Source: an uncultured virus (IMG/VR IMGVR_UViG_3300042350_005891) (taxonomy: Duplodnaviria > Heunggongvirae > Uroviricota > Caudoviricetes). From it: a stretch of DNA of 64,000 nucleotides. The notes beneath the pieces were generated by a model. It was given only the letters and a program-made list of their open reading frames with translations. It did no database searches and was not told the DNA's origin. The stretch's first letter is position 1, and each line of letters opens with the position of its first letter. Where the stretch lies: the IMG/VR virus record IMGVR_UViG_3300042350_005891; one strand, written 5' to 3'. Shown here in pieces: positions 1 to 64,000 of this stretch. The position numbers and the translations under genes were made by a program.

Positions 1-654
1 CTATGGCAATAGTTTCCTGATTACTTCAACAGGTATAATATCTGTTCCAATACGTTCACCATCAATAGCTGCCCCTGCGGTTATCCCAACCAGTTGACCG
101 TTGGCCAAAAATACAGCCCCTCCCGAATATCCGGGTCTAGGCTTCGCCGAGATGACTGGGTTGCCTGACCACATGTGGGCGGTGACTTCGGCATGCGTAA
201 TGGACGCAGGACCCTCAAAATGGAGTTTATTGGCCTGTATTACGCGTGTACCCTTGGGGAGGCCATCTTGCCCCCAATACATCTTAAAGGGGATTTTAAC
301 CGTCTTTAAACGCAATACAGCCACGTCCAGGCGGTCGTCCTTGGCAATCAGGGTGGCTTTCTCCTTGGGCATCCCGATCCCCTCAACCTCAATGTCGCTT
401 TCGTTGCCTATGACGTGGGCACAGGTTACAACTAGGTCTCCGTCGTAGACCCTTGCCCCCATCCCGGCCTTGCCGCCCGAGTAGATCAGGACCGAGGCCG
501 ATTCGGCCAAAGCTGTCCAGGAGTAGTGACCGGGTTCGGCTAGAAGAGGCGATACCAGAGCTTGCGTAGCCAGCAGTACGACGCCCAGAATAGCCCGGTA
601 AGAAAGATACAGATGGCCGCGCCCAAAAGCGCGGCGATTGAAAAGACCAGACAT
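1..654 (-). CDS. Trypsin-like (S1) serine protease, probably exported
   Basis: Catalytic triad motifs TCAHV, DVAVL and GYSGG; hydrophobic N-terminal segment; exact start uncertain. Confidence 0.85.
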   Translation of the reverse strand: MSGLFNRRAFGRGHLYLSYRAILGVVLLATQALVSPLLAEPGHYSWTALAESASVLIYSGGKAGMGARVYDGDLVVTCAHVIGNESDIEVEGIGMPKEKATLIAKDDRLDVAVLRLKTVKIPFKMYWGQDGLPKGTRVIQANKLHFEGPASITHAEVTAHMWSGNPVISAKPRPGYSGGAVFLANGQLVGITAGAAIDGERIGTDIIPVEVIRKLLP

Positions 655-867
655 TCAGCGAGCCCGTTTGGACTTGCTTGCATATTCCTCAAACCCCTTG
701 GCCAGGGCGTAGCTTGTCAGGGCATCACGGTCCCCCTGAATCTCAATAAGCGCGGCCTCGGCCAACAGGTCTCTGGTTTTCTCGTCCATCTCGATGTTTA
801 ACTCGACGTATGGAACTTCTTTTTCAGACACAATCTTTATGTGTCCGGTATGGTGGTGTATTTTCAT
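655..867 (-). CDS. Hypothetical protein (70 aa, MKIHHH...)
   Basis: Stop abuts the protease ATG; internal ATG chosen to avoid overlap with the upstream gene. Confidence 0.6.
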   Translation of the reverse strand: MKIHHHTGHIKIVSEKEVPYVELNIEMDEKTRDLLAEAALIEIQGDRDALTSYALAKGFEEYASKSKRAR

Positions 868-902
868 CGTGCCGCCAGTATGCCGGTCGGCACGGGAAGG
901 CG

Positions 903-1157
903 TCAAGGTGTTTCTTTGCCCCACTTGCCGATCGGGCACTGCTCGTGGGGGAGCCACTGCTTGCCCTTGCCGCACCCGCATTTGAGGCATTTGCCATATC
1001 CCAGCCGGACGTTTTCCTGCCAAAACTCGCACTTGCGGCAGATTTCCATCCGCTTCTGGTAGGCTTGGGGCGAGACCTTGAATCCCGACTTGGCCCATTG
1101 ATGCATCGAACCGGCGAATTTTTTGGCCTGCTGATGGAACATCCTTGGCTCACTCAT
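903..1157 (-). CDS. Small Cys-rich, putative zinc-binding protein
   Basis: RMEICRKC...CLKCGC...CPIGKW pattern common in phage small proteins. Confidence 0.7.
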   Translation of the reverse strand: MSEPRMFHQQAKKFAGSMHQWAKSGFKVSPQAYQKRMEICRKCEFWQENVRLGYGKCLKCGCGKGKQWLPHEQCPIGKWGKETP

Positions 1158-1842
1158 AACAGTTGGATAGGTTAAGTTCGAGCGTTGCGTCCAGCCTCCA
1201 GTTTCCCTGGAATCCTGGAATCGACGACCAGGACGGCGTCCATGTGTTGAGCAACGTGATCGTCGTGGATTGCCCGAAAAAACTAAGCGTCATCGTGCCC
1301 GTGGAGTTTAATCCCGGGGGGCTTACCTGGAACGCCGGATTTTCCGAAAGGTTTGTGGCGCTGATCCAGTTTGAGTAAACGTCCACGTAACCGCCGCCGC
1401 ATAGAAATTTAATGTTGTTGGCCTGGGCCCCGACATTGATTTCGTAGGGGGCGACGGATGTGCCAGAAGGTGTGATATATGTGTACGCACCTATAAACGG
1501 CCCGTAGACATCCATGCCAACCACTGCTCCCGGCGGAAAGACGCAATTACATTCGGACGAAAAAGATGTGGTGAGGGTGTTCCCTCCTCCGCGCCCGCGG
1601 TTTGTCTGTCTGTACCCCGGTGACGTATTCGCGTCCTCGGTGACCACAGCCTGAACGTTTCCCGAGGCGACCAGTTTTTGTTGAAGCGTGTTTTGTTTCA
1701 ACGCCGAACACGGTATCGACATACGGTATCGGTAGTCCGGGTCGGACTTGATGCTTTGAATTTCCGCCGGATCGGTATACGTGAAAAACCCCGAACACTC
1801 CGAGGCACAGCAACAGTTGTTGGTGATCAGGAATGGATTCAT
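1150..1842 (-). CDS. Hypothetical protein with Cys-rich N-terminus
   Basis: NNCCCASEC start; ATGA coupling to the upstream gene. Confidence 0.65.
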   Translation of the reverse strand: MNPFLITNNCCCASECSGFFTYTDPAEIQSIKSDPDYRYRMSIPCSALKQNTLQQKLVASGNVQAVVTEDANTSPGYRQTNRGRGGGNTLTTSFSSECNCVFPPGAVVGMDVYGPFIGAYTYITPSGTSVAPYEINVGAQANNIKFLCGGGYVDVYSNWISATNLSENPAFQVSPPGLNSTGTMTLSFFGQSTTITLLNTWTPSWSSIPGFQGNWRLDATLELNLSNCYE

Positions 1843-2249
1843 TTACGAACTTCGACTATCGCGTATCGCGGGATTTTTGCAAGCTCCCGCATCGCAGTCC
1901 GTTCGCAATTGAAAAACAAATCCACGATCGGGTACTTTCCCTTGCTGGCTTTCCTGGATATCACCGCCGACCCGGTGTCGATCGCCTTGAACTCCCTGCC
2001 GTTGATCGTGACCGTCGAGCCGTAGGGGATGATCCTGGGGTCGACCGCACACGACTTGCCCGGCTTGAGGGTGTAGCCCGTGCTGGATTTGTAGCGGCTT
2101 GTCCAATAGTCCTGTCCCGGCCAGTAGGCCGTGATCCGGACCTTTAGCTTTTTGGCCGGTTTCTTGGGCGGTTCCATCTCGATCATCACGTTGGAGGCCA
2201 GCGTGGGGACCGAGCATAAAAGAACCATGGCTAGGATTAGCTTCTTCAT
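1839..2249 (-). CDS. 3D (Asp-Asp-Asp) domain protein, MltA-like lytic transglycosylase, with signal peptide
   Basis: ITAY...AVDPRIIPYGS...AIDTGSAV...IVDLFF motifs; signal MKKLILAMVLLCSVPTLA. Confidence 0.85.
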   Translation of the reverse strand: MKKLILAMVLLCSVPTLASNVMIEMEPPKKPAKKLKVRITAYWPGQDYWTSRYKSSTGYTLKPGKSCAVDPRIIPYGSTVTINGREFKAIDTGSAVISRKASKGKYPIVDLFFNCERTAMRELAKIPRYAIVEVRK

Positions 2250-2276
2250 GGGAGTGTTTCCGGCGTGAAAACCAGG

Positions 2277-4403
2277 TTAAACAACCGGGTCTTCTACGTC
2301 AATCGGGATCTTCCAGCTGACCTTGCCCTTGACGGTGACACGCTCGATTTGTTTTGTGGTCATCAGCTTGGCAAGCCGCTGACCCATCTTTTCAGGCGTG
2401 GCCGCATAATGGCGGGTGAGCTTTTCCAATCCCGGATCGTTGAGCATCTGGGTGAGCAACTGCGTCGCCGAACCCCGCCAGACAATCTCCTTGGGGTTGG
2501 ACATGCGGAAGCTGATCAAGAACTCGTCGAGAAGCTCGGAGAACGCGTGGTTGGGGTGCGTCGTCCGGGTGTCCTCGAGGATGTCGGGGTGGTGGTAGCA
2601 CTTGACCTCGAACCGGCTGGAACTGCGGATGTGCTCCGGGATTTCCATGTCGACAAGCCACCGGGCAAACGCCGGAAGCTCGCCGTCCAGAATCCGCTGG
2701 AGTTCCTTGGCCGCGGGGAAGTTCACGCCTCGCGCCGAAGCCTTGAAAAGCATAAGCTTGTCCAGGATGCTCGCGTCGGTGTAGGGAACGGCCCGCATGG
2801 AATCCGGATCGTCGTTGAGCGTCACGAACACGCGCCCGCTCCACTCGATGGTCGAAGGATTCTTCCACATGGCCCGGTAGCGGTGACGCCGGTTGGCGAC
2901 GAACTTCTTGACCGTGTTGGAGAAGAGCAGGTGCTTCTCGTGACTCGTCGAGGCGATCGTGTCGTCGACGTTGAGCACGCCCACCTCGAACATCTCCGAG
3001 TTGAACTCACTTTCGCCCGAGATGTGTCCCGAGGCGTCGCAACCGCCGCCGAGTAGACGCGAGACGATCTGGGTTCCCAGAAGCGTCTTGCCCACGCCCA
3101 CCGGACCGGCGATGAAGATCGCCTGGCCCTGCGACTGCTTGCCCGACCTGGCCATCACGTAGAAGTGGTGGAGCCAGGCCATGAAGTATTCGAGCGAGTC
3201 GGCTGGGTCAAAGAACCCTTCCAAGAACTGCGCCATCCAGGGGAACCCGTCGCCCCACTTGGTGCAGGGTTCCGACCGTGGCTCCAGGACCCGGACGCGC
3301 GAGACGTTGAGGATGTTCTTGCCGCCCAGGTGGACGATCTCCTCCTTGTTGAAAAGGATCGGACCGGCCTCGTCGACCCGCCGTGTCTCGCGAATGCGGA
3401 ACATGGTCTGGTCAACCTCGCACTGTCCGCCCCGTTGCATCGGGGCCAGCGACAGCCCGTAGATGCTGGCGATGTCTTTCTTGGCCGTGTCTGACTCGGC
3501 ATCGCGCCACACGCCCGTGCCGTCGCGCCGCCAGTACTTCTTGCCGTCATAGTAATAGTTGGAGAGCGGAGCGCCAAGGCGGTCCTCCTCAAACTCCTTG
3601 ACCCAGCCGGCCCCTAGGATCTCGGCCCAGCTGTAGAAGCTTTTTTCCTGCGAGAAGCTGACCATGCCGGTTGGCGTGACCACGCAGGAAGTCGGGTTAT
3701 CCGAGGTCGGTGACCAGAACGCGTTGGTCCTGGAGTTGACCTCGAGCCTTCCGACAAGACGTCCCGGAAAGAGTTCTTCCACCCGCGAGCGCACACGGTC
3801 CAGCGGGATTTCCACGGGGCCTTCCCCGCGGTACTTGGTCGAGGCGTCGATCGTCGTCGCCAACCAGCTGAAGATTGTTTCCGACCGGATGGGCTTGTCG
3901 CTGACCTTGGTGACCGGCTGATACCAGGCGTAGTACTGCTCGGGTCTCAGGTGGTTCTCGTCCAGGCCGGGGAAGATCTTTTTGATCCCCAGTTCCTTGG
4001 CCATCCGCTTGATGAAAGGCTCAAGCAGACCGACCGGTATCTGGGCGGGTTCCTCGAACATCCAGACCACCCTGGCCCCGCCGCTCGGGGTCCTGTGAGC
4101 GTAGTTGGGTTTGTAGCCCTTGACCTTGTTGGCCAGGCTGTCGATGAACTCGCTGTCGGTGATCTCGGCGTCGTAGTCGACCACGAACGCATGCATCTTG
4201 GCCGGCGGGTTGTCCTTGGTCACCCGCATGGCAGGCGCACGCCCTTCGAATCCGCTGACGAACATTCCGTCCGTGTGCGAGCTTGTGGCCCACTTCTTGG
4301 CATCCTCCGGCTTCATGCTGGGGGGTTGGTTGACCGGACCGGTCCACGGGGTGCATGGGCTGGCTACCGACGACGACAGGTTGGGAATACGGAAGAGCGT
4401 CAT
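2277..4403 (-). CDS. Primase-helicase (AEP-like N-terminus plus D5/DUF5906-like P-loop NTPase)
   Basis: VVDYD primase motif; Walker A GPVGVGKT; Walker B LNVDD; start at 4403 overlaps the polymerase stop (ATGA). Confidence 0.8.
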   Translation of the reverse strand: MTLFRIPNLSSSVASPCTPWTGPVNQPPSMKPEDAKKWATSSHTDGMFVSGFEGRAPAMRVTKDNPPAKMHAFVVDYDAEITDSEFIDSLANKVKGYKPNYAHRTPSGGARVVWMFEEPAQIPVGLLEPFIKRMAKELGIKKIFPGLDENHLRPEQYYAWYQPVTKVSDKPIRSETIFSWLATTIDASTKYRGEGPVEIPLDRVRSRVEELFPGRLVGRLEVNSRTNAFWSPTSDNPTSCVVTPTGMVSFSQEKSFYSWAEILGAGWVKEFEEDRLGAPLSNYYYDGKKYWRRDGTGVWRDAESDTAKKDIASIYGLSLAPMQRGGQCEVDQTMFRIRETRRVDEAGPILFNKEEIVHLGGKNILNVSRVRVLEPRSEPCTKWGDGFPWMAQFLEGFFDPADSLEYFMAWLHHFYVMARSGKQSQGQAIFIAGPVGVGKTLLGTQIVSRLLGGGCDASGHISGESEFNSEMFEVGVLNVDDTIASTSHEKHLLFSNTVKKFVANRRHRYRAMWKNPSTIEWSGRVFVTLNDDPDSMRAVPYTDASILDKLMLFKASARGVNFPAAKELQRILDGELPAFARWLVDMEIPEHIRSSSRFEVKCYHHPDILEDTRTTHPNHAFSELLDEFLISFRMSNPKEIVWRGSATQLLTQMLNDPGLEKLTRHYAATPEKMGQRLAKLMTTKQIERVTVKGKVSWKIPIDVEDPVV

Positions 4404-6190
4404 TTCTTGTACCTCTCGGCGTCCACCGCCTCTGCCCCGATCGGACATCCTTCAAGCCATTCGGGGGATACACTCATCAGCCTTTCAATTTCACCAGCCG
4501 GAACGTCCTTGTCAACTTCGCAGACTGCCTCGTCGTGAACATGCATCACGACCGGGCAACCCGCTTTTTCCAGCCTCAGGATGGCTGCGCCCATGACGTC
4601 ACGCGCCACGGCTTGCACCAGGTTCTCGCAAAGCTTCCCGCCGTAGAACGGAATCTGCGGACCGCCGCGCTCAACGCTCGCGGTCCACGCCGGCTTACGC
4701 ATCCGACCGTCCTTGTCGAACTTCTGGCTCTCCGGCCACTGCGACATGATGTTGCGGTAGGTGAGAACACGACCGCTGGGCAGTCCGACCTCAAGCTGTT
4801 TGTCCGACTTGGCGTGGTGGAGATCGTTCTCCAGTTTGCGCCACAGCTGAAGGATGCCGGGATTGCGCCCACGGAAATCGTTGACGATCTCCTGGGCCTT
4901 GCTGTCCGTCATCTCGATCCCGTACTGCATCTTGGCGATGAGCGAGAACTTCTTGGCTCCCGCGCCATAACCAAGACCCAGCACCATCGCCTTGACCAGC
5001 TGGTAGAGCGGGGCGTCGGTCTTCTTCAGCGTTCCCTTCGCGCCGTTCCAAAGATTCATGTTCTTGGCCGCGGCCTCGTAGATGCCATACCCGTTCCTGA
5101 TCGCGTCCAGGAGTCCTTCGTTGTCGCACAGCCAAGCTAGAACCCGGGGCTCAATCTGGGCCAGATCGCAGATAACAAACTTCTTACCTGGCCGGGGTAC
5201 GATGCAACCCCGTAGGTCAACGCCGAACATTTCGTTGCGGGGAAGATTCTGCACATTGAACTTGGAGTCGCCCGACCACCGTCCGGTGTGCGCGCCCATG
5301 TACTTGAGTCCGTAGCCCATCGTCCCGTCCGGTCGCACGCGGGAGCGCATGACCTTCATCTTGGCCAGAAGCGAGTTGGCTTTCCGCCAGTCGCGCATGA
5401 TGCCGACAAACGGAACCTTGTCGCCGTACTGGGCTTCCCAAAGGGCGCACTCCTCGGAGTTCTCCGCCATCGAGGTCGGCCAGGGAATCCCGGCCTTGGC
5501 ACATTCCCGGCGGAACGCCTTGGTCGAGAGAACGACGCCGTCGGTCTCATCGATCCACGGCAGGGAGTTCTCGCACTCCCACGTCTTGCGTTCCAGAAGC
5601 TTGATGCCTTTTTCCACCGAGTCCTTGTCGACGTAAACGCCACCCCAACCCATCGAGATGGTGTGGCGGGAGAGTTCCTGCTCCATCGGCAGAAGGTTGT
5701 TGCCAAACTTCTGGTCGATTTGGTAGCAAGCCTGCGCGTCCTGTCTGGCGTACTCCAGCACTTCCTTGCCGAACTCGGTGTTTTCCACGTCGATCCATTT
5801 TTTGGAATGCATCTTGTCGCGGGGGTCCTTGTCGATTTTCCTGTCCAGAAGTTCACGGGAGGCCCCTGCTAGGTTGCGGGGCGCTCCCACGGCGACCGAA
5901 AGATTGGCGGTGCAGTCCCAGGCGACGGGCCTGGCTAAGAACTCACCTGCCTCGCGCAATCTCTCGATCACCGCGCCGTCAAAGCTGTAGTTGTGGGCAA
6001 TCCACCTGTGCCCGTTGATCTTGGCCCAGGGAGCGTTTTTCGGGCTACCCACGTAGTCCACGTCCGGACCGTGGATGGCTACCATGTAGATGTCGGACTT
6101 TTCGTGGCGTAAGTAATGCCACTGCCCGAGCGTCGTGATGGATATTTCCTTGTCGTAGTATGTTTCAAAGTCGATGGCGTATGTGTTCAT
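4400..6190 (-). CDS. polA: DNA polymerase family A with 3'-5' exonuclease domain
   Basis: DFETY and AHNYSFD (exonuclease); HTGRWSG; NVQNLPR; motif A DLAQIEPRVL; motif B KAMVLGLGYG; motif C HVHDE. Confidence 0.95.
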   Translation of the reverse strand: MNTYAIDFETYYDKEISITTLGQWHYLRHEKSDIYMVAIHGPDVDYVGSPKNAPWAKINGHRWIAHNYSFDGAVIERLREAGEFLARPVAWDCTANLSVAVGAPRNLAGASRELLDRKIDKDPRDKMHSKKWIDVENTEFGKEVLEYARQDAQACYQIDQKFGNNLLPMEQELSRHTISMGWGGVYVDKDSVEKGIKLLERKTWECENSLPWIDETDGVVLSTKAFRRECAKAGIPWPTSMAENSEECALWEAQYGDKVPFVGIMRDWRKANSLLAKMKVMRSRVRPDGTMGYGLKYMGAHTGRWSGDSKFNVQNLPRNEMFGVDLRGCIVPRPGKKFVICDLAQIEPRVLAWLCDNEGLLDAIRNGYGIYEAAAKNMNLWNGAKGTLKKTDAPLYQLVKAMVLGLGYGAGAKKFSLIAKMQYGIEMTDSKAQEIVNDFRGRNPGILQLWRKLENDLHHAKSDKQLEVGLPSGRVLTYRNIMSQWPESQKFDKDGRMRKPAWTASVERGGPQIPFYGGKLCENLVQAVARDVMGAAILRLEKAGCPVVMHVHDEAVCEVDKDVPAGEIERLMSVSPEWLEGCPIGAEAVDAERYKK

Positions 6191-6477
6191 TTTTTGTCCC
6201 CGCGTATAAGTTCCTCAAAAATCAGGAGTCTACCCAGCATGTCAGAAACCTGACCCGTGAGTTTGGTTTGTTTTGCTTCGTCTTTGGCCTTGGCCCTGGC
6301 GTTAAGCAGGATCTGCAAAGCATCGAGAATCATGTCCGAAATTTCTTTCGGATGAATGCCGTTATCCAACAGCACCATGTACTCGGCCTCGATCGAACTC
6401 CTGTCCTCACCCGAAAACGGGTAAGGGATCACCAGGAACTCCTCGGCCAGTGCGTAACTGGCTGAGGTAGCCCTCAC
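6187..6477 (-). CDS. Hypothetical protein
   Basis: Stop/start coupled within the operon. Confidence 0.6.
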   Translation of the reverse strand: MRATSASYALAEEFLVIPYPFSGEDRSSIEAEYMVLLDNGIHPKEISDMILDALQILLNARAKAKDEAKQTKLTGQVSDMLGRLLIFEELIRGDKK

Positions 6478-6788
6478 ATTCTGTCGCCAGTTCTCGGGTC
6501 GATTCTCTCAGCGCCAGTTTCGGGCTCGATCATCCCGTTGGAGACCATGTAGTCCTCGCTAAGAGGCGCGCCCATTTGGTCAACCAAAGGATTCTCTTGC
6601 TTGTTCTTCTCGCGGTCCTTGAAGCCTTCCTGTTTGAGCAACTGACCCAGCAGGCTCTGGACGTGGGGCATCAGGCCCAAAAACACATCCTTTTCCACAA
6701 GCGTGGGATTTTCATCCCTGGGGAGCAGGGAGATTTCGAGTTTGTCGTTTTTATCGTTATGGCTTATTCTGATTACTATTTCAGTCAT
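6474..6788 (-). CDS. Hypothetical protein
   Basis: Stop/start coupled within the operon. Confidence 0.65.
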   Translation of the reverse strand: MTEIVIRISHNDKNDKLEISLLPRDENPTLVEKDVFLGLMPHVQSLLGQLLKQEGFKDREKNKQENPLVDQMGAPLSEDYMVSNGMIEPETGAERIDPRTGDRM

Positions 6789-7092
6789 TTTTGTTTTCTT
6801 TCTGGTGTGGTGTTAATTCGAGGACGGCGGACCGGACCTTGCGTCGGAACTCCGAGCATTCCTTCTCGAGGTCGGCCATGTCGGAGAGGAGCTCCTGGCA
6901 GAGATCCCTCAGACCTTCGTTCTCGTTTTCTAGACGACCGTTCTCCTCCACAAGGCGAGCGGCAGTCACGTGGTTGGCTTCCGCCAGGTCAACGACCCGG
7001 CAGTAAAACTGGTGGAGGCGATGGAGACTCCTTTGGCGGTTATGGTCGGCCTTTTCGTAATCTTCTTTACCGACTATTTCCTGAAGTTCCAT
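6781..7092 (-). CDS. Hypothetical coiled-coil protein
   Basis: AAGGAGG Shine-Dalgarno before MELQEIV; heptad-like sequence. Confidence 0.65.
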   Translation of the reverse strand: MELQEIVGKEDYEKADHNRQRSLHRLHQFYCRVVDLAEANHVTAARLVEENGRLENENEGLRDLCQELLSDMADLEKECSEFRRKVRSAVLELTPHQKENKND

Positions 7093-7223
7093 GTGGCTAC
7101 CTCCTTGCTTAAAACAATCGTGGGTTCCTTCTGGTCTGTCAAACATATAAATCCTTCCTGTAGCAGGTAATCCAGAGCGGCGACGAGTTCGTCGGCCCGC
7201 TTATCGCTTGCGTTTCTTGGCAT
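7074..7223 (-). CDS. Small hypothetical protein (49 aa, MPRNASDK...)
   Basis: Translated manually; fills a gap in the operon. Confidence 0.45.
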   Translation of the reverse strand: MPRNASDKRADELVAALDYLLQEGFICLTDQKEPTIVLSKEVATWNFRK

Positions 7224-7329
7224 TTGTTTTGGTCTTTCCGACCCTGATTTTTGCCTGGGTGCTTTTGGTTTCCGTTTTTACCTTGGGGAATGCGAATCCC
7301 CTCTGGTTCCAAAGCCATTCAATGATCAT
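7201..7329 (-). CDS. Small basic protein (42 aa, MIIEWLWN...AKKRKR)
   Basis: Translated manually; AAGGAG 7 nt upstream of the ATG. Confidence 0.55.
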   Translation of the reverse strand: MIIEWLWNQRGFAFPKVKTETKSTQAKIRVGKTKTNAKKRKR

Positions 7330-7525
7330 CTTTTTGCTCCTTTTCTAGTTCGTGATTAAGTTTCTCTTTCTCAATAATCCTCATGAATCTGTGCGCGTGA
7401 TCTTCCCTGTCAAAGAAAAACATGGAAGTTACTCGCTCGGTATCCGGGTCGGTCGCGAATATGACCGAACCGAACCAACGATTGCTGATCCATACAAAAA
7501 CGCGAAGCAACAGGGCGTCGATCAT
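7319..7525 (-). CDS. Hypothetical protein (MIDALLL...)
   Basis: ATGA overlap with the upstream ORF stop. Confidence 0.55.
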   Translation of the reverse strand: MIDALLLRVFVWISNRWFGSVIFATDPDTERVTSMFFFDREDHAHRFMRIIEKEKLNHELEKEQKDDH

Positions 7526-7833
7526 AGAGTTTTCCCCCTGCGCGTCTTGTAGAGGAGAAACGCCGCCCGAACCATCGCCCGCTCCAGATGATCCAGCGCA
7601 GTTTCCCCCGCCGGATCGGGATTGGGTCTGTTCCCGTCGATCTGCATCATGGCCTGGGTTACGTGCGATATCACCCGGTCGGCGTTGTAGCGCCGGCTGT
7701 CGGTGTGAAACCATTGGCCGAACACACTCTTGTCCGAACCCCTGGACATGATTTTGGTTATGACTTCTCCGGCTTCTGCCACCACTTCGCTGATGGCCGG
7801 TGCCAAGTCCGTGTTTATTTCGTTTTGATCCAT
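7522..7833 (-). CDS. Hypothetical protein
   Basis: ORF in operon orientation; DHLERA ending is weakly reminiscent of phage nucleotide-hydrolase families. Confidence 0.6.
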   Translation of the reverse strand: MDQNEINTDLAPAISEVVAEAGEVITKIMSRGSDKSVFGQWFHTDSRRYNADRVISHVTQAMMQIDGNRPNPDPAGETALDHLERAMVRAAFLLYKTRRGKTL

Positions 7834-7989
7834 ACACCCTTTACTTCTGTTTTCACGTTAAAATTAAGATGCTCAAGGAGGGAGATAAATTGGCGGAGGA
7901 CGTCCGGTGTTTCACGCGGCAAGGAACACTTAACCTGTCGGCGCTTCTCGCGCCGCACCATGCCGGAACGTCTCCCCTTCCTCATCTGT

Positions 7990-8706
7990 TTAGACCAAGC
8001 TCGATGCCCAAGCCTGGAACTCTTCGTTGTTGGTTCCAGCCAGCTTGAACGTGGGCGTAAACCAGCTGCCCATCGAGTTTGTATTCAGCTTGCTTCCAAC
8101 GTGGTAGCGGCCCTTGGTGAGCGCACCGCGCAGGACGGTCTGGCTGTCGGTCAGCAACTGACGGCCCGCGCCGCGGTACGCGCTCTTGGTGAGGTTGTAC
8201 TGGGCCAGGGCGTAGTTTTTCTTGTCCGGTCCCTCGAAGGAAAAGACAGGGTTCTTGTCCTTGGGTTCCGCAACCAGAAGGGTGAGGACGAGAAACGGAA
8301 TGTAACGGTCCGTGTCGTCGCCATCGGTGATGTCCAGGGTTCCTCCGGCAGCTTCCACCTCGGCTTGCGAGGCGAAGATCTTCGGGATCACATCGGTTCC
8401 GTACGGGATCTCCTGGATATACTTCTTCTGGATGTGGGTGATGATCGTCTCCATCGGGGCGTCTTTCGACCCGACCACGATCTCCTTGTTGAAGACGAAG
8501 GAGCCCGGCTGGAAGTTGTTGCTCAGGTTCCCGGTCTTGCCGACCAGGTTGATCCGCGGGATCAGGAAGTCGGAGGCTTTGAATTCGCCGTCGACCGCCG
8601 AGTTGCGGTTGGCAATCGCGGGAGCTTTGCTCTCCGTGGTCGCCAGAGCCTGAGTTTCTTTCTGTTCCGCCGCTTCTTTGTCTTTCTTACTGAATGATGT
8701 CTTCAT
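7990..8706 (-). CDS. Putative single-stranded DNA-binding protein
   Basis: DFLIPRINL and GSWFTP motifs; position between nuclease and polymerase is typical of phage SSB-like genes. Confidence 0.55.
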   Translation of the reverse strand: MKTSFSKKDKEAAEQKETQALATTESKAPAIANRNSAVDGEFKASDFLIPRINLVGKTGNLSNNFQPGSFVFNKEIVVGSKDAPMETIITHIQKKYIQEIPYGTDVIPKIFASQAEVEAAGGTLDITDGDDTDRYIPFLVLTLLVAEPKDKNPVFSFEGPDKKNYALAQYNLTKSAYRGAGRQLLTDSQTVLRGALTKGRYHVGSKLNTNSMGSWFTPTFKLAGTNNEEFQAWASSLV

Positions 8707-9566
8707 TTTATTTGTTTTATCTCTTTAGTTTTTCTTAGTTGATAAGACGGCTCACCACGCGTCATTGCTTCCGCAGCGATGAGGTCGTCCTCCAGTTGTT
8801 CTTTCGCCACGGTCTTCTGACCGCGAGGCGCCTTGGCCGCAACCAGATCGGCCAAATCCGTAAACTTCACCTCACAGGCGGAACTGAATTCCTCCGGAGT
8901 GAGTTTTTCCTTCACAAGTTCCCAAGCTTTTTGCGGGTCTTTGATTTCCCTTCGGCCCTGGATTTCCTTGAGGCCGTAACCGGGAATTTCGCCGCCTTCT
9001 TTAGCAAACTCCAGATTGTGCTTCCGCACGCTGGAACACCAAGCCTCCATGACCATCGCGATCCGGTGGGCCTGAGCGCGACGTTCGGGTGTAGCCAGCT
9101 GGCTTGGATGAAATAGTTCCGGCAACTGCGCGTCGTGTGCCAGGTCATATGCCTTAACGATCTGCATGGTGGCTCCGTGGACTGCTGGGCAGTCGGCCAG
9201 CTTCGCGCAGAATACGCATTGGTCTCCGGGTTTGTAATCGGCTTCGGTATGATTTTTGCATTTGTCTATGATTCCTTTGATTCGTTTTTCCATCCGCCCA
9301 TAATCGGATGCCCGATTGAATGTGTGGGTGAAGATGAGGTCGAGCCTGGGTTGCAGGACGTGGACGGTGACGTCGGTGACGTAGTCATACTTGTCAAAAA
9401 CTCCGAGCGTATAAGCCCACATCTGAGCGTTGTGCTCCGCGTCGTCGACAGGATTGAATCCAAATTTGTAATCGATGAGGTGGGCTTTGTTGCCGCGAAT
9501 GAGCAGGCGGTCGACAAACCCCCATTGATCGAAGACTTCAAGTTTGATTTCCTTTAGGTCAAGCAT
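8703..9566 (-). CDS. DUF2800/Cas4-like PD-(D/E)XK nuclease, C-terminal part
   Basis: GFVD...IDYKFG, QMWAY, PGDQCVFCAKLADCP. Confidence 0.85.
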   Translation of the reverse strand: MLDLKEIKLEVFDQWGFVDRLLIRGNKAHLIDYKFGFNPVDDAEHNAQMWAYTLGVFDKYDYVTDVTVHVLQPRLDLIFTHTFNRASDYGRMEKRIKGIIDKCKNHTEADYKPGDQCVFCAKLADCPAVHGATMQIVKAYDLAHDAQLPELFHPSQLATPERRAQAHRIAMVMEAWCSSVRKHNLEFAKEGGEIPGYGLKEIQGRREIKDPQKAWELVKEKLTPEEFSSACEVKFTDLADLVAAKAPRGQKTVAKEQLEDDLIAAEAMTRGEPSYQLRKTKEIKQIK

Positions 9567-9795
9567 CGGTCAATAACTCCGCCCGAACGCGTTCGACGTA
9601 GTCCAGGCATTTCATAACAAGTTTTGTTTCCTCGGCGTTGAGGTTGTCGAAGTCACCGATCTCGCAGGCTTGGTGCATGGCAGTCCCACGTTGGGTGACA
9701 ATATGGACCTCGCCGTCTTTTTTCGGTTCGTATCCCGGGCAGAGTTCCCGGCTCTTGAGAGTGCTTGGGCTATATCTTGCGTGTGAAGTGTCCAT
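9559..9795 (-). CDS. DUF2800/Cas4-like nuclease, N-terminal part
   Basis: HARYSPS...CPG...RGTAMH matches the N-terminus of this nuclease family. Confidence 0.8.
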   Translation of the reverse strand: MDTSHARYSPSTLKSRELCPGYEPKKDGEVHIVTQRGTAMHQACEIGDFDNLNAEETKLVMKCLDYVERVRAELLTDA

Positions 9796-9808
9796 TAGCG
9801 TGCCGCGT

Positions 9809-9836
9809 ATTGTGATGTTTAAAATGTAAACGTCAA
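9809..9836 (-). promoter_or_regulatory. sigma70-type promoter
   Basis: TTGACG-16 bp-CACAAT, 13 nt before ATG 9795. Confidence 0.65.
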
Positions 9837-9837
9837 G

Positions 9838-11142
9838 TTAATTATGCGTGAGGAGATCGCCGTCATTTAACAACTCGATGTTCTTGAGTTTTCTGCGGAC
9901 CGCGTGGCTGACTTCCTCCTCGACGGAATTGGCCGCAAAGAGAATGTACTGTAGGGCCGGGGATTTCGCTCCCGACCGGTGAATCCGGCCAAGGGCCTGT
10001 TTCAAGTCAATCGCTGAGTATGTCGGGCTGATCAGGGAAACCCGAGGTCTTCCGTTCAAGTCGTGGAGGCTAACCCCGACCCCGCCAGCCGCGATCTGGC
10101 AAACCAGAAAATGATGGGCGTTGGATTGGAAGGCGTTTACCGCGTCCTGCCGGTCGGCTTCCGACTGGTCGCCGGCAATATGTATCGGCTGGTACTTTTC
10201 CATTTTTTCCATAAGGGCGTCCAATGTCTGCCTAAAGTTGACGAAGCACACCACGCTTTTTCCCTCGGAGATGAACTCCTCGGCCATCTCCACCATGACC
10301 GGGACCCGCAAAAGCTCGATTTCCTGGCGCATACGAAGGCGCTTGGTAAGCGGGCTTTCCGGGTCTCGATCGCTCAAAGCCTTGCTTTTCAACTCCGCTA
10401 TTTCCTTTTCGACCTCTTCGTAAAGTTCCCCGATCCTGGGAGAGATGTCGAAAGTCTGGGCGTTAACCTGGTTGGATGGGAAAGCGTCCCCAAGCTCGTC
10501 TATCTTTACCCGGACTCCCTTTTCTGGGAAGATTTTTGAATGGATGTCCACGAGCACTTTCTTTCCCCCTCGGAAAATGAACCCTCCCCAGGGAGCTTTG
10601 AGCACACCGTTTTTGTGGAGCCAGCTGAAGAAGTTGACGCCGTTGTGGAGCCCCAGGAGCCTTCCGGTGAACCGCATGTCGAGGGGACTTCCCGCGGCGG
10701 TTGCCGACAGCATTAGGATTTTGGATGGACGGGCCGCTTCGAGCATGGCCCCGTTCTGGGACTTGTAGCTCTTGCACCGGTGGACTTCGTCGAAGATAAA
10801 CAAAAAGTCCTTCGAAGCATTGGCCCATTCCCATTGCTTATTGCCCAGCTTTTTGAGGAATTTAGTTTTGCCGGTCCTGAGCTTTTCGTAGTTCAGCACA
10901 AACTCAGGTTGTAGCCCAAATGCGCTACACCATTCCCTCCAGGCCGGAAGGACAATCTTTGGGGCAATGATCGCAAACGGAAGGCCAAGATCCTTGGCGA
11001 CGGAGCAGGCCGTTACGGTCTTGCCCGTTCCGGTGTCAGAACAATCGAGAGCGATCGAGTGGTTCCGAAGCGCCTGAAGTAAAGTGCTCTTCGCTTTCTC
11101 CTGCCACGGGTGCAGAACTACAGGCGTCGGAGTGTTTTTCAC
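9838..11142 (-). CDS. Superfamily 2 (SNF2-like) helicase
   Basis: DTGTGKT, DEVH, SAT, GGVGVSL, QALGRIHR. Confidence 0.9.
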   Translation of the reverse strand: MKNTPTPVVLHPWQEKAKSTLLQALRNHSIALDCSDTGTGKTVTACSVAKDLGLPFAIIAPKIVLPAWREWCSAFGLQPEFVLNYEKLRTGKTKFLKKLGNKQWEWANASKDFLFIFDEVHRCKSYKSQNGAMLEAARPSKILMLSATAAGSPLDMRFTGRLLGLHNGVNFFSWLHKNGVLKAPWGGFIFRGGKKVLVDIHSKIFPEKGVRVKIDELGDAFPSNQVNAQTFDISPRIGELYEEVEKEIAELKSKALSDRDPESPLTKRLRMRQEIELLRVPVMVEMAEEFISEGKSVVCFVNFRQTLDALMEKMEKYQPIHIAGDQSEADRQDAVNAFQSNAHHFLVCQIAAGGVGVSLHDLNGRPRVSLISPTYSAIDLKQALGRIHRSGAKSPALQYILFAANSVEEEVSHAVRRKLKNIELLNDGDLLTHN

Positions 11143-11437
11143 GGACTAGCGCCAACCAATCTTCCGCAAGCATCGTAACAAGCCACGGGCGCTTGTTTTT
11201 TCGATGGGCCACGACAGGCACTTGTTTCCCACAATCTCGTTGGGCCTGTTCCATAGCTTTATCAATGTTGAGGGCCTCAACCCGCTTGACCTCAAAATGG
11301 AACGGGAGGTTGGAGACCACGTCCGGGCTTTCCGGGCTACCTGAGAACTGACGGCCCCTGCGGGCTTCGAAGCCTTTTTCCTTGAGGACGTCGCGCCACT
11401 CACGCTCCCCAACCTTTCCTTTTTGACAACTGTTCAC
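11036..11437 (-). CDS. Holliday junction resolvase-like PD-(D/E)XK nuclease (Hjc type)
   Basis: KGKVGERE...PDVV...EVKR. Confidence 0.8.
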   Translation of the reverse strand: MNSCQKGKVGEREWRDVLKEKGFEARRGRQFSGSPESPDVVSNLPFHFEVKRVEALNIDKAMEQAQRDCGKQVPVVAHRKNKRPWLVTMLAEDWLALVREKHSDACSSAPVAGESEEHFTSGASEPLDRSRLF

Positions 11438-11466
11438 GGTTCATATGTGTTCCCAAGCGTCCGGCC

Positions 11467-11509
11467 AGACTGAACTTAAATTGACAACTGTCAAGTCATT
11501 ATGCAGAGT
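11467..11509. promoter_or_regulatory. Overlapping divergent promoters centred on the palindrome TTGACAACTGTCAA
   Basis: Plus strand TTGACA-17-CAGAGT; minus strand TTGACA-16-CAGTCT; located at the strand switch. Confidence 0.7.
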
Positions 11510-13234
11510 GGCCGCTTGCCTATTGAGAAATATGGAAAGTCCTGGCCCGACGGGGCCAGCGATCTCGACATCGAATTGCTCGCCTTCAAGTGGGGATTGC
11601 GCCCCGAGGATGGAGGATTGGGCAAGGCCCAGCATTTTAAAAACGCGGTCAACATCCTGTGGCCCTACCATGCCAAGAAAAACAAAAACGGATTCAACTG
11701 GCATCCCTGGGCGGACTGGATGATCGAACGGGCGTGCGAGCATAATTACCTGGCCATCTCCGGCCCGAAGTCCTCGGCCAAGACCTCGACTCTGGCCATG
11801 TGGGGTTTGGTCAACTGGCTATGCGCTCCGCATGAAACCCTCGTCCTTGTAACCACCACATCCGTCCGAGAAGCAAGGAAGCGTTTATGGGGCTCCATTC
11901 GTGAGCGGTACATGCAGGTTCCGGGTCTGCCGGGCAAGCTGATCGACTCGATGGGTAAGATCGTTCTTAACCCGGACGAGGCGGGAGAAGCCAGCGACCG
12001 ATCCTCGATTACCCTGGTTCCCTCCAGCCCTGACAAGGAAAAGGAAGCCACGGCGAAACTGATCGGTCTGAAAAACAAACGGGTTCTCCTGATTATTGAC
12101 GAGGCGACCGACGTGACAAACTCTGTTTTTGAGGCAATTAACAATCTTAACGCCAACCCGTACTTTCAGTGCGTCGCACTAGGTAACTTCAATTCCCAGT
12201 ACGATCCGTTCGGTGTTTTCTCTACGCCCAAGGACGGGTGGAATTCGGTCACCGTCGATTCGGAAGAGTGGGACACCAAACTCGGCAAGTGCATCCACCT
12301 GGACGGCATCAAGACTCCTAACATCGAGCACAACGATAAGTGGCCCTTTTTGCTGACATCCAAGCAGGTCAAATACGCCATCGAAAACGAGGGCGAAAAC
12401 TCCCTGTCCTTCTGGCGGTTTATTCGGTCCTTTCCGGCCCCGGTAGGTGCGGAGGAAGGTATTTATTCGGAAGCCGATTTTAGGAAGTACGACGTGACCC
12501 GAGAGCCTAGGTGGGTCGGCCAACCCCTGTTTCTGGCCGGGTTCGATCCGGCCTTTACCAACGGGGGCGACCGGTCGGTATTAGCCATCCTTAAGTACGG
12601 GCAAAGTGAAGAAGCCGGGCCGTCTGTTTGCCTGCACAGGTTTCATTACTTGCGGGAGGACGTCACTAAGCCCGAGCCAAGAAACTTTCAGATTGCCCGG
12701 GAAGTCATGCGGATCTGCCAGGAGAACGGGGTTCCGCCGGAACGGGTGGCAATCGACGCCACCGGAGCCGGCGACCCTTTCTGCGACATTCTTTCGGAAA
12801 TCTGGTCTCAACGTATATTGCGGATCAAGTTTGGTGAGAAGGCATCCAGCCTGCCGGTAAGCATAACCAACCCCATCAAGGGAACCGAGAAGTATACCAA
12901 CCGGGTTACCGAGTTATGGTTTTCAGGGGTGGAGTATATGAGAGCCAATCAGCTTAAGGGGATTTTACCCGATTTGGCGAAGGAGATGACCGGACGTAAG
13001 TATATGACAACATCCGGGGGCAAGGTCACCGTGGAGCCCAAGCGTGATTATAAGTTAAGGCTAGGCAGATCGCCCGACTTGGCTGACGCCTTCTTTCTGG
13101 GCCTCGACCTGGCCCGGCAACGGCTAGGTATCCAGGCAGGGTCACTGGTCGGGGGGAAAGCCAGGTCTTCCTGGATCGAGCAGGCCAGGAAGCTGGACTC
13201 TGCCATATCCCCCAGTTCCTTTTTATCCGAGTAA
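11501..13234 (+). CDS. terL: Terminase large subunit
   Basis: Walker A GPKSSAKT, Walker B IIDEA, nuclease motifs GFDPA, AIDATG and RSPDLADA; true start may be TTG 11516. Confidence 0.9.
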   Translation: MQSGRLPIEKYGKSWPDGASDLDIELLAFKWGLRPEDGGLGKAQHFKNAVNILWPYHAKKNKNGFNWHPWADWMIERACEHNYLAISGPKSSAKTSTLAMWGLVNWLCAPHETLVLVTTTSVREARKRLWGSIRERYMQVPGLPGKLIDSMGKIVLNPDEAGEASDRSSITLVPSSPDKEKEATAKLIGLKNKRVLLIIDEATDVTNSVFEAINNLNANPYFQCVALGNFNSQYDPFGVFSTPKDGWNSVTVDSEEWDTKLGKCIHLDGIKTPNIEHNDKWPFLLTSKQVKYAIENEGENSLSFWRFIRSFPAPVGAEEGIYSEADFRKYDVTREPRWVGQPLFLAGFDPAFTNGGDRSVLAILKYGQSEEAGPSVCLHRFHYLREDVTKPEPRNFQIAREVMRICQENGVPPERVAIDATGAGDPFCDILSEIWSQRILRIKFGEKASSLPVSITNPIKGTEKYTNRVTELWFSGVEYMRANQLKGILPDLAKEMTGRKYMTTSGGKVTVEPKRDYKLRLGRSPDLADAFFLGLDLARQRLGIQAGSLVGGKARSSWIEQARKLDSAISPSSFLSE

Positions 13235-13241
13235 ATCGTGA

Positions 13242-13270
13242 TTGACAGGCCGTAGGCATTTATCCATACT
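13242..13270 (+). promoter_or_regulatory. sigma70-type promoter
   Basis: TTGACA-17-CATACT, 10 nt before GTG 13281. Confidence 0.65.
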
Positions 13271-13280
13271 GGATGGACTT

Positions 13281-15557
13281 GTGGACGAAAAACTCTTTCT
13301 AAACCCCGAATCCGGAGATGCCGACGGGCTTCTGACTTTAACCAAAAGCGGAAAAGCTCCGAAAACCCGCATCACAAATCATGCCGGACTTTACGGCATT
13401 TATCAGAATCTTTACCTGGCCGACGAGCAGTCGGCAAAGGATCGCACGCGCATCATGGACATGTTCGACGGCGCGGCTCCTTACGATCCGATTGTTCTTC
13501 GCCGGCTCGGTCAGGCGTACCGCGCCAATCTTAACTTCGGCGAAGCCGCCGCTGATTTGGAGAAAGCCCTTTCCGCGTACAACGACCTTGTTACCTCCGT
13601 TGACCGCTTGGTCAATGTAAAGACCAAGTTCGGTGACGAGAGCCAGCGCGAAGAATACGGCTCGATTATTTCCGAGGAGTTCCACCGGATTCTTTCAAAA
13701 GACTGGCCCGCGTTTTATTTCCGCCAGCAATTGCTTTCCTACTACTTCATCGCCCAAGGCTTGGCCGTCGCTTTCTTCGAAGATGAGCGTAACTGGCAGT
13801 GGAACATCTGCCCGATTGGTGATTTCCTTATCCCCCGCGGAACTCCCGCGACTGAGGACAAAGTGGAAATCGCTTGCGTCCGCCGGATTTACCTGACCCA
13901 CGAACTTTACAAGTATATCGAGAACGAAAAAGTAGCGAAGGAAGCCGGATGGAATGTGGACGCAGTGAAGCAGGCGATTCGCGATGCTACTACCACCCTC
14001 CCGGTTGATTCCTACAATTGGGAAGAAATTCAGCGCGAACTCAAGAATAACGATCTTTATTTTGCTCACGTTCGTAGCCGTGAAGTTCATGTGGTTCATT
14101 ACTACGTTCGGGAGTTTGACGGCTCTTATTCCCACGCCATTGGGCGGCGCGACGGGGTGGGCGATTTTCTGTTCAAGAAACTCCATCGTTTTAAGAGCGC
14201 TTCAGAAGCGTTCCACATTTTCACGTACGGCGTGGGTAACGGGCAGTATCATTCCATCCGCGGATTGGGCTACAAGATTTTCCCCCATATCCAAATGACC
14301 AATCGTCTGCGTTGCGCCATGGCCGACGGAGCCATGTTGCAGACCTCAGTTCTCCTGCAACCGCAATCCGCCGAAGATGTTTCCCGTATGACAATGGCCT
14401 ACTCCGGCCCGCTTTCATTCTTGCCCCCGGGCCTTCAAGTGGTAAAAACCGACTACCCGAATTTAGCGGCTGGGGTCATGCCTATCGTAAACGAAATGGC
14501 AATGGTGCGCCAGAGCAACACCGGATCGTACCGCACCCAGATGAACGCGGCTGGTGGCAACCCCAGAACCGCCACCGAAGTCGAAGCCCAGATTGCCAAC
14601 GAAGCCATACTAAGTGCGAACTCTCTCAACCTGTTTTATGTTCCGTGGGGAAGGTTGCTCCGCGAGCAGTTCCGCCGGTTGCAACGGGATACCTGGATTA
14701 GTGGTGAGCCCGGTGCTGAGGAAGCCAAAAAGTTCCGCAAGCGGCTGGAAGAACGCGGAGTTCCGTGGCAGGCGGTTAAGGAAGTGTATGATGTTGATGC
14801 AGTACGGGCGGTTGGTCTTGGCTCCCCTGCGGCGCGTCTCACCGCCTTTAACGAATTTATGCAGTTGCTCCCTCGGTTTGACGAGGTGGGTCAAGTCAAT
14901 GCAATCCGCGATCGCGTCGCCGCTCGTGTCGGTTACGAGCAGGTTGACCGCTACATCCCCAATCCGACCGTCAAGAATCGTATTCCGGTGGACGCCAAGA
15001 TTGCGGAGCTTGAAAACGGTTCGATGCAGGCCGGCAAGATGGTCACGGTGATGCCCAATGAAAACCACGCCATCCATCTGACTGTCCACCTCAAGGAAAC
15101 CCAGCCTGTTGTTGAGGCCGTCCAAAACGGTCAGGTTCAAGATAAGCAGGGAACGATGATGTATCTGACGATGGTTTACGAGCACTGCAACGATCATCTT
15201 ACCCGTATTGCTGGAGACAAAACGAAGCAGGCGGAAATTGGTCAGGCCAATCTAGCCATGAACCTTCTCCGCGAAGCAGTCGTCAATTTGCAACGTGATG
15301 TTGAGCAAGATATCCGGGCAGCGGCTGAGGCCCAGCAACAGGCGGCTTTGGAGCAGGGCGCAATCCAGCCGATTTCACCTCAGATGCAAATGAAAATGCA
15401 AGAACACCAGCTTGACATGCAACTCAAACAAGAGAGAGCGGCTTTGGATGCCCGATTTAAAGAACTGGAATTAAAGCAAAAATTAGCTTTACAAGACGCT
15501 CAAACAGCGGCTAACCTTCGTTCCGCGTTTGAGAAATCTAGCGCACCCACCGCATGA
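13281..15557 (+). CDS. Portal protein (P22-like size)
   Basis: Follows TerL; RTATEV motif; C-terminal Gln-rich coiled coil. Confidence 0.7.
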   Translation: MDEKLFLNPESGDADGLLTLTKSGKAPKTRITNHAGLYGIYQNLYLADEQSAKDRTRIMDMFDGAAPYDPIVLRRLGQAYRANLNFGEAAADLEKALSAYNDLVTSVDRLVNVKTKFGDESQREEYGSIISEEFHRILSKDWPAFYFRQQLLSYYFIAQGLAVAFFEDERNWQWNICPIGDFLIPRGTPATEDKVEIACVRRIYLTHELYKYIENEKVAKEAGWNVDAVKQAIRDATTTLPVDSYNWEEIQRELKNNDLYFAHVRSREVHVVHYYVREFDGSYSHAIGRRDGVGDFLFKKLHRFKSASEAFHIFTYGVGNGQYHSIRGLGYKIFPHIQMTNRLRCAMADGAMLQTSVLLQPQSAEDVSRMTMAYSGPLSFLPPGLQVVKTDYPNLAAGVMPIVNEMAMVRQSNTGSYRTQMNAAGGNPRTATEVEAQIANEAILSANSLNLFYVPWGRLLREQFRRLQRDTWISGEPGAEEAKKFRKRLEERGVPWQAVKEVYDVDAVRAVGLGSPAARLTAFNEFMQLLPRFDEVGQVNAIRDRVAARVGYEQVDRYIPNPTVKNRIPVDAKIAELENGSMQAGKMVTVMPNENHAIHLTVHLKETQPVVEAVQNGQVQDKQGTMMYLTMVYEHCNDHLTRIAGDKTKQAEIGQANLAMNLLREAVVNLQRDVEQDIRAAAEAQQQAALEQGAIQPISPQMQMKMQEHQLDMQLKQERAALDARFKELELKQKLALQDAQTAANLRSAFEKSSAPTA

Positions 15558-15844
15558 CATTAAAAGACTGGAACAACAGACAAGATCTTAAAAAAGCCTG
15601 GAAAGCCTTCTATGGTTCTGAGGCCGGGAAGTCTCTTAAAAACGTTTTGTTTTCCCTCGGCGCCCCTGCGCCTGTCATGCCTCCCCCGGGAGTTGATTTC
15701 ATTGATTGGAACGCGAGTCTCAACACACGTCGCGAAGGTTATTTTGAAGCCATTCGTTTGTTAGACGCACTTTCAGAAGATTCCACACTGCCGGAAGAAC
15801 TCCCGGCACCATGGGAAGTAGAAACAAAAACAAACCAAGAGTAA
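15554..15844 (+). CDS. Hypothetical head-module protein
   Basis: Lies between portal and scaffold; FYGSEAGK segment. Confidence 0.65.
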   Translation: MTLKDWNNRQDLKKAWKAFYGSEAGKSLKNVLFSLGAPAPVMPPPGVDFIDWNASLNTRREGYFEAIRLLDALSEDSTLPEELPAPWEVETKTNQE

Positions 15845-15858
15845 GGAACAAATAAACT

Positions 15859-17055
15859 ATGAGCGAAACAGCCACTGCCCAACCTAACGCCGATATTGGA
15901 TTTGCCGACGCTTTAGACGCCGGAATCCAGGGATTGGATAATCCCACACCGGAAGCACCGATTCAACCCGCGCAAGAAGTTTCCAAGCCCGCTGAAGTGG
16001 CTCAGAAACCTGTTGCCGAGAAAGTTGCCCCTGCCGTTGAGTCGAATCCTTTGGATGTGCTGACCAAACGGCTGACCGGCCAGGAAGAAGCCGCCAAGGA
16101 CAAGACGGCTCCCGCGGACGATTTGGACATCAAAACCCCGGAGAATCTCAAACCCGAAGCCCAGACCGCATGGGCCCGGCTGACAAAGGATCTTCGCGAC
16201 GCCCGTACGAAGTTAAAGGAACTTGAGGCGAAAACCGCCCAAGCTCCCGCAAACTCCGTCGAGCAGGTTGATTTGAAGGCCCAGCTTGACGCCCTCAAGC
16301 AGGAGCGGGACGAGTATGAGAGCGAGCTTCGTTTCGCCCGTTTGGAGTCCACCAAGGAATACAAACAGGCCGTTACAGAACCGCTTTCGGTCATCCAGAA
16401 GGAAGTGGCCGATATTGCTGGAATCTACGAAGCCGATCCCCGCGCCATTTACTCGGCCATGGTCGAGCCTGATGCCGCAAAGCGCCGCGCCCTACTCAAG
16501 GAAGCAACCGCCAACTTTGACCCGGTCGACTCTCTCGCCGTCCGAGCCAAGGCCGAGGAGCTTCAGAAAGTGTTTGAGCGCCGGGATATCCTCACCAAGG
16601 ACGTTAAAACCGTTTTGGAAATGCTCGAGAACGAGGAACGCACCGAAATGGAGACGTTTCAAAAACGTTCCCAGGAGGAGCTCACCACCGCCTATAAGAC
16701 TGAATGGGAAAACATGCAGAAGGAGAACCCGCTTCTCCGTCCTATCGAGGACAACGAAGCGTGGAACAACACCCTCAAAACCATTGAGTCCAAGGCTCTC
16801 GAGATTGAAAACACGGAACTCGATCCTCGGTCGAAGGCACGGCTTACCTTTAACGCCGCCGCCATGCCGGTCGTAATGCAGTTGTTCCAGGACTATGTTT
16901 CCAAGACGCAGACCCGTATTAGCGAGCTCGAAAAGACTGCCAAAGAGCTACGGTCAACGATCCCCTCGGTCGGAGCCGAAACCGGTTCCGCCCCTGAGAT
17001 CGCCGCCGACTTGGGCTTCCTGGACGCCTTGGAGCGCGGTCTGGGTAAAAAATAG
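15859..17055 (+). CDS. Capsid scaffolding protein
   Basis: Acidic Pro/Ala-rich N-terminus and coiled coils; directly upstream of the major capsid gene. Confidence 0.7.
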   Translation: MSETATAQPNADIGFADALDAGIQGLDNPTPEAPIQPAQEVSKPAEVAQKPVAEKVAPAVESNPLDVLTKRLTGQEEAAKDKTAPADDLDIKTPENLKPEAQTAWARLTKDLRDARTKLKELEAKTAQAPANSVEQVDLKAQLDALKQERDEYESELRFARLESTKEYKQAVTEPLSVIQKEVADIAGIYEADPRAIYSAMVEPDAAKRRALLKEATANFDPVDSLAVRAKAEELQKVFERRDILTKDVKTVLEMLENEERTEMETFQKRSQEELTTAYKTEWENMQKENPLLRPIEDNEAWNNTLKTIESKALEIENTELDPRSKARLTFNAAAMPVVMQLFQDYVSKTQTRISELEKTAKELRSTIPSVGAETGSAPEIAADLGFLDALERGLGKK

Positions 17056-17068
17056 TTGTTAAAAGGTA

Positions 17069-17096
17069 TTGACACGTTCCACCCGGTTGATACTTT
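17069..17096 (+). promoter_or_regulatory. sigma70-type promoter of the capsid operon
   Basis: TTGACA-16-TACTTT with an extended TG. Confidence 0.65.
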
Positions 17097-17099
17097 TAA

Positions 17100-17295
17100 C
17101 TTGTTCGGTACAGGTATAAAGACTGAGACCCTTGCTGAACAAGACCTATAAAGATTGAAATGGTCAAAACTTCGGGCATTAAAAGCTCTGGGATGCCGCC
17201 AGGGAATAGTTTTGAGTGTGGTAAGAGCGAATAGCTCCGAGTGGAGTTAACGCTACTGCCGCAAATCATAACATCCCTTGCGCGAGCGGGGGATG
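17100..17295 (+). ncRNA. Structured RNA or 5' leader upstream of the capsid gene
   Basis: Five consecutive stem-loops with many G·U pairs; repeated loop AUAAAGAYUGA; GCGA tetraloop. Confidence 0.65.
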
Positions 17296-17317
17296 GATGA
17301 AAGGATAACTAACTAAA

Positions 17318-18718
17318 ATGGCTACTACGTACTCCATCGAGCAGTTGCTCGTGAAGGAAGCTGGCCGTATCGGACCGGAGATTTATCGCCGGACGATCGA
17401 CACTTCCGCTTGGCTCAAGCTGACGAAGCAAGAGCAGTTCCCCGACGAAATGGGTGATGTGATCAGCTCGATGACTTTCGAGCGGTTCTTCCCCTCCGCC
17501 TCCATCAACACCTCGACTGGCACTGTTTCCGGATATCAATCCGGTGAAGTGACCGGCTCGGCTGGTGCTGGCTGGCGTAAACTCGGGTCCAACACCGTTG
17601 ACCAGGACTACACTGGTTTTAACCCCTACACCCAGACGATCTCTGGCGGAACCACCCCTCCGGTGGCTTCCACCAGCACTGCCGGTAACGTTCTTCCCGC
17701 CGCCCTCCAGGGCGTGACCTTCGGGCAGAAACTCCGTCAGTACAGCCTGGAGTGGGCCTCGGTCGAATCCCCCGACATCGCCCTCGAAGACTTGCGCTTC
17801 GCGGTCAAGCGTCGGGAACAGCTGTCCAACATCATGGACGTGCTGTCCGAAAGCACCTCGCTGATCTGGCAGGAACGCTATCGCGATCAGTATACCCGTA
17901 ACGTGACCACCGAGGGGAACCTGGTTCTCCCTGGTACGTCCGCTTCCGGTATCGTCGCGCAGGGCGCCACTGTCAACGCGGGCGCGGTTTACTACGCCGT
18001 TCTTAGCGGTGTGTACACCTCCGGCGTTTCCGGTGCCTTCACGACCACCACCAACACCCTTCCGCAGAGCCAGCTGACTCAGGGCATCCTGAAGCGGCTG
18101 TACATGAAGCTCGTCCGCGACGGCGCTGGACGCAACGCCATGGGCCGTGAGAACGGCGCTCCGGTGTTCATGCTGATCACCTCCGCTGAAACCAGCGAGT
18201 CGATCATCCGCTTGAACGCTGACATCCGGCAGGATTACCGTTATGCGAAGCCCAATGAACTCTTGACCCCCCTTGGTATCGAGCGTTCCTACGGTGGCTT
18301 CTACCACGCCATTGATCCGTATCCCCCGCGGTTCGTCGTCGGGACGGTTACCTCCACGAATGACTCGATCATCCGTGTGTATCCGTTCAAACGTTCGGTC
18401 ACCACGAAGGGTTACGCCTATGACGTCAATCCTCGCTACGAGACGGCTGACTACGAGTTGAGCTACATCTTCCATCAGGATGTGTTCCGCTCCGTCGTTC
18501 CGGCTCCGATCAACACCGCCAACAAGATGAGCTTCAACCCGCAGAATTACCGGGGTGAGTTCAAATGGGTCAACATCCTCGACCGGCAAACCAACCCGGA
18601 TGGTAACGTGGGTTACTTCCGTGGTGTGCTGGCCAACGGTGCGCGCCCGATCTTCCCGCAGTATGGTTATGCCATCCTGCACAAGCGGTCGCCGATCAGC
18701 CTCGATTACGTTAGCTAA
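17318..18718 (+). CDS. Major capsid protein
   Basis: 466 aa, downstream of the scaffold gene; strongly biased codon usage; Shine-Dalgarno AAAGGA. Confidence 0.8.
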   Translation: MATTYSIEQLLVKEAGRIGPEIYRRTIDTSAWLKLTKQEQFPDEMGDVISSMTFERFFPSASINTSTGTVSGYQSGEVTGSAGAGWRKLGSNTVDQDYTGFNPYTQTISGGTTPPVASTSTAGNVLPAALQGVTFGQKLRQYSLEWASVESPDIALEDLRFAVKRREQLSNIMDVLSESTSLIWQERYRDQYTRNVTTEGNLVLPGTSASGIVAQGATVNAGAVYYAVLSGVYTSGVSGAFTTTTNTLPQSQLTQGILKRLYMKLVRDGAGRNAMGRENGAPVFMLITSAETSESIIRLNADIRQDYRYAKPNELLTPLGIERSYGGFYHAIDPYPPRFVVGTVTSTNDSIIRVYPFKRSVTTKGYAYDVNPRYETADYELSYIFHQDVFRSVVPAPINTANKMSFNPQNYRGEFKWVNILDRQTNPDGNVGYFRGVLANGARPIFPQYGYAILHKRSPISLDYVS

Positions 18719-18738
18719 TTGAAGAAAGGAGAACTCTA

Positions 18739-18981
18739 ATGAGCTTTCCTCTTCAAGTCGCAACGCAGGACAATGTCCTGGCAGCGCAGGTTCGTAATGT
18801 TCTCGCCAATGGCGGGACCTGGACGGACACTGTTGCGCTGACAGCAGGGTCTGGCGTTACGAGCAACACGATCACGACGGTTGGTGCTGCGTTCAGCACC
18901 ACGGTCCTGGACAACAACTTCAAGTCCTTGGCCGCAAAGCTGAACGAACTGATCACCCTGATCAATAACGTAAATGCCTAA
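18739..18981 (+). CDS. Putative head decoration or head-fibre protein
   Basis: Strong Shine-Dalgarno; co-transcribed with the capsid gene before a terminator; LDNNFKSLAAKLNELI helix. Confidence 0.6.
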   Translation: MSFPLQVATQDNVLAAQVRNVLANGGTWTDTVALTAGSGVTSNTITTVGAAFSTTVLDNNFKSLAAKLNELITLINNVNA

Positions 18982-18988
18982 TTGAATC

Positions 18989-19028
18989 GATCCCCCCAGG
19001 GTTCATCCCCTGGGGGGATCTTTCTCTC
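18989..19028 (+). terminator. Rho-independent terminator
   Basis: GATCCCCCCAGGG...CCCTGGGGGGATC followed by TTTCTCT. Confidence 0.8.
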
Positions 19029-19040
19029 GAAAGGTTATAT

Positions 19041-19280
19041 ATGGATTACATTACTTTCCCCGTACCGTCTGGCTTTACTCCTCCGGAAGGCGTAAAAGAA
19101 GGCCAGTCGTTTGATTTTATGGCGAGTGGCTATTTCAAAGGCCCCACCATGTATCTTACCGCAGTTGAAGGTGTAGGAGTTGCCGCCGGCGAGGAAGCCG
19201 AAGCCCCCGAAGCCGAAGACATGGGCGAAGAGATGGGCATGGTTGAGGCGGTTGAAAAAGGCGTAGCCAAAGAAGCCTAA
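19041..19280 (+). CDS. Hypothetical acidic protein
   Basis: Shine-Dalgarno AAGG; C-terminus resembles that of the scaffold. Confidence 0.65.
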   Translation: MDYITFPVPSGFTPPEGVKEGQSFDFMASGYFKGPTMYLTAVEGVGVAAGEEAEAPEAEDMGEEMGMVEAVEKGVAKEA

Positions 19281-19286
19281 TTAGCC

Positions 19287-19508
19287 GTGGACCGTTTGCT
19301 CCTGGCCGTGGTTCGCCAGGCTTGGAACGATCTCCAAGACCTGAGGGCCGGGAAGAAAGCCGGCAGGCCAAAAGCCTGCTTTGAGCGGGAATCGTTCGAA
19401 CTTTGTTTCGAGCTATTCTTGCCTTTACTGGGGGTAAAGGGTTATACTGCAAGTAAGATGAAGAAGCACCTTATCCCCATGCTGGAGGAAGTTTATGGAT
19501 CAAAATGA
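19287..19508 (+). CDS. Hypothetical protein
   Basis: GTG start, in operon. Confidence 0.5.
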   Translation: MDRLLLAVVRQAWNDLQDLRAGKKAGRPKACFERESFELCFELFLPLLGVKGYTASKMKKHLIPMLEEVYGSK

Positions 19509-19713
19509 CGTGATCTATGAGCTTCTGGACAGGACTGCCCGCATGGAGTCCAAGCTGGATATTCTGGTAGATTCGATTTCCAGCCAGGAGAACCGTATCC
19601 AGAACGTTGAGGGTCATATTAACCGTGGTTACGGCATTGTGGCCGTCATTACCCTGGCCATCACCACGGTAGGCCAAACCATCTGGCATAAGCTTTTCGG
19701 ACAAAGTTCTTGA
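19495..19713 (+). CDS. Coiled-coil protein with C-terminal TM helix (XhlA/holin-like)
   Basis: GGAGG Shine-Dalgarno; ENRIQNVE heptad followed by GIVAVITLAITTVG. Confidence 0.6.
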   Translation: MDQNDVIYELLDRTARMESKLDILVDSISSQENRIQNVEGHINRGYGIVAVITLAITTVGQTIWHKLFGQSS

Positions 19714-19737
19714 TTTTGTATCGGGTTCCGGCATCCT
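19710..19737 (+). promoter_or_regulatory. sigma70-type promoter
   Basis: TTGATT-16-CATCCT, 11 nt before ATG. Confidence 0.5.
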
Positions 19738-19748
19738 AGGTAAGTCCT

Positions 19749-20039
19749 ATGGGCTTTCGGAACACAAGTTTTACCAATAACTCGGGAACAATCACTTCGG
19801 CTGGAGTAAGCCAGGAGATTGTTCCTGCCAGCCCTGACCGTAATTTTCTTCTGGTCCAAAACCTATCCACGACCGATTCGATGTATGTTGGCATCGGTTA
19901 CTCGCCTACCGACACAACCGGGATCTGCATAAGCGCGAATGGAGGTGGAGTTGTGTTTGAGGACGGCGCGGTTCCGGTCGAGGCAATCCATATTTTCTGC
20001 AACACAGCCGGCGAACCTTTCGTAGCACTGGAGGGATAA
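19749..20039 (+). CDS. Small virion-associated beta-sandwich protein
   Basis: RNFLLVQNLS...MYVG pattern seen in phage structural small proteins. Confidence 0.6.
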   Translation: MGFRNTSFTNNSGTITSAGVSQEIVPASPDRNFLLVQNLSTTDSMYVGIGYSPTDTTGICISANGGGVVFEDGAVPVEAIHIFCNTAGEPFVALEG

Positions 20040-20040
20040 T

Positions 20041-20307
20041 ATGCCTGTATTTCAAAGCGGCGGTAGTGGAGGCGGGGGTGGCGGAGGTCTTACCGATACC
20101 CAGTTACGGGCAAGCCCGGTCGAGGCAACGGTAAACATTCCCGGGTGGGATATCGCCACCCACGATTACCGAGCTCTCGGCTACGACGGTTCCGGCAATT
20201 TGTCCACGGTGACCTACAAAACCGGAGGTTCCAGCGGAACCACGGTCGCCACGCTTACGCTCGGGTACGACGGAAGCGGAAACCTCACCAGCCTGACGAA
20301 GACCTAA
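20041..20307 (+). CDS. Small virion protein
   Basis: Poly-Gly; [12 protein letters not shown]; duplicated LGYDGSGNL. Confidence 0.65.
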
Positions 20308-20308
20308 T

Positions 20309-21643
20309 ATGGCGAACATCCTTGCCGCGGCTAACGGCAATTGGAGCAGCACAGCCACTTGGATTGGCGGTGTTGTCCCCACGGCGGTAGACAATGCCTA
20401 CGCAAACAATAGGACTGTTACTATTGATGTGAACGCAACCGTCACCAAACTCAGCACGCAGGCTGAAAACGGAGCGACGGCCGGCGGAAGTTTTACTTTT
20501 GCTTGCGCTGTTACTCCAATTACAGTCACAGCCACAACAATCGCGGCAGGAACAACGACGTGCTTAACGATAACAAGTAGTGGGTTATCCGGAAGATCTG
20601 CGATTGTTTATGCTACTGATGTATATCCTTCTAGCACCAATACTGGAGGTGCGGTTGGAATATTAGCAGCCCCAGCGGTAGGCGAAACCTTTTATTTTTA
20701 TGGTGGTAATTTAAGAGGTCTTACTGGCTTTAATACAGGGGCTCTTGGAGTAAACGGAAACGGAACATTTATAATAAACGCAAATATTTATGCTTCTGCA
20801 ACAACTCAGTCTCATGGAATTACTCTTGCGAGTGGTGCTTCTGCAACAATACAGGTAACCGGGAATATTTATGGCGGAACTTCTAGTGGAGCTGGTATTT
20901 ATCTTTCAGGGGTTACTACACCAATTTTAACTATAACTGGGAACATATATGGAGGAAATAATTCAAACGGAATGGGTCTTTATCTTGCAAACAATAATTC
21001 AGCTACTTTAATTGGAAACGCTTATGGTGGAACTACTGGTAATAGTGCATATGCAATTCGCCATGATGGAACTGGTGTTTTGACAATTATTGGCACATGT
21101 GAAGCAGGGACATCAACAGGTTCAGCTGGTTTGTGGATGAATGGTGGTGGTACAGCAAACGTAAAACGAGCTAAAGGTAACGGATTTGGAGTAGGTTCGG
21201 TTGGTATTGCCGCGGCAAATGGTATTTTAGTAGGGAATCAAGCAGCTATTGTCAATGTTGAAGAGCTTGAATTTGGGTCTAGGGGGATGTCCCCCGTTAG
21301 CGGTAGCATTCGGCTTACACCACTTTCCACAAATGTCTGCGTTGTGGCCTTAACGTCAAGCTCTACCAAAACACTTGTCGACGCATCTTCTTCGCTTGAC
21401 TTCCCGGCTACCTCAAACGTTCGTTCTGGCGTTTCGTACAATGCTGGAAGTTTTGTCGGCACTTGCGCTGTCCCAACCCCTTCTTCCGTTGTTAGCGGAG
21501 TGGCTGTAGATGCTACCGTAGGCACGGCAAGTTTATCTCCAGCTAGCGTGTGGGGTTACCCAATAGGTTCTGTTTCAAGTGGCTCGGTTGGGGAAAAACT
21601 TAAGAAAACCGCAATTCCCGCTGATATCATTGCTTTAGGATAA
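20309..21643 (+). CDS. Gly/Thr/Asn-rich repeat fibre-like protein, paralog 1
   Basis: ITGNIYGG repeats; N- and C-termini shared with the next gene. Confidence 0.75.
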
Positions 21644-21646
21644 TTT

Positions 21647-23530
21647 ATGGCCACACGATATGCAGTAGCCACTGGAAACTGGTCGAACACCGCCACCTGG
21701 GATGGAGGGACACTTCCGACTGCCGCCGATGATGTTCACGCCAATAATAGAACAGTCACGATTGACCAGAATGTTACGGTTTTGAGTCTTAGGACAACTG
21801 CTGGAGGGGCAGCTGTTGCGGGAGGTGGGTTTTCAATTCCTAATGGTAGTTCTTATAATGTGACCGCAACAAACGGCTTTATCGCTGGAAGTAATTCGGT
21901 ATTAACTATTACTGGTACAGGAACTAGAGTAATTACTGGGAATGCAACTGGTAGCGCAACAACTGCAATTGTTAACACCATTTATGTTACGCATTCTTCT
22001 GGAAATATTCCGAATGTCACCATAAATGGTAATTTACTTGGTGGGAGTCAAAGCAATTCTGTTGCGCTCTATATTTGGGGAGGATATGTCACAATAAATG
22101 GAAGCGTAACTGGTGGAACAGCGAGCACAAATGCTCACGGTATTAGTATTTTTAACTCTGACAACCAGCCCACTCAATTAACAGTAAATACTGGACCAGT
22201 TACAGGAGGATCATCTTCGAGTGGGAGTACGGCTGGTATTAGCGTAGGATATTCTCCAACAGGATCATCACTAACTAATTCTTTTATAAATATTAATTGT
22301 AATATTGTAGGTGGAACCGTAGGTAATAATAATCACGCCTATAACTCAAGTTCTACAATTCCGCTAACTGTGGTAGGAAATATTACAAGTGGCACTACCT
22401 CAAGTGGTATTAACTCCACGACAGTAACTATTGCGGGTTCGTCTGTAAGTATTACGGGTACTTGTACAGCTGGATTAGTTACAGCGGTTCAAGTTTCCGC
22501 ATTTTCGGTAACCATCCTTGGAGATATAGTGGGCGGGACGGGAACAAATACGGGTGGATTAACCTATGGTGGAATTGGGACATGCACAGTCACTGGAACA
22601 ATTTATGGAAGCACATCAAACATAAATGGTCGAGGAATCTACGCTGGCTTCAATACTCCCGGACATCTTATAGTTAACGGAGATGTCTACGCAAGAAATG
22701 GCTTAGGGATTTCAAATACTGGAAATGGTCAAATCACTGTTAATGGTAATATATATGGCGGTACAGCTACAAGCGCACATGGGATGAATCCTAGCTCAAC
22801 CAATCTTATAACTATCAATGGAAATATATTTGGCGGAAGCGGGAGTGGTGCATGCGGTATAGCTACTTCATCTACTTCAACTATCATCGTAAACGGAAAT
22901 GTTACCGGCGGGACAAATAATGTTGCTATAGGGATTAGACAAAATTCTAGTGGGATTGTAACAATAAATGGCACGGTTACGGCAGGAACAGGTCCTAATG
23001 CCCATGGAGCATCAAATACAAGTACAGGTACAATTATCGCCAAAAGAGCAAAGGGGAATGACTACGGCGCAGGATCTGTCGGGATACAGCAAGCTTATGC
23101 TTTAACTTCAGAGGCTCAAGGCTCTGTGACCTATGTAGAAGAAATAGAAATGGGTTCTCGTGGAGCATTTCCACTTTTTAACCATGTGTTATTCACCAAT
23201 GTAACCACGAATTCTGCGTCTTTTTACACCACCGGTTTGGCTTCAGTAAAAACCCTAGTTGATCCAAATGCCACTGGCTTGATGCCTTCAGCCTCAAACG
23301 TTCGACTCGGAACCACCTATGCCTCTGGTAATTTTACAGGCACAATGGCCGTCCCAGCCGCAAGCTCCGTGGCCGCAGGCGTGGCGGTGGACAACACCGT
23401 CGGCACCGCCGTCCTAACCCAGGCCAATGTCTGGTCTTACTCCCTGTCGTCCGCTTCAGGGACCGCAGGGTCTGTCGGGGAGAAACTTAAGAAAGCCGCC
23501 ACCGCCGCGGACATTATTGCGCTCGGGTAG
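21647..23530 (+). CDS. Gly/Thr/Asn-rich repeat fibre-like protein, paralog 2
   Basis: INGNIxGG repeats; same terminal GSVGEKLKK...ADIIALG. Confidence 0.75.
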   Translation: MATRYAVATGNWSNTATWDGGTLPTAADDVHANNRTVTIDQNVTVLSLRTTAGGAAVAGGGFSIPNGSSYNVTATNGFIAGSNSVLTITGTGTRVITGNATGSATTAIVNTIYVTHSSGNIPNVTINGNLLGGSQSNSVALYIWGGYVTINGSVTGGTASTNAHGISIFNSDNQPTQLTVNTGPVTGGSSSSGSTAGISVGYSPTGSSLTNSFININCNIVGGTVGNNNHAYNSSSTIPLTVVGNITSGTTSSGINSTTVTIAGSSVSITGTCTAGLVTAVQVSAFSVTILGDIVGGTGTNTGGLTYGGIGTCTVTGTIYGSTSNINGRGIYAGFNTPGHLIVNGDVYARNGLGISNTGNGQITVNGNIYGGTATSAHGMNPSSTNLITINGNIFGGSGSGACGIATSSTSTIIVNGNVTGGTNNVAIGIRQNSSGIVTINGTVTAGTGPNAHGASNTSTGTIIAKRAKGNDYGAGSVGIQQAYALTSEAQGSVTYVEEIEMGSRGAFPLFNHVLFTNVTTNSASFYTTGLASVKTLVDPNATGLMPSASNVRLGTTYASGNFTGTMAVPAASSVAAGVAVDNTVGTAVLTQANVWSYSLSSASGTAGSVGEKLKKAATAADIIALG

Positions 23531-23532
23531 AC

Positions 23533-23560
23533 TTGACAACAAAAACCAATACTGCACACT
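23533..23560 (+). promoter_or_regulatory. sigma70-type promoter
   Basis: TTGACA-16-CACACT, 8 nt before ATG. Confidence 0.65.
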
Positions 23561-23568
23561 AAAGATCT

Positions 23569-23880
23569 ATGAGTTTTTTAGATGAAAATCTTACACCGTC
23601 CGTAACTCAGGAAACAGATGCCTCGCTTGTAGCTCTTGGACAGCGCGGTTGCGTGTGCATTTTTGACGGTGGCTCCGCTACCGGTAATTTCGCCGCCATT
23701 CAGTGTATAACTGATTGTGTTTTTTTAGCCCTTGATACTGTTGAGGGAGCCGATGTGAATTCTCCATTTTATCCGTTGGTCGGCAATGGCGCTACTATTC
23801 CTACCGGAACTATTTTGTACGGGCCCATTACTTATGTTGATTTGAATCCCGGTTGTATTGTTATAGCCTACAAGGCTTAA
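23569..23880 (+). CDS. Hypothetical virion protein
   Basis: TIPTGTILYG...IAYK pattern. Confidence 0.6.
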   Translation: MSFLDENLTPSVTQETDASLVALGQRGCVCIFDGGSATGNFAAIQCITDCVFLALDTVEGADVNSPFYPLVGNGATIPTGTILYGPITYVDLNPGCIVIAYKA

Positions 23881-23886
23881 TCCGCC

Positions 23887-24582
23887 ATGCCGAAACTCGG
23901 CCTAGGCTTGGGGTTGCCGCTTACCAAGATTTCGGCTGCTGGGTTTTCCCCGGCTAGTATCCCAGGTCTTCAACTTTGGCTTAAGGCTGATGCGGGAGTT
24001 ACCACTGTAGGAGGTAGCGTAACTCTTTGGGCCGATCAAAGCCCGAATGGAAATGATGTCGCTGAAGTAATTTCAAGCCCAACTTTCGAATCGAATGTTA
24101 TAAATGGACTTCCATCAATATTGTTTGACGGCGCTCGGTTAGACGGAAATGATATTATTACGGCTAAAACAATATACGCAGTTGTTAAAGGTTTAGCCTA
24201 TGAACCTTCACAATATGCCGTAATCGTTGAATGCACAGGAGGCGGATTATATAGTGCGATTTCAGGAACTGATTGGGGATCATATTTTGGTACAGAAATA
24301 TCAAGTAACGACACTCTTTCAGAAAACACACCGGCAATCATAGCATCCTTATCGGATGCCGGATCAACTTATTCTTTTAGAAAAAATGGGTCAGAGATTA
24401 TTGCTGGGTCTAATGGAGAGGGTTTTTACTCAAGGTCAGCCCTGTATATTGGTAATGATGGAGTAGAGGGTCAGCCGGCAGATGTTTACGTAAGTGAAAT
24501 TATTATTTACGACAATTTGATTTCCGAAGAAAATATTCAAAAAATTGAAGAATATTTAAACACAAAATATGCAATTTATTAG
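23887..24582 (+). CDS. Concanavalin A/LamG-like beta-sandwich protein
   Basis: LQLWLKADAGV...WADQS...SEIIIY...YLNTKY. Confidence 0.7.
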   Translation: MPKLGLGLGLPLTKISAAGFSPASIPGLQLWLKADAGVTTVGGSVTLWADQSPNGNDVAEVISSPTFESNVINGLPSILFDGARLDGNDIITAKTIYAVVKGLAYEPSQYAVIVECTGGGLYSAISGTDWGSYFGTEISSNDTLSENTPAIIASLSDAGSTYSFRKNGSEIIAGSNGEGFYSRSALYIGNDGVEGQPADVYVSEIIIYDNLISEENIQKIEEYLNTKYAIY

Positions 24583-24955
24583 TCTTATATTTATTTGCGT
24601 TTTACTGACCTCCTGCGCCAGCACCAGAACCACGTCCTCCGGCTCCCTGACTCTCGAAGCAACGACGCAATCCGTCTTGAAGGCTCAAGCCATCGCCCGT
24701 TCCATCCCGGAGTGCAGACCCGTGGCTGACGAGCTAGACAATACCAAGAGTCAAATCCTAAAACTCCAGGCCCAGGTGGACAAAAACTTCAAGGAGCGTT
24801 CCGAGATGGTTGAGCGGCTGGAGTATCTTGAGCACAAGTACAGCAAAGCCGTGGGTTTGCTTTGGAAATGGCGCTTGATTGCCATCGGTGGGCTACTCCT
24901 TTTACCCGCATTTTTGGCCTTGCGTAATTTCTTTCCCTTTCTTAAACTCCTTTAA
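24569..24955 (+). CDS. Lipoprotein, candidate unimolecular spanin
   Basis: Lipobox LTSC, coiled coil and C-terminal TM helix; adjacent to holin and endolysin. Confidence 0.6.
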   Translation: MQFISLIFICVLLTSCASTRTTSSGSLTLEATTQSVLKAQAIARSIPECRPVADELDNTKSQILKLQAQVDKNFKERSEMVERLEYLEHKYSKAVGLLWKWRLIAIGGLLLLPAFLALRNFFPFLKLL

Positions 24956-25297
24956 GTGAAAAGGTGGCTTTGGGATAACGCCCAGGGACTTACGGCCCTC
25001 CTCTGCGGGGTGGGGCTGTTCCTTATTCTTGGCCCCCTGCTCCACAAAATTGACCCAGGGGCCGGGGTGGTCGACGTCGGGGCCCTTCACGTCATCATTT
25101 TTGGGGCGGTCAAGTTGCTCGCCGCCGTGTCCCTGGCCTGGGGAATCATCGCCATTGAGTTCAAGTTTCTTAACGACTACGTCGACTCCCAAACCCTTTT
25201 GGAGGACTGGTCAAACATCAGCGGTGAAGCCCGGGCCAAGATCCTCGTCGGTCTATTTCTTGGCCTGGTTCTGGCCTTTGCCCTTTTATGCGGGTGA
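24956..25297 (+). CDS. Holin-like membrane protein (3 TM)
   Basis: Three hydrophobic segments; precedes the endolysin. Confidence 0.65.
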   Translation: MKRWLWDNAQGLTALLCGVGLFLILGPLLHKIDPGAGVVDVGALHVIIFGAVKLLAAVSLAWGIIAIEFKFLNDYVDSQTLLEDWSNISGEARAKILVGLFLGLVLAFALLCG

Positions 25298-25830
25298 TTT
25301 ATGTCCTGGTTCTGGCGTCTTTATTTGGGTTGGGTTCCGGAGCCCGAGCTACTGAGGGAGTCCCAGCTACGCGAGAAGGAAGAGTTGCGGAAGTTATTCG
25401 CGTGGCTCGCGGAACCATCGGATGGCGAGAGGTCGGGCGAAACGCCGGGCCCATGGTGGACAAAATCCTCGCATCGGTCGGACTAGCCGGGAGCAGGGCT
25501 CCCTGGTGCGCGGCATGGGTGGTATATGTAGGCGATGAAGCCCTCGGCAAGGAAAAGAACCCCTACCCGCGTTCTGCTTGGAGCCCCGATTTCGTTAAAG
25601 CTCCAGACTGGAACCGAGGTCGTGGAACGAGGCCGGCCCCGTCCGACGCCTTTGGGATTTATTTTTCAAACCTTGGCCGCGTGGCTCACACGGGTCTGGT
25701 GGAAAAGCTAGAGGGCAAGATGGTGGTGACCATCGAGGGTAACACCAACGACGACGGGAGCCGGGAGGGGGATGGGGTCTATCGCAAGCGCCGGCCTCTT
25801 GATACAATGCTTGCCAAGAGGTGGTTATGA
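25288..25830 (+). CDS. CHAP-domain endolysin with signal peptide
   Basis: PWCAAWV, HTGLV, TIEGNT; N-terminal hydrophobic segment ending ARA. Confidence 0.85.
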   Translation: MRVIYVLVLASLFGLGSGARATEGVPATREGRVAEVIRVARGTIGWREVGRNAGPMVDKILASVGLAGSRAPWCAAWVVYVGDEALGKEKNPYPRSAWSPDFVKAPDWNRGRGTRPAPSDAFGIYFSNLGRVAHTGLVEKLEGKMVVTIEGNTNDDGSREGDGVYRKRRPLDTMLAKRWL

Positions 25831-26240
25831 GTATTCGATTAGGTGCCATAGGCGTACAGAAGGTTTCGGCCAAACTCCTGGAACACGGGTTTTTGGTCAG
25901 CCTGCCCGTTTACGACGACGGCTACGACCTTGTCGTGGATTGGAAGGGGAAATTGACCCGTGTACAGGTGAAGTGCACTTCTGGAAGCGAGGACTCCAGG
26001 AGGAACAAGTTTAAGTTTTTGGCGGTCAGAGGACCGGGATTTGGTGTGGCCAAGTTCAGAGATTCTCCCCATTTAGGGGTTAAACGAATTTATAACCGTA
26101 GCGATTGCGACGTCATGGTTTTCTACCACAGTGTGCAGGACGCGATTTTTATCCTACCAACCGGGAAGTTGCCCAAGACCAAATCCATATATTTTGACCC
26201 AAATTCCAAATGGAGGGACAACTGGGCAGTCCTAAAGTAG
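25827..26240 (+). CDS. PD-(D/E)XK endonuclease, group I intron-associated type, free-standing
   Basis: GYDLVVD...RVQVK...YNRSDCD. Confidence 0.75.
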   Translation: MSIRLGAIGVQKVSAKLLEHGFLVSLPVYDDGYDLVVDWKGKLTRVQVKCTSGSEDSRRNKFKFLAVRGPGFGVAKFRDSPHLGVKRIYNRSDCDVMVFYHSVQDAIFILPTGKLPKTKSIYFDPNSKWRDNWAVLK

Positions 26241-26246
26241 GAATGC

Positions 26247-26274
26247 TTGACTCGTAAAACCCAACCGGCATACT
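26247..26274 (+). promoter_or_regulatory. sigma70-type promoter
   Basis: TTGACT-16-CATACT, 7 nt before ATG. Confidence 0.7.
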
Positions 26275-26281
26275 ACTTGCG

Positions 26282-27067
26282 ATGAGTTTTCCCAATCCCG
26301 ATAACTACGCTCGTGACTGTGAATGTAGCGCGACAGGTTCAGCGCCCCTGCCGGATGATTACTTTAGGACAATCCCGGCGCCCATCGTTCATATTGACGC
26401 TGGGTCGGCAGTTCCGACATTAAAAGTTTCTTATATTCCGACGAACACACGTTCCACTTGGCTTACCAGCAACACGGAGGTTTGGGTTTTCGCGTACAAA
26501 AAAGCCAAGTATAACGGCGGCGCCACCCCCCGACAACGTTACGGTCGTTTTGTTCACCCTGTGGACACGACAAGGGCTGCGACAACTTCGCCTTTTTACG
26601 GCGGGAGTGGTGGAGCCGTAGACGGGTTTACTTACCACACGGAATTTCCTTTCCTTAACGGGACGGCAATCCCGGACCCGTATGTTCATGTTCCGCTTAC
26701 GGGGTTTAGCCCGCTTGAGTTTTTCAGAACCAGAACCAGCCCAGGAACTGCCGGAACTCAAAGGCAAGTAATCGAAGGGGATTTTCCTATTGCAGGCACT
26801 GCAAACTCCGACCAAGTAAACTATGTTTTTAACAAAAAACTGTTTAATTGTTATGGGTATGGCAGTTATTATAACGGCGGAAAAGGTGGGCGCACAGTAA
26901 AATTGCAATTACGTTTTGTGATTCCCAATCCGGATACCACTTCAACCAAGTTCAATAAAATTATGGGCCCTCCATCCGACACAATTTATTGTTTACCGAA
27001 GTATAGTGATACTGCTCAAGCGCTAGTTAAAGCGGGGAGTATCGATGGGATCAGGATAACCTTGTGA
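26282..27067 (+). CDS. Hypothetical protein (tail-associated?)
   Basis: 261-aa ORF with its own promoter. Confidence 0.65.
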   Translation: MSFPNPDNYARDCECSATGSAPLPDDYFRTIPAPIVHIDAGSAVPTLKVSYIPTNTRSTWLTSNTEVWVFAYKKAKYNGGATPRQRYGRFVHPVDTTRAATTSPFYGGSGGAVDGFTYHTEFPFLNGTAIPDPYVHVPLTGFSPLEFFRTRTSPGTAGTQRQVIEGDFPIAGTANSDQVNYVFNKKLFNCYGYGSYYNGGKGGRTVKLQLRFVIPNPDTTSTKFNKIMGPPSDTIYCLPKYSDTAQALVKAGSIDGIRITL

Positions 27068-27070
27068 ACT

Positions 27071-27178
27071 CACCGTTAATATGGGGGCCTTTTCTGGGTA
27101 GGCCCGCTTCGGCGGGCCTTCCTTTGGATAGGCCCGCTTCGGCGGGCCTCTTGTGGAAGGGCCTCCGTATTAACGGTG
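27071..27178 (+). ncRNA. Three-way-junction RNA element with twin identical UUCG hairpins
   Basis: 24-bp outer stem with four G·U pairs encloses two copies of AGGCCCGC-TTCG-GCGGGCCT. Confidence 0.7.
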
Positions 27179-27192
27179 TAAAGGAGAAATAA

Positions 27193-29076
27193 ATGAGCTG
27201 CGATTGCAACACACTTGTTATTGGGGAAGCCGGGCCGCAGGGACCTCAGGGTCTTGCCGGTACTAACGGTACTAATGGCACAAATGGTATCAACGCTTTT
27301 ACCACTCTTAGTGCTTCCTTTACTCAGCCTTCCGTTTCCTCAACGGTAACAATCACGGTTGGCACCAATCAATGGATGGCTGTCGGCCAGGCCATTTACA
27401 TTTCCCAAGCCGGGTTCTACACGGTCAACTCTTTGTCCGGCACAACCCAGGTCACCGTAACGCTTGTAAAGACGGACGGAGTAAGCTCGGCTTCCACTGT
27501 TTCGTCGGGCCGCAAGATTTCACCTTCCGCGGTGGCGACCTATTCCGCCCCCCTTTCCTCGCTAACGGTCAACGGCGATTCGACGCTCGACGGTTCCGTG
27601 ACGATCAACGACAGCGGGGCTGACAAGGATGTGCGGATTGAGGGCGACGCGGAGCCTTACCTGTTCGTAACCGACGCCAGCGCTGACCGGGTTGGCGTCG
27701 GCATCCAGACCCCCGAAACAAGGTTCCATATTTCCGGGGCCTTTAAGGTTGGGACTTCTTCCGCCGGGGCCGATTCCATTTTCACCCGTGCGGCTACTTT
27801 CAACGACAACCAATCTTCGACCGGTGACTTCAATGTAAAGAGCGCCCTTTTGTCGTCCGCCTTGTTTGTGGACGCGAGCGCTGACCGCGTTGGTATCGGG
27901 ACAAACACGCCGTCCAAGCTCCTCGACGTGGCCGGTGCGATGGAAACAAATACCATTTTGGTTAACCCCGGGGCTGTTGTCGGAACCGAGGTTCTTAAAG
28001 TTTTGGGTTCGGGAAGCCTAGTTCCCCTGGTCGTCGATGCGACGAACAATCGCGTTGGAATCAAGACTTCCAGCCCGACGGTTGAGTTGGACGTTACCGG
28101 TGCGGCCAAGATCAGCGGCAATCTGACCGTTGACACCAGCACCCTTTTTGTTGACGCCTCAAACAACCGCGTAGGAATCAACGACACGACCCCCTCCTAT
28201 TCTTTGGACGTGGATGGTACGGCCAACGTAACCGGAAACACCACTGTTGGCGGAACGTTGGGCGTGACGGGCGCAACAAATCTTGCCTCGGTCAGCGTCA
28301 CCGGAGCCGTCTCCGTTGGCGGGAATCTGTCGGTCGACACCAATGTGCTGTTTGTCGATGCCTCAAATAACTTTGTCGGGGTTAACACGGCCACTCCTGT
28401 GACCGATGCATCACTTGCAGTTGCCGGCGGCGATTTCATCGTCGACACCAATGTTCTTTTTGTCGATGCATCCACCAATCGCGTGGGTATCAACGACAGC
28501 ACTCCTTCGGTGGCCCTTGAAGTTTCCGGCTCGGCGATCATTTCCCAAAGCCTTACGGTCGACACGACCACCCTCGTGGTTGACTCTGCTTCCAATCAAG
28601 TCGCGATCGGGACGGCGACTCCGGCGAGCGGAGCAGCCCTAACAATTGCCGGCGGCGACCTTGTGGTCAACACAAGCTCGCTTTTGGTCGACTTCGCGAC
28701 AAGCCGAGTCGGCATCAACAACACGACCCCGGCTGTGCCTTTGGACATCAGCGGAACAGTAAACATTAACGGCGCTTTGCAACGCAACGCGCCCGTGACC
28801 AAGACAACCGACTTCTCCCTGGCCGCGACGGAGAACTGGATCATCGTTGACAATTCCGGAAGCGCCACGACCGTGACTTTCCCGACAGCAAGTTCCTGGA
28901 CCGGTCGGGAAGTTATGATCAAAACGATCCAATCCCAGGCAGTCAATTCGGCTTCCGCCAACGTTGTTCCCCTGATTGGTGGTAGCGCCAGCACTGCCAT
29001 TTTAGCGGCGACTGCGGGCAAATGGGCCACCTTGGTGAGCGACGGCTCTAACTGGGAAATCATGGCCGGGAACTAA
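27193..29076 (+). CDS. Tail fibre protein
   Basis: Short collagen-like GXY run; about seven LFVDASxNRVGI repeats; C-terminal LVSDGSNW. Confidence 0.8.
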   Translation: MSCDCNTLVIGEAGPQGPQGLAGTNGTNGTNGINAFTTLSASFTQPSVSSTVTITVGTNQWMAVGQAIYISQAGFYTVNSLSGTTQVTVTLVKTDGVSSASTVSSGRKISPSAVATYSAPLSSLTVNGDSTLDGSVTINDSGADKDVRIEGDAEPYLFVTDASADRVGVGIQTPETRFHISGAFKVGTSSAGADSIFTRAATFNDNQSSTGDFNVKSALLSSALFVDASADRVGIGTNTPSKLLDVAGAMETNTILVNPGAVVGTEVLKVLGSGSLVPLVVDATNNRVGIKTSSPTVELDVTGAAKISGNLTVDTSTLFVDASNNRVGINDTTPSYSLDVDGTANVTGNTTVGGTLGVTGATNLASVSVTGAVSVGGNLSVDTNVLFVDASNNFVGVNTATPVTDASLAVAGGDFIVDTNVLFVDASTNRVGINDSTPSVALEVSGSAIISQSLTVDTTTLVVDSASNQVAIGTATPASGAALTIAGGDLVVNTSSLLVDFATSRVGINNTTPAVPLDISGTVNINGALQRNAPVTKTTDFSLAATENWIIVDNSGSATTVTFPTASSWTGREVMIKTIQSQAVNSASANVVPLIGGSASTAILAATAGKWATLVSDGSNWEIMAGN

Positions 29077-29082
29077 ACCGGC

Positions 29083-31017
29083 ATGATCAAAGACCCAAAT
29101 CGTCTTGTAGAGGGAATCACCTCCTTTATCGGGGGTGCAAATTCCAGCGTTGACCCGGCTCTTCTGCCCGAGAATCAATACTCCTGGGGCGTCAACATAA
29201 GAATCCGCGGAGGTTACCCGCGCACCCGGCCAGGGTTCAAGTTCATCAAGGCGATCCCTAACGGGGTTGTCCAGGGTGCTTCGTATTTCAAGACGCAGTC
29301 AGACGAAAAGGTCGTGAGCATGATCAACGGGAGACTTTACGATCTCCAGCCGACCAACGCCTCTGCCGCCGTGTTGGACGTGACTCCCGCTGGCGAAACT
29401 GACAATATCGTCACCAGGCGGGCGTCTCTGGTGGCCGCAAACGATTTTCTCGTGGTCCAGGATGGCGTCAGTTCCCCGATTGTTTACACCGGCTCAAGCT
29501 CTTTTAGGTCCAGGAATATCCTTAACGAGATCGACTCGGTAATCACGTTGGACGGAACCATGGGGGCGAACAACCCCAGGATTAACGTGACCTCGACCGC
29601 AGGGTTGTTTCCCGGAATGCTGGTGCAGGCCGCTCGCGGGATTCCCGCAAACACGGTGATCGTTTCCGTGGATTCGTCCACCGAGCTTACGCTCAGCAAA
29701 TCCTGCACCCTGACGGCGCTGGCCTCGATGAAATTTTATTACCCCGGTCCGCTCCAGCTGGACGTGTCGATCCCCGTCGGTGACATCATGGCTTTCGGGA
29801 ACGGTCGGCTTTGGGTCGCCAACAAAAACCAGCTTTTTGCCGGCGATCTGGCCGGGAGTTATGCTGGCTCTGAAATCCGTTTCTCCGAAACGCAATACCT
29901 GACCGGCGGCGGGAGCTTCTCGTTCAGCGACGACATTACCGGCCTGGCTTTCCTTCCCGGCTCCGACACATCGACCGGGCAGGGCGACCTTGTTGTGTTC
30001 ACCCGCAACGACATCAATGCCGTCAAAGCCTACGTGTTTGACCGCAATAAGTGGCAGTCCACCGACGGAATGCAACGCCGGCTGTTCCTTGGTGGCGGGG
30101 CGGAAAGCCCGGATGCAATGATTCTCACGAACAACGATATCTTTTTCCGTTCGCTGGATGGCGTCCGCTCTTTGATCCAGACAGTCCAGGAAGCCAAGCA
30201 CGGGACGGTCAGCCTGGCCGACAGCATCGAGGCGAACCGGGTCATCAAATACGACACGGAAAGATGGATACGATATTCCCCGGCGGCGTACTTCGACAAC
30301 CGGGCCCTGCATGGCTGTGCCCCAAAAGTGCAGAAAGTAGCCGGTGATCCGACTTCCTACAACGTGGTCTTCACCAAACTGGTGACGCAAGATTTCAACC
30401 CCGGTGTTTACCAAGGCAATTACCCGCCGGTTTACGACGGGGAATGGACCGGCCTTCAGATTTGCAAGCTCACCGTCGGTGTTTTCGACGGGGAAAAAAG
30501 GTGCTTTGCGATCGTGTGCGGTTCCGACGGCAACAACGCAATCTACGAGGTGACGCTGGACGATTACTACGACACGATCCCTGACGGCGTAGGCGGGACG
30601 ACTTCCCTCGACATTTCTTCCTCGGTTGAGTTTCGCCGGATGAACCTTGGCGTTCCGTTCGAGATCAAGGAACTTTACCGGGCTGACATAAGTCTTTCCG
30701 ATGTTTACGGAACGGTCTCGTGGTCCTTGGATTTCGCACCGGATTATTATCCGACTTTCCTTCCGGTTCAGTCCGGCAGCGTGAATTTTGACACCGAGAC
30801 AGCCTCAATTGCAACTTGCTCCCCGCCCGAACTGGCGCTGGGTTACGCCAACATCAGGACAGTAAAGCCTTCAGACTCTTGCGTGACCGGCGTTGGCCGG
30901 AAAGCAAGATTCGGATATTTGTTCCAGCCGAAGATGTCTTGGACCGGCCACGCCAGACTTGCCCTCTTTCGCATGCATGCCTTGAGGAAGGACGCCAGCG
31001 ACTTGGGAGAGTGTTGA
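29083..31017 (+). CDS. Tail hub, nozzle or stabilization-type protein
   Basis: 644 aa, beta-rich; N-terminal FIGGANS..DPALLPENQ typical of podoviral tail stabilization proteins. Confidence 0.55.
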   Translation: MIKDPNRLVEGITSFIGGANSSVDPALLPENQYSWGVNIRIRGGYPRTRPGFKFIKAIPNGVVQGASYFKTQSDEKVVSMINGRLYDLQPTNASAAVLDVTPAGETDNIVTRRASLVAANDFLVVQDGVSSPIVYTGSSSFRSRNILNEIDSVITLDGTMGANNPRINVTSTAGLFPGMLVQAARGIPANTVIVSVDSSTELTLSKSCTLTALASMKFYYPGPLQLDVSIPVGDIMAFGNGRLWVANKNQLFAGDLAGSYAGSEIRFSETQYLTGGGSFSFSDDITGLAFLPGSDTSTGQGDLVVFTRNDINAVKAYVFDRNKWQSTDGMQRRLFLGGGAESPDAMILTNNDIFFRSLDGVRSLIQTVQEAKHGTVSLADSIEANRVIKYDTERWIRYSPAAYFDNRALHGCAPKVQKVAGDPTSYNVVFTKLVTQDFNPGVYQGNYPPVYDGEWTGLQICKLTVGVFDGEKRCFAIVCGSDGNNAIYEVTLDDYYDTIPDGVGGTTSLDISSSVEFRRMNLGVPFEIKELYRADISLSDVYGTVSWSLDFAPDYYPTFLPVQSGSVNFDTETASIATCSPPELALGYANIRTVKPSDSCVTGVGRKARFGYLFQPKMSWTGHARLALFRMHALRKDASDLGEC

Positions 31018-31018
31018 T

Positions 31019-31726
31019 ATGGCCGACCGGATCGAGTACCAGGGAGTTCCGCTTCCCTCCGGTTTGCCGGGTTTTGGCGGTGGCACTGTCCAGACTCTAA
31101 TTCTGCCGGGGTTCAACACGGTTGTCGCCCCGCTTAAATTCGGACCGGTGGTTGACGCGGTCGATGCAATCCCGCCCGACCCCACTCCACCTCCGGGCAG
31201 TAACCCCAATGACCCGACAGACGAGGTTATCGAGCCAGGTCCAGCACCCGGTCCTTTTAATACGCCAATTCCTTCTTTCTGCGAGGAGTGCGCTCCACCG
31301 ACTTTTGTGCCTGACGCCCAGCCATTGTTTTACGGATTTAAAACACAAAGTACCTGTGTAAACTGCAATGGAAAAGAAATACCCATCGAGTATTTTGCCC
31401 CGCGCCAGACGATCAATAATAATTCTGAGTTCATTTATTATAACGCCCCAGATGCTATCGGGTACACCGGGCCAAACCAAGCCAAATGGTATTTGCAAAG
31501 ATCAGGAATCGACGGTGGAGAAGAACAAAATTATAGGACTTGGACATTAACAAAAGACAGGGTTAAGGGAATTGATGCCGTAGGGACTACTTGGGAGCTT
31601 AGCTTAGACGGTGTACGTACTTTAGATGCCGACGGGATAGAAAGATTGTTCACCCCAATGAAGCTTGACATTTGCAATAACGGCGAAACCAAAACCATCC
31701 ACATCCTGGCCTATCAGGAACCTTGA
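31019..31726 (+). CDS. Hypothetical Pro-rich protein with CxxC pairs
   Basis: ORF in the tail module. Confidence 0.6.
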   Translation: MADRIEYQGVPLPSGLPGFGGGTVQTLILPGFNTVVAPLKFGPVVDAVDAIPPDPTPPPGSNPNDPTDEVIEPGPAPGPFNTPIPSFCEECAPPTFVPDAQPLFYGFKTQSTCVNCNGKEIPIEYFAPRQTINNNSEFIYYNAPDAIGYTGPNQAKWYLQRSGIDGGEEQNYRTWTLTKDRVKGIDAVGTTWELSLDGVRTLDADGIERLFTPMKLDICNNGETKTIHILAYQEP

Positions 31727-31750
31727 CTTTAAAACCTTTACATATACCCT
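31723..31750 (+). promoter_or_regulatory. sigma70-type promoter
   Basis: TTGACT-16-TACCCT. Confidence 0.6.
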
Positions 31751-31761
31751 GACTTAATTCT

Positions 31762-32211
31762 ATGGCTGAATACCCAATCACAGTTGTTTCGGTGTCTTCC
31801 TCGGCCTGTTATCCGTCTACGCCTCAACAACTTTTAACAAGCCTGGCCGAGTATATTACGGTCAGAATCGACGACGAAAAGCAGACTTATATTGTAAGCG
31901 CCACCGCCCCCGATGCCGGTAACCAGGACAAACCCTGGTTCCAAACCTACTCATCGGTAAGCGGTTATGGGTTGCCCAAAGTTGTTCGTTTGTATTCAAA
32001 CGGAGCCTGGAAAGAGTTCGCACAGCTTCAGCAGGGTGATCTTGCGCTGGTGGACGCCAACGCAACCGTAAACGCCCCTTGGGGCGAGAACGGATTTACC
32101 TATGCTTTCGGGGATACCGGGCTTCCGACCTATGCCCCGGCGGTTCCGCCAACCGCCCCCGATGGGTACAAATACAAAGCTTATGTGGGCTATTGGACCA
32201 CTAAGTCCTGA
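31762..32211 (+). CDS. Tail-associated protein, paralog A
   Basis: Aligns end-to-end with 32251-32676. Confidence 0.7.
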   Translation: MAEYPITVVSVSSSACYPSTPQQLLTSLAEYITVRIDDEKQTYIVSATAPDAGNQDKPWFQTYSSVSGYGLPKVVRLYSNGAWKEFAQLQQGDLALVDANATVNAPWGENGFTYAFGDTGLPTYAPAVPPTAPDGYKYKAYVGYWTTKS

Positions 32212-32213
32212 TG

Positions 32214-32241
32214 TTGACACAAAATCCTAAGCCGTTAATCT
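32214..32241 (+). promoter_or_regulatory. sigma70-type promoter
   Basis: TTGACA-16-TAATCT. Confidence 0.7.
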
Positions 32242-32250
32242 AAAGAAGCT

Positions 32251-32676
32251 ATGGCTGTTTATAACCTTAGTGCCGGAACTCTTCCCGCCAACACTGGATA
32301 CCCGGCAAACATTCAGGCCCTGTTAAATCTTTTTCAGTCCTATCTGACCGTTATTTCCGACGATTCGCTGAACACGATCGTCATTTCCAGCACAACCCCC
32401 AAGTCCGAGGACAATACCAAAATCTGGTTTCAGACCACTTCCGATGTGGTTCCCGATCCGCAGTCGATCAAGATTTATTCGGATGGCAAATGGCAGGAGT
32501 TCACTCCCTTTTCTTTTGGCGACATGATCCTGACCGACGCCAATGCGGTGATTACTTCCCCTTGGGGAATTGGAAACACCACCTACGTGGTGGAGGGAAT
32601 CAGCAAACTGACGCCCACAACTCCCCCCGCTCCCGCTGGCGCTCAATACAAAGTCTACGTGGGGTACTACGAATGA
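32251..32676 (+). CDS. Tail-associated protein, paralog B
   Basis: Shares WFQT, YSxGxWxEF, DANA, PWG and YKxYVGY with paralog A. Confidence 0.7.
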   Translation: MAVYNLSAGTLPANTGYPANIQALLNLFQSYLTVISDDSLNTIVISSTTPKSEDNTKIWFQTTSDVVPDPQSIKIYSDGKWQEFTPFSFGDMILTDANAVITSPWGIGNTTYVVEGISKLTPTTPPAPAGAQYKVYVGYYE

Positions 32677-33635
32677 TCCGGCGCACCTACGGCTCGGTCA
32701 AGGATCAACTCGCCCGTGTGACCCAAAACGGGATGTGTGCGACCGACCCTCAGCTTTTGGCCCGCACCAACGAAGCCCAGGAGCGTCTGCTTAACAAGGG
32801 GCTTTACGCCGGAACCTACGGGCGTTATTCGGTCTGCGTTTACGGCGGATGCATCACGCTCCCCCGTGAGTTTGAATCCATCATCGGTTACAACTTTGGA
32901 TCGATTCCCGGTCAGGTTTACAATCAATGGTATGAGTTCATGGAGAACGGGCCTGGAATCGCACCGGCTGGGGATTGGAAACGGCTGATCGACCGCGGTT
33001 ACGCCCCCACATTCCGTTCGCTGGAATCCCAAAAGTACATCAAGGTTTATACGGATTTGGTCGAGGACTCCACCGCCACCATTTTATTCAGGGGTTCCGA
33101 TAGCCTGAACAACCGGGTTCAGACACAGGAAAACGACCAGTATATCGACGGCGAAAGACTCAGCCTGCAAACCTCGCCGGTAACCACTTCCTCTGCTTTC
33201 CGCGATGTGGACGCCATCAACAAAACCGTGACCAAAGGCTGGGTCCGCGTTTACGCGGTCGATCCGGTGACCAATGCGGAGTCCTGCATCGCGATCCTTG
33301 CCCCCGACGAAACGTTGCCCATGTATCGTCGTTACGCGATTCCCGGGTTTGAGAACCAGGAAGGTTCCGTTGTGACCGTACTCGCCAAGCGCAAGTTTAT
33401 TCCCGTCAGGTCCGACGATGATGATTTGATTGTCACCAACCTTGGTGCTTTGAAGATGATGGCGATCGCCATCGAAAAAGAAGAAAACAACAACCTGGAC
33501 GAAGCCGAGAAGTACGAGGCTAAAGCCCTTGAACTTCTGCGCGAGGAACTCCGCGAGGTGCAGGGTTCCGCGCTCGGTCGTCCCCAGGTCCAAATGGACA
33601 TGTTTGCAATGGGGGAAATCCCCAACATGGCATAA
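32673..33635 (+). CDS. Putative head-tail adaptor or tail tubular A-like protein
   Basis: ATGA overlap; NEAQERL...ITLPREF pattern; helical C-terminus. Confidence 0.55.
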   Translation: MIRRTYGSVKDQLARVTQNGMCATDPQLLARTNEAQERLLNKGLYAGTYGRYSVCVYGGCITLPREFESIIGYNFGSIPGQVYNQWYEFMENGPGIAPAGDWKRLIDRGYAPTFRSLESQKYIKVYTDLVEDSTATILFRGSDSLNNRVQTQENDQYIDGERLSLQTSPVTTSSAFRDVDAINKTVTKGWVRVYAVDPVTNAESCIAILAPDETLPMYRRYAIPGFENQEGSVVTVLAKRKFIPVRSDDDDLIVTNLGALKMMAIAIEKEENNNLDEAEKYEAKALELLREELREVQGSALGRPQVQMDMFAMGEIPNMA

Positions 33636-33638
33636 TTT

Positions 33639-34616
33639 ATGGCGAACGGATTTTCACCTTTCATGCCGACTTCCGGCAACATGGTAAGCAGTTTCCTCGG
33701 GGGGAACCAACCCTCTTACGATCCTTTTGCCGGCAGTTCGTTGGGCCGCGGTTTTGGTCAGGGGTTTGCAAGCAATCTTCCCGACTACAGCAGTGTATTC
33801 GCCAGTGCCGCCGGCAGGCCGTCTTCCGGTTCGCGTACGACCGGCGGTGCGCTTGCCGGTTTTGAACCACTCGGAATCCCGAAACCCTCCGACCGTTCCG
33901 GCGGCAAGTGGTCTTCCCGTCCCGCCTCCTCCAGACCTTCCTATGGCGGTGGAATAGCTGGCGGCGCCTTTACCCCGCAACCGATCGAGTTCAGTCTCGG
34001 ACCGGCTCCGACTTTGCAAGAGTTGCAGGTTGATTACGAGACACTCGGTCGTAGGGCCATGGAAGCCAACGCTCCGTTTGCCCAGCAGTACCGCCAGTTT
34101 GCCCCGCAAACCGAAGCCGGCACCCGTGCGCTTTCACAGGCCGGGGCAACAATGGCCGCGGGAGTCCTCCCTCGGGATGTGACCGGTCAAGTCGGTCGTT
34201 CCGCCGCCGCACTCGGTTTTCAAACCGGTCTCGGTGGTCGTAGCGGAATCGGAAGAAATATTCTTCCCCGCGATTTGGCTTTGACCTCGCTTCAGGTTCA
34301 ACAACAAGGTGCCGACCTTCTCGGCAAATCATCTCAGTTGGCACAACAAGCCATGCAAGCCATGGCCCCGATCGCACCTCAACAGGTATTCCAGACGGCG
34401 TTCGGTCAGGCCCAGTACAATCGAGAACTGGCGAATCAGAATCTCCTTAACGCTTGGTTGTCGCGTCCGCTACCCGGTCAGTTTGACGTTACCCGAGGTC
34501 AATATGTTGGGTTCCAACCCGGAACCTACGCGACCACAAGGCCGACACCTCCGGGAGCCCGTATGCCTTATTCATGGTCCGGCGGTCTAGCTTCCAGTCC
34601 CCTTTTCGGAGCATAA
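33639..34616 (+). CDS. Putative internal virion (ejection) protein
   Basis: Gly/Ala/Gln-rich; precedes the large internal proteins. Confidence 0.55.
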   Translation: MANGFSPFMPTSGNMVSSFLGGNQPSYDPFAGSSLGRGFGQGFASNLPDYSSVFASAAGRPSSGSRTTGGALAGFEPLGIPKPSDRSGGKWSSRPASSRPSYGGGIAGGAFTPQPIEFSLGPAPTLQELQVDYETLGRRAMEANAPFAQQYRQFAPQTEAGTRALSQAGATMAAGVLPRDVTGQVGRSAAALGFQTGLGGRSGIGRNILPRDLALTSLQVQQQGADLLGKSSQLAQQAMQAMAPIAPQQVFQTAFGQAQYNRELANQNLLNAWLSRPLPGQFDVTRGQYVGFQPGTYATTRPTPPGARMPYSWSGGLASSPLFGA

Positions 34617-34619
34617 GCC

Positions 34620-36128
34620 ATGGCCGCACCCGATTACGTAAGCCAGGTTCGCGGGGTCATCAATGACCTCCGCCAGAATTATCTGCAAAAGCAACAGTTG
34701 TTCCAGCAACAGGAACAAGCCAACGCAAATCTGGCCCTGAATTACGCCCAGCTTTCGGCCCAGCAGGATAACGCCGACCGGCAGGCCAACATCCAGTCGG
34801 CCCAGCTTGAAGCCAAAAAGATCGACGACCTCCGTCAACTTCAGAAAGACCAGTTCGCCATCGACCGGGCCCTCGCCTCGGATCAACTCGCACGGGAAAG
34901 ACTCAGCTTCGATCAGCAAAGAGAACTATCCGATCTGCAAAAACAACGCTCGATTGAAGAGCGTGATACGCTGGCAAACTCGTTGGAAAACAAATTCCGG
35001 ATCGCGTATGAAAAGAACGACCCCCGCGAATTGTCGAGCGTTATGGACGAGATCGGAAACTCCAATCTTCAAAGCGCACAACGCACCGCGCTGTTCAACA
35101 ATGTGTACAAGGGCATCGAGACCAAACGGCAACTGGAGCAGGAGGAAAACAATTTAAGAACAGCCCCCGACGCCCGGAGGATCTCCGATGAACTCAATCG
35201 CCTCGACCCGAGACAGTTCACCCCGGACCAGTACAACCAAAAGATTTCCGAGCTTGAGGACAGATTCCGTTCCCTGAACAACACCGACGAACGGGTTAAC
35301 TCCGCTTTCCTTAAGATTCAAATGGATGCAGTTGATAAAGGAGCAAAGTACCGGGAAGGGGAAATCGGCGCCATGATTAATTCTTTGGTGGATAGAGGTG
35401 AGCAAGGCCGATTGGAACCCACTTATCAAAAAGCCTATAACGAACTAAAAGCCAAGCCGGAAAATTATACAGCCAAAGCTTTGCAGGGGCTTGTTTTCCA
35501 ACGCAACAAGGAAGCATCCATCGCCGAGTTGAAAAGAATAAATGAATACCTGGGCAGGACAGCCCAAAATCTTGTGCTTCAAAACCCTGGACTAGCCGTC
35601 GTCAAACAAGACCCAATTACCGGGGAATCCTACCGTACTTTTACTTATGAACCGCCAGATCTAACTCCTGTTGAAGGTTATAACGGCACAATCGATCCCG
35701 ACACTGGGGTAATAACGAAAGCTGCTTTGGACCAAGCCAAAAAATGGGAGGACGAGGTAAGGTCTCCTACTTTCCTGACGGGCCAGGTTCCGTTTATGCG
35801 TACGTTCCAACAGCAACAGGCCGCGGTTCCCCCGGCCCCTCCTTCCAAGGAGACAGCCGCTCTTCCGTTCCGTCCTACCCCCAGCCGGTTTGAAACTGTC
35901 CAAACCGCAGGGACAGCCGTGCTTCCCACCGCGCCTCTTGCTCCGGCTGGTACAAGGGTCTCACAACGGACGATTGACGAGGCTGTCGCCGCCTACAACG
36001 CCAACCCTAACGGGGTTTATTCTGGCCGGCCCGTCCGTGATGTGATCGCAAAACTTCAGTCCATGAACGTGCCCCTCCCAGGACTGCGCGGCGGGGCAAT
36101 CGTACAGGGACAGGAACAAAAGCGTTGA
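34620..36128 (+). CDS. Putative internal virion (ejection) protein
   Basis: Gln-rich coiled coil. Confidence 0.55.
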   Translation: MAAPDYVSQVRGVINDLRQNYLQKQQLFQQQEQANANLALNYAQLSAQQDNADRQANIQSAQLEAKKIDDLRQLQKDQFAIDRALASDQLARERLSFDQQRELSDLQKQRSIEERDTLANSLENKFRIAYEKNDPRELSSVMDEIGNSNLQSAQRTALFNNVYKGIETKRQLEQEENNLRTAPDARRISDELNRLDPRQFTPDQYNQKISELEDRFRSLNNTDERVNSAFLKIQMDAVDKGAKYREGEIGAMINSLVDRGEQGRLEPTYQKAYNELKAKPENYTAKALQGLVFQRNKEASIAELKRINEYLGRTAQNLVLQNPGLAVVKQDPITGESYRTFTYEPPDLTPVEGYNGTIDPDTGVITKAALDQAKKWEDEVRSPTFLTGQVPFMRTFQQQQAAVPPAPPSKETAALPFRPTPSRFETVQTAGTAVLPTAPLAPAGTRVSQRTIDEAVAAYNANPNGVYSGRPVRDVIAKLQSMNVPLPGLRGGAIVQGQEQKR

Positions 36129-36163
36129 CCTGGGCGGGTCAATCCGCTTGAATAGTAAGGGTT

Positions 36164-39100
36164 ATGGCCGATCCAATTAATCCTCAGGAAGATCAGGCTG
36201 TAGAAACGCAGGCCCAAACCAATCCTGAAATCGAGGGTCTTTTCCAGGAACAAGCTGCCCTTACTCCCCAGCAGGAGATAGACTCACTTTTTGCCGGCCC
36301 TGAGTCCGGTTTGGCCCAGGCCCAAAACCTTATCCAGCTTCGCGACGACCCGCAGGCCCTGGACTTTTTCCTCGGCACCGCCGAGCGTTTCCGCAAGGGC
36401 CAGCTTCCTTTTAACCAGCAGTCCTGGGAAGACGCACAGGCCAATGTCCAGCGTTACCAGGAAGAGACTTTGCCCAAGCTCAATGAAGCCCAGCAAAAAG
36501 GCAACTGGTCTGACATGGCAAAGATCGGGATTGGAGGGGTCGGGAAGGTTCTGGGCGCATACATTCAATCCGGATTCGGGGCGACCAATGAGGAGATGGA
36601 GAAAGCCCAGCAAAGCCTCGCCGCACGTAACTTTATCGGAACCATCTCGGACCCCAAGGAAGCCGCCCGAGCGCTTGAGCTTGCGGCCATTTACTCCGAC
36701 GAACTGGACGCCAAAAAGTCGATAGTTCCGGAAGGACAGAAACCGGCGATGGCGTTCGGCACCGGGCCGATGACCGCCAAGCTCGGGATGAATCTTGCCC
36801 AAGCCGAGGAATATCTCCGCGATCTGGAAAGCGACAGGACCAAGAAACTGGGAACCGCCGGTCTTCGCAACTTCGCCATGCAGTCCGGCGACGCATTCCT
36901 TCCGTTCGTCAGCATCGGTGACGTTATCATTGATAACGAAAACGATCCCGACCAGGTCGCCCGTCGCGCCGCCCTTACCAACAAGATCAACGATGTGATC
37001 CAAAAGGATTACGGAGTCTCGACCCTTGCCGGAGCCGCTGCCGGATCGGTGGGTTCCTTTATCGGGGTCGGTGCCGCGGCCACCAAACTTCTCGGCCAGG
37101 CCGGGAAACTTGCCGACGCCACGATCAAAACCCCCACGCTTCTTTCCCGCGGTGCCACTTACGCCACGATCGGTGCCTCGCAATCCTTCGAGGGTGATCC
37201 CCGCAATCTTTCTTTCGGCCAGCGTCTGGCCTCGATCTTTAGCGAATCCGCGATTCTTGGACTGGCTGAAGGCTTGGGCAACAAGCTGGAAAACTCGGTC
37301 GACAATGCCATGTCCAATTACCTTGTGGCCTCGGCCCTTGGCAAGGAGCTTCCCGAGTTTGCTCCGGTAATCAGCAGTGCTTCGAAGATTCTTGGGACAA
37401 CCCTGGGTGAAACTGCCTCGGAAGAAATTGAAGCGGTCCTTCGCGGACAAGATCCGGTGGAACCATTCCTGCAAAACCTTGGCGTGTCGTTCGGTGTCGG
37501 TTTGGGTATGGCCGTTCCTGGAATGACCGGCGCGGCTCTGGCCGCACGCCGGGCAAAGATTTACCAGAAGGCGAACAATGACTTCACCAAGATCATGGAA
37601 AGCGTGGTCAACAATATCAAGGCTGACCCGAATCTTTCCGAGGCCGACAAACAGAATGAGTACAATCAGCTTCGCCAAAAGTTTAATACTCCCCAGGCGC
37701 TGAACATTATTGACGCAACCATCGTAGGCGCTTCGCTCGACGCAACCACGTCACCTGAATCCAAGAAGGTGGTGGACGAAACGATCGAGGCGAACAAGCA
37801 AGACGCGGTCGAATCTCTCCTGGCTAAAAAAGTTGCCGAAGCCAAGGGAGTTCCCCCGGCTCCGGCCCAGCCCGAAGTTTTAGGCACGATCACCGGTCCC
37901 GTGGATGAAGCGCAGGCGGAGGAAGCTTTCGCGGAAGTCGTCGGGATGTTCGAACAGGGTGCCAATAATATTCCGATCGAAAATACTCCAGGCAACGAAG
38001 CCAAGATCAAATGGCTTGAGGGTCAGGGTAGGATTGTCGGGGAGTTCAGCCCGGACAACAAAACCTACATAATTAAAAATGTAAAGGACATCGGGGGCAA
38101 CTGGCTCCGTGGTGAACCTCCGAGTGAGTACGATGCCGATTTCAAGGATCAGCTTATCCAAATGGCCGAAGATGCCGGACTCGAGCAGCAACTCATTGAT
38201 CAGATGTACGATGAATTGTTTGGAGAAGCCGCGGATGAAGAAGCCGTTAAACGTATATCTGAATTTTATTTGGGGCCCGATGCATATGATCTTGCAAGGG
38301 AAGCGGATCTTAATGTTCGCCAGGAAAACGTTGATCAGGAAGCCCAGGTTGAACTTAGAATCAAAAGCTACAATCAACGCATCGACGACCTGCAAAAGAA
38401 GCTAAAAGAAGCCCTGCCTGAAGACAGGGCTGAGCTGGAGGGAGTTATTGCCCAGCTTGTTCAGGCGCGTGATCTGGAGCTTGGAGAGAGGGCACAACGC
38501 GGGGAACTATCCGTCGCGGCCTTGGTGAAAAAATATGAGGGGGAAGTTGACAAGGAGTTAGACGAAGAAGAGAAGGAACGCAAACGTTCCGGTCGCCTTG
38601 CTCCGGAGCTTGAACAAAGACCAGAAGTTATATTGCCGATCAATAATCCGGATTCCGACAGGTATGCCAAGGCCAATAAGTACAATGAGCCAGACCCACG
38701 CGAGAATGATATTAACGCCCTGGATCGGGTTTTCAATCTAAAACGTCCGGAGACAGTTAAATTACTACAGAGTCTTGGGGCCTTGGACGAAAACCTACGC
38801 CCTTTGATGACTCCCGCAGAAGTCGCTCAGGCTTTCATTGACAGAAAACAAAGCTACCTGCGTGGAAAAGCTTTGTCCGGTTACCAAGGTTTCAACATTG
38901 CCGACGAAGTTTCCGATGCGTTCATCAAGGAGTTTCAATACGCCATCCGAACCGGAGTCCCTGTTATTTCCCTAAGCACTCTTTTCAACAGTCGGCTCCG
39001 CGATTTCATCCGCCTTGCCCGTCCGCGGATGCGTGCCGGTGTTGGGCTTGGCATGGCGGTTGACTTTGACAAACCGGGTATCCGGGTTGGACGCGTCAAC

Positions 39101-42100
39101 AAACAACAGTTTGCGGATGAAAATGACCTCAACGATGATGTGTCCGACGCAGTTGATACTGCCATGGACGAGATCGACGAGGCGTTGGTTGATGTCCCAG
39201 GAGCCGCAAATGTTTCCCCGGCCCAGCGCCAGGAAGCCATGGGGATCATCGCCCAGAACATCCTTCCGACTTTCCGTGAGTCCCTGGCCTCCGAAGCCGA
39301 GAAGCTTGCCCTCGACGCGATCGTTGCCGGCAAGCAGGATCTGGCCGTTAAAGCCAAGGCTATCGGACAATCGGTTGAGGGAATCAACGCCCTTATCGAG
39401 CCGGTAAAATTAAAACTTCAGGAGGCCATTAAAAATCGTTTCCGGGAATTGGCCGCTGAGAATAATCTCCCATCGCGGGAGGTGACCCTGCCTGCCGGAG
39501 TACGGGTCGCCGGGGCTGTGCCCTCCGCTCAAAGACAAATAGCGATCAACAAGTACCGCGACATGATTGCGTCCTCGATCATCAGCGAGGATACTACAGA
39601 CCCGGACCGGGTAGCGGCGGATGTGCTTTACAACAACCTCCTTTCGGAAAACAGCAAGGAAGCACTCGACGCTTTTGAACAGTATCTAACCAATTTCGAA
39701 AACATTCGTTTGTCCCCCGAAGCAATTGACGCTGTTGTCTCCGACATTAACCAGCTTCTCAAGGGGTTCAAAGATAACGGGTCGCTTACCGAGGAGCAGG
39801 TCAACGAGTTTGTCACTAAACTAAATGCATTGTCCGTGCCTTATTACGAGGCTATTGGAGAAGAATTTGATCCGGCCAGCCCGGAATATAAAAACCTAAC
39901 CAAGAATTTCAGGGCGAATATCCTGAAGATCAGCGATGACATCATCGCCAAGAAAGACGAAAACGAAGCCAAGGAACAAGGAGTATCCTATGAACCCAAA
40001 ACCAAACCTACGACTGCCGCCGATAAACGTGAGGCAGCGCGCCGCCAGTTGGAAGCCAAAAAAGCAGGCAAGCCTACCGCCCCAGAAAGAGTTTCTGGAA
40101 AAACCGTTCCCCCTCCAGGGGAAAAAGTGGCAGGAGGCCCTGGACGTCCAGCCACCGTTCCCGGGAGACCTGGAGCTAAGCGGGATCTTGGCACCCCAAT
40201 CCCAAAAAGCTTCGTAGAATCCCCGGCACAGAGGGGCCGGATTTACCCTCTTACCGCGGTAAACACCCTTGGGAAAACTTTCCTGGACCGTATGACGGAG
40301 GAGCAAAAGCAGGACGCCGAGGCCGCGATCACGGCTATGGAGGCTTCCAAGTACAATTCATTCTATCTGGCCAACGGGCCCGGCACGGGTAAGACCTTGG
40401 TTCTATTGGCTACCGCGAAATATTATTTGGAACGTGGATTCAAGGTCGTTTATTTGACGTCATCCGATGCGGTCACACCAAACTGGGATGCCGGAACCAT
40501 AGGCGGATCGCTTCAAAAAGAAGCCGATTTGATGGGTGTTCCGCTTGCTGTTCGCGGGGCCAAGGGTCCGAATAAAAAAGGTTTACCGATTGAACATGTG
40601 CCTGGAAAAGTTCTTGTGTCTGTTTATAGTTCCGGCGAGAAAGCCCCGTATCTTGAAAAAATTTCAGCCTTAACCGATTCCAAAACCATCGTAATTTTTG
40701 ACGAGCACCACAACGGGCGAAATCTTTACAAGAAAATCCAGGAAGGTGGCGAAACTTCCTGGGCAAAGTTGATGGAAGATATCTCTCTGAAAGCCGGGCG
40801 TGTGTTGATGGCTTCAGGAACTCCGTTCGAATCTCCCGATCAGTTGTTCTCCCTTGCCCGGCTTGGAATCTTTGATAATGAAAGTCCAGACGCTTTGTTC
40901 CTACGTTTGGGCTTCCAGAAAGAGTACCTAAAAAACGACAAGAAAGCTAAGAAAAGTTACTGGAGACTCGCTGACAATGTCACTTACGAGGAAATGCAGA
41001 CACGGCTGGAAGAGTATGTCGAGGGTTTGGTGGCAAACGGCATCCTTCGTTCCCGGTCCCTAAAGTTAGATGGGGTAAATGTACAGTTCCAGGATGTTCC
41101 CCTGGACGATAACATTGTAAAAAGGCTTGAGGAGATCAAGAATAGATACGGCGGGGATCAAGTAAATAATCCAGCTTCCTTGCGGGCAATGGTCGCCGCA
41201 CAGAAAAGGGCATTGGAAGAGTACAAGGTCGAGGCAGCGGCTCGTCGTGCCATTGATGCTATTCGCCGTGGGAAGAAACCGGTTCTTTATGTTGGGTTTG
41301 TTTCCGAAGAAGACTCCCAAAATAACAAGGTTGACCCGACGGCAAGATCGCTTGAGGAGGCCATCAAGAAACTCGCTCCGGATTTGCGTATCGCAAGGAT
41401 GTACACCGGCGCCGGCCAGACCAAAGAGGAAGCGATGGTCGCTTTTAACGAAGGCGATGCCGATGTCCTGATTGCCACCAAGGAAAAGGGCGGAACTGGG
41501 ATCGAGTTGGATGATAAGTTTGGTGGCCCGAAGGATAGCCGAGAAATGATTATCCTTTCTCCGCCCATCTCCGCGATCCAGGCCGTGCAGTTGATTTATC
41601 GGGTATGGAGAACCGACAGCGCCAGCCGTCCGAATATTGTTTTCCTTGAGTCCAAAGCCGAAGTCGACCAGTACAATCTGGACCGGATGCGGGCCAAGCT
41701 CCGCTTGCTCGAAGCAACGGTAGGCTCCGGTCTTGGCCGGTTGCAGGCAGGCCAGGAACTCAAAAAAGAAATCGACCCTCGTACCTCTGTGACCAAGGTT
41801 GTCGAGCCGACCGCGGAAGAAATTGCGGCAACCGAGGCAGACCTTAAGGCGGTTCTCGGTGATGCCTATCAAAACAATCTGATCACCCTGAAAGACGCCA
41901 AAGGCGTAACCAGGACCTACCCGGTCGGCATCTCCAAGAATGACGACCATCTGGCCGCGGCCCATGCGGGTAGCACGGATGACACGGACAAAATTATTTT
42001 CAATCCGGTTCAGTTGGCCAAAGCCAAAGCAATCCTTGGGGCCGAGGCTTTCAACCGATATCTGGACCGGGTTCTTGTCGAGGAAATGATTCACGTTGAG

Positions 42101-45100
42101 ACCTTTCGTTATTACCGGGAACAGGGACTTGACCCGACCGAGGAAATCTCTGCCATCGGTTTTGCCCTGACTAAGGACACTAGACTGGCGATTGCCAGGA
42201 CTTACTTCAGCAATCAAGGCGCCGACATTTCGAGTAAAGAAGTACAGTCGATGATAACAGCTCTTGCGAACGATAATTACTTGGTCGCCATGGAAGGCAT
42301 CCGCCTTCTCGCCCAGTTGGACCTGACCCAGGGTGTGACCGAACAAGTAACCTCGGTTGACCCGGCAAGCGTGAAGCGCGCAAATGCGAGGTTAAAAGAC
42401 CTTGTTCAAGCAGAATCGAAAGACGCGCTTACCCGTTTGGGTCTGTGGCTCAGTGACATGGTTAACGCGATTAAAGGTAAGCTTGGTCTTTTGCCGTCGG
42501 CCAAAAGCAGGCTGGCCCTCCGCGATTCCCTTGAAGATGCAATCGGAAGATTGAAGTCGACCGGAAAAGATTTCTCACGCCTGGCCGATGCCGCACCCGC
42601 CGCAGCCGCTTTGCCAGAAGGGTTAACCCCCACATCTCCGCGTCCGGCCAACAAGCTCGACGGGTATGATCTTCGCATCTACCGGATGATTGAAAACGTG
42701 CTCGAGGGCCGGACGCCCGACGTGCTCGGCGTCAAGGTTTCCGACGACATGTTCAAGACGGTCAGCACCGGAGATTGGCTGGAAGCCCTCGACATCAGTT
42801 TCCGCCGCGGGTTGATCACGCGCCAGGAAAGAAGTCTTTTCCGCCAAGCCGCCAAATTCTACACGGACGGAGGACGGGTGAGCCTTCCGGCCCTCGCCAA
42901 CAAAGCCCTTGAGATGGCCGAGGACATGGAGATTGCCGGGGATTCTCTCCCGGCGGCGGCTTTCATCCCGATCTCCACCGGCCCCACGGTCACCCAGCAA
43001 TCCATTTCCGAATATGGAAAGTACCGTGTTCAAATCAGCCCGTATCTTGCGGAACCCACGGTTGCCAAATCCGCGGCCCAAGCCGTTGCCAATTACGTCA
43101 GCCGCTTCTTGGATGAGAAAGGCTCGATGGCTTTCCGTGGGCGTGTTTATACCCAGGACGAAAAACAATATCTCATAGCCGCAATCCGTGACGAGGGCTA
43201 CGACAAGTTCGCCCGCAGGCTGACGCCTGAAGTTCCCAAGCCGACCGCCACCGTTCCGGTCGGTGCAGTGACCGTGTCGGTTGGCATGGAGCCTGTGACC
43301 ATTCCGGTCGAAGCTCCGGCACCCGCTCCGGTCCCAGCCGCGCAACCCGAAACCCGTGTAAGCAAGGCCGCTTCCAACATCATCACCCAGTTCGTTGACG
43401 TTCTTCCCGAAGGACCGGTCAAGGACAAGCTCCTCGACAACTGGTTCTACCAGTCGACCCCGCGGGAGGAACAGTTTGCCATGGCCGTGGATTACATCCA
43501 GAAAAACGGGGGCCACGATGTTGTCGTCGATCACTTCCTGAGCGGCAACATCAAGACCACCCTGCCCTTGCAGGCGGCGATCGGATTTGAACTTGCCAGA
43601 TACCTCGGTACCAAGGCCAAGACCGATCTGCTCGCCCAGGAACAACTGGCCGAAGTGATGATCAGACTCGCCCGCAAATACGGCACGGAGCCCGGACAAG
43701 CCGTCGATCTTTGGAACGCGCTTAGCGATTTGGCCGAGAACCCCGAGGTGATGAAGGTGGTCATCGGTCGGCAGATTGACGCGGCTGTCAGCGGAAGACT
43801 TGCTGGATACGCCGAGGAGGAAGCCGAGGTCAAGTCCGGGCTCAACGACGCCAACCGCCGTGCGGCTGACAAGATGGTTCTCAGCCCCAAGAACCAGAAG
43901 GCAATCGCGGCCCTAGCCGAGCTTGTTGAGCTTAACAAAAAACAGGTTCCGGTGTCGCAGTTTGAGGCTGCTCTCAACGCGTTCCTTAACAGCGATGAAG
44001 CCAAGAATGATGCCGTTGAGTTCCTCGGTGAGGACCTGGCTGCGACTTCCCCAATCGAGGGGAGTGATGCCGACGAGATCCGTCTCAACCCCAAGCAGAC
44101 CAAGGCTCTGGCCCGTCTGATCCTGAACATCATCCAAAAGGCCGACAATCCCGTGGCCATGGCTCAAAGCCCGGACAAAATCCTTCAAGCTCTGTACCTG
44201 GTTCCAGGCATCAAGGATTCGAAGAATCCGGAGAACGTCCGCAGAAAGCTGGAATTGTATCTGGACGGAGCGTTGGACTTCGCCGTCAAACAGTTTGGGG
44301 CGGAAGCCATTCGCGCCGCCCGGCTCCGCGAGGGGCGCGAGCTTCCCGAGAGCGAGACCCCTGGAGAGATCGAGCCGGTTCAGACCCGCGGTGAAGCACG
44401 TCGCCAGCGTAAAGACACAATTACAAAACTCAAGAAGGAGTCCCCCATCCCTGTATTTATCGAAGGCGAAGGAACCGTGGCCGATGAAGCCGTTGCCTTG
44501 GCCGACGGTCTTGTGGACTATCTGATTCTTGCGGCTGAGCAGGAACAAAAAGAGCCCAAGATCAAGACCATCGCAGAGAGGTTTGCCGCCGACTTAAAGA
44601 GAATGGTTCGCAACCGGATCAAGGAAAAGGGCGGCTTGCAACCGGCCTTTGAAAAACCCGCACCTCCGACTGCCGCCGAAACCATGCAGGAGCGTATTGC
44701 GAAAAACAGTATTATCCAGGAAGCCATTGAGATGGCCAAGGACGGCCTTAAGAACACTTATTCCGAAGAAGAGTTGATCGGCCTTGAGCCGCTTTTTGAC
44801 GACGTCTTCGGTCGCATCTTTACGGTTTCCGAAATCAAGCGTGCCCTTCGCACCCTGTCCTCGATCGGCGGAAAGGACGTCAATGTCCGTAGCCTGATCC
44901 GGGAAAGCAAGGGAGACCTGATGACCTTCGAGGACAAGCTGGGCGAACTCCTGTTGCAGAACACCAATCTTGACCTGGCCGAAAGAAAGCAGGTGCTGGA
45001 TTATCTGCGGGATGGCATGGCCGAATTGATTTCCCAGGAACGCAAAGCCGAGCTTGAGCGGATCAAGAACCGGTTCGAACGTTCCAAGGAGCGCAAGACC

Positions 45101-47509
45101 CGCAAGATGCGGTCGGCGCTGGACCGCCTCATTGAAGCGGTCAACCTCGGTGTGTTGTCCGACAACGAGGTATTCTCGCAGATGCGCGGTCAACTCGGCT
45201 TGCCGGAACTCAAGGCCGAGGAACGCCAGCGGCTCAACAAACTCATCGAGGATCTTCCGCTTTACCCCAAGGGCATGATCCGCAACAAGAAGATTTCGGA
45301 GATGTACCAGTACGTCAAGCTGATCTCCCCGCAAGCTTGGGGCGATCTGATCGTCAATTACCAAACCTCAAACCTTTTGGCCGGTGCCGGTACGATCGGT
45401 ATCAATGCCTGGTCAGCCTACTTCTCCAACCTTCTCAACGGGGCAATCTTGGGGATGTTCGGTTCGACTTACAACCTCCTTGGAAACAAGACCAAGGGGA
45501 AAGCTTACACCCAAGCCGCGATCGATCTCAACGCCGCACTCTGGGCCGGAAAGAAACCGGCATGGAAAGCCGCGCAGAATGTGTTCTTCAAGGGAGATTA
45601 CTCCAGCGTGCAGGACGCCCTGACGATGGAGCTTGGCGGAGTCAACATCTGGGAAGCCATCCTCAATCAGGCCGAGGCTTACCGTTCCGGCAAAGCCGGC
45701 GCGGTCAAACCCGAGTTGCCGGTCAAGGTTCTCGGCCAGGAGTACCGCATCCCGCTGGACTCCAAACTTGTCAGCAGTAAGTACGGGGCGTTGGCTCCCT
45801 TCATTTGGTTTGGCCGTGCGATGGCCGCTGGCGACGCCATCAATAAAATCACCTCCAAGAAGATGTACGAGATCGCGGAAGCGACCAACATTGCCGCGGC
45901 AAAATTCAAGGAGCAGGATAAAATCGAGGCCGAGGTAGCACGCCTTCTCAACAACTCTCCCGAAGCCAGACGCCGGGCCGAAGCCAAAGCCGCCGCCGAA
46001 GCGGAGGAGTTTGCCATGACCCCGGAACAGCAGGCCCTGCGCGTCGAGGAGATCATGGAGCAGGGCCGTCCCGACGAGGAAGATGTCAGACTTCTGGCCG
46101 AAAGGACACGGGAGTTTGCGGCCCGGGCCACCTTTACCAACAACTTCGAGGGATGGTTCGGTCTTCTGGCCGACGGTCTCACCTCGCTTTCCGCGAAGGC
46201 TTGGCCGCTTCGCCTCTTCATCAAGTTCCTTCGTACCGGCTCAAGCCTCGCCAACGAGGTTCTCAACTTCATGCCGGTCGTCTCGACCGTGCGGTTCTAT
46301 CGCGGCTCCGCGGCGATGCTCAAGGAATCCAAATACTACCGTCCGCCACCCACGCCCGGAACCGTCGAACACGATCTTCTCCTCGGCAAGATGACCATCG
46401 GTTATGTGATGACGGCCACTCTGCTTCTCGCCATGAAGGAAGCCTTGGACGGCGAGGACGATCCTTACTTCAACATCCACTTCAAAGGCCCGCTTGACCC
46501 GGCCCAGCGCGAGGCTTTCTTCGCCGCCGGCGGCAAGCTCCGCTCGATCCAGGTCGGGCGGTGGCGCGACGGCAAGCCCCAGTTCTTCAGCTTCGAAGGT
46601 TTCCCGGTCGGCATGTCCGCCCCATTGATCTTGTCCGCGGCCATCGTGGAAGCCATGCGCTACGAGAAGCGGTCGACCGCCGAGGCCGTTGTCATGTCCT
46701 CCGTCACCGGCGGTGCGCTGGCGATGTACGGCGTTCTGGACATGGCGGCGTTGTCGGGTCTGCGGCAGATCATGTCGCTGACCTCACCCGGAGTCGGGCA
46801 GAAAGATCCCAAGAGTATCGTGAGCAACCTGACCAAGACGATGGGCAACGTCGTCGGCGGATTGATCCCGGGATACGCCACGCTCCGTGACATCGAACAG
46901 GTTTGGAACGGGTTCACCGGAGCGCCGTCCGCCAGACCCTACGAACAGAACCTGGCGTCCACCTTCCTGCAAAGCGTTCCGTTCGCCTCCAAGATCGGTG
47001 ACCCGGATCTCAACTTCCTCGGAGGTAACGTCAAGACCCAGCTGGCAAACACGGCTCCGCTCATCCGGCGTCTCACCACCTTCGGCGTGGACTCACGGGA
47101 CTACGACATGGGCGACCGCAGTGACCAGGCAATCACCGACAAGCTGGTGTCCCTGTTTGCCTCCAACCGCACATCGCTGGATTGGGATGCCGGCCCGCTC
47201 AAGGATTTCGCCATGATGGAACTGATCGCCCAGGCCAAGCAGGACGGACAGGATCTTACGTCCGACGACTTCTTTGAGCTCCGCCGTGAGCTTACCCCGG
47301 AGGAGAAATACGAATGGCTCCAGAGGGCCGGCCCCGTGATCAGAGAGCAGCTGGGTACCATGATTCCCGACCTGGAGCGGCTCGGTCGCGCCGAGTTTAT
47401 CACCCTTGTCCGCCAGGTTGCCAACCCCATCAAGAGGCAGATCCTCCAGCAGATTCTTCTGGAAAAGAATCAGCAGGCTATCTTGTATCCGGAACGGACC
47501 GGATTATAA
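36164..47509 (+). CDS. Giant polyvalent internal virion protein (3781 aa) with Strawberry-notch-like SF2 helicase
   Basis: NGPGTGKT, FDEHH, SGTP, GGTGIELDD, QLIYRVWR; EEMIH zincin-like motif; sigma-like segment; position at the end of the tail module. Confidence 0.8.
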   Translation: MADPINPQEDQAVETQAQTNPEIEGLFQEQAALTPQQEIDSLFAGPESGLAQAQNLIQLRDDPQALDFFLGTAERFRKGQLPFNQQSWEDAQANVQRYQEETLPKLNEAQQKGNWSDMAKIGIGGVGKVLGAYIQSGFGATNEEMEKAQQSLAARNFIGTISDPKEAARALELAAIYSDELDAKKSIVPEGQKPAMAFGTGPMTAKLGMNLAQAEEYLRDLESDRTKKLGTAGLRNFAMQSGDAFLPFVSIGDVIIDNENDPDQVARRAALTNKINDVIQKDYGVSTLAGAAAGSVGSFIGVGAAATKLLGQAGKLADATIKTPTLLSRGATYATIGASQSFEGDPRNLSFGQRLASIFSESAILGLAEGLGNKLENSVDNAMSNYLVASALGKELPEFAPVISSASKILGTTLGETASEEIEAVLRGQDPVEPFLQNLGVSFGVGLGMAVPGMTGAALAARRAKIYQKANNDFTKIMESVVNNIKADPNLSEADKQNEYNQLRQKFNTPQALNIIDATIVGASLDATTSPESKKVVDETIEANKQDAVESLLAKKVAEAKGVPPAPAQPEVLGTITGPVDEAQAEEAFAEVVGMFEQGANNIPIENTPGNEAKIKWLEGQGRIVGEFSPDNKTYIIKNVKDIGGNWLRGEPPSEYDADFKDQLIQMAEDAGLEQQLIDQMYDELFGEAADEEAVKRISEFYLGPDAYDLAREADLNVRQENVDQEAQVELRIKSYNQRIDDLQKKLKEALPEDRAELEGVIAQLVQARDLELGERAQRGELSVAALVKKYEGEVDKELDEEEKERKRSGRLAPELEQRPEVILPINNPDSDRYAKANKYNEPDPRENDINALDRVFNLKRPETVKLLQSLGALDENLRPLMTPAEVAQAFIDRKQSYLRGKALSGYQGFNIADEVSDAFIKEFQYAIRTGVPVISLSTLFNSRLRDFIRLARPRMRAGVGLGMAVDFDKPGIRVGRVNKQQFADENDLNDDVSDAVDTAMDEIDEALVDVPGAANVSPAQRQEAMGIIAQNILPTFRESLASEAEKLALDAIVAGKQDLAVKAKAIGQSVEGINALIEPVKLKLQEAIKNRFRELAAENNLPSREVTLPAGVRVAGAVPSAQRQIAINKYRDMIASSIISEDTTDPDRVAADVLYNNLLSENSKEALDAFEQYLTNFENIRLSPEAIDAVVSDINQLLKGFKDNGSLTEEQVNEFVTKLNALSVPYYEAIGEEFDPASPEYKNLTKNFRANILKISDDIIAKKDENEAKEQGVSYEPKTKPTTAADKREAARRQLEAKKAGKPTAPERVSGKTVPPPGEKVAGGPGRPATVPGRPGAKRDLGTPIPKSFVESPAQRGRIYPLTAVNTLGKTFLDRMTEEQKQDAEAAITAMEASKYNSFYLANGPGTGKTLVLLATAKYYLERGFKVVYLTSSDAVTPNWDAGTIGGSLQKEADLMGVPLAVRGAKGPNKKGLPIEHVPGKVLVSVYSSGEKAPYLEKISALTDSKTIVIFDEHHNGRNLYKKIQEGGETSWAKLMEDISLKAGRVLMASGTPFESPDQLFSLARLGIFDNESPDALFLRLGFQKEYLKNDKKAKKSYWRLADNVTYEEMQTRLEEYVEGLVANGILRSRSLKLDGVNVQFQDVPLDDNIVKRLEEIKNRYGGDQVNNPASLRAMVAAQKRALEEYKVEAAARRAIDAIRRGKKPVLYVGFVSEEDSQNNKVDPTARSLEEAIKKLAPDLRIARMYTGAGQTKEEAMVAFNEGDADVLIATKEKGGTGIELDDKFGGPKDSREMIILSPPISAIQAVQLIYRVWRTDSASRPNIVFLESKAEVDQYNLDRMRAKLRLLEATVGSGLGRLQAGQELKKEIDPRTSVTKVVEPTAEEIAATEADLKAVLGDAYQNNLITLKDAKGVTRTYPVGISKNDDHLAAAHAGSTDDTDKIIFNPVQLAKAKAILGAEAFNRYLDRVLVEEMIHVETFRYYREQGLDPTEEISAIGFALTKDTRLAIARTYFSNQGADISSKEVQSMITALANDNYLVAMEGIRLLAQLDLTQGVTEQVTSVDPASVKRANARLKDLVQAESKDALTRLGLWLSDMVNAIKGKLGLLPSAKSRLALRDSLEDAIGRLKSTGKDFSRLADAAPAAAALPEGLTPTSPRPANKLDGYDLRIYRMIENVLEGRTPDVLGVKVSDDMFKTVSTGDWLEALDISFRRGLITRQERSLFRQAAKFYTDGGRVSLPALANKALEMAEDMEIAGDSLPAAAFIPISTGPTVTQQSISEYGKYRVQISPYLAEPTVAKSAAQAVANYVSRFLDEKGSMAFRGRVYTQDEKQYLIAAIRDEGYDKFARRLTPEVPKPTATVPVGAVTVSVGMEPVTIPVEAPAPAPVPAAQPETRVSKAASNIITQFVDVLPEGPVKDKLLDNWFYQSTPREEQFAMAVDYIQKNGGHDVVVDHFLSGNIKTTLPLQAAIGFELARYLGTKAKTDLLAQEQLAEVMIRLARKYGTEPGQAVDLWNALSDLAENPEVMKVVIGRQIDAAVSGRLAGYAEEEAEVKSGLNDANRRAADKMVLSPKNQKAIAALAELVELNKKQVPVSQFEAALNAFLNSDEAKNDAVEFLGEDLAATSPIEGSDADEIRLNPKQTKALARLILNIIQKADNPVAMAQSPDKILQALYLVPGIKDSKNPENVRRKLELYLDGALDFAVKQFGAEAIRAARLREGRELPESETPGEIEPVQTRGEARRQRKDTITKLKKESPIPVFIEGEGTVADEAVALADGLVDYLILAAEQEQKEPKIKTIAERFAADLKRMVRNRIKEKGGLQPAFEKPAPPTAAETMQERIAKNSIIQEAIEMAKDGLKNTYSEEELIGLEPLFDDVFGRIFTVSEIKRALRTLSSIGGKDVNVRSLIRESKGDLMTFEDKLGELLLQNTNLDLAERKQVLDYLRDGMAELISQERKAELERIKNRFERSKERKTRKMRSALDRLIEAVNLGVLSDNEVFSQMRGQLGLPELKAEERQRLNKLIEDLPLYPKGMIRNKKISEMYQYVKLISPQAWGDLIVNYQTSNLLAGAGTIGINAWSAYFSNLLNGAILGMFGSTYNLLGNKTKGKAYTQAAIDLNAALWAGKKPAWKAAQNVFFKGDYSSVQDALTMELGGVNIWEAILNQAEAYRSGKAGAVKPELPVKVLGQEYRIPLDSKLVSSKYGALAPFIWFGRAMAAGDAINKITSKKMYEIAEATNIAAAKFKEQDKIEAEVARLLNNSPEARRRAEAKAAAEAEEFAMTPEQQALRVEEIMEQGRPDEEDVRLLAERTREFAARATFTNNFEGWFGLLADGLTSLSAKAWPLRLFIKFLRTGSSLANEVLNFMPVVSTVRFYRGSAAMLKESKYYRPPPTPGTVEHDLLLGKMTIGYVMTATLLLAMKEALDGEDDPYFNIHFKGPLDPAQREAFFAAGGKLRSIQVGRWRDGKPQFFSFEGFPVGMSAPLILSAAIVEAMRYEKRSTAEAVVMSSVTGGALAMYGVLDMAALSGLRQIMSLTSPGVGQKDPKSIVSNLTKTMGNVVGGLIPGYATLRDIEQVWNGFTGAPSARPYEQNLASTFLQSVPFASKIGDPDLNFLGGNVKTQLANTAPLIRRLTTFGVDSRDYDMGDRSDQAITDKLVSLFASNRTSLDWDAGPLKDFAMMELIAQAKQDGQDLTSDDFFELRRELTPEEKYEWLQRAGPVIREQLGTMIPDLERLGRAEFITLVRQVANPIKRQILQQILLEKNQQAILYPERTGL

Positions 47510-47510
47510 T
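47483..47510 (+). promoter_or_regulatory. sigma70-type promoter (leaderless)
   Basis: TTGTAT-16-TATAAT, 6 nt before ATG 47517. Confidence 0.7.
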
Positions 47511-47516
47511 TCCGCC

Positions 47517-48056
47517 ATGGACCAGACAGCGATCCTAAGGAAAAAGTACGGCCCGGCGTACCAAAAGAAGATAGACTTTTTCAAACAGGTCGCGGCTCCC
47601 GCGGTGGTGGCAGCTGAGAAACTGGGTATCGACCCCAAGCTTTTGATGTCCCAGGCGGCGCTCGAATCCGGGTGGGCCGGGTCTGAACTGGCCAAGAAAG
47701 CCAAGAATCTTGGTGGCGTGAAAATGAAGGGAGACCAGCCTTACGTGGAGATGGATTCCGCCGAGGGTTATGGGAAGAACAGGCGGATGGAGAAAAGCAA
47801 GTTTGCGGCCTACCCATCCTACGACGCCTTCTTTCAGGAGTGGCCCAAGACTTTTTCCCAGCCCAGGTATTCCGAAGCCTTGAAGCAGAAGACCCCGGAG
47901 TCTTTTGCCAAAAGCCTGGGCAAGGCCGGGTACTTTACCGAGGACCCCAACAAGTATGCCAACCTTATGAAAAATATTTACCGGGACATTGACAAAATGA
48001 TGATGGACCCAAGCATCATTGAATCGAGGATTGCCGGCCAGGGAGGGACACGATAA
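47517..48056 (+). CDS. GH73 glucosaminidase / FlgJ-like peptidoglycan hydrolase
   Basis: SQAALESGW, NLGGVK, GYFTEDPNKYA. Confidence 0.85.
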   Translation: MDQTAILRKKYGPAYQKKIDFFKQVAAPAVVAAEKLGIDPKLLMSQAALESGWAGSELAKKAKNLGGVKMKGDQPYVEMDSAEGYGKNRRMEKSKFAAYPSYDAFFQEWPKTFSQPRYSEALKQKTPESFAKSLGKAGYFTEDPNKYANLMKNIYRDIDKMMMDPSIIESRIAGQGGTR

Positions 48057-48349
48057 TGCCCCTCGGAAAAGCCAGCATGCCATGCAACCAGCCGAGGGCC
48101 AGCACACGTCCCGGCAAAAAGAAGATGGTCAAAGCTTGCGAAGGCGGCAAGGAACGCCTCGTACACTTTGGGGCCAAAGGATACGGTCACAACTATTCGA
48201 CCGCCGCGCGCAAATCCTTCCGGGCCCGCCACAACTGCGCCAATCCGGGGAGCAAGCTGAGCGCCCGTTACTGGGCCTGCAAGCACCTCTGGGCTGGCCC
48301 AGGCGGCTCTACCCAATCCAGTCCCTCCAACCGGAAAGGAAAATACTGA
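48056..48349 (+). CDS. Small basic phage protein
   Basis: VHFGAKG...KSFRARHNC...SARYWAC motif, widespread in aquatic phages. Confidence 0.8.
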   Translation: MPLGKASMPCNQPRASTRPGKKKMVKACEGGKERLVHFGAKGYGHNYSTAARKSFRARHNCANPGSKLSARYWACKHLWAGPGGSTQSSPSNRKGKY

Positions 48350-48543
48350 TGTTATGGCCCATCTTTTTCTTCGTCGGGGTTGTCCTTATCTTTGTGTTCT
48401 GGCGTCCCCGCGATCGCAGGGGAGGTTGGGTGGAGATGACCGCCGAGGAGCGGTATCTTTTGGCAAAGAAAATTTTCACCCGCGATCCCGGCGCGTTTAA
48501 GGACAAGGACGAAGACGGGGTCGAGGATATCCTGGAGAAATAA
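48349..48543 (+). CDS. Small membrane protein
   Basis: N-terminal TM; C-terminal DKDEDGVED; TGATG coupling. Confidence 0.6.
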   Translation: MLWPIFFFVGVVLIFVFWRPRDRRGGWVEMTAEERYLLAKKIFTRDPGAFKDKDEDGVEDILEK

Positions 48544-48544
48544 C

Positions 48545-48694
48545 ATGGCTGGAATAGGAAAGAAAAAAGCAGACGACGCCTGCACCCGGAAGGTGAAAGC
48601 CAGATACCGGGTGTGGCCTTCCGCCTACGCCAGTGGAGCGCTCGTCCGATGCCGCAAGGTCGGGGCGGACAACTGGGGGAAGGGTAAAAAATAA
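48545..48694 (+). CDS. Small basic protein (49 aa)
   Basis: Translated manually: DACTRKVKARYRVWPSAYASGALVRCRK. Confidence 0.75.
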   Translation: MAGIGKKKADDACTRKVKARYRVWPSAYASGALVRCRKVGADNWGKGKK

Positions 48695-48927
48695 TGGCTT
48701 TCGAACTGGAGAAAAAGTATGGCCTCCATGGATGGTTCAAGCGTAACAAAGGGAAAGGCTGGGTTAACTGCAAAACAGGCGGACCGTGTGGCCGCTCGGA
48801 CTCCAGCAAAGGCAGCTATCCGGCGTGCCGTCCGACAATGTCTATGTGTTCAGCCTCGGCTCGTAAGAAGAAAGGCCCGGAACGGATAAGCTGGAAAAAG
48901 AAGGGGGGCCTGGGTAAAGGCTCTTGA
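48694..48927 (+). CDS. Small basic Cys-containing protein
   Basis: LHGWF...WVNC...PCGR...YPACRP. Confidence 0.75.
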   Translation: MAFELEKKYGLHGWFKRNKGKGWVNCKTGGPCGRSDSSKGSYPACRPTMSMCSASARKKKGPERISWKKKGGLGKGS

Positions 48928-48951
48928 CGCCAATATCCTTGTCTATAACAT
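48924..48951 (+). promoter_or_regulatory. sigma70-type promoter (leaderless)
   Basis: TTGACG-16-TAACAT, 6 nt before ATG. Confidence 0.65.
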
Positions 48952-48957
48952 AGATCC

Positions 48958-49113
48958 ATGCCCCTAGGTAAAAACGTTTCCAAGAATATCAGCGAGCTTT
49001 ACGCTGACAATAAGAAGCAAGGCAAGGCTCGTGGAGCCGGCGGCAAGCCGCGTTCCAAGGCCCAGATCATCGCCATCGCATTGAGCGCGGCTGGCAAGTC
49101 GAAAGGCAAATAA
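48958..49113 (+). CDS. Small basic protein (51 aa)
   Basis: Translated manually: VSKNISEL...KAQIIAIALSAAGKS. Confidence 0.75.
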   Translation: MPLGKNVSKNISELYADNKKQGKARGAGGKPRSKAQIIAIALSAAGKSKGK

Positions 49114-49114
49114 T

Positions 49115-49897
49115 ATGGATAAGTATCCAAGGTCGAGTCGTTTATTTGATGCTGTACAAATAGTTGAGAGTCTTGGAAATGCTTTTGACCAAGAGAAATC
49201 TATGGATCAAATTTATAGAGAGACAGCCAAAAAATTTAACTTGGATGAAAAACTGTTAAGACAGGCTATGGAAAACCCAGAACTTTTTGAGCCGATTAAA
49301 AATACCCCAACAACTAGTAGCGTTGGTGCTCAAAAGATTGCAAAGCCAGCTACCGAAATGACTGAGGGTGTGGCTGCGACGCAAGACGTTATTAACAAAT
49401 TGAGGCAAGGAAAAATGACTGAGGGTGTGGCTGTGCCGAAGGGTGCTCCTAGTATTCCGCCCGCGCCAAAACTCCCTAAGAGCATTCAGGATAGGATTGA
49501 TGCACAAAAAGTTGAGGCTGTCATTAATGCACGAAGAGGAATGACTGAGTCATTGCCTAAGTCTGCATTTGGAAACGAAGTTGAGGATTATCTGAAAAAA
49601 CAGTCGGGCGAGATGGCGAAAGCAGCGGAAAAAAATATAGTCAAGGCTGGGTCTGCCGGAAAAGTTCTTCGCGGGCTTGGTAAGGTTGCCGGCCCTGTGG
49701 GTGCGGCTTTGACTGCCGTCGACATGGGCGGGGCTCTTTCCGAACTCCGCAAGCTCGGTGCTGAAAAGATTGCCGAAGAAAATGAAGTTAAGGAGATGCA
49801 GGCACCTGTTTCACAACTGCGAAAATACACTCCGGAAGAGCGGCTTCGCGTCAAAGAGATGCTTAAAAAACTGAGGTCCGAAGCCAAACTGCGTTAA
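49115..49897 (+). CDS. Hypothetical protein with MTEGVA repeats
   Basis: 260-aa ORF with a 21-bp direct repeat. Confidence 0.65.
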   Translation: MDKYPRSSRLFDAVQIVESLGNAFDQEKSMDQIYRETAKKFNLDEKLLRQAMENPELFEPIKNTPTTSSVGAQKIAKPATEMTEGVAATQDVINKLRQGKMTEGVAVPKGAPSIPPAPKLPKSIQDRIDAQKVEAVINARRGMTESLPKSAFGNEVEDYLKKQSGEMAKAAEKNIVKAGSAGKVLRGLGKVAGPVGAALTAVDMGGALSELRKLGAEKIAEENEVKEMQAPVSQLRKYTPEERLRVKEMLKKLRSEAKLR

Positions 49898-49902
49898 GCT
49901 GT

Positions 49903-50970
49903 ATGGCCGTTTCCTCGGATTACCAGCGCAGGTTACAGGCCCTCCGGTCCAGCAGTGGGCCGTCGTTGTCCGTTGAACAGGCCAATGCGATGCGGGCCCA
50001 GGCCGAGCTTGAGGCCATGACCCCGGAGCAGAGACGCGCACGCTACTCCCAACAGAACCAACCCCTACCGGTTTACGAGCTTGGAAAAAATATTGCCACC
50101 GGCGAAACGGTTATGACAAATCAGCCGGCCCAGACGATGGCCGAGCGGGACAAGCGATTGGCTCAATTCACCAAATCCAATCCGGTGCAGGGAGCCAAGT
50201 TGCGTGGCGATATCAAACCTTATAAGGGAATGGGAACGGAAAATTTTGAGATGGCGCAAATGGCTGACGAGGCCATGTTCAATCAACCCGAAGTTCCGGA
50301 AGCCCCGGCGGGTTCGCAGATGCCTCCGGCCAGAAAAGAAAATATAAGCGTGCCGCAACTGCTGACCGACATGCGGTATTTCGTAAGCCCCCAGTTCAAA
50401 ATGCCTACCACTCCCGAAGCCGGCACAGCGATGACGGCTCCGGAATCAACGGAACCACCCGCTCCCCTTTCCCAAAGCCTGTCGCCGGAAGCCCAGGCGG
50501 TTGTGGCCGTGGGCCAAGCCGCCAAAGCCGCCGGGCCTACCGCCGGCAAAACCCTGCTCAGAGCAGCCGAGCTTGTTCCTGGGGTCGGTGGCATGCTGAC
50601 GCGGGCCCGTATGGTTGCCGCCGCGCCGGAGGTTGGGAAGTTTGTCGCCGGCCCAGGCACACGGGCCGTTCGGGAAATTCAAACACGTGGACAGGAAGCT
50701 GCTCCGAAAGTCGCCATGGACCTTGCGCCGATGGCGATCCGCGCTGGTGTCGCCGGCGCTCGGCTGGCCCCGAAGGTGGGAGCAAAGATCGGATCGGTTG
50801 CCCGCGAAGTTGGAACCTATCAGGATTTGGAAAAGCAGATCGAGGAAAGAGCCAAGAGGCGCAATCTGATGGGTGAACTTTACCCGTTGGCTCTGGCTGA
50901 CGAGCGCAGAAAAGCCGCCGCCTTGTTGCGGCAAGGCGACAAAATCATAGCTCAGGAGGGTAAGAAATGA
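49903..50970 (+). CDS. Hypothetical Ala/Pro-rich protein
   Basis: 355-aa ORF in operon. Confidence 0.65.
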   Translation: MAVSSDYQRRLQALRSSSGPSLSVEQANAMRAQAELEAMTPEQRRARYSQQNQPLPVYELGKNIATGETVMTNQPAQTMAERDKRLAQFTKSNPVQGAKLRGDIKPYKGMGTENFEMAQMADEAMFNQPEVPEAPAGSQMPPARKENISVPQLLTDMRYFVSPQFKMPTTPEAGTAMTAPESTEPPAPLSQSLSPEAQAVVAVGQAAKAAGPTAGKTLLRAAELVPGVGGMLTRARMVAAAPEVGKFVAGPGTRAVREIQTRGQEAAPKVAMDLAPMAIRAGVAGARLAPKVGAKIGSVAREVGTYQDLEKQIEERAKRRNLMGELYPLALADERRKAAALLRQGDKIIAQEGKK

Positions 50971-51107
50971 GAATCCAAAACCTGAATCTAAACCAGAAGA
51001 ACGCCAAGATGCCCACCGTCCGCACCCCGTCCCTCAAGGTGACCAAGGAAAAGGGTTACCCCATGAAGGGCAAGGTTTACAACAAAGGCCGCGGCCTGGG
51101 TAAATAA
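50967..51107 (+). CDS. Small basic protein (46 aa)
   Basis: AGGAGG Shine-Dalgarno; ATGA overlap; ends GRGLGK. Confidence 0.65.
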   Translation: MRIQNLNLNQKNAKMPTVRTPSLKVTKEKGYPMKGKVYNKGRGLGK

Positions 51108-51153
51108 CCCCGTTTTGTTAGAGTAGCGTCTGGGTAAGCCTATGGCTTTAGGC

Positions 51154-51181
51154 TTTACTTCGACCCCCGCTTCTGTAATCT
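51154..51181 (+). promoter_or_regulatory. sigma70-type promoter
   Basis: TTTACT-16-TAATCT, 7 nt before ATG. Confidence 0.55.
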
Positions 51182-51188
51182 AAAGCTT

Positions 51189-52460
51189 ATGCCCGATTAC
51201 TTTCCCGAGATCGACAGACCTCTTTGGTCAGACACGGAAGTACGCTCGCTACAGAAAATAGTCGGCAGACTTGAGGACTCCATCAGCGGGGATCTATTTG
51301 GCCGTACCAAGATTTCCCAGCCCACCACGCTTTTCGATTCGTCCCACGTTTACCAGGACAACGGGCAGTTTGTCGATTCGGTCAACGGAACAGGAGCCAG
51401 CGTAAGTTACTTAGTCAACCAGAGTTCAGCTTCATTGAATGTTGGGACTGCTTCGGGTGAGTATGTCTACCGGGAATCCCGGAAGGTCTTCACATACCAG
51501 CCCGGGAAAAGCTTGCAGGTTCTGCAAACCTTTGTCTTCAACCCGCCGAAAGCCAACCTTCGCCAACGGGCGGGGTACTTCTCCAGCGAGAATGGCTTTT
51601 ATGTAGAGCGGGATGGGACTGATGTTTACCTGGTAAAGCGGTCTTTCATTGGCGGGTCGGTGTCCAATACCAAAGTTCTTCAGGAGCAGTGGAACCGCGA
51701 TCCTCTGAACGGGAGCGGCCCGAGCGGACTCACTCTCGATATGTCCAAGTCCCAGATTCTTTTTTCGGAATACGAATGGCTCGGGGTGGGGTCGGTGGTG
51801 ATGGGTTTTGTGATTAACGGGAACCTGATTGCTGTCCATCAATTTGACAACGCCAATGTAAACACATCGGTTTATATCACGTCCGCCACCCTGCCGGTTC
51901 GGTTTGAAATTGAAAATACCGGGGCCACGGCCAGCTCAAGCTCACTAAAACAAATCTGTGTATCCGTTATTTCCAATGGAGGTTACGAGAAGAAGTCAGT
52001 CCAAAGCATCGCCAGAAGGTCAACGACGGTTGCCGCTACAGTGGCCGGAACCATCTATCCCCTGGTGACGATACGATTAGCTTCTGACAGGCTGAACGCG
52101 GTTATCCTCCCGTCACAATACCATCTTCAGCCGACCTCTTCCGGAAGTTATGAGTATTTTCTCATCCGCAATGGAACGCTTACCGGGGCATCCTATAACA
52201 CGACGGCATTTCCTAATGTGGATTACGACGTGGCGGCTACGGCCATCAGCGGTGGAGAGGTGATCGAACAAGGGTATTTCGATGCTTCTGCCCAGTCAGC
52301 TGCCCCGGCCATAGTAGTGGCTGACTATAACTTTTCTTACCAACTTGGAAGGAATAGTTTTACCGGAGTGAGTGACACGATGACCCTTGCGTTTGCCACG
52401 TTCACGTCGACCGGGTCGCCATCCGCAATTGGGGCGATGGGCTTTTACGATCTTACTTAA
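51189..52460 (+). CDS. Conserved phage beta-rich, probably virion, protein
   Basis: DLFGRTKISQPTTLFDS...YQPGKS...EWLGVG family of aquatic phages. Confidence 0.7.
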   Translation: MPDYFPEIDRPLWSDTEVRSLQKIVGRLEDSISGDLFGRTKISQPTTLFDSSHVYQDNGQFVDSVNGTGASVSYLVNQSSASLNVGTASGEYVYRESRKVFTYQPGKSLQVLQTFVFNPPKANLRQRAGYFSSENGFYVERDGTDVYLVKRSFIGGSVSNTKVLQEQWNRDPLNGSGPSGLTLDMSKSQILFSEYEWLGVGSVVMGFVINGNLIAVHQFDNANVNTSVYITSATLPVRFEIENTGATASSSSLKQICVSVISNGGYEKKSVQSIARRSTTVAATVAGTIYPLVTIRLASDRLNAVILPSQYHLQPTSSGSYEYFLIRNGTLTGASYNTTAFPNVDYDVAATAISGGEVIEQGYFDASAQSAAPAIVVADYNFSYQLGRNSFTGVSDTMTLAFATFTSTGSPSAIGAMGFYDLT

Positions 52461-52562
52461 GCTTGGCCAGCTTCGCCACCTTGATGAGCAGGCCCTGGCT
52501 GGGCCGATAGGAATGGTCGATTAAACTTTTTCTCTGCTTTTTCTTTTTATCCCGGGCCACGG

Positions 52563-52802
52563 TTAGTGGGGCCAGACGGGTTTGTCTGACCAGTCGGTCT
52601 TGATATGAAGCTCACCGTCCTCGAACCACACCTCGATCTCGGGGTGGTATCCCTGAACTAGCTTGTCGTGGAGTTCGTGGAAAGCCTTGCGGGTGACCGT
52701 TAGTTCTCCACCCCTGTTGTCAAGCGCAGCCGCGGCCAAGACCACGCGAAGGAATTGGTCGGACAACTCACCGATTCCGGTGTCAGCAATTTTCTTTCCC
52801 AC
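52563..52802 (-). CDS. Hypothetical protein
   Basis: GTG start 6 nt after TTGACT-16-CAGCAT. Confidence 0.6.
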   Translation of the reverse strand: MGKKIADTGIGELSDQFLRVVLAAAALDNRGGELTVTRKAFHELHDKLVQGYHPEIEVWFEDGELHIKTDWSDKPVWPH

Positions 52803-52808
52803 ATAATT

Positions 52809-52836
52809 ATGCTGACTTAAGGGATTGCCAAGTCAA
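52809..52836 (-). promoter_or_regulatory. sigma70-type promoter
   Basis: TTGACT-16-CAGCAT. Confidence 0.55.
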
Positions 52837-52971
52837 TACAGGGGGGACAAAGTTGGGGATGAGGAATACAAAACGGGATGTTGTGTGGCTTGTGTTCCTT
52901 GTTCTCTATGCCATAACCCGTTCATTGTTTCTGCTTGCCTGTCGCAGAACGTCGGATAGACTAAAAAATCT

Positions 52972-53136
52972 ATGGCGCAAATAGAAAACCCCGAGCCCCC
53001 GAGCGCTCTGATTCTTCCCGAAGAGGTGGCAAGCATACTGCAATTTGCACACGCCTGTTCGAAAGGCATCATCACGCCCGAGGAACTCGGGGTTAAACTA
53101 GCCGAGTTTGAAAAGTGGCTCGACTCCACTTACTGA
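52972..53136 (+). CDS. Small hypothetical protein (54 aa)
   Basis: Translated manually; preceded by TTGCCT-16-TAGACT (52935-52962). Confidence 0.55.
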   Translation: MAQIENPEPPSALILPEEVASILQFAHACSKGIITPEELGVKLAEFEKWLDSTY

Positions 53137-53137
53137 T

Positions 53138-53299
53138 TCAACGCATCAGTATCTTTTTCTGGATTGCCTCGCAGGATTTGCTGTAGATACCCAAAGAATA
53201 GGTATAGCCTACCCAGCAAACCACGATGAGTCCGATGGTCTGAAGCACGACAAAGATCATGCCGACCATCCCCACGGTTTTACCTTTGGGCTTATCCAT
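53138..53299 (-). CDS. Small membrane protein
   Basis: MDKPKGKT followed by a TM helix. Confidence 0.5.
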   Translation of the reverse strand: MDKPKGKTVGMVGMIFVVLQTIGLIVVCWVGYTYSLGIYSKSCEAIQKKILMR

Positions 53300-53504
53300 G
53301 GACACCTGCCAGACGAAGTGCCTCGTCAGCCCCGGCCTTGAACACGTTCTGAAGAACGTCGTCCAAGAATCCGGGAGCCAGCTCGAGTTTAAGGTCAGTG
53401 ACCTGTTCGTTGGCGGCGTCCACCTCTGCGTTGAATGAGATCTTGTGGATGCTGTCACCAGCACCCCAGAGGATCTCGCCTTGTACCTTTTGCGTTTTGT
53501 TCAT
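53292..53504 (-). CDS. Hypothetical protein (MNKTQKV...)
   Basis: GAGG Shine-Dalgarno; ATGA overlap. Confidence 0.6.
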   Translation of the reverse strand: MNKTQKVQGEILWGAGDSIHKISFNAEVDAANEQVTDLKLELAPGFLDDVLQNVFKAGADEALRLAGVHG

Positions 53505-54139
53505 TCTAATACCTCGCTCCAATACCGACTTGTTTTGAATCCCTGCAAGTTGTCCCACCAGATGAATCTGGCCGCGGGTGCAGGGATGCCGTGTTTCCGT
53601 GACTCCGTCCGCCACTCGTCCTCAAGGGCCAAGTATTCGGAACGCGTCACGTGCCTGTCTTTCCCATGGATGGACTTCAGAACCCGGCGGTCCAGACATA
53701 CCACGTCGGACTCACCAAGGTACTTCATCTCCATGTAGAAACTGGACTTGGCTATCGCCAACCCCGGAACCGTGTCAGCAATCCTGTCACGATACTGCGT
53801 AAACGGTTCGTTGGCGTAGCGAACGAACAGATGTGGCTTGGCCTGAAACATCTGATCGAACTTCCAAATGTTGATCGCCTTCGTTTTCCATAGCCCGGTC
53901 TTGGTTTGAAATAACTCAAACTGTAGTTTACCAAGATCAGACTTCCACTTGCCCCGATCCTCGATGGCGCGGAACGCCTTGACGTTTTGCTTCCAACCAA
54001 AGTTCGCAGCCAGGATGGAAAACACCCAGAATCGCCACTCGTCGTCGCGACTCTTAGGTTTGATTTTTTCCCAGTAGTTGACATAACGCGATACCACGCG
54101 GGGTTTGAGCCCGGCGAATACCTCAGCTACCCCACTCAT
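53501..54139 (-). CDS. HhH DNA glycosylase-like protein (OGG-like)
   Basis: FSILAAN...VPGLAIAKSSF...CLDRRVL...YLALE...FIWW. Confidence 0.7.
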   Translation of the reverse strand: MSGVAEVFAGLKPRVVSRYVNYWEKIKPKSRDDEWRFWVFSILAANFGWKQNVKAFRAIEDRGKWKSDLGKLQFELFQTKTGLWKTKAINIWKFDQMFQAKPHLFVRYANEPFTQYRDRIADTVPGLAIAKSSFYMEMKYLGESDVVCLDRRVLKSIHGKDRHVTRSEYLALEDEWRTESRKHGIPAPAARFIWWDNLQGFKTSRYWSEVLE

Positions 54140-54353
54140 AGAACAGGGGTTTCGTCTCTCCTTCGGGAGACGGATGGAGACGCGACTCTCCACCAAACTT
54201 CTCGAGGTCCGCCGTCAGAAGGGCCATGCCCTCCGTGTCGGATACGTATCCCCGGATACTGTCGTTTTTAATCCCATCTTCAAACGACACCCAAGTGTCG
54301 TCCGCGGATAGGAAGGTTTTTGTTTTGGTGTCTACAATACAATAACAACTCAT
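54123..54353 (-). CDS. Hypothetical protein
   Basis: AGGAG Shine-Dalgarno; ATGA overlap. Confidence 0.55.
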   Translation of the reverse strand: MSCYCIVDTKTKTFLSADDTWVSFEDGIKNDSIRGYVSDTEGMALLTADLEKFGGESRLHPSPEGETKPLFYEWGS

Positions 54354-54568
54354 AGGGTTACTCCTGTCTTATGTTCCTTTACCATTTGGCTGATCGCGAT
54401 TACGACCTGGCCTTCAATTGCGCTGATGAATTCCCCGCTCACCCGAGAGGGGACACACTTAAGAGGGGCAAGCCCCATCTCAAGTCTTGTCTTGTTGCGC
54501 TCCTTGAAGTTGGCCGATGCCATGTCCAAGGCGGCGCGTTTAACCGCTGCTTTGTTAATCAAACTCAT
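54350..54568 (-). CDS. Putative phage histone-fold protein (72 aa)
   Basis: LINKAAVKRAA (alpha1)...RVSGEF (L1), long alpha2, GVTL (L2); AAGGAG Shine-Dalgarno. Confidence 0.6.
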   Translation of the reverse strand: MSLINKAAVKRAALDMASANFKERNKTRLEMGLAPLKCVPSRVSGEFISAIEGQVVIAISQMVKEHKTGVTL

Positions 54569-54700
54569 GCTGTGTCTCCTTGAAACCAGATCACTCTGGA
54601 CAATATATTTTCGTTGTAGGGTCTGGCCCACACGGGCCATAACTTGATCCGAACCCCGTCCATTGTTCCGATATAGGCGGACAGGGTAAGGGCAAGCACC

Positions 54701-55366
54701 CTAATGCTTCTTGTAATCAATGGCGAATACACTTTTGTCCCAACACTTTCTACAGTCACCGCACTTGTTTCTTTGCTTCGAAGAAGGGCAGTTGAAGTTG
54801 CCGATCATGCTGGCCCCCGACACCGTCAACCCAAGACGCTGGGCGATACCCACAGGGGCTGGGCCGTCCATCATCAGGGCCGACAGGCGGATGCACAGGT
54901 TGTCGGGAACCTCACCACCACCCTCAATGTAGCTGGACACAAACGCGTACTCGCGGGTGGGTAGCCAGAAGGAAATGTGGGGCAACATCTTTGCCACGTC
55001 CACAATGTTCTTCAGATGCCACACACCTTGAAGATCGCCGGAATCATGCCAGCGGAAGTGGTGGGTTTTTGTCTTCCCGATTAGGTAAGTTATTGCACTT
55101 ACCCAAAGCGGATGGGTCAGGGACTTGAAGCGTTTCTCCATCGCCTCCACGACGTTGGGGAACACGTAGCGTCCCTTCAGCGCGTAGCAAAACGCGCAGA
55201 TACTACCCGCCACCTTCCGCATCTTCTGCCCGATAAGGCAGCGTTTGGCTGGCGTCGAGTATGCGTACCCCGGCATCTTGGAAGGTTTGGAGAGCGTACC
55301 GACTATGCTCTCCGCTTCCTTCTTGTTCTTGAACGGCTGGTCAGCGGGAGTAGATTTTGGATTCAT
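54701..55366 (-). CDS. Gp88-like protein (Cys-rich, radical-SAM-related fold)
   Basis: LSKPSKMPG, CAFCYALKG, FRWHDSGD, FWLPTRE, CGDCRKCW. Confidence 0.8.
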   Translation of the reverse strand: MNPKSTPADQPFKNKKEAESIVGTLSKPSKMPGYAYSTPAKRCLIGQKMRKVAGSICAFCYALKGRYVFPNVVEAMEKRFKSLTHPLWVSAITYLIGKTKTHHFRWHDSGDLQGVWHLKNIVDVAKMLPHISFWLPTREYAFVSSYIEGGGEVPDNLCIRLSALMMDGPAPVGIAQRLGLTVSGASMIGNFNCPSSKQRNKCGDCRKCWDKSVFAIDYKKH

Positions 55367-55604
55367 GTGCCTTCTGGTCCCAGGGTTTCTTGCCCTCGAA
55401 CTTCTCCTTCCGCACCATAATCCCAGCGTTGTCGTAGCCCGTGCACTCGCACCACTCGGGGATAAGAGTCGATGCATCGCGGCCTCGAAGAACCACGCGC
55501 TCGATACGTTCCACCTCTTCCTCGTGCCATCCGTATCCGTAGGGATACTTGGTTCCGGCGATGTCCCGGGCTTGCTTTCCTTTGTATTCAACTTCAGTAA
55601 TCAT
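55341..55604 (-). CDS. Hypothetical protein
   Basis: GGAGG Shine-Dalgarno; ATGA overlap. Confidence 0.6.
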   Translation of the reverse strand: MITEVEYKGKQARDIAGTKYPYGYGWHEEEVERIERVVLRGRDASTLIPEWCECTGYDNAGIMVRKEKFEGKKPWDQKAHESKIYSR

Positions 55605-55759
55605 TTGATCCTCCTTGCCAATTCCTCGGCAATGTGACGGGCATACAGGCTACCGGATTCGTCGCCTTTAGCCGGTCGGGTTTCGGTTCTAGCTTGCGGG
55701 GTCCGGAGTTCCTCAAGCCGTTGTTTTAATTTGTCTGTGGTCATGTATTTGATCTTCAT
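55601..55759 (-). CDS. Small hypothetical protein
   Basis: ORF after the terminator. Confidence 0.45.
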   Translation of the reverse strand: MKIKYMTTDKLKQRLEELRTPQARTETRPAKGDESGSLYARHIAEELARRIK

Positions 55760-55794
55760 AAAATACGGGGGCGTGGGAGTTGCCCACGCCCCCG
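55760..55794 (-). terminator. Rho-independent terminator after rIIB
   Basis: CGGGGGCGTGGG-loop-CCCACGCCCCCG followed by TATTTT. Confidence 0.75.
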
Positions 55795-55801
55795 CCTCCA
55801 A

Positions 55802-56656
55802 TTAGTTGTTTCCGGGCAGGGCGTTCAAGAGCCGGTTAGCCGCCTCACGAATGGCGGTCACCAAGCTGTTGTCACCCGTTGATTCGCTCGCCTCGACGTC
55901 ATCCTCTTCATAGATGTCGTCTTCGACCGAGTCGTACGTTTCTGCGTACGCTTTGGGCAGCGGGCCAGTGTAGTGGGCCACGACCTCATAGCGGGCAGTG
56001 CGAAGCTTCTGGCATTCGCAGTCGTTGGGAACCGAGACGACATCGGCAGGGTTGATCTTGACGATCATTACCTTGCGGTCGCTTCCTCCGAACGTGGTTG
56101 CGTATTCCAGCGAGCCGGCGTGGAAACCATACGAACAACCGTTGTCGGGATTGTCGTCCACGTCGCGCCGTTGGATGCTCAGCACCGAGCCGACCGTGTT
56201 GCTGAACTTGCCGGTGTGGTGGTCGGTGTAGTCGGGTTGAACCGACTTGTAGGCAAGGAAGTGACCGTCCTCGGTGATGGGCAGATGCTCGTGCTCGAGG
56301 AACTTGTACAACTGCGTCCGGCTGTTACGGCTCGGATTGTTGTAAAGATTCTCGAGGAACCTGGTCAGCGGGGCCACCGGAAGATTGTTGGACATGAAGT
56401 CCAGAATCCTCTTGGAGATGACCTCATCAACCGGCTCGCCACGATGGTGGACAGCACCGTCCCGCACCTCGACGTTGTCGCCAAGGTAAGCGGACATGGC
56501 CTGTTGGACATCCATCAGCTTCTCGATGTCAGCTTCGTTGTCCCCGCGGGCGATCGCCTCGATCACCAGTCTCGCGTTGGCGTGGTCACGGCGCAAGGTG
56601 TGAGCCTTGCCGCCGATGACTGCCGTTATACTCTCGTCAGTTACTATGTATTTCAT
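55802..56656 (-). CDS. rIIB: RIIB-like protein
   Basis: FLENLYNNPS...LPITEDGHFLAYK...CSYGFH...VKINPADVVSVP. Confidence 0.9.
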   Translation of the reverse strand: MKYIVTDESITAVIGGKAHTLRRDHANARLVIEAIARGDNEADIEKLMDVQQAMSAYLGDNVEVRDGAVHHRGEPVDEVISKRILDFMSNNLPVAPLTRFLENLYNNPSRNSRTQLYKFLEHEHLPITEDGHFLAYKSVQPDYTDHHTGKFSNTVGSVLSIQRRDVDDNPDNGCSYGFHAGSLEYATTFGGSDRKVMIVKINPADVVSVPNDCECQKLRTARYEVVAHYTGPLPKAYAETYDSVEDDIYEEDDVEASESTGDNSLVTAIREAANRLLNALPGNN

Positions 56657-56680
56657 ACTATTGTTCCTTTCGTTTTTGGT

Positions 56681-59035
56681 TTATCGGCCATCACGCGCGG
56701 CATCAACGAGCCGCACATATTCGACCGAAGCTTGTGTTGGGATGGAGAACGCATGGCTCCGCATCATATCGGGAGACTCTGGGTTTCTCACGAAGAGCGG
56801 ATAGCGATCGACCAGACCCTTGGATGCTTTCTTCAAATCAAACGATGGCTCGGGAAGAAGATTAAAGAGTGCTTTGTACTCCTTGCTCTCTTCTCCACGG
56901 CCAATCTGCCAGACTCCTGTGGGGCGTCTGAGCCACACGGGAAGTTTCCGTTGCTCTTGTTCGTTTCCACCAAGCATCCGATAAAGGTGTTCCATGTAGA
57001 CACGGAACGGACTTTTCGGGTCAAGCCCGCTGATGAGGCTTGGCTTGTTCTTTGAACTCTCAAACCACCTGAACAAGTCCTCCGTCTCAAAGAAGTTACC
57101 GGAGTTCTTCCAACCATTACTACCCCAATGGGATGAGCTGTAGGAGAAGAACACCCGAGCCGCCTTGCGGTCGGCAATCAGTTGTGCCTTGTCTGGGTTG
57201 GCAACGAGAAACTCTTTGACATACTTGTCGAGAGCCTCGTGGAGGCAGATGAGGTTATCGTTAGCTTTGGCTTTCTCGTCGGCAACCTTGACGCCGTAAA
57301 GCGCCTTGACCGGAGAGATAGCCTTCAGATACCCCAATGCATCGTGCAGGGTTTCGTAGTTGCTGTAGAACGCGTCTCTTCCAAGGGTCGCAGACCACTC
57401 AAACTTGTTGAGCCGGACAAAGACAGTCTCGCCATCCGGCGCCTGTCCAAGATTCCAATGGTCGCTGAGCTTGTCTTGATCCGCATAGTCCGAGCGAAGG
57501 ACAAACAGATTCCCGCGGGAATGCTTTTTGTCCTTCACGGCGATCACGGGGTCACCGTTCTCATCAACGAATGTCTTCGCTGGCGGCTTGGGCAACGCCT
57601 CGATGGAGCGGAACGGCACATGCTTGAACCAAGGCACATTGGCCTCGAGCCAGGCTTTGCCACCGTTCTTGCAGGATATGACAAAGACGGTTGCGTCATT
57701 GCTGTAATCCGTGGTGTTCGTCATCCAATAACGGAGGCGGGCTTCACCCGATCCGGTCTTGGTGTCGTTGAGGAACACCTCCATATTTTTGGAGATATGG
57801 ATTCGGTGGTCGTCACGATCAACGCTTACCCTTGACTTGCCCCAGCTGCGCTTGCCCATCCGAAGCAGGGTGATGCCATGCTCCTCAAGAATGGTCTTGG
57901 GTGTCTTGGTGATCTCGCCCTTGGCGTTCTTCTCAGTCTCCGCAAGCGGGAGCTCGAAGTCCCCGCTGAGTGGAATACCTTTCCACGTCAGCTTGGGCTT
58001 GATCTTCTTGACGACGGCGTCACGGAAGTTGCTTGAGCCATACTCACCGTAACGGCGGAACTCGCGGATAACCTGATACGCCGCGATGATGTCGGGCGCA
58101 CCCTGCACAGCCTTGATAAGCTCGTCTCCGATCGTGTTGACGATCGGGGTCAGATGCTTGATCAGACTCTGGATGGTCTTCTGCGAGTATTGCAGGTCCT
58201 CACGGGAAGGTGCGATCTGCACATCCCCGAGCTCGACCCGCACGTAGACGCCAGCGTTGATCAATTCCTTGATCGAGTTGGGTCCGGCGAAGTCGGCTTT
58301 CAGCGGATACAAAACCAGCCCCATCTGGAGCCAGCTATTGTTATCGCCACGGAAAGACCAGTTGCTTCCCTTGACCGAGCCTTCGCTGTAGTCACGCTTG
58401 GCCAGCATCTCCTGTTCTTCCGCAGTCGCCGACGCCAGCTTGGGCTGGACGTCAAAGACCTTGTAGACACGGATGGCCGTCGAGCGAAACCGCTCAACGT
58501 CAGTCGGGCGGACGGCGATGGCAATCTCAACCCCGCTTGGTTCCTTGGTCTTGGTCTCGCTGAGCATCGTGGCTCTGCCCACTTCGCTCTCGTCGATGTA
58601 GCAGTTCCAGATGCGCTTGGTTCCATCGTGGATGTCGGTCACGGTGCAGGAGTCGGTGTACGAGCCATAGGACTTGCAACCGATGCCAAGGCAACCCGTG
58701 AACTTATTGCTCGTCCGCTTGCTTGACCCGCCGTAGGAGCAGAACAAGTCCTTGAACGACTCAACGCCAAGACCCGGACCGAAGTCACGGAGCTTGAAGG
58801 TGGGAGCCAAGGACGTGGGAAGCGTCACCTCGAACGGCTTCTTCTCGTTGCCGTTGAGCATGTGCGCCTCGCACGCATTTGTGCCGTACTCACGGACCAC
58901 CGCACGGATGGGATCGGAGTAGGCTTTGCGGAGGATGCTGGCGATGTGACCGAGGTTGGCCGTGTCGATCTTGTAGTCGACCGACTCGCCGCCACCCTCG
59001 ATGACCGCCGAGTTTCTTGCAGCTGTAATGATCAT
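56681..59035 (-). CDS. rIIA: RIIA-like protein (GHKL/HSP90-like ATPase N-terminus)
   Basis: YSDPIRAVVREYGTNA, DFGPGL, GCLGIGCKS, PSREDLQY; upstream of rIIB. Confidence 0.9.
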   Translation of the reverse strand: MIITAARNSAVIEGGGESVDYKIDTANLGHIASILRKAYSDPIRAVVREYGTNACEAHMLNGNEKKPFEVTLPTSLAPTFKLRDFGPGLGVESFKDLFCSYGGSSKRTSNKFTGCLGIGCKSYGSYTDSCTVTDIHDGTKRIWNCYIDESEVGRATMLSETKTKEPSGVEIAIAVRPTDVERFRSTAIRVYKVFDVQPKLASATAEEQEMLAKRDYSEGSVKGSNWSFRGDNNSWLQMGLVLYPLKADFAGPNSIKELINAGVYVRVELGDVQIAPSREDLQYSQKTIQSLIKHLTPIVNTIGDELIKAVQGAPDIIAAYQVIREFRRYGEYGSSNFRDAVVKKIKPKLTWKGIPLSGDFELPLAETEKNAKGEITKTPKTILEEHGITLLRMGKRSWGKSRVSVDRDDHRIHISKNMEVFLNDTKTGSGEARLRYWMTNTTDYSNDATVFVISCKNGGKAWLEANVPWFKHVPFRSIEALPKPPAKTFVDENGDPVIAVKDKKHSRGNLFVLRSDYADQDKLSDHWNLGQAPDGETVFVRLNKFEWSATLGRDAFYSNYETLHDALGYLKAISPVKALYGVKVADEKAKANDNLICLHEALDKYVKEFLVANPDKAQLIADRKAARVFFSYSSSHWGSNGWKNSGNFFETEDLFRWFESSKNKPSLISGLDPKSPFRVYMEHLYRMLGGNEQEQRKLPVWLRRPTGVWQIGRGEESKEYKALFNLLPEPSFDLKKASKGLVDRYPLFVRNPESPDMMRSHAFSIPTQASVEYVRLVDAARDGR

Positions 59036-59295
59036 ATGAGTGAATCTCCTTTCACGTATTCAATGATGAGTGGGCGTAGCTTCTTTCCCCGTTTGACCTT
59101 GGGGGCGTCGTTGACCTTGTGCTTGCGCTCCACGACCACCGACCAGATGTCGGCATCCGTGTAGTTGGCAAGCGCGATCTCCGCCTCCCGCATGGTGATG
59201 TAGAGGGTCGGGTCGACCATCACATTGTCACGGTCATAGATCACCAGAGCGTCAGCCTTGGTAACCTTGGGGTGAATCTTGATCGCCTCACTCAC
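59032..59295 (-). CDS. Hypothetical early protein
   Basis: Coupled to rIIA. Confidence 0.55.
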   Translation of the reverse strand: MSEAIKIHPKVTKADALVIYDRDNVMVDPTLYITMREAEIALANYTDADIWSVVVERKHKVNDAPKVKRGKKLRPLIIEYVKGDSLI

Positions 59296-59605
59296 CGGTT
59301 GGAATCCTGTGAGCTGTGAAGTGCCACTCTTCCGACGTCACGGTTGACGCCTGGAGAATGTGGTCGACTTCCTCGGGCGACAGCCGCTTGAGGAGATGTT
59401 GCCGGAGCAACGGTTTGACGAGCCTTTGCTTGTCGTGTTCGTCCATGCGAACCTCGAAGACCTGACCCGACCATTCCTTGTTTCCAAGCTTCGCGGATTC
59501 GAGGAAGAGAGTGCGATACTCTTTCCGTCGCTCGTTGGAGAGCTTGAGGTTTTCGGTTGCGCGACCGAAGTCGTCGACAACCTGAGTTGGTATTGTTAGT
59601 TCCAT
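59288..59605 (-). CDS. Hypothetical early protein
   Basis: AAAGGA Shine-Dalgarno with an A/C-rich leader. Confidence 0.65.
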   Translation of the reverse strand: MELTIPTQVVDDFGRATENLKLSNERRKEYRTLFLESAKLGNKEWSGQVFEVRMDEHDKQRLVKPLLRQHLLKRLSPEEVDHILQASTVTSEEWHFTAHRIPTGE

Positions 59606-59640
59606 TGTAGTGTTCCTTTCGGTTTTGGTTTCGTTTTGTT

Positions 59641-59690
59641 CCGCCCACACGGGCAGACCGACACGCCCTCATCGGGCGCGCGGGGTCTGA
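59641..59690 (-). promoter_or_regulatory. Intercistronic hairpin with GAUGA loop, copy 1
   Basis: AGAC stem, internal loop, GC stem, GAUGA loop; same architecture as 62382-62432. Confidence 0.6.
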
Positions 59691-59693
59691 CCG

Positions 59694-59870
59694 TCAAGAC
59701 CAAGTAGCTTTGCCTACGGTGTTGCCGTTCTCATCGCGAATGGTGTAGGTTTCGCGCTGGTCGTCAGCCACATCATCGGAGAGTTCGCTCAAGATTCGGG
59801 ACAATTCAAACTCCGGGGCATCCCCGAAAGCCGCATTGTCCGTATCAATTTCTAATTTGAACTTTGCCAT
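59694..59870 (-). CDS. Small acidic protein (58 aa)
   Basis: Translated manually: MAKFKLEIDTDNAAF...IRDENGNTVG; GGAGG Shine-Dalgarno. Confidence 0.75.
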   Translation of the reverse strand: MAKFKLEIDTDNAAFGDAPEFELSRILSELSDDVADDQRETYTIRDENGNTVGKATWS

Positions 59871-59881
59871 TTGATACCTCC

Positions 59882-60151
59882 TTATTCTGTTGTTGCCATC
59901 GGGAACACGAGCTTGCCTTCCTTGGAGGTCGGCTTGTCGTGTTTGAGTTCATACCAGTAACCAACGATGGTTTTGTTTGCGTCTTCAACGCAACCATCCT
60001 TGACTAACTGGAGCCGAAGTCGAGCAGAAACTTTGTTGCCGAAGAGGTTGGTATTCAACCACTTATAGCATTTCTCCCGGTTCGGAAACTCATAGACTCC
60101 GTTTCGGTTTCCACGCGAATCGGAGTGAATGAATACTTTAAGATTCATCAC
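59882..60151 (-). CDS. Hypothetical early protein
   Basis: Coupled ORF. Confidence 0.55.
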   Translation of the reverse strand: MMNLKVFIHSDSRGNRNGVYEFPNREKCYKWLNTNLFGNKVSARLRLQLVKDGCVEDANKTIVGYWYELKHDKPTSKEGKLVFPMATTE

Positions 60152-60438
60152 TCGTCCGCCAGAAACTCTTCCGCACGTTCGGACGCAATCTCCATCAGCT
60201 TGGATTCTGCAATGTTCTGCAAATCCTCGGGGATGGGGATTATGTCTTCACCGTTGGGGAGCTCTCCAATGGAAAGATTCTCAACGGTCACCGAATCGGT
60301 GGCGAATCGTTCGACATGATCACGGTAACCAATCGGGCCGACATCCTGTCTGGACAACTCGACGGTGACATCAGCGGTCGCGCCATAACGTGCCCCGTTA
60401 TACTCAAAGTCAATGTCAAACTGATTTTGGTATGTCAT
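60148..60438 (-). CDS. Hypothetical acidic early protein
   Basis: GGAG Shine-Dalgarno; ATGA overlap. Confidence 0.6.
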   Translation of the reverse strand: MTYQNQFDIDFEYNGARYGATADVTVELSRQDVGPIGYRDHVERFATDSVTVENLSIGELPNGEDIIPIPEDLQNIAESKLMEIASERAEEFLADE

Positions 60439-60719
60439 ACGAGCTCCCTGTCCGCGATCATCTGTTTGCGAGCTTCCTGCAAAAGATGCTGGACAACTTC
60501 CGCATCCCGCAGGGCCAGGTTCCTGTCGGTTCGCTTGTACTTGTAGCCCGTGATTGAGGAGATGATCTCCATGCAACGTTGGGGCGTGGCGAACCGAGTC
60601 AACCTCATCCCGCGGTTCAGGGCTTGTAGCCCCTGTTTCGCGACAAGAAAGCTGATGACCGGAACTCCGTTGAGAGCCCCGCCAGTCGTGTCGATTGTGA
60701 TGATGCGCTCCTTACTCAT
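60435..60719 (-). CDS. Hypothetical early protein
   Basis: AGGAGG Shine-Dalgarno. Confidence 0.65.
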   Translation of the reverse strand: MSKERIITIDTTGGALNGVPVISFLVAKQGLQALNRGMRLTRFATPQRCMEIISSITGYKYKRTDRNLALRDAEVVQHLLQEARKQMIADRELV

Positions 60720-60939
60720 TTGTCACCTCCTTGATTTGGTAGCCGTAAGCCCAATGCCCGTTGGCTAGGTCAAACACACAATGGTCTTTAACCTCAACGG
60801 GAATGTGCTCCACGACGATTCCACCTTGTTTCTGTCCATCGTTGACAAGCTCGATGCCAACGATCTTGGCTTTCTCCCAAGATTCGTTGCCCCACGAGCC
60901 ACGCCACCAGACTTGATCGCCTTTGCTGAATAGCTTCAT
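60712..60939 (-). CDS. Hypothetical early protein (SH3-like beta barrel?)
   Basis: KGDQVWWRGSWG...NGHWAYG. Confidence 0.65.
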   Translation of the reverse strand: MKLFSKGDQVWWRGSWGNESWEKAKIVGIELVNDGQKQGGIVVEHIPVEVKDHCVFDLANGHWAYGYQIKEVTNE

Positions 60940-61100
60940 TTCTTATCCTCCTCAATGATCGTTAACAACTGCTCGCAGTTTTTAATATGGTCATAAATCT
61001 GACCATAAATGTGCTCATCTTCTGGTGAAAGGACGATTGCCTTGGTCACATCAAGGGTGAGCGTGTTCAGCTTGTTCCTAATCTTGGTAATCGGCTTCAT
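60936..61100 (-). CDS. Small hypothetical protein (54 aa)
   Basis: Translated manually; GAGG Shine-Dalgarno. Confidence 0.55.
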   Translation of the reverse strand: MKPITKIRNKLNTLTLDVTKAIVLSPEDEHIYGQIYDHIKNCEQLLTIIEEDKK

Positions 61101-61467
61101 TTGACCTCGGCTTTCTGAACGTGGTTTGGATCTTCTCGTGGATCATCTTGATTGTTTGAATCAAGGCATCAAAGCTGGATTGGCTTACGCATCCAGTCTT
61201 GAAGATGTAGTATGGTTCCGGCGAGACGACCCTTCCTGTATTTGTCCACTCGTAGGTGGGACGAATCTCAAACATCGCCCTGTAGCCATCAAGGTCGGTG
61301 TAATAGAGGCCCACGCTACCAATCTCTGTTTTGGTTGGCAGACGGTGTGTCCGAAGCACAACCTTCCCGCGGGGAAAGCTGTAAGTGGACGTCCGAGGAA
61401 TCGGGTCAAGCCCCAGCAAATGCTGGAGCTTGCCCTTCTCGGCGACGACGGGTAATGGGTAATTCAT
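61078..61467 (-). CDS. Hypothetical early protein
   Basis: Coupled ORF. Confidence 0.55.
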   Translation of the reverse strand: MNYPLPVVAEKGKLQHLLGLDPIPRTSTYSFPRGKVVLRTHRLPTKTEIGSVGLYYTDLDGYRAMFEIRPTYEWTNTGRVVSPEPYYIFKTGCVSQSSFDALIQTIKMIHEKIQTTFRKPRSNEADYQD

Positions 61468-61655
61468 TTAACGAATCGAAGCATCAGTGTCCCGATGCCA
61501 AGCTCCAGATAAATGATAGTTGAACTTGTGCTCCAGTAGATCTCGAATCCGAGAGCTGTCGGAGCAAAGTTAAAGACGAACGTGTTGCTCGCCTTGCTGC
61601 GATAGGTGTGGAACCTAGCCCATTCCCAACTGGTGTTAGTCAACTTCATTGTCAT
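61464..61655 (-). CDS. Small hypothetical protein
   Basis: GGAGGAG upstream. Confidence 0.45.
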   Translation of the reverse strand: MTMKLTNTSWEWARFHTYRSKASNTFVFNFAPTALGFEIYWSTSSTIIYLELGIGTLMLRFVK

Positions 61656-61989
61656 TCTCCTCCTCGTTGACCGCGCCATTCAGCACGGCTTGTTTCTGTT
61701 TGCGGAAGCGGAACGACCAGTCACCCGACCACGAGCGGATGATGGCGATCAGCTGTTCAAAGCTTGGAATCCGGTAAGGACGCTCAAGCTCGGACGCAAT
61801 GTAGAATCCCCAGGTGTTGTCGGGGGTTCTGACATTGATCATCGTCTCGGGCAATACCCACCCTTCGGGGTGGGCGATGCCGTTGACGATGACCGTTCCG
61901 GTGTTGATGGTGAACTCAAGACCTTGGCCTTGCTTTCCCCGTAGCTGGATTTCCTGTCCAGCCCTCCAGATTTTGCTGTTGGGATTCAT
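61636..61989 (-). CDS. Hypothetical early protein
   Basis: GGAGG Shine-Dalgarno; ATGA overlap. Confidence 0.6.
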   Translation of the reverse strand: MNPNSKIWRAGQEIQLRGKQGQGLEFTINTGTVIVNGIAHPEGWVLPETMINVRTPDNTWGFYIASELERPYRIPSFEQLIAIIRSWSGDWSFRFRKQKQAVLNGAVNEEENDNEVD

Positions 61990-62126
61990 CGAACGTCCTC
62001 CGCAAGCACATTGATGAGCTTGATGAGAAGCATCGCGGAAGCCACCAGACAGGCGGGGATGGCGATGAACGCCATGCCCAGCTGAAGGAGGATCGTCAGC
62101 ACGTCCCAGCACTCCTGCGGGGTCAT
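61986..62126 (-). CDS. Small membrane protein
   Basis: Hydrophobic 46 aa; ATGA overlap. Confidence 0.5.
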   Translation of the reverse strand: MTPQECWDVLTILLQLGMAFIAIPACLVASAMLLIKLINVLAEDVR

Positions 62127-62350
62127 GCGACCCCCGCTAGGTTGAGCCGGTTGCCGAAGCCCCGGTTGTTGTGGTTGATCTTGATCATCGCCTCGGCACG
62201 CGCTTGCGTGGCGTCGATGACCGCCTCGTTTTCCGTCAGTCCCTCGCCCTCCCATCCCTCGATCGAGGCGATGTAGTAGCGACCTGTGAGATTCCCGCTG
62301 GGGGAAGTCCCTTGGCAGACCGAGATTACGATTTTGTTGTTGACTTTCAT
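62123..62350 (-). CDS. Hypothetical early protein
   Basis: AAAGGA Shine-Dalgarno. Confidence 0.6.
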   Translation of the reverse strand: MKVNNKIVISVCQGTSPSGNLTGRYYIASIEGWEGEGLTENEAVIDATQARAEAMIKINHNNRGFGNRLNLAGVA

Positions 62351-62381
62351 TTGTATTCCTTTGGTTAGGGTTATCTGTTTT

Positions 62382-62432
62382 CTCCAGCCTATCGGCCAGA
62401 CTTGTGCCCCCTCATCGGGGGCACTTGGTCTA
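62382..62432 (-). promoter_or_regulatory. Intercistronic hairpin with GAUGA loop, copy 2
   Basis: TAGAC..GTGCCCCC-GATGA-GGGGGCAC..GTCTG. Confidence 0.6.
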
Positions 62433-62720
62433 TCCGCATAGAACCCAGAACATCCCGAACTGACGGGTCGTTCTGTTGCGTTGGTAAGCTTCGTCACAGG
62501 TCATCATCTTTTTGACGACAACCTTGCGGTTGATGTCGGTCAACGCATACGACCGCTCCAGACCCTGCGCCCTTTCACGGGCGAGCCGGAGACGGCAGTT
62601 GCTGTTGGCCATCTTGATGTTCTTGCGCCACTCCTGCTTGTTGAGCTTGCGGTTGTTGTAGGCGACCAGCCCGTCACGAACCGCATACTTGACGCCGATA
62701 AATCCGATCTTTGTGTTCAT
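62430..62720 (-). CDS. Hypothetical basic early protein
   Basis: Coupled ORF. Confidence 0.55.
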   Translation of the reverse strand: MNTKIGFIGVKYAVRDGLVAYNNRKLNKQEWRKNIKMANSNCRLRLARERAQGLERSYALTDINRKVVVKKMMTCDEAYQRNRTTRQFGMFWVLCG

Positions 62721-63055
62721 ATGTCCCGCCCTCCGCTTTGGGTGATCAACACACGGCGAGGGGTCATCCTTGCGATGGAAGCCCTGCGACGGAACAGTTG
62801 ACCAGGAGCCTCGCAGTCGTCGCGATCGACGTCCATGAAGGTGGTGAACTCAAGCCTTCTGACCTCACGGTGCACCGGAAACGGCTTCGAGGATTCGAAG
62901 ACATACCAGTGCGTCCAGCTGTCGTCCGAGGACTCCTTGGCCACGTCGATCACCCGCTTGCCCACGTAAGCGGACTGCGGGTGGTAGTTTCTACAGCCAA
63001 ACTTGATCACCTTTCCGCTGTAGACCACGTTATTGATTGTGATGTAGTCACTCAT
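62717..63055 (-). CDS. Hypothetical early protein
   Basis: AAGGAG Shine-Dalgarno. Confidence 0.6.
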   Translation of the reverse strand: MSDYITINNVVYSGKVIKFGCRNYHPQSAYVGKRVIDVAKESSDDSWTHWYVFESSKPFPVHREVRRLEFTTFMDVDRDDCEAPGQLFRRRASIARMTPRRVLITQSGGRDI

Positions 63056-63071
63056 TGTTTCTCCTTGTTGG

Positions 63072-63323
63072 TTATTGCGAGCGACCGCCGGCATCCAGCA
63101 CATTCCTTAGTGCCGAACGCTGACCGACCCTGCGCGAAATTCGTTTGAAGTCTCCAAAGCTTTCGGGGCTCATCACGTTCAAAGCCCCCGCCGTCTTGTC
63201 CGAGTAAACCATCGCCCCCTTGAGCTTGGGTTCCGGCCAGTCAAAGGCGCATCCTTTGCACTTGGAGAACCCAAGGTCGAGGCGCTCCACCTCGACGGGT
63301 TGGTTGCAGATGGAGCAGTTCAT
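63072..63323 (-). CDS. Zinc-finger protein (DksA/TraR-like C4)
   Basis: CSIC...ERL...CKGC. Confidence 0.65.
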   Translation of the reverse strand: MNCSICNQPVEVERLDLGFSKCKGCAFDWPEPKLKGAMVYSDKTAGALNVMSPESFGDFKRISRRVGQRSALRNVLDAGGRSQ

Positions 63324-63805
63324 CGGTGGCGATGCTCCCACAAGGTCTTGATGTGGGACTTGTAAACCTTGGCAACCGAGGGCATCGGGCAGAACCTAGC
63401 CTTGGTCACAAGGGATCGGATGGCAGCCCGTATGTTGTCGTGCCGGAACTTGACGTCCCGCTCAACCCATAGCTTGGACTGGTCGGGCTTGCCCTCCTCC
63501 ATCCGCCGCCGGTAGGTCTCGGCCTTGGGGGTCACGAGCCTATGCTTGTAGGTTCCGGTCGAATGGAACCCAAGGGCTTTGGCCGCCTCCGCCACGCTGT
63601 CGGCTTTCAACGCCGCCGTCACCCCGTTGATAGTAAGCTTGGGGTTGGAGGGAACCGGGCTACGCCGTTCCCGTGGGATATGGGGTTTGCGTAGGTCAAG
63701 TTGCAGGTCGTCCCACCGACCCGAACCGGACATGGGGTCATTGACCTCACGATCCTGTGCCATACGGCGCAGGGTTCCGAAGTCCTGTAGATACGTGTTA
63801 TTCAC
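63320..63805 (-). CDS. Hypothetical early protein
   Basis: AAGGAG Shine-Dalgarno before GTG. Confidence 0.6.
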   Translation of the reverse strand: MNNTYLQDFGTLRRMAQDREVNDPMSGSGRWDDLQLDLRKPHIPRERRSPVPSNPKLTINGVTAALKADSVAEAAKALGFHSTGTYKHRLVTPKAETYRRRMEEGKPDQSKLWVERDVKFRHDNIRAAIRSLVTKARFCPMPSVAKVYKSHIKTLWEHRHR

Positions 63806-64000
63806 TGGTTACTCCTTGGTTGATGGTTTCTCTCACAATCCCTATACGGCTCGCCGTCCCCTCCCCCTTGGGAAAGCTTCCCAAAGGCAGGGGGGAGGCT
63901 ATGGCATCCTCGAATCTTTGATTCAAAGAAGGCTTGCATCGTGCACGATAGGCGGTATAAGCTCGGTTTATGGGCAAAGTATTGGCCGTAGATTGGCAAG

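Follow-up and report, generated by a model that had tools for sequence, protein, structure and literature searches.

HLP72, a conserved and basic 72-residue protein of uncultured lake phages with a borderline likeness to alpha3-truncated histones

The minus strand of this stretch of phage DNA carries a gene for a 72-residue protein, here called HLP72, which is conserved, basic, fixed in length and in genomic position, and predicted to form two helices. The phages that carry it are a lineage of uncultured lake phages, and HLP72 as it stands is an interesting but unproven orphan of that lineage. Our tentative preference is to regard it as an oligomeric, non-enzymatic protein that may bind nucleic acid, using a basic patch at the end of helix 1 and in the loop together with the C-terminal tail. 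The histone interpretation, put forward in a first-pass annotation of this DNA, is a lead that fails when membership is judged by sequence and by Foldseek.

The HLP72 gene, its family and its neighbourhood

The window, by which we mean the entire stretch of 64,000 nucleotides analysed here, encodes a large terminase, a family-A DNA polymerase, an exonuclease, a helicase, rIIA and rIIB, and virion proteins, and the HLP72 gene is also found on 24 IMG/VR viral contigs of 17-82 kb; both observations bear out the phage origin proposed in the first-pass annotation. DNA of the window is present in lake-water metagenomes. Elsewhere in the window, positions 36164-47509 of the plus strand contain a giant ORF of 3781 aa, whose recognisable part is a ResIII / helicase-like domain at residues about 1378-1575. 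An assignment to the N4-like phages was rejected, since this ORF shows only the ResIII helicase domain and gave no virion RNA polymerase match. The features surrounding HLP72 are as follows:

56681-59035, minus strand: rIIA (homologue)
55802-56656, minus strand: rIIB (homologue)
Between rIIB and GP88, minus strand: 66-aa ORF, placed by local gene order
54701-55591, minus strand: Cys-rich GP88-family protein (PF17338, E 1.2e-26)
54565..54663, minus strand: 32-codon ORF (MDGVRIKLWPVWARP...; MDGVRIKLWPVWARPYNENILSRVIWFQGDTA) between GP88 and HLP72, recognised by its conservation and by translations in related loci
54576..54581, minus strand: Shine-Dalgarno AAGGAG, 7 nt before the HLP72 ATG and inside the 32-codon ORF
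54350..54568, minus strand: 72-aa ORF (HLP72; protein P0001), stop codon included, supported by translation, relatives and codon conservation
54123..54353, minus strand: acidic 76-aa ORF, whose ATG overlaps the HLP72 stop (ATGA) and which overlaps the start of the Ogg-like gene
53501-54196, minus strand: Ogg-HhH glycosylase-like protein (PF22175, E 4.8e-9)

The 72-aa peptide quoted in the first-pass annotation is the exact translation of positions 54350-54568 of the minus strand. A longer reading of 96 aa, from an upstream ATG at 54640, was rejected because 79 of 98 relatives are exactly 72 aa long, and the few that were called longer have N-terminal extensions with no relation to one another. 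These relatives came from 99 candidates in a word-indexed search of 5.8 billion proteins, and most of those with another length can be put down to a start called at an internal Met or at a spurious upstream position. A profile search returned 119 relatives (about 119 database clusters), all belonging to one family and nearly all of 72 aa. Exhaustive phmmer against 1.84 billion 50%-identity representatives found only 5, indicating that the family is tight and isolated. Relatives of 127-2000 aa were looked for, and no longer or fused form was found.

The position of HLP72 between rIIB and the Ogg-like gene is constant in the 24 viral contigs, and HLP72 is better conserved than the neighbouring genes: identity across these contigs is 64-75% for HLP72, compared with 25-40% for rIIA, 47-76% for rIIB and 22-48%, or up to 76%, for GP88. 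Among 26 HLP72 coding sequences, 8148 synonymous codon differences were counted against 4443 non-synonymous ones. HLP72 is a real gene under purifying selection.

All source names of the relatives read 'hypothetical protein'. The 72-aa protein had no match in PHROGs, NCBIfam or Pfam (the last at E up to 10), and one PHROG of unknown function matched the 96-aa reading alone (E 0.12). A tblastn search of 50,697 phage records, representing cultured phages, gave no match at E up to 10, and the ESM Atlas yielded no usable one. Six of the 24 contig names were looked for in five supplementary files of the viral-histone survey PMC13681535, and none was seen in that portion of its supplements. No description of the family was found in the literature and databases searched. 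Judged by these comparisons of sequence, HLP72 belongs to no known family and is an orphan. The sole match in a cellular genome (genome_contigs) is a phage gene at 71% identity on L025, an 18-kb contig of a MAG labelled Bathyarchaeia; the contig L025 probably comes from a phage and was assigned to the archaeal MAG in binning, and it is not a sign of an archaeal host.

High expression had been proposed in the first-pass annotation on the strength of a strong Shine-Dalgarno sequence and a structured leader. The AAGGAG at 54576-54581 is present as described, but an SD-like motif occurs in only 10 of 26 related loci. Likewise, the leader does fold better than its shuffles (z -2.76, with 2 of 200 as good, over 146 nt), but the stretch is coding. 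It is occupied by the 32-codon ORF, whose alignment with related loci has third-position variation and a conserved peptide, ...WPVWARPxNxNI..., and whose TGA lies in the ATGA start of HLP72. With the motif so restricted and the leader being a conserved reading frame, the argument for high expression fails. The 32-codon ORF matched no family; its homologues are free-standing in the related loci L014, L019 and L021, a divergent copy is present in L001, and L017 and L018 carry the peptide as a C-terminal extension of a GP88-like protein. One metatranscriptome, consisting of contigs from which neither level nor absence can be read, contains fragments of a close relative's genes for the Ogg-like protein, GP88, rIIB and rIIA, and not HLP72.

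In 21 of 25 sources, the TGA in the HLP72 start closes an upstream frame with a length of 60 codons or more, and the HLP72 stop has the context CTATGA, in which the next ATG overlaps it, in 24 of 26 loci. These overlaps indicate that the gene sits in a translationally coupled run. They also agree with a reading of HLP72 as an RNA-binding or translation-coupling factor of the small-gene cluster, either Rop-like or ribosome-associated, as do the basic character of the protein and a weak second PDB match of a broader HLP72 profile to the ribosomal protein eL28 (E 2.8). However, the eL28 match is not significant, the profiles of Pfam, PHROGs and NCBIfam gave no match to an RNA-binding family, and overlapping phage genes are common without dedicated factors. 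A role of this kind is therefore considered very improbable.

The same junction bears on a different reading, in which HLP72 is an unrelated helical hairpin that assembles into a four-helix bundle and works as a small phage regulator or inhibitor by acting on another protein. Candidates for this partner are a host factor and the acidic protein of 76 aa encoded by the downstream gene whose start overlaps the HLP72 stop. Besides the shared CTATGA, a homologue of the 76-aa ORF, which matched no family, lies downstream of HLP72 in 21 of 24 viral loci. Its distance, however, ranges from 0 to about 1.9 kb, and the gene directly downstream differs between phage subgroups. We regard action on a protein partner as quite unlikely.

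Further observations concern gene order and signals in this region. The order of GP88 and HLP72 is reversed in related phages (L003, L007, L012 and others). In one phage subgroup, an HTH_31 DNA-binding protein is encoded directly upstream of the HLP72 homologue (L003, positions 2714-3004, plus strand) and is translationally coupled to the 72-aa gene via an ATGA overlap. A terminator-like hairpin with a 13-bp stem, 11 G-C pairs and a T-rich tail is found at 55765-55795 on the minus strand of the window, just after rIIB and at the start of the 66-aa ORF.

Predicted structure and a tentative mode of binding

The AlphaFold2 (AF2) monomer of HLP72, based on a 30-sequence alignment, has a mean pLDDT of 82.9 and a pTM of 0.56, with pLDDT 80-87 across helix 1 and the loop. 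It divides the protein into four parts:

54476..54562, minus strand: helix 1, codons 3-31 (AF2 secondary structure, column conservation, hydropathy and hydrophobic moment)
54437..54475, minus strand: loop, codons 32-44, GLAPLKxxPSRVS, 13 residues, conserved (AF2 and alignment)
54365..54436, minus strand: helix 2, codons 45-68, amphipathic, 24 residues (AF2 and hydrophobic moment)
54353..54364, minus strand: four-residue tail, codons 69-72, G-x-T-L, invariant, following H66-K67 (translation and alignment)

The first-pass annotation had expected a short alpha1 followed by an unstructured L1 insert; the model instead has one continuous helix from residue 3 to residue 31 and then the 13-residue loop. 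The lack of a third helix, on the other hand, agrees with the model, in which the chain stops 4 residues past helix 2, and the motifs singled out earlier are close to invariant in the 49 aligned members, namely R42 (48/49), V43 (47/49) and S44 (49/49) in the loop and K67, G69, T71 and L72 (each 49/49) at the tail. The loop end R-V-S is similar to histone loop L1. HLP72 also contains an N-x-x-E-R motif of the kind seen in bHLH proteins; a bHLH assignment was dropped because only 3-4 helical residues lie between this motif and the loop.

Helix 1, the loop GLAPLKxxPSRVS and the tail HKTGxTL show little or no variation at almost all of their residues, while in helix 2, which has a hydrophobic moment of 0.99, conservation is mainly at hydrophobic positions. 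In helix 1, hydrophobic side chains point in every direction over residues 3-17 (moment 0.24), and the stretch 3-21 is hydrophobic on all faces. As a monomer of 72 residues cannot bury these surfaces, we infer that HLP72 self-associates. Residues 18-31 are strongly polar and basic (mean hydropathy -1.72), and their segment 22-31 (KERNKTRLEM), of the same polar and basic character, hardly varies, a combination that suggests a functional surface. The median pI of the 49 members is 10.0 and the net charge about +4.6. The invariant K/R-rich patch suggests a bound polyanion, although basic charge alone does not prove nucleic-acid binding.

Oligomerisation, nucleic-acid binding and a paired-loop geometry are what we infer from these features for the tentatively preferred role of HLP72. 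Its gene belongs to a series of small, translationally coupled genes within a DNA-metabolism block of rIIA, rIIB, GP88 and the Ogg-like gene. The protein would self-associate, most simply as a dimer, through residues 3-21 of helix 1 and the hydrophobic face of helix 2, and the oligomer would bind nucleic acid, most likely DNA, without catalysis. One binding patch would comprise K22, R24, K26, R28, K37 and R42-V43-S44, that is, the basic end of helix 1 and the loop, and the other the H-K-T-G-x-T-L at the C-terminus; both patches are polar and invariant. If the dimer is antiparallel, each loop would stand next to the tail of the partner subunit, an arrangement that would parallel the L1-L2 sites by which histone dimers bind DNA. 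HLP72 may thus act on DNA as a miniature architectural or regulatory protein.

The DNA-related neighbours, namely the Ogg-HhH glycosylase-like protein, GP88 and rIIA/rIIB and, elsewhere, the HTH_31 protein, are counted in favour of nucleic-acid binding. Against it, the acidic 76-aa neighbour could be a protein partner. The partner reading is also favoured by conservation on both faces of helix 1, a pattern that contacts with several proteins would produce. Nucleic-acid binding, on the other hand, accounts better than a role centred on a protein partner for the strong positive charge and for the K/R-rich patch that does not vary.

Tests of the histone interpretation

A true histone origin would make HLP72 a very divergent derivative of the alpha3-truncated histones, forming handshake dimers that contact DNA via L1-L2 sites. 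In this layout, residues 3-17 would be alpha1, residues 18-44 a basic helical extension and a long L1, residues 45-68 alpha2 and G-x-T-L the loop L2, with alpha3 lost; the L1-L2 sites would be enlarged by the basic arm. The polar nature of residues 18-31 is as expected of an exposed insertion. We judge this derivation rather unlikely on the sequence and structure comparisons described below.

Membership of the histone fold, as claimed in the first-pass annotation, was not borne out by sequence profiles. The Pfam histone families matched none of the 49 HLP72 members. For comparison, a PF00808 search of 121 archaeal genomes provided 26 nucleosomal histones and 11 distinct alpha3-truncated histones of 58 aa. 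By hhalign, the HLP72 family reached a probability of 1.0% against the nucleosomal set (P 0.05) and 1.3-1.5% against the alpha3-truncated set (P 0.035-0.04), whereas the control, alpha3-truncated against nucleosomal histones, reached 94% (E 1e-7). The register chosen by hhalign is the one seen with HTkC (9F2C), and this counts for the histone derivation.

HTkC is the face-to-face alpha3-truncated histone of Thermococcus kodakarensis, as given in the part of PMC11390915 consulted. It was the sole match (9F2C chain A, E 0.2) of the HLP72 profile among 177,635 PDB sequences and the best PDB match of the broader 49-member profile including divergent members, with which the E value improved to 0.052. 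The alignment begins in the loop and pairs HLP72 residues 39-65 with chain residues 19-45, which are L1 and alpha2 in the correct register. Counted from the R of R-V-S, HLP72 and the alpha3 histones have in common hydrophobic residues at +1, +5, +6, +9, +13, +16, +17, +20 and +21 (9/10 out to +21) and acidic residues at +4 and +7. This spacing agrees with a histone derivation, as does a helix of 24 residues in both. The control alpha3 profile, however, reached 7.5e-9 on 9F2C, 8.5e-8 on 9QT0 and about 2.5e-6 on 8FVX and 8CMP (a range of 7.5e-9 to 2.6e-6), compared with only 0.05 on one chain for HLP72.

The background of such scores was also estimated. The HLP72 HMM ranks histones high among the 541 ORFs of the archaeal histone loci, but a reversed-sequence control removes most of the signal (mean 1.7 bits for real histones against 1.1 bits for reversed ones, P 0.07), and the best real histone, at 6.7 bits, was exceeded by a shuffled sequence at 7.6 bits. 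As real histones stand barely above reversed or shuffled sequences, the enrichment reflects helical composition. On the 121 archaeal genomes, the phage contig aside, the HLP72 profile gave 7 weak matches of 11.8-19.2 bits, none of them at a histone gene; these are chance matches, which include scores of 16.8-19.2 bits, and they put the 16.8-bit HTkC match in perspective. The likeness of HLP72 to histones is thus local and, by sequence statistics, borderline and not significant.

The alpha3-truncated control histones form a known class. Their genes lie at twelve loci (L057-L066, L068 and L069) in archaeal genomes that belong to the phylum of G001, and the encoded proteins have 58 aa and end in ...NGRKT(L/I)(I/M)KEDF. 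On these proteins PF00808 scores only about 20 bits, which is below its cut-off.

Predicted structures were compared as well. A genuine 58-aa alpha3-truncated histone, folded in the same way as HLP72, served as the control and gave a model with pLDDT 68.4, helix 2-15, loop 16-23 and helix 24-47. Foldseek returned histone-fold proteins in 42 of 45 among the matches listed for this control, with probability up to 0.92, and histones in 0 of 43 among the PDB matches listed for HLP72, with a best E of 2.5. Foldseek with the HLP72 model against BFVD had a best E of 0.55 and gave nothing informative. Under these models, Foldseek does tell true from false, and HLP72 fails it.

Geometric matching was less decisive. 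Histone-fold chains, over alpha1-L1-alpha2, made up 7-9 of the top 50 matches of HLP72 and count for a histone derivation, by a method that is non-diagnostic at this size. The control gave about 33 histone rows in the top 50 by VIA-align, with Z no higher than 5.0, and on the same chains the Z values of HLP72 were 0.2-1.0 below those of the control. With so narrow a difference, the geometric test does not separate true from false for proteins of this size. RyR-domain units, AAA+ lid helices and TraM scored as well against HLP72 as histones did, which favours a generic hairpin acting on a protein partner. On the models, the geometry is compatible with a histone fold and not diagnostic of it.

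Individual features of the fold were compared as well. Helix 2 of HLP72 (45-68) and the corresponding control helix (24-47) both have 24 residues, in keeping with the 24-25 or so of alpha2 in alpha3-truncated histones, and R42-V43-S44 of HLP72 suits the R-(V/L/I)-S/T that their L1 carries ahead of alpha2. These histones have a short alpha1, of about 11-14 residues, and an equally short L1, of about 6-8; HLP72 has an unbroken helix of 29 residues and a loop of 13, where the control has 14 and 8. According to the parts consulted of PMC11390915 and PMC12701072, alpha3 histones are defined by an alpha3 of 3-4 residues and the motif R-x-T-x-x-x-x-D, the R-D clamp. HLP72 ends in H-K-T-G-V-T-L, lacks the Asp and has neither the clamp nor an alpha3, which counts against a histone derivation.

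Taken together, a histone-like build of HLP72 appears somewhat unlikely. The specific proposal of a minimal two-helix histone, in which alpha3 is lost, a basic helical arm is inserted in alpha1/L1 and handshake dimers coat or bend DNA during infection, and which would constitute a sixth alpha3-histone class confined to one lake-phage lineage, is considered unlikely. If the histone-like reading were true, the histone fold would remain functional when reduced to no more than two helices with two loops, and a phage-specific class, with about 120 natural variants for testing, would be added to the recently described prokaryotic histones. If it is false, HLP72 still ranks with the most strongly conserved genes in an abundant, uncultured group of lake phages.

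Comparison with known systems

Alpha3-truncated histones of prokaryotes and phages, to which the first-pass annotation referred, have indeed already been described, as the consulted part of Schwab et al. (2024; PMC11390915) confirms. The known alpha3-truncated histones compared here are HTkC (9F2C), HLp of Leptospira perolatii (9QT0) and HBb/Bd0055 of Bdellovibrio (8CMP, 8FVX). HLP72 resembles them in being a small, basic, single-domain protein, in which R-V/L-S starts an amphipathic helix of 24 residues with the same hydrophobic spacing and with acidic residues at +4 and +7, and its tail G-x-T-L occupies the place of G-R-K-T-I/V in histones of this type. It differs from them in its helix 1 of 29 versus about 14 residues, its loop of 13 versus about 8 residues and its lack of an alpha3 remnant and of the R-D clamp. 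Neither significant profile similarity nor a Foldseek match links HLP72 to these histones, whereas a genuine member passes both.

The proteins termed 'phage histones' are, in the part of PMC11390915 consulted, tailed-phage proteins that combine an N-terminal alpha3 histone fold with a C-terminal tetramerisation helix, lack the RxTxxxD motif and have low identity to other histones. Compared by description only, and with that part of the paper, HLP72 shares with them its origin in tailed phages and the absence of the R-D clamp motif. Unlike them, it ends after helix 2 and has no C-terminal tetramerisation helix.

The helical hairpins of RyR domains, as in Bacteroides thetaiotaomicron (6UG5) and the repeats of rabbit RyR1 (3RQR, 4ERT), are also among the closest known systems to HLP72. 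The RyR-domain family profile, PF02026, gave no match to HLP72, and the likeness to these hairpins is one of predicted geometry.
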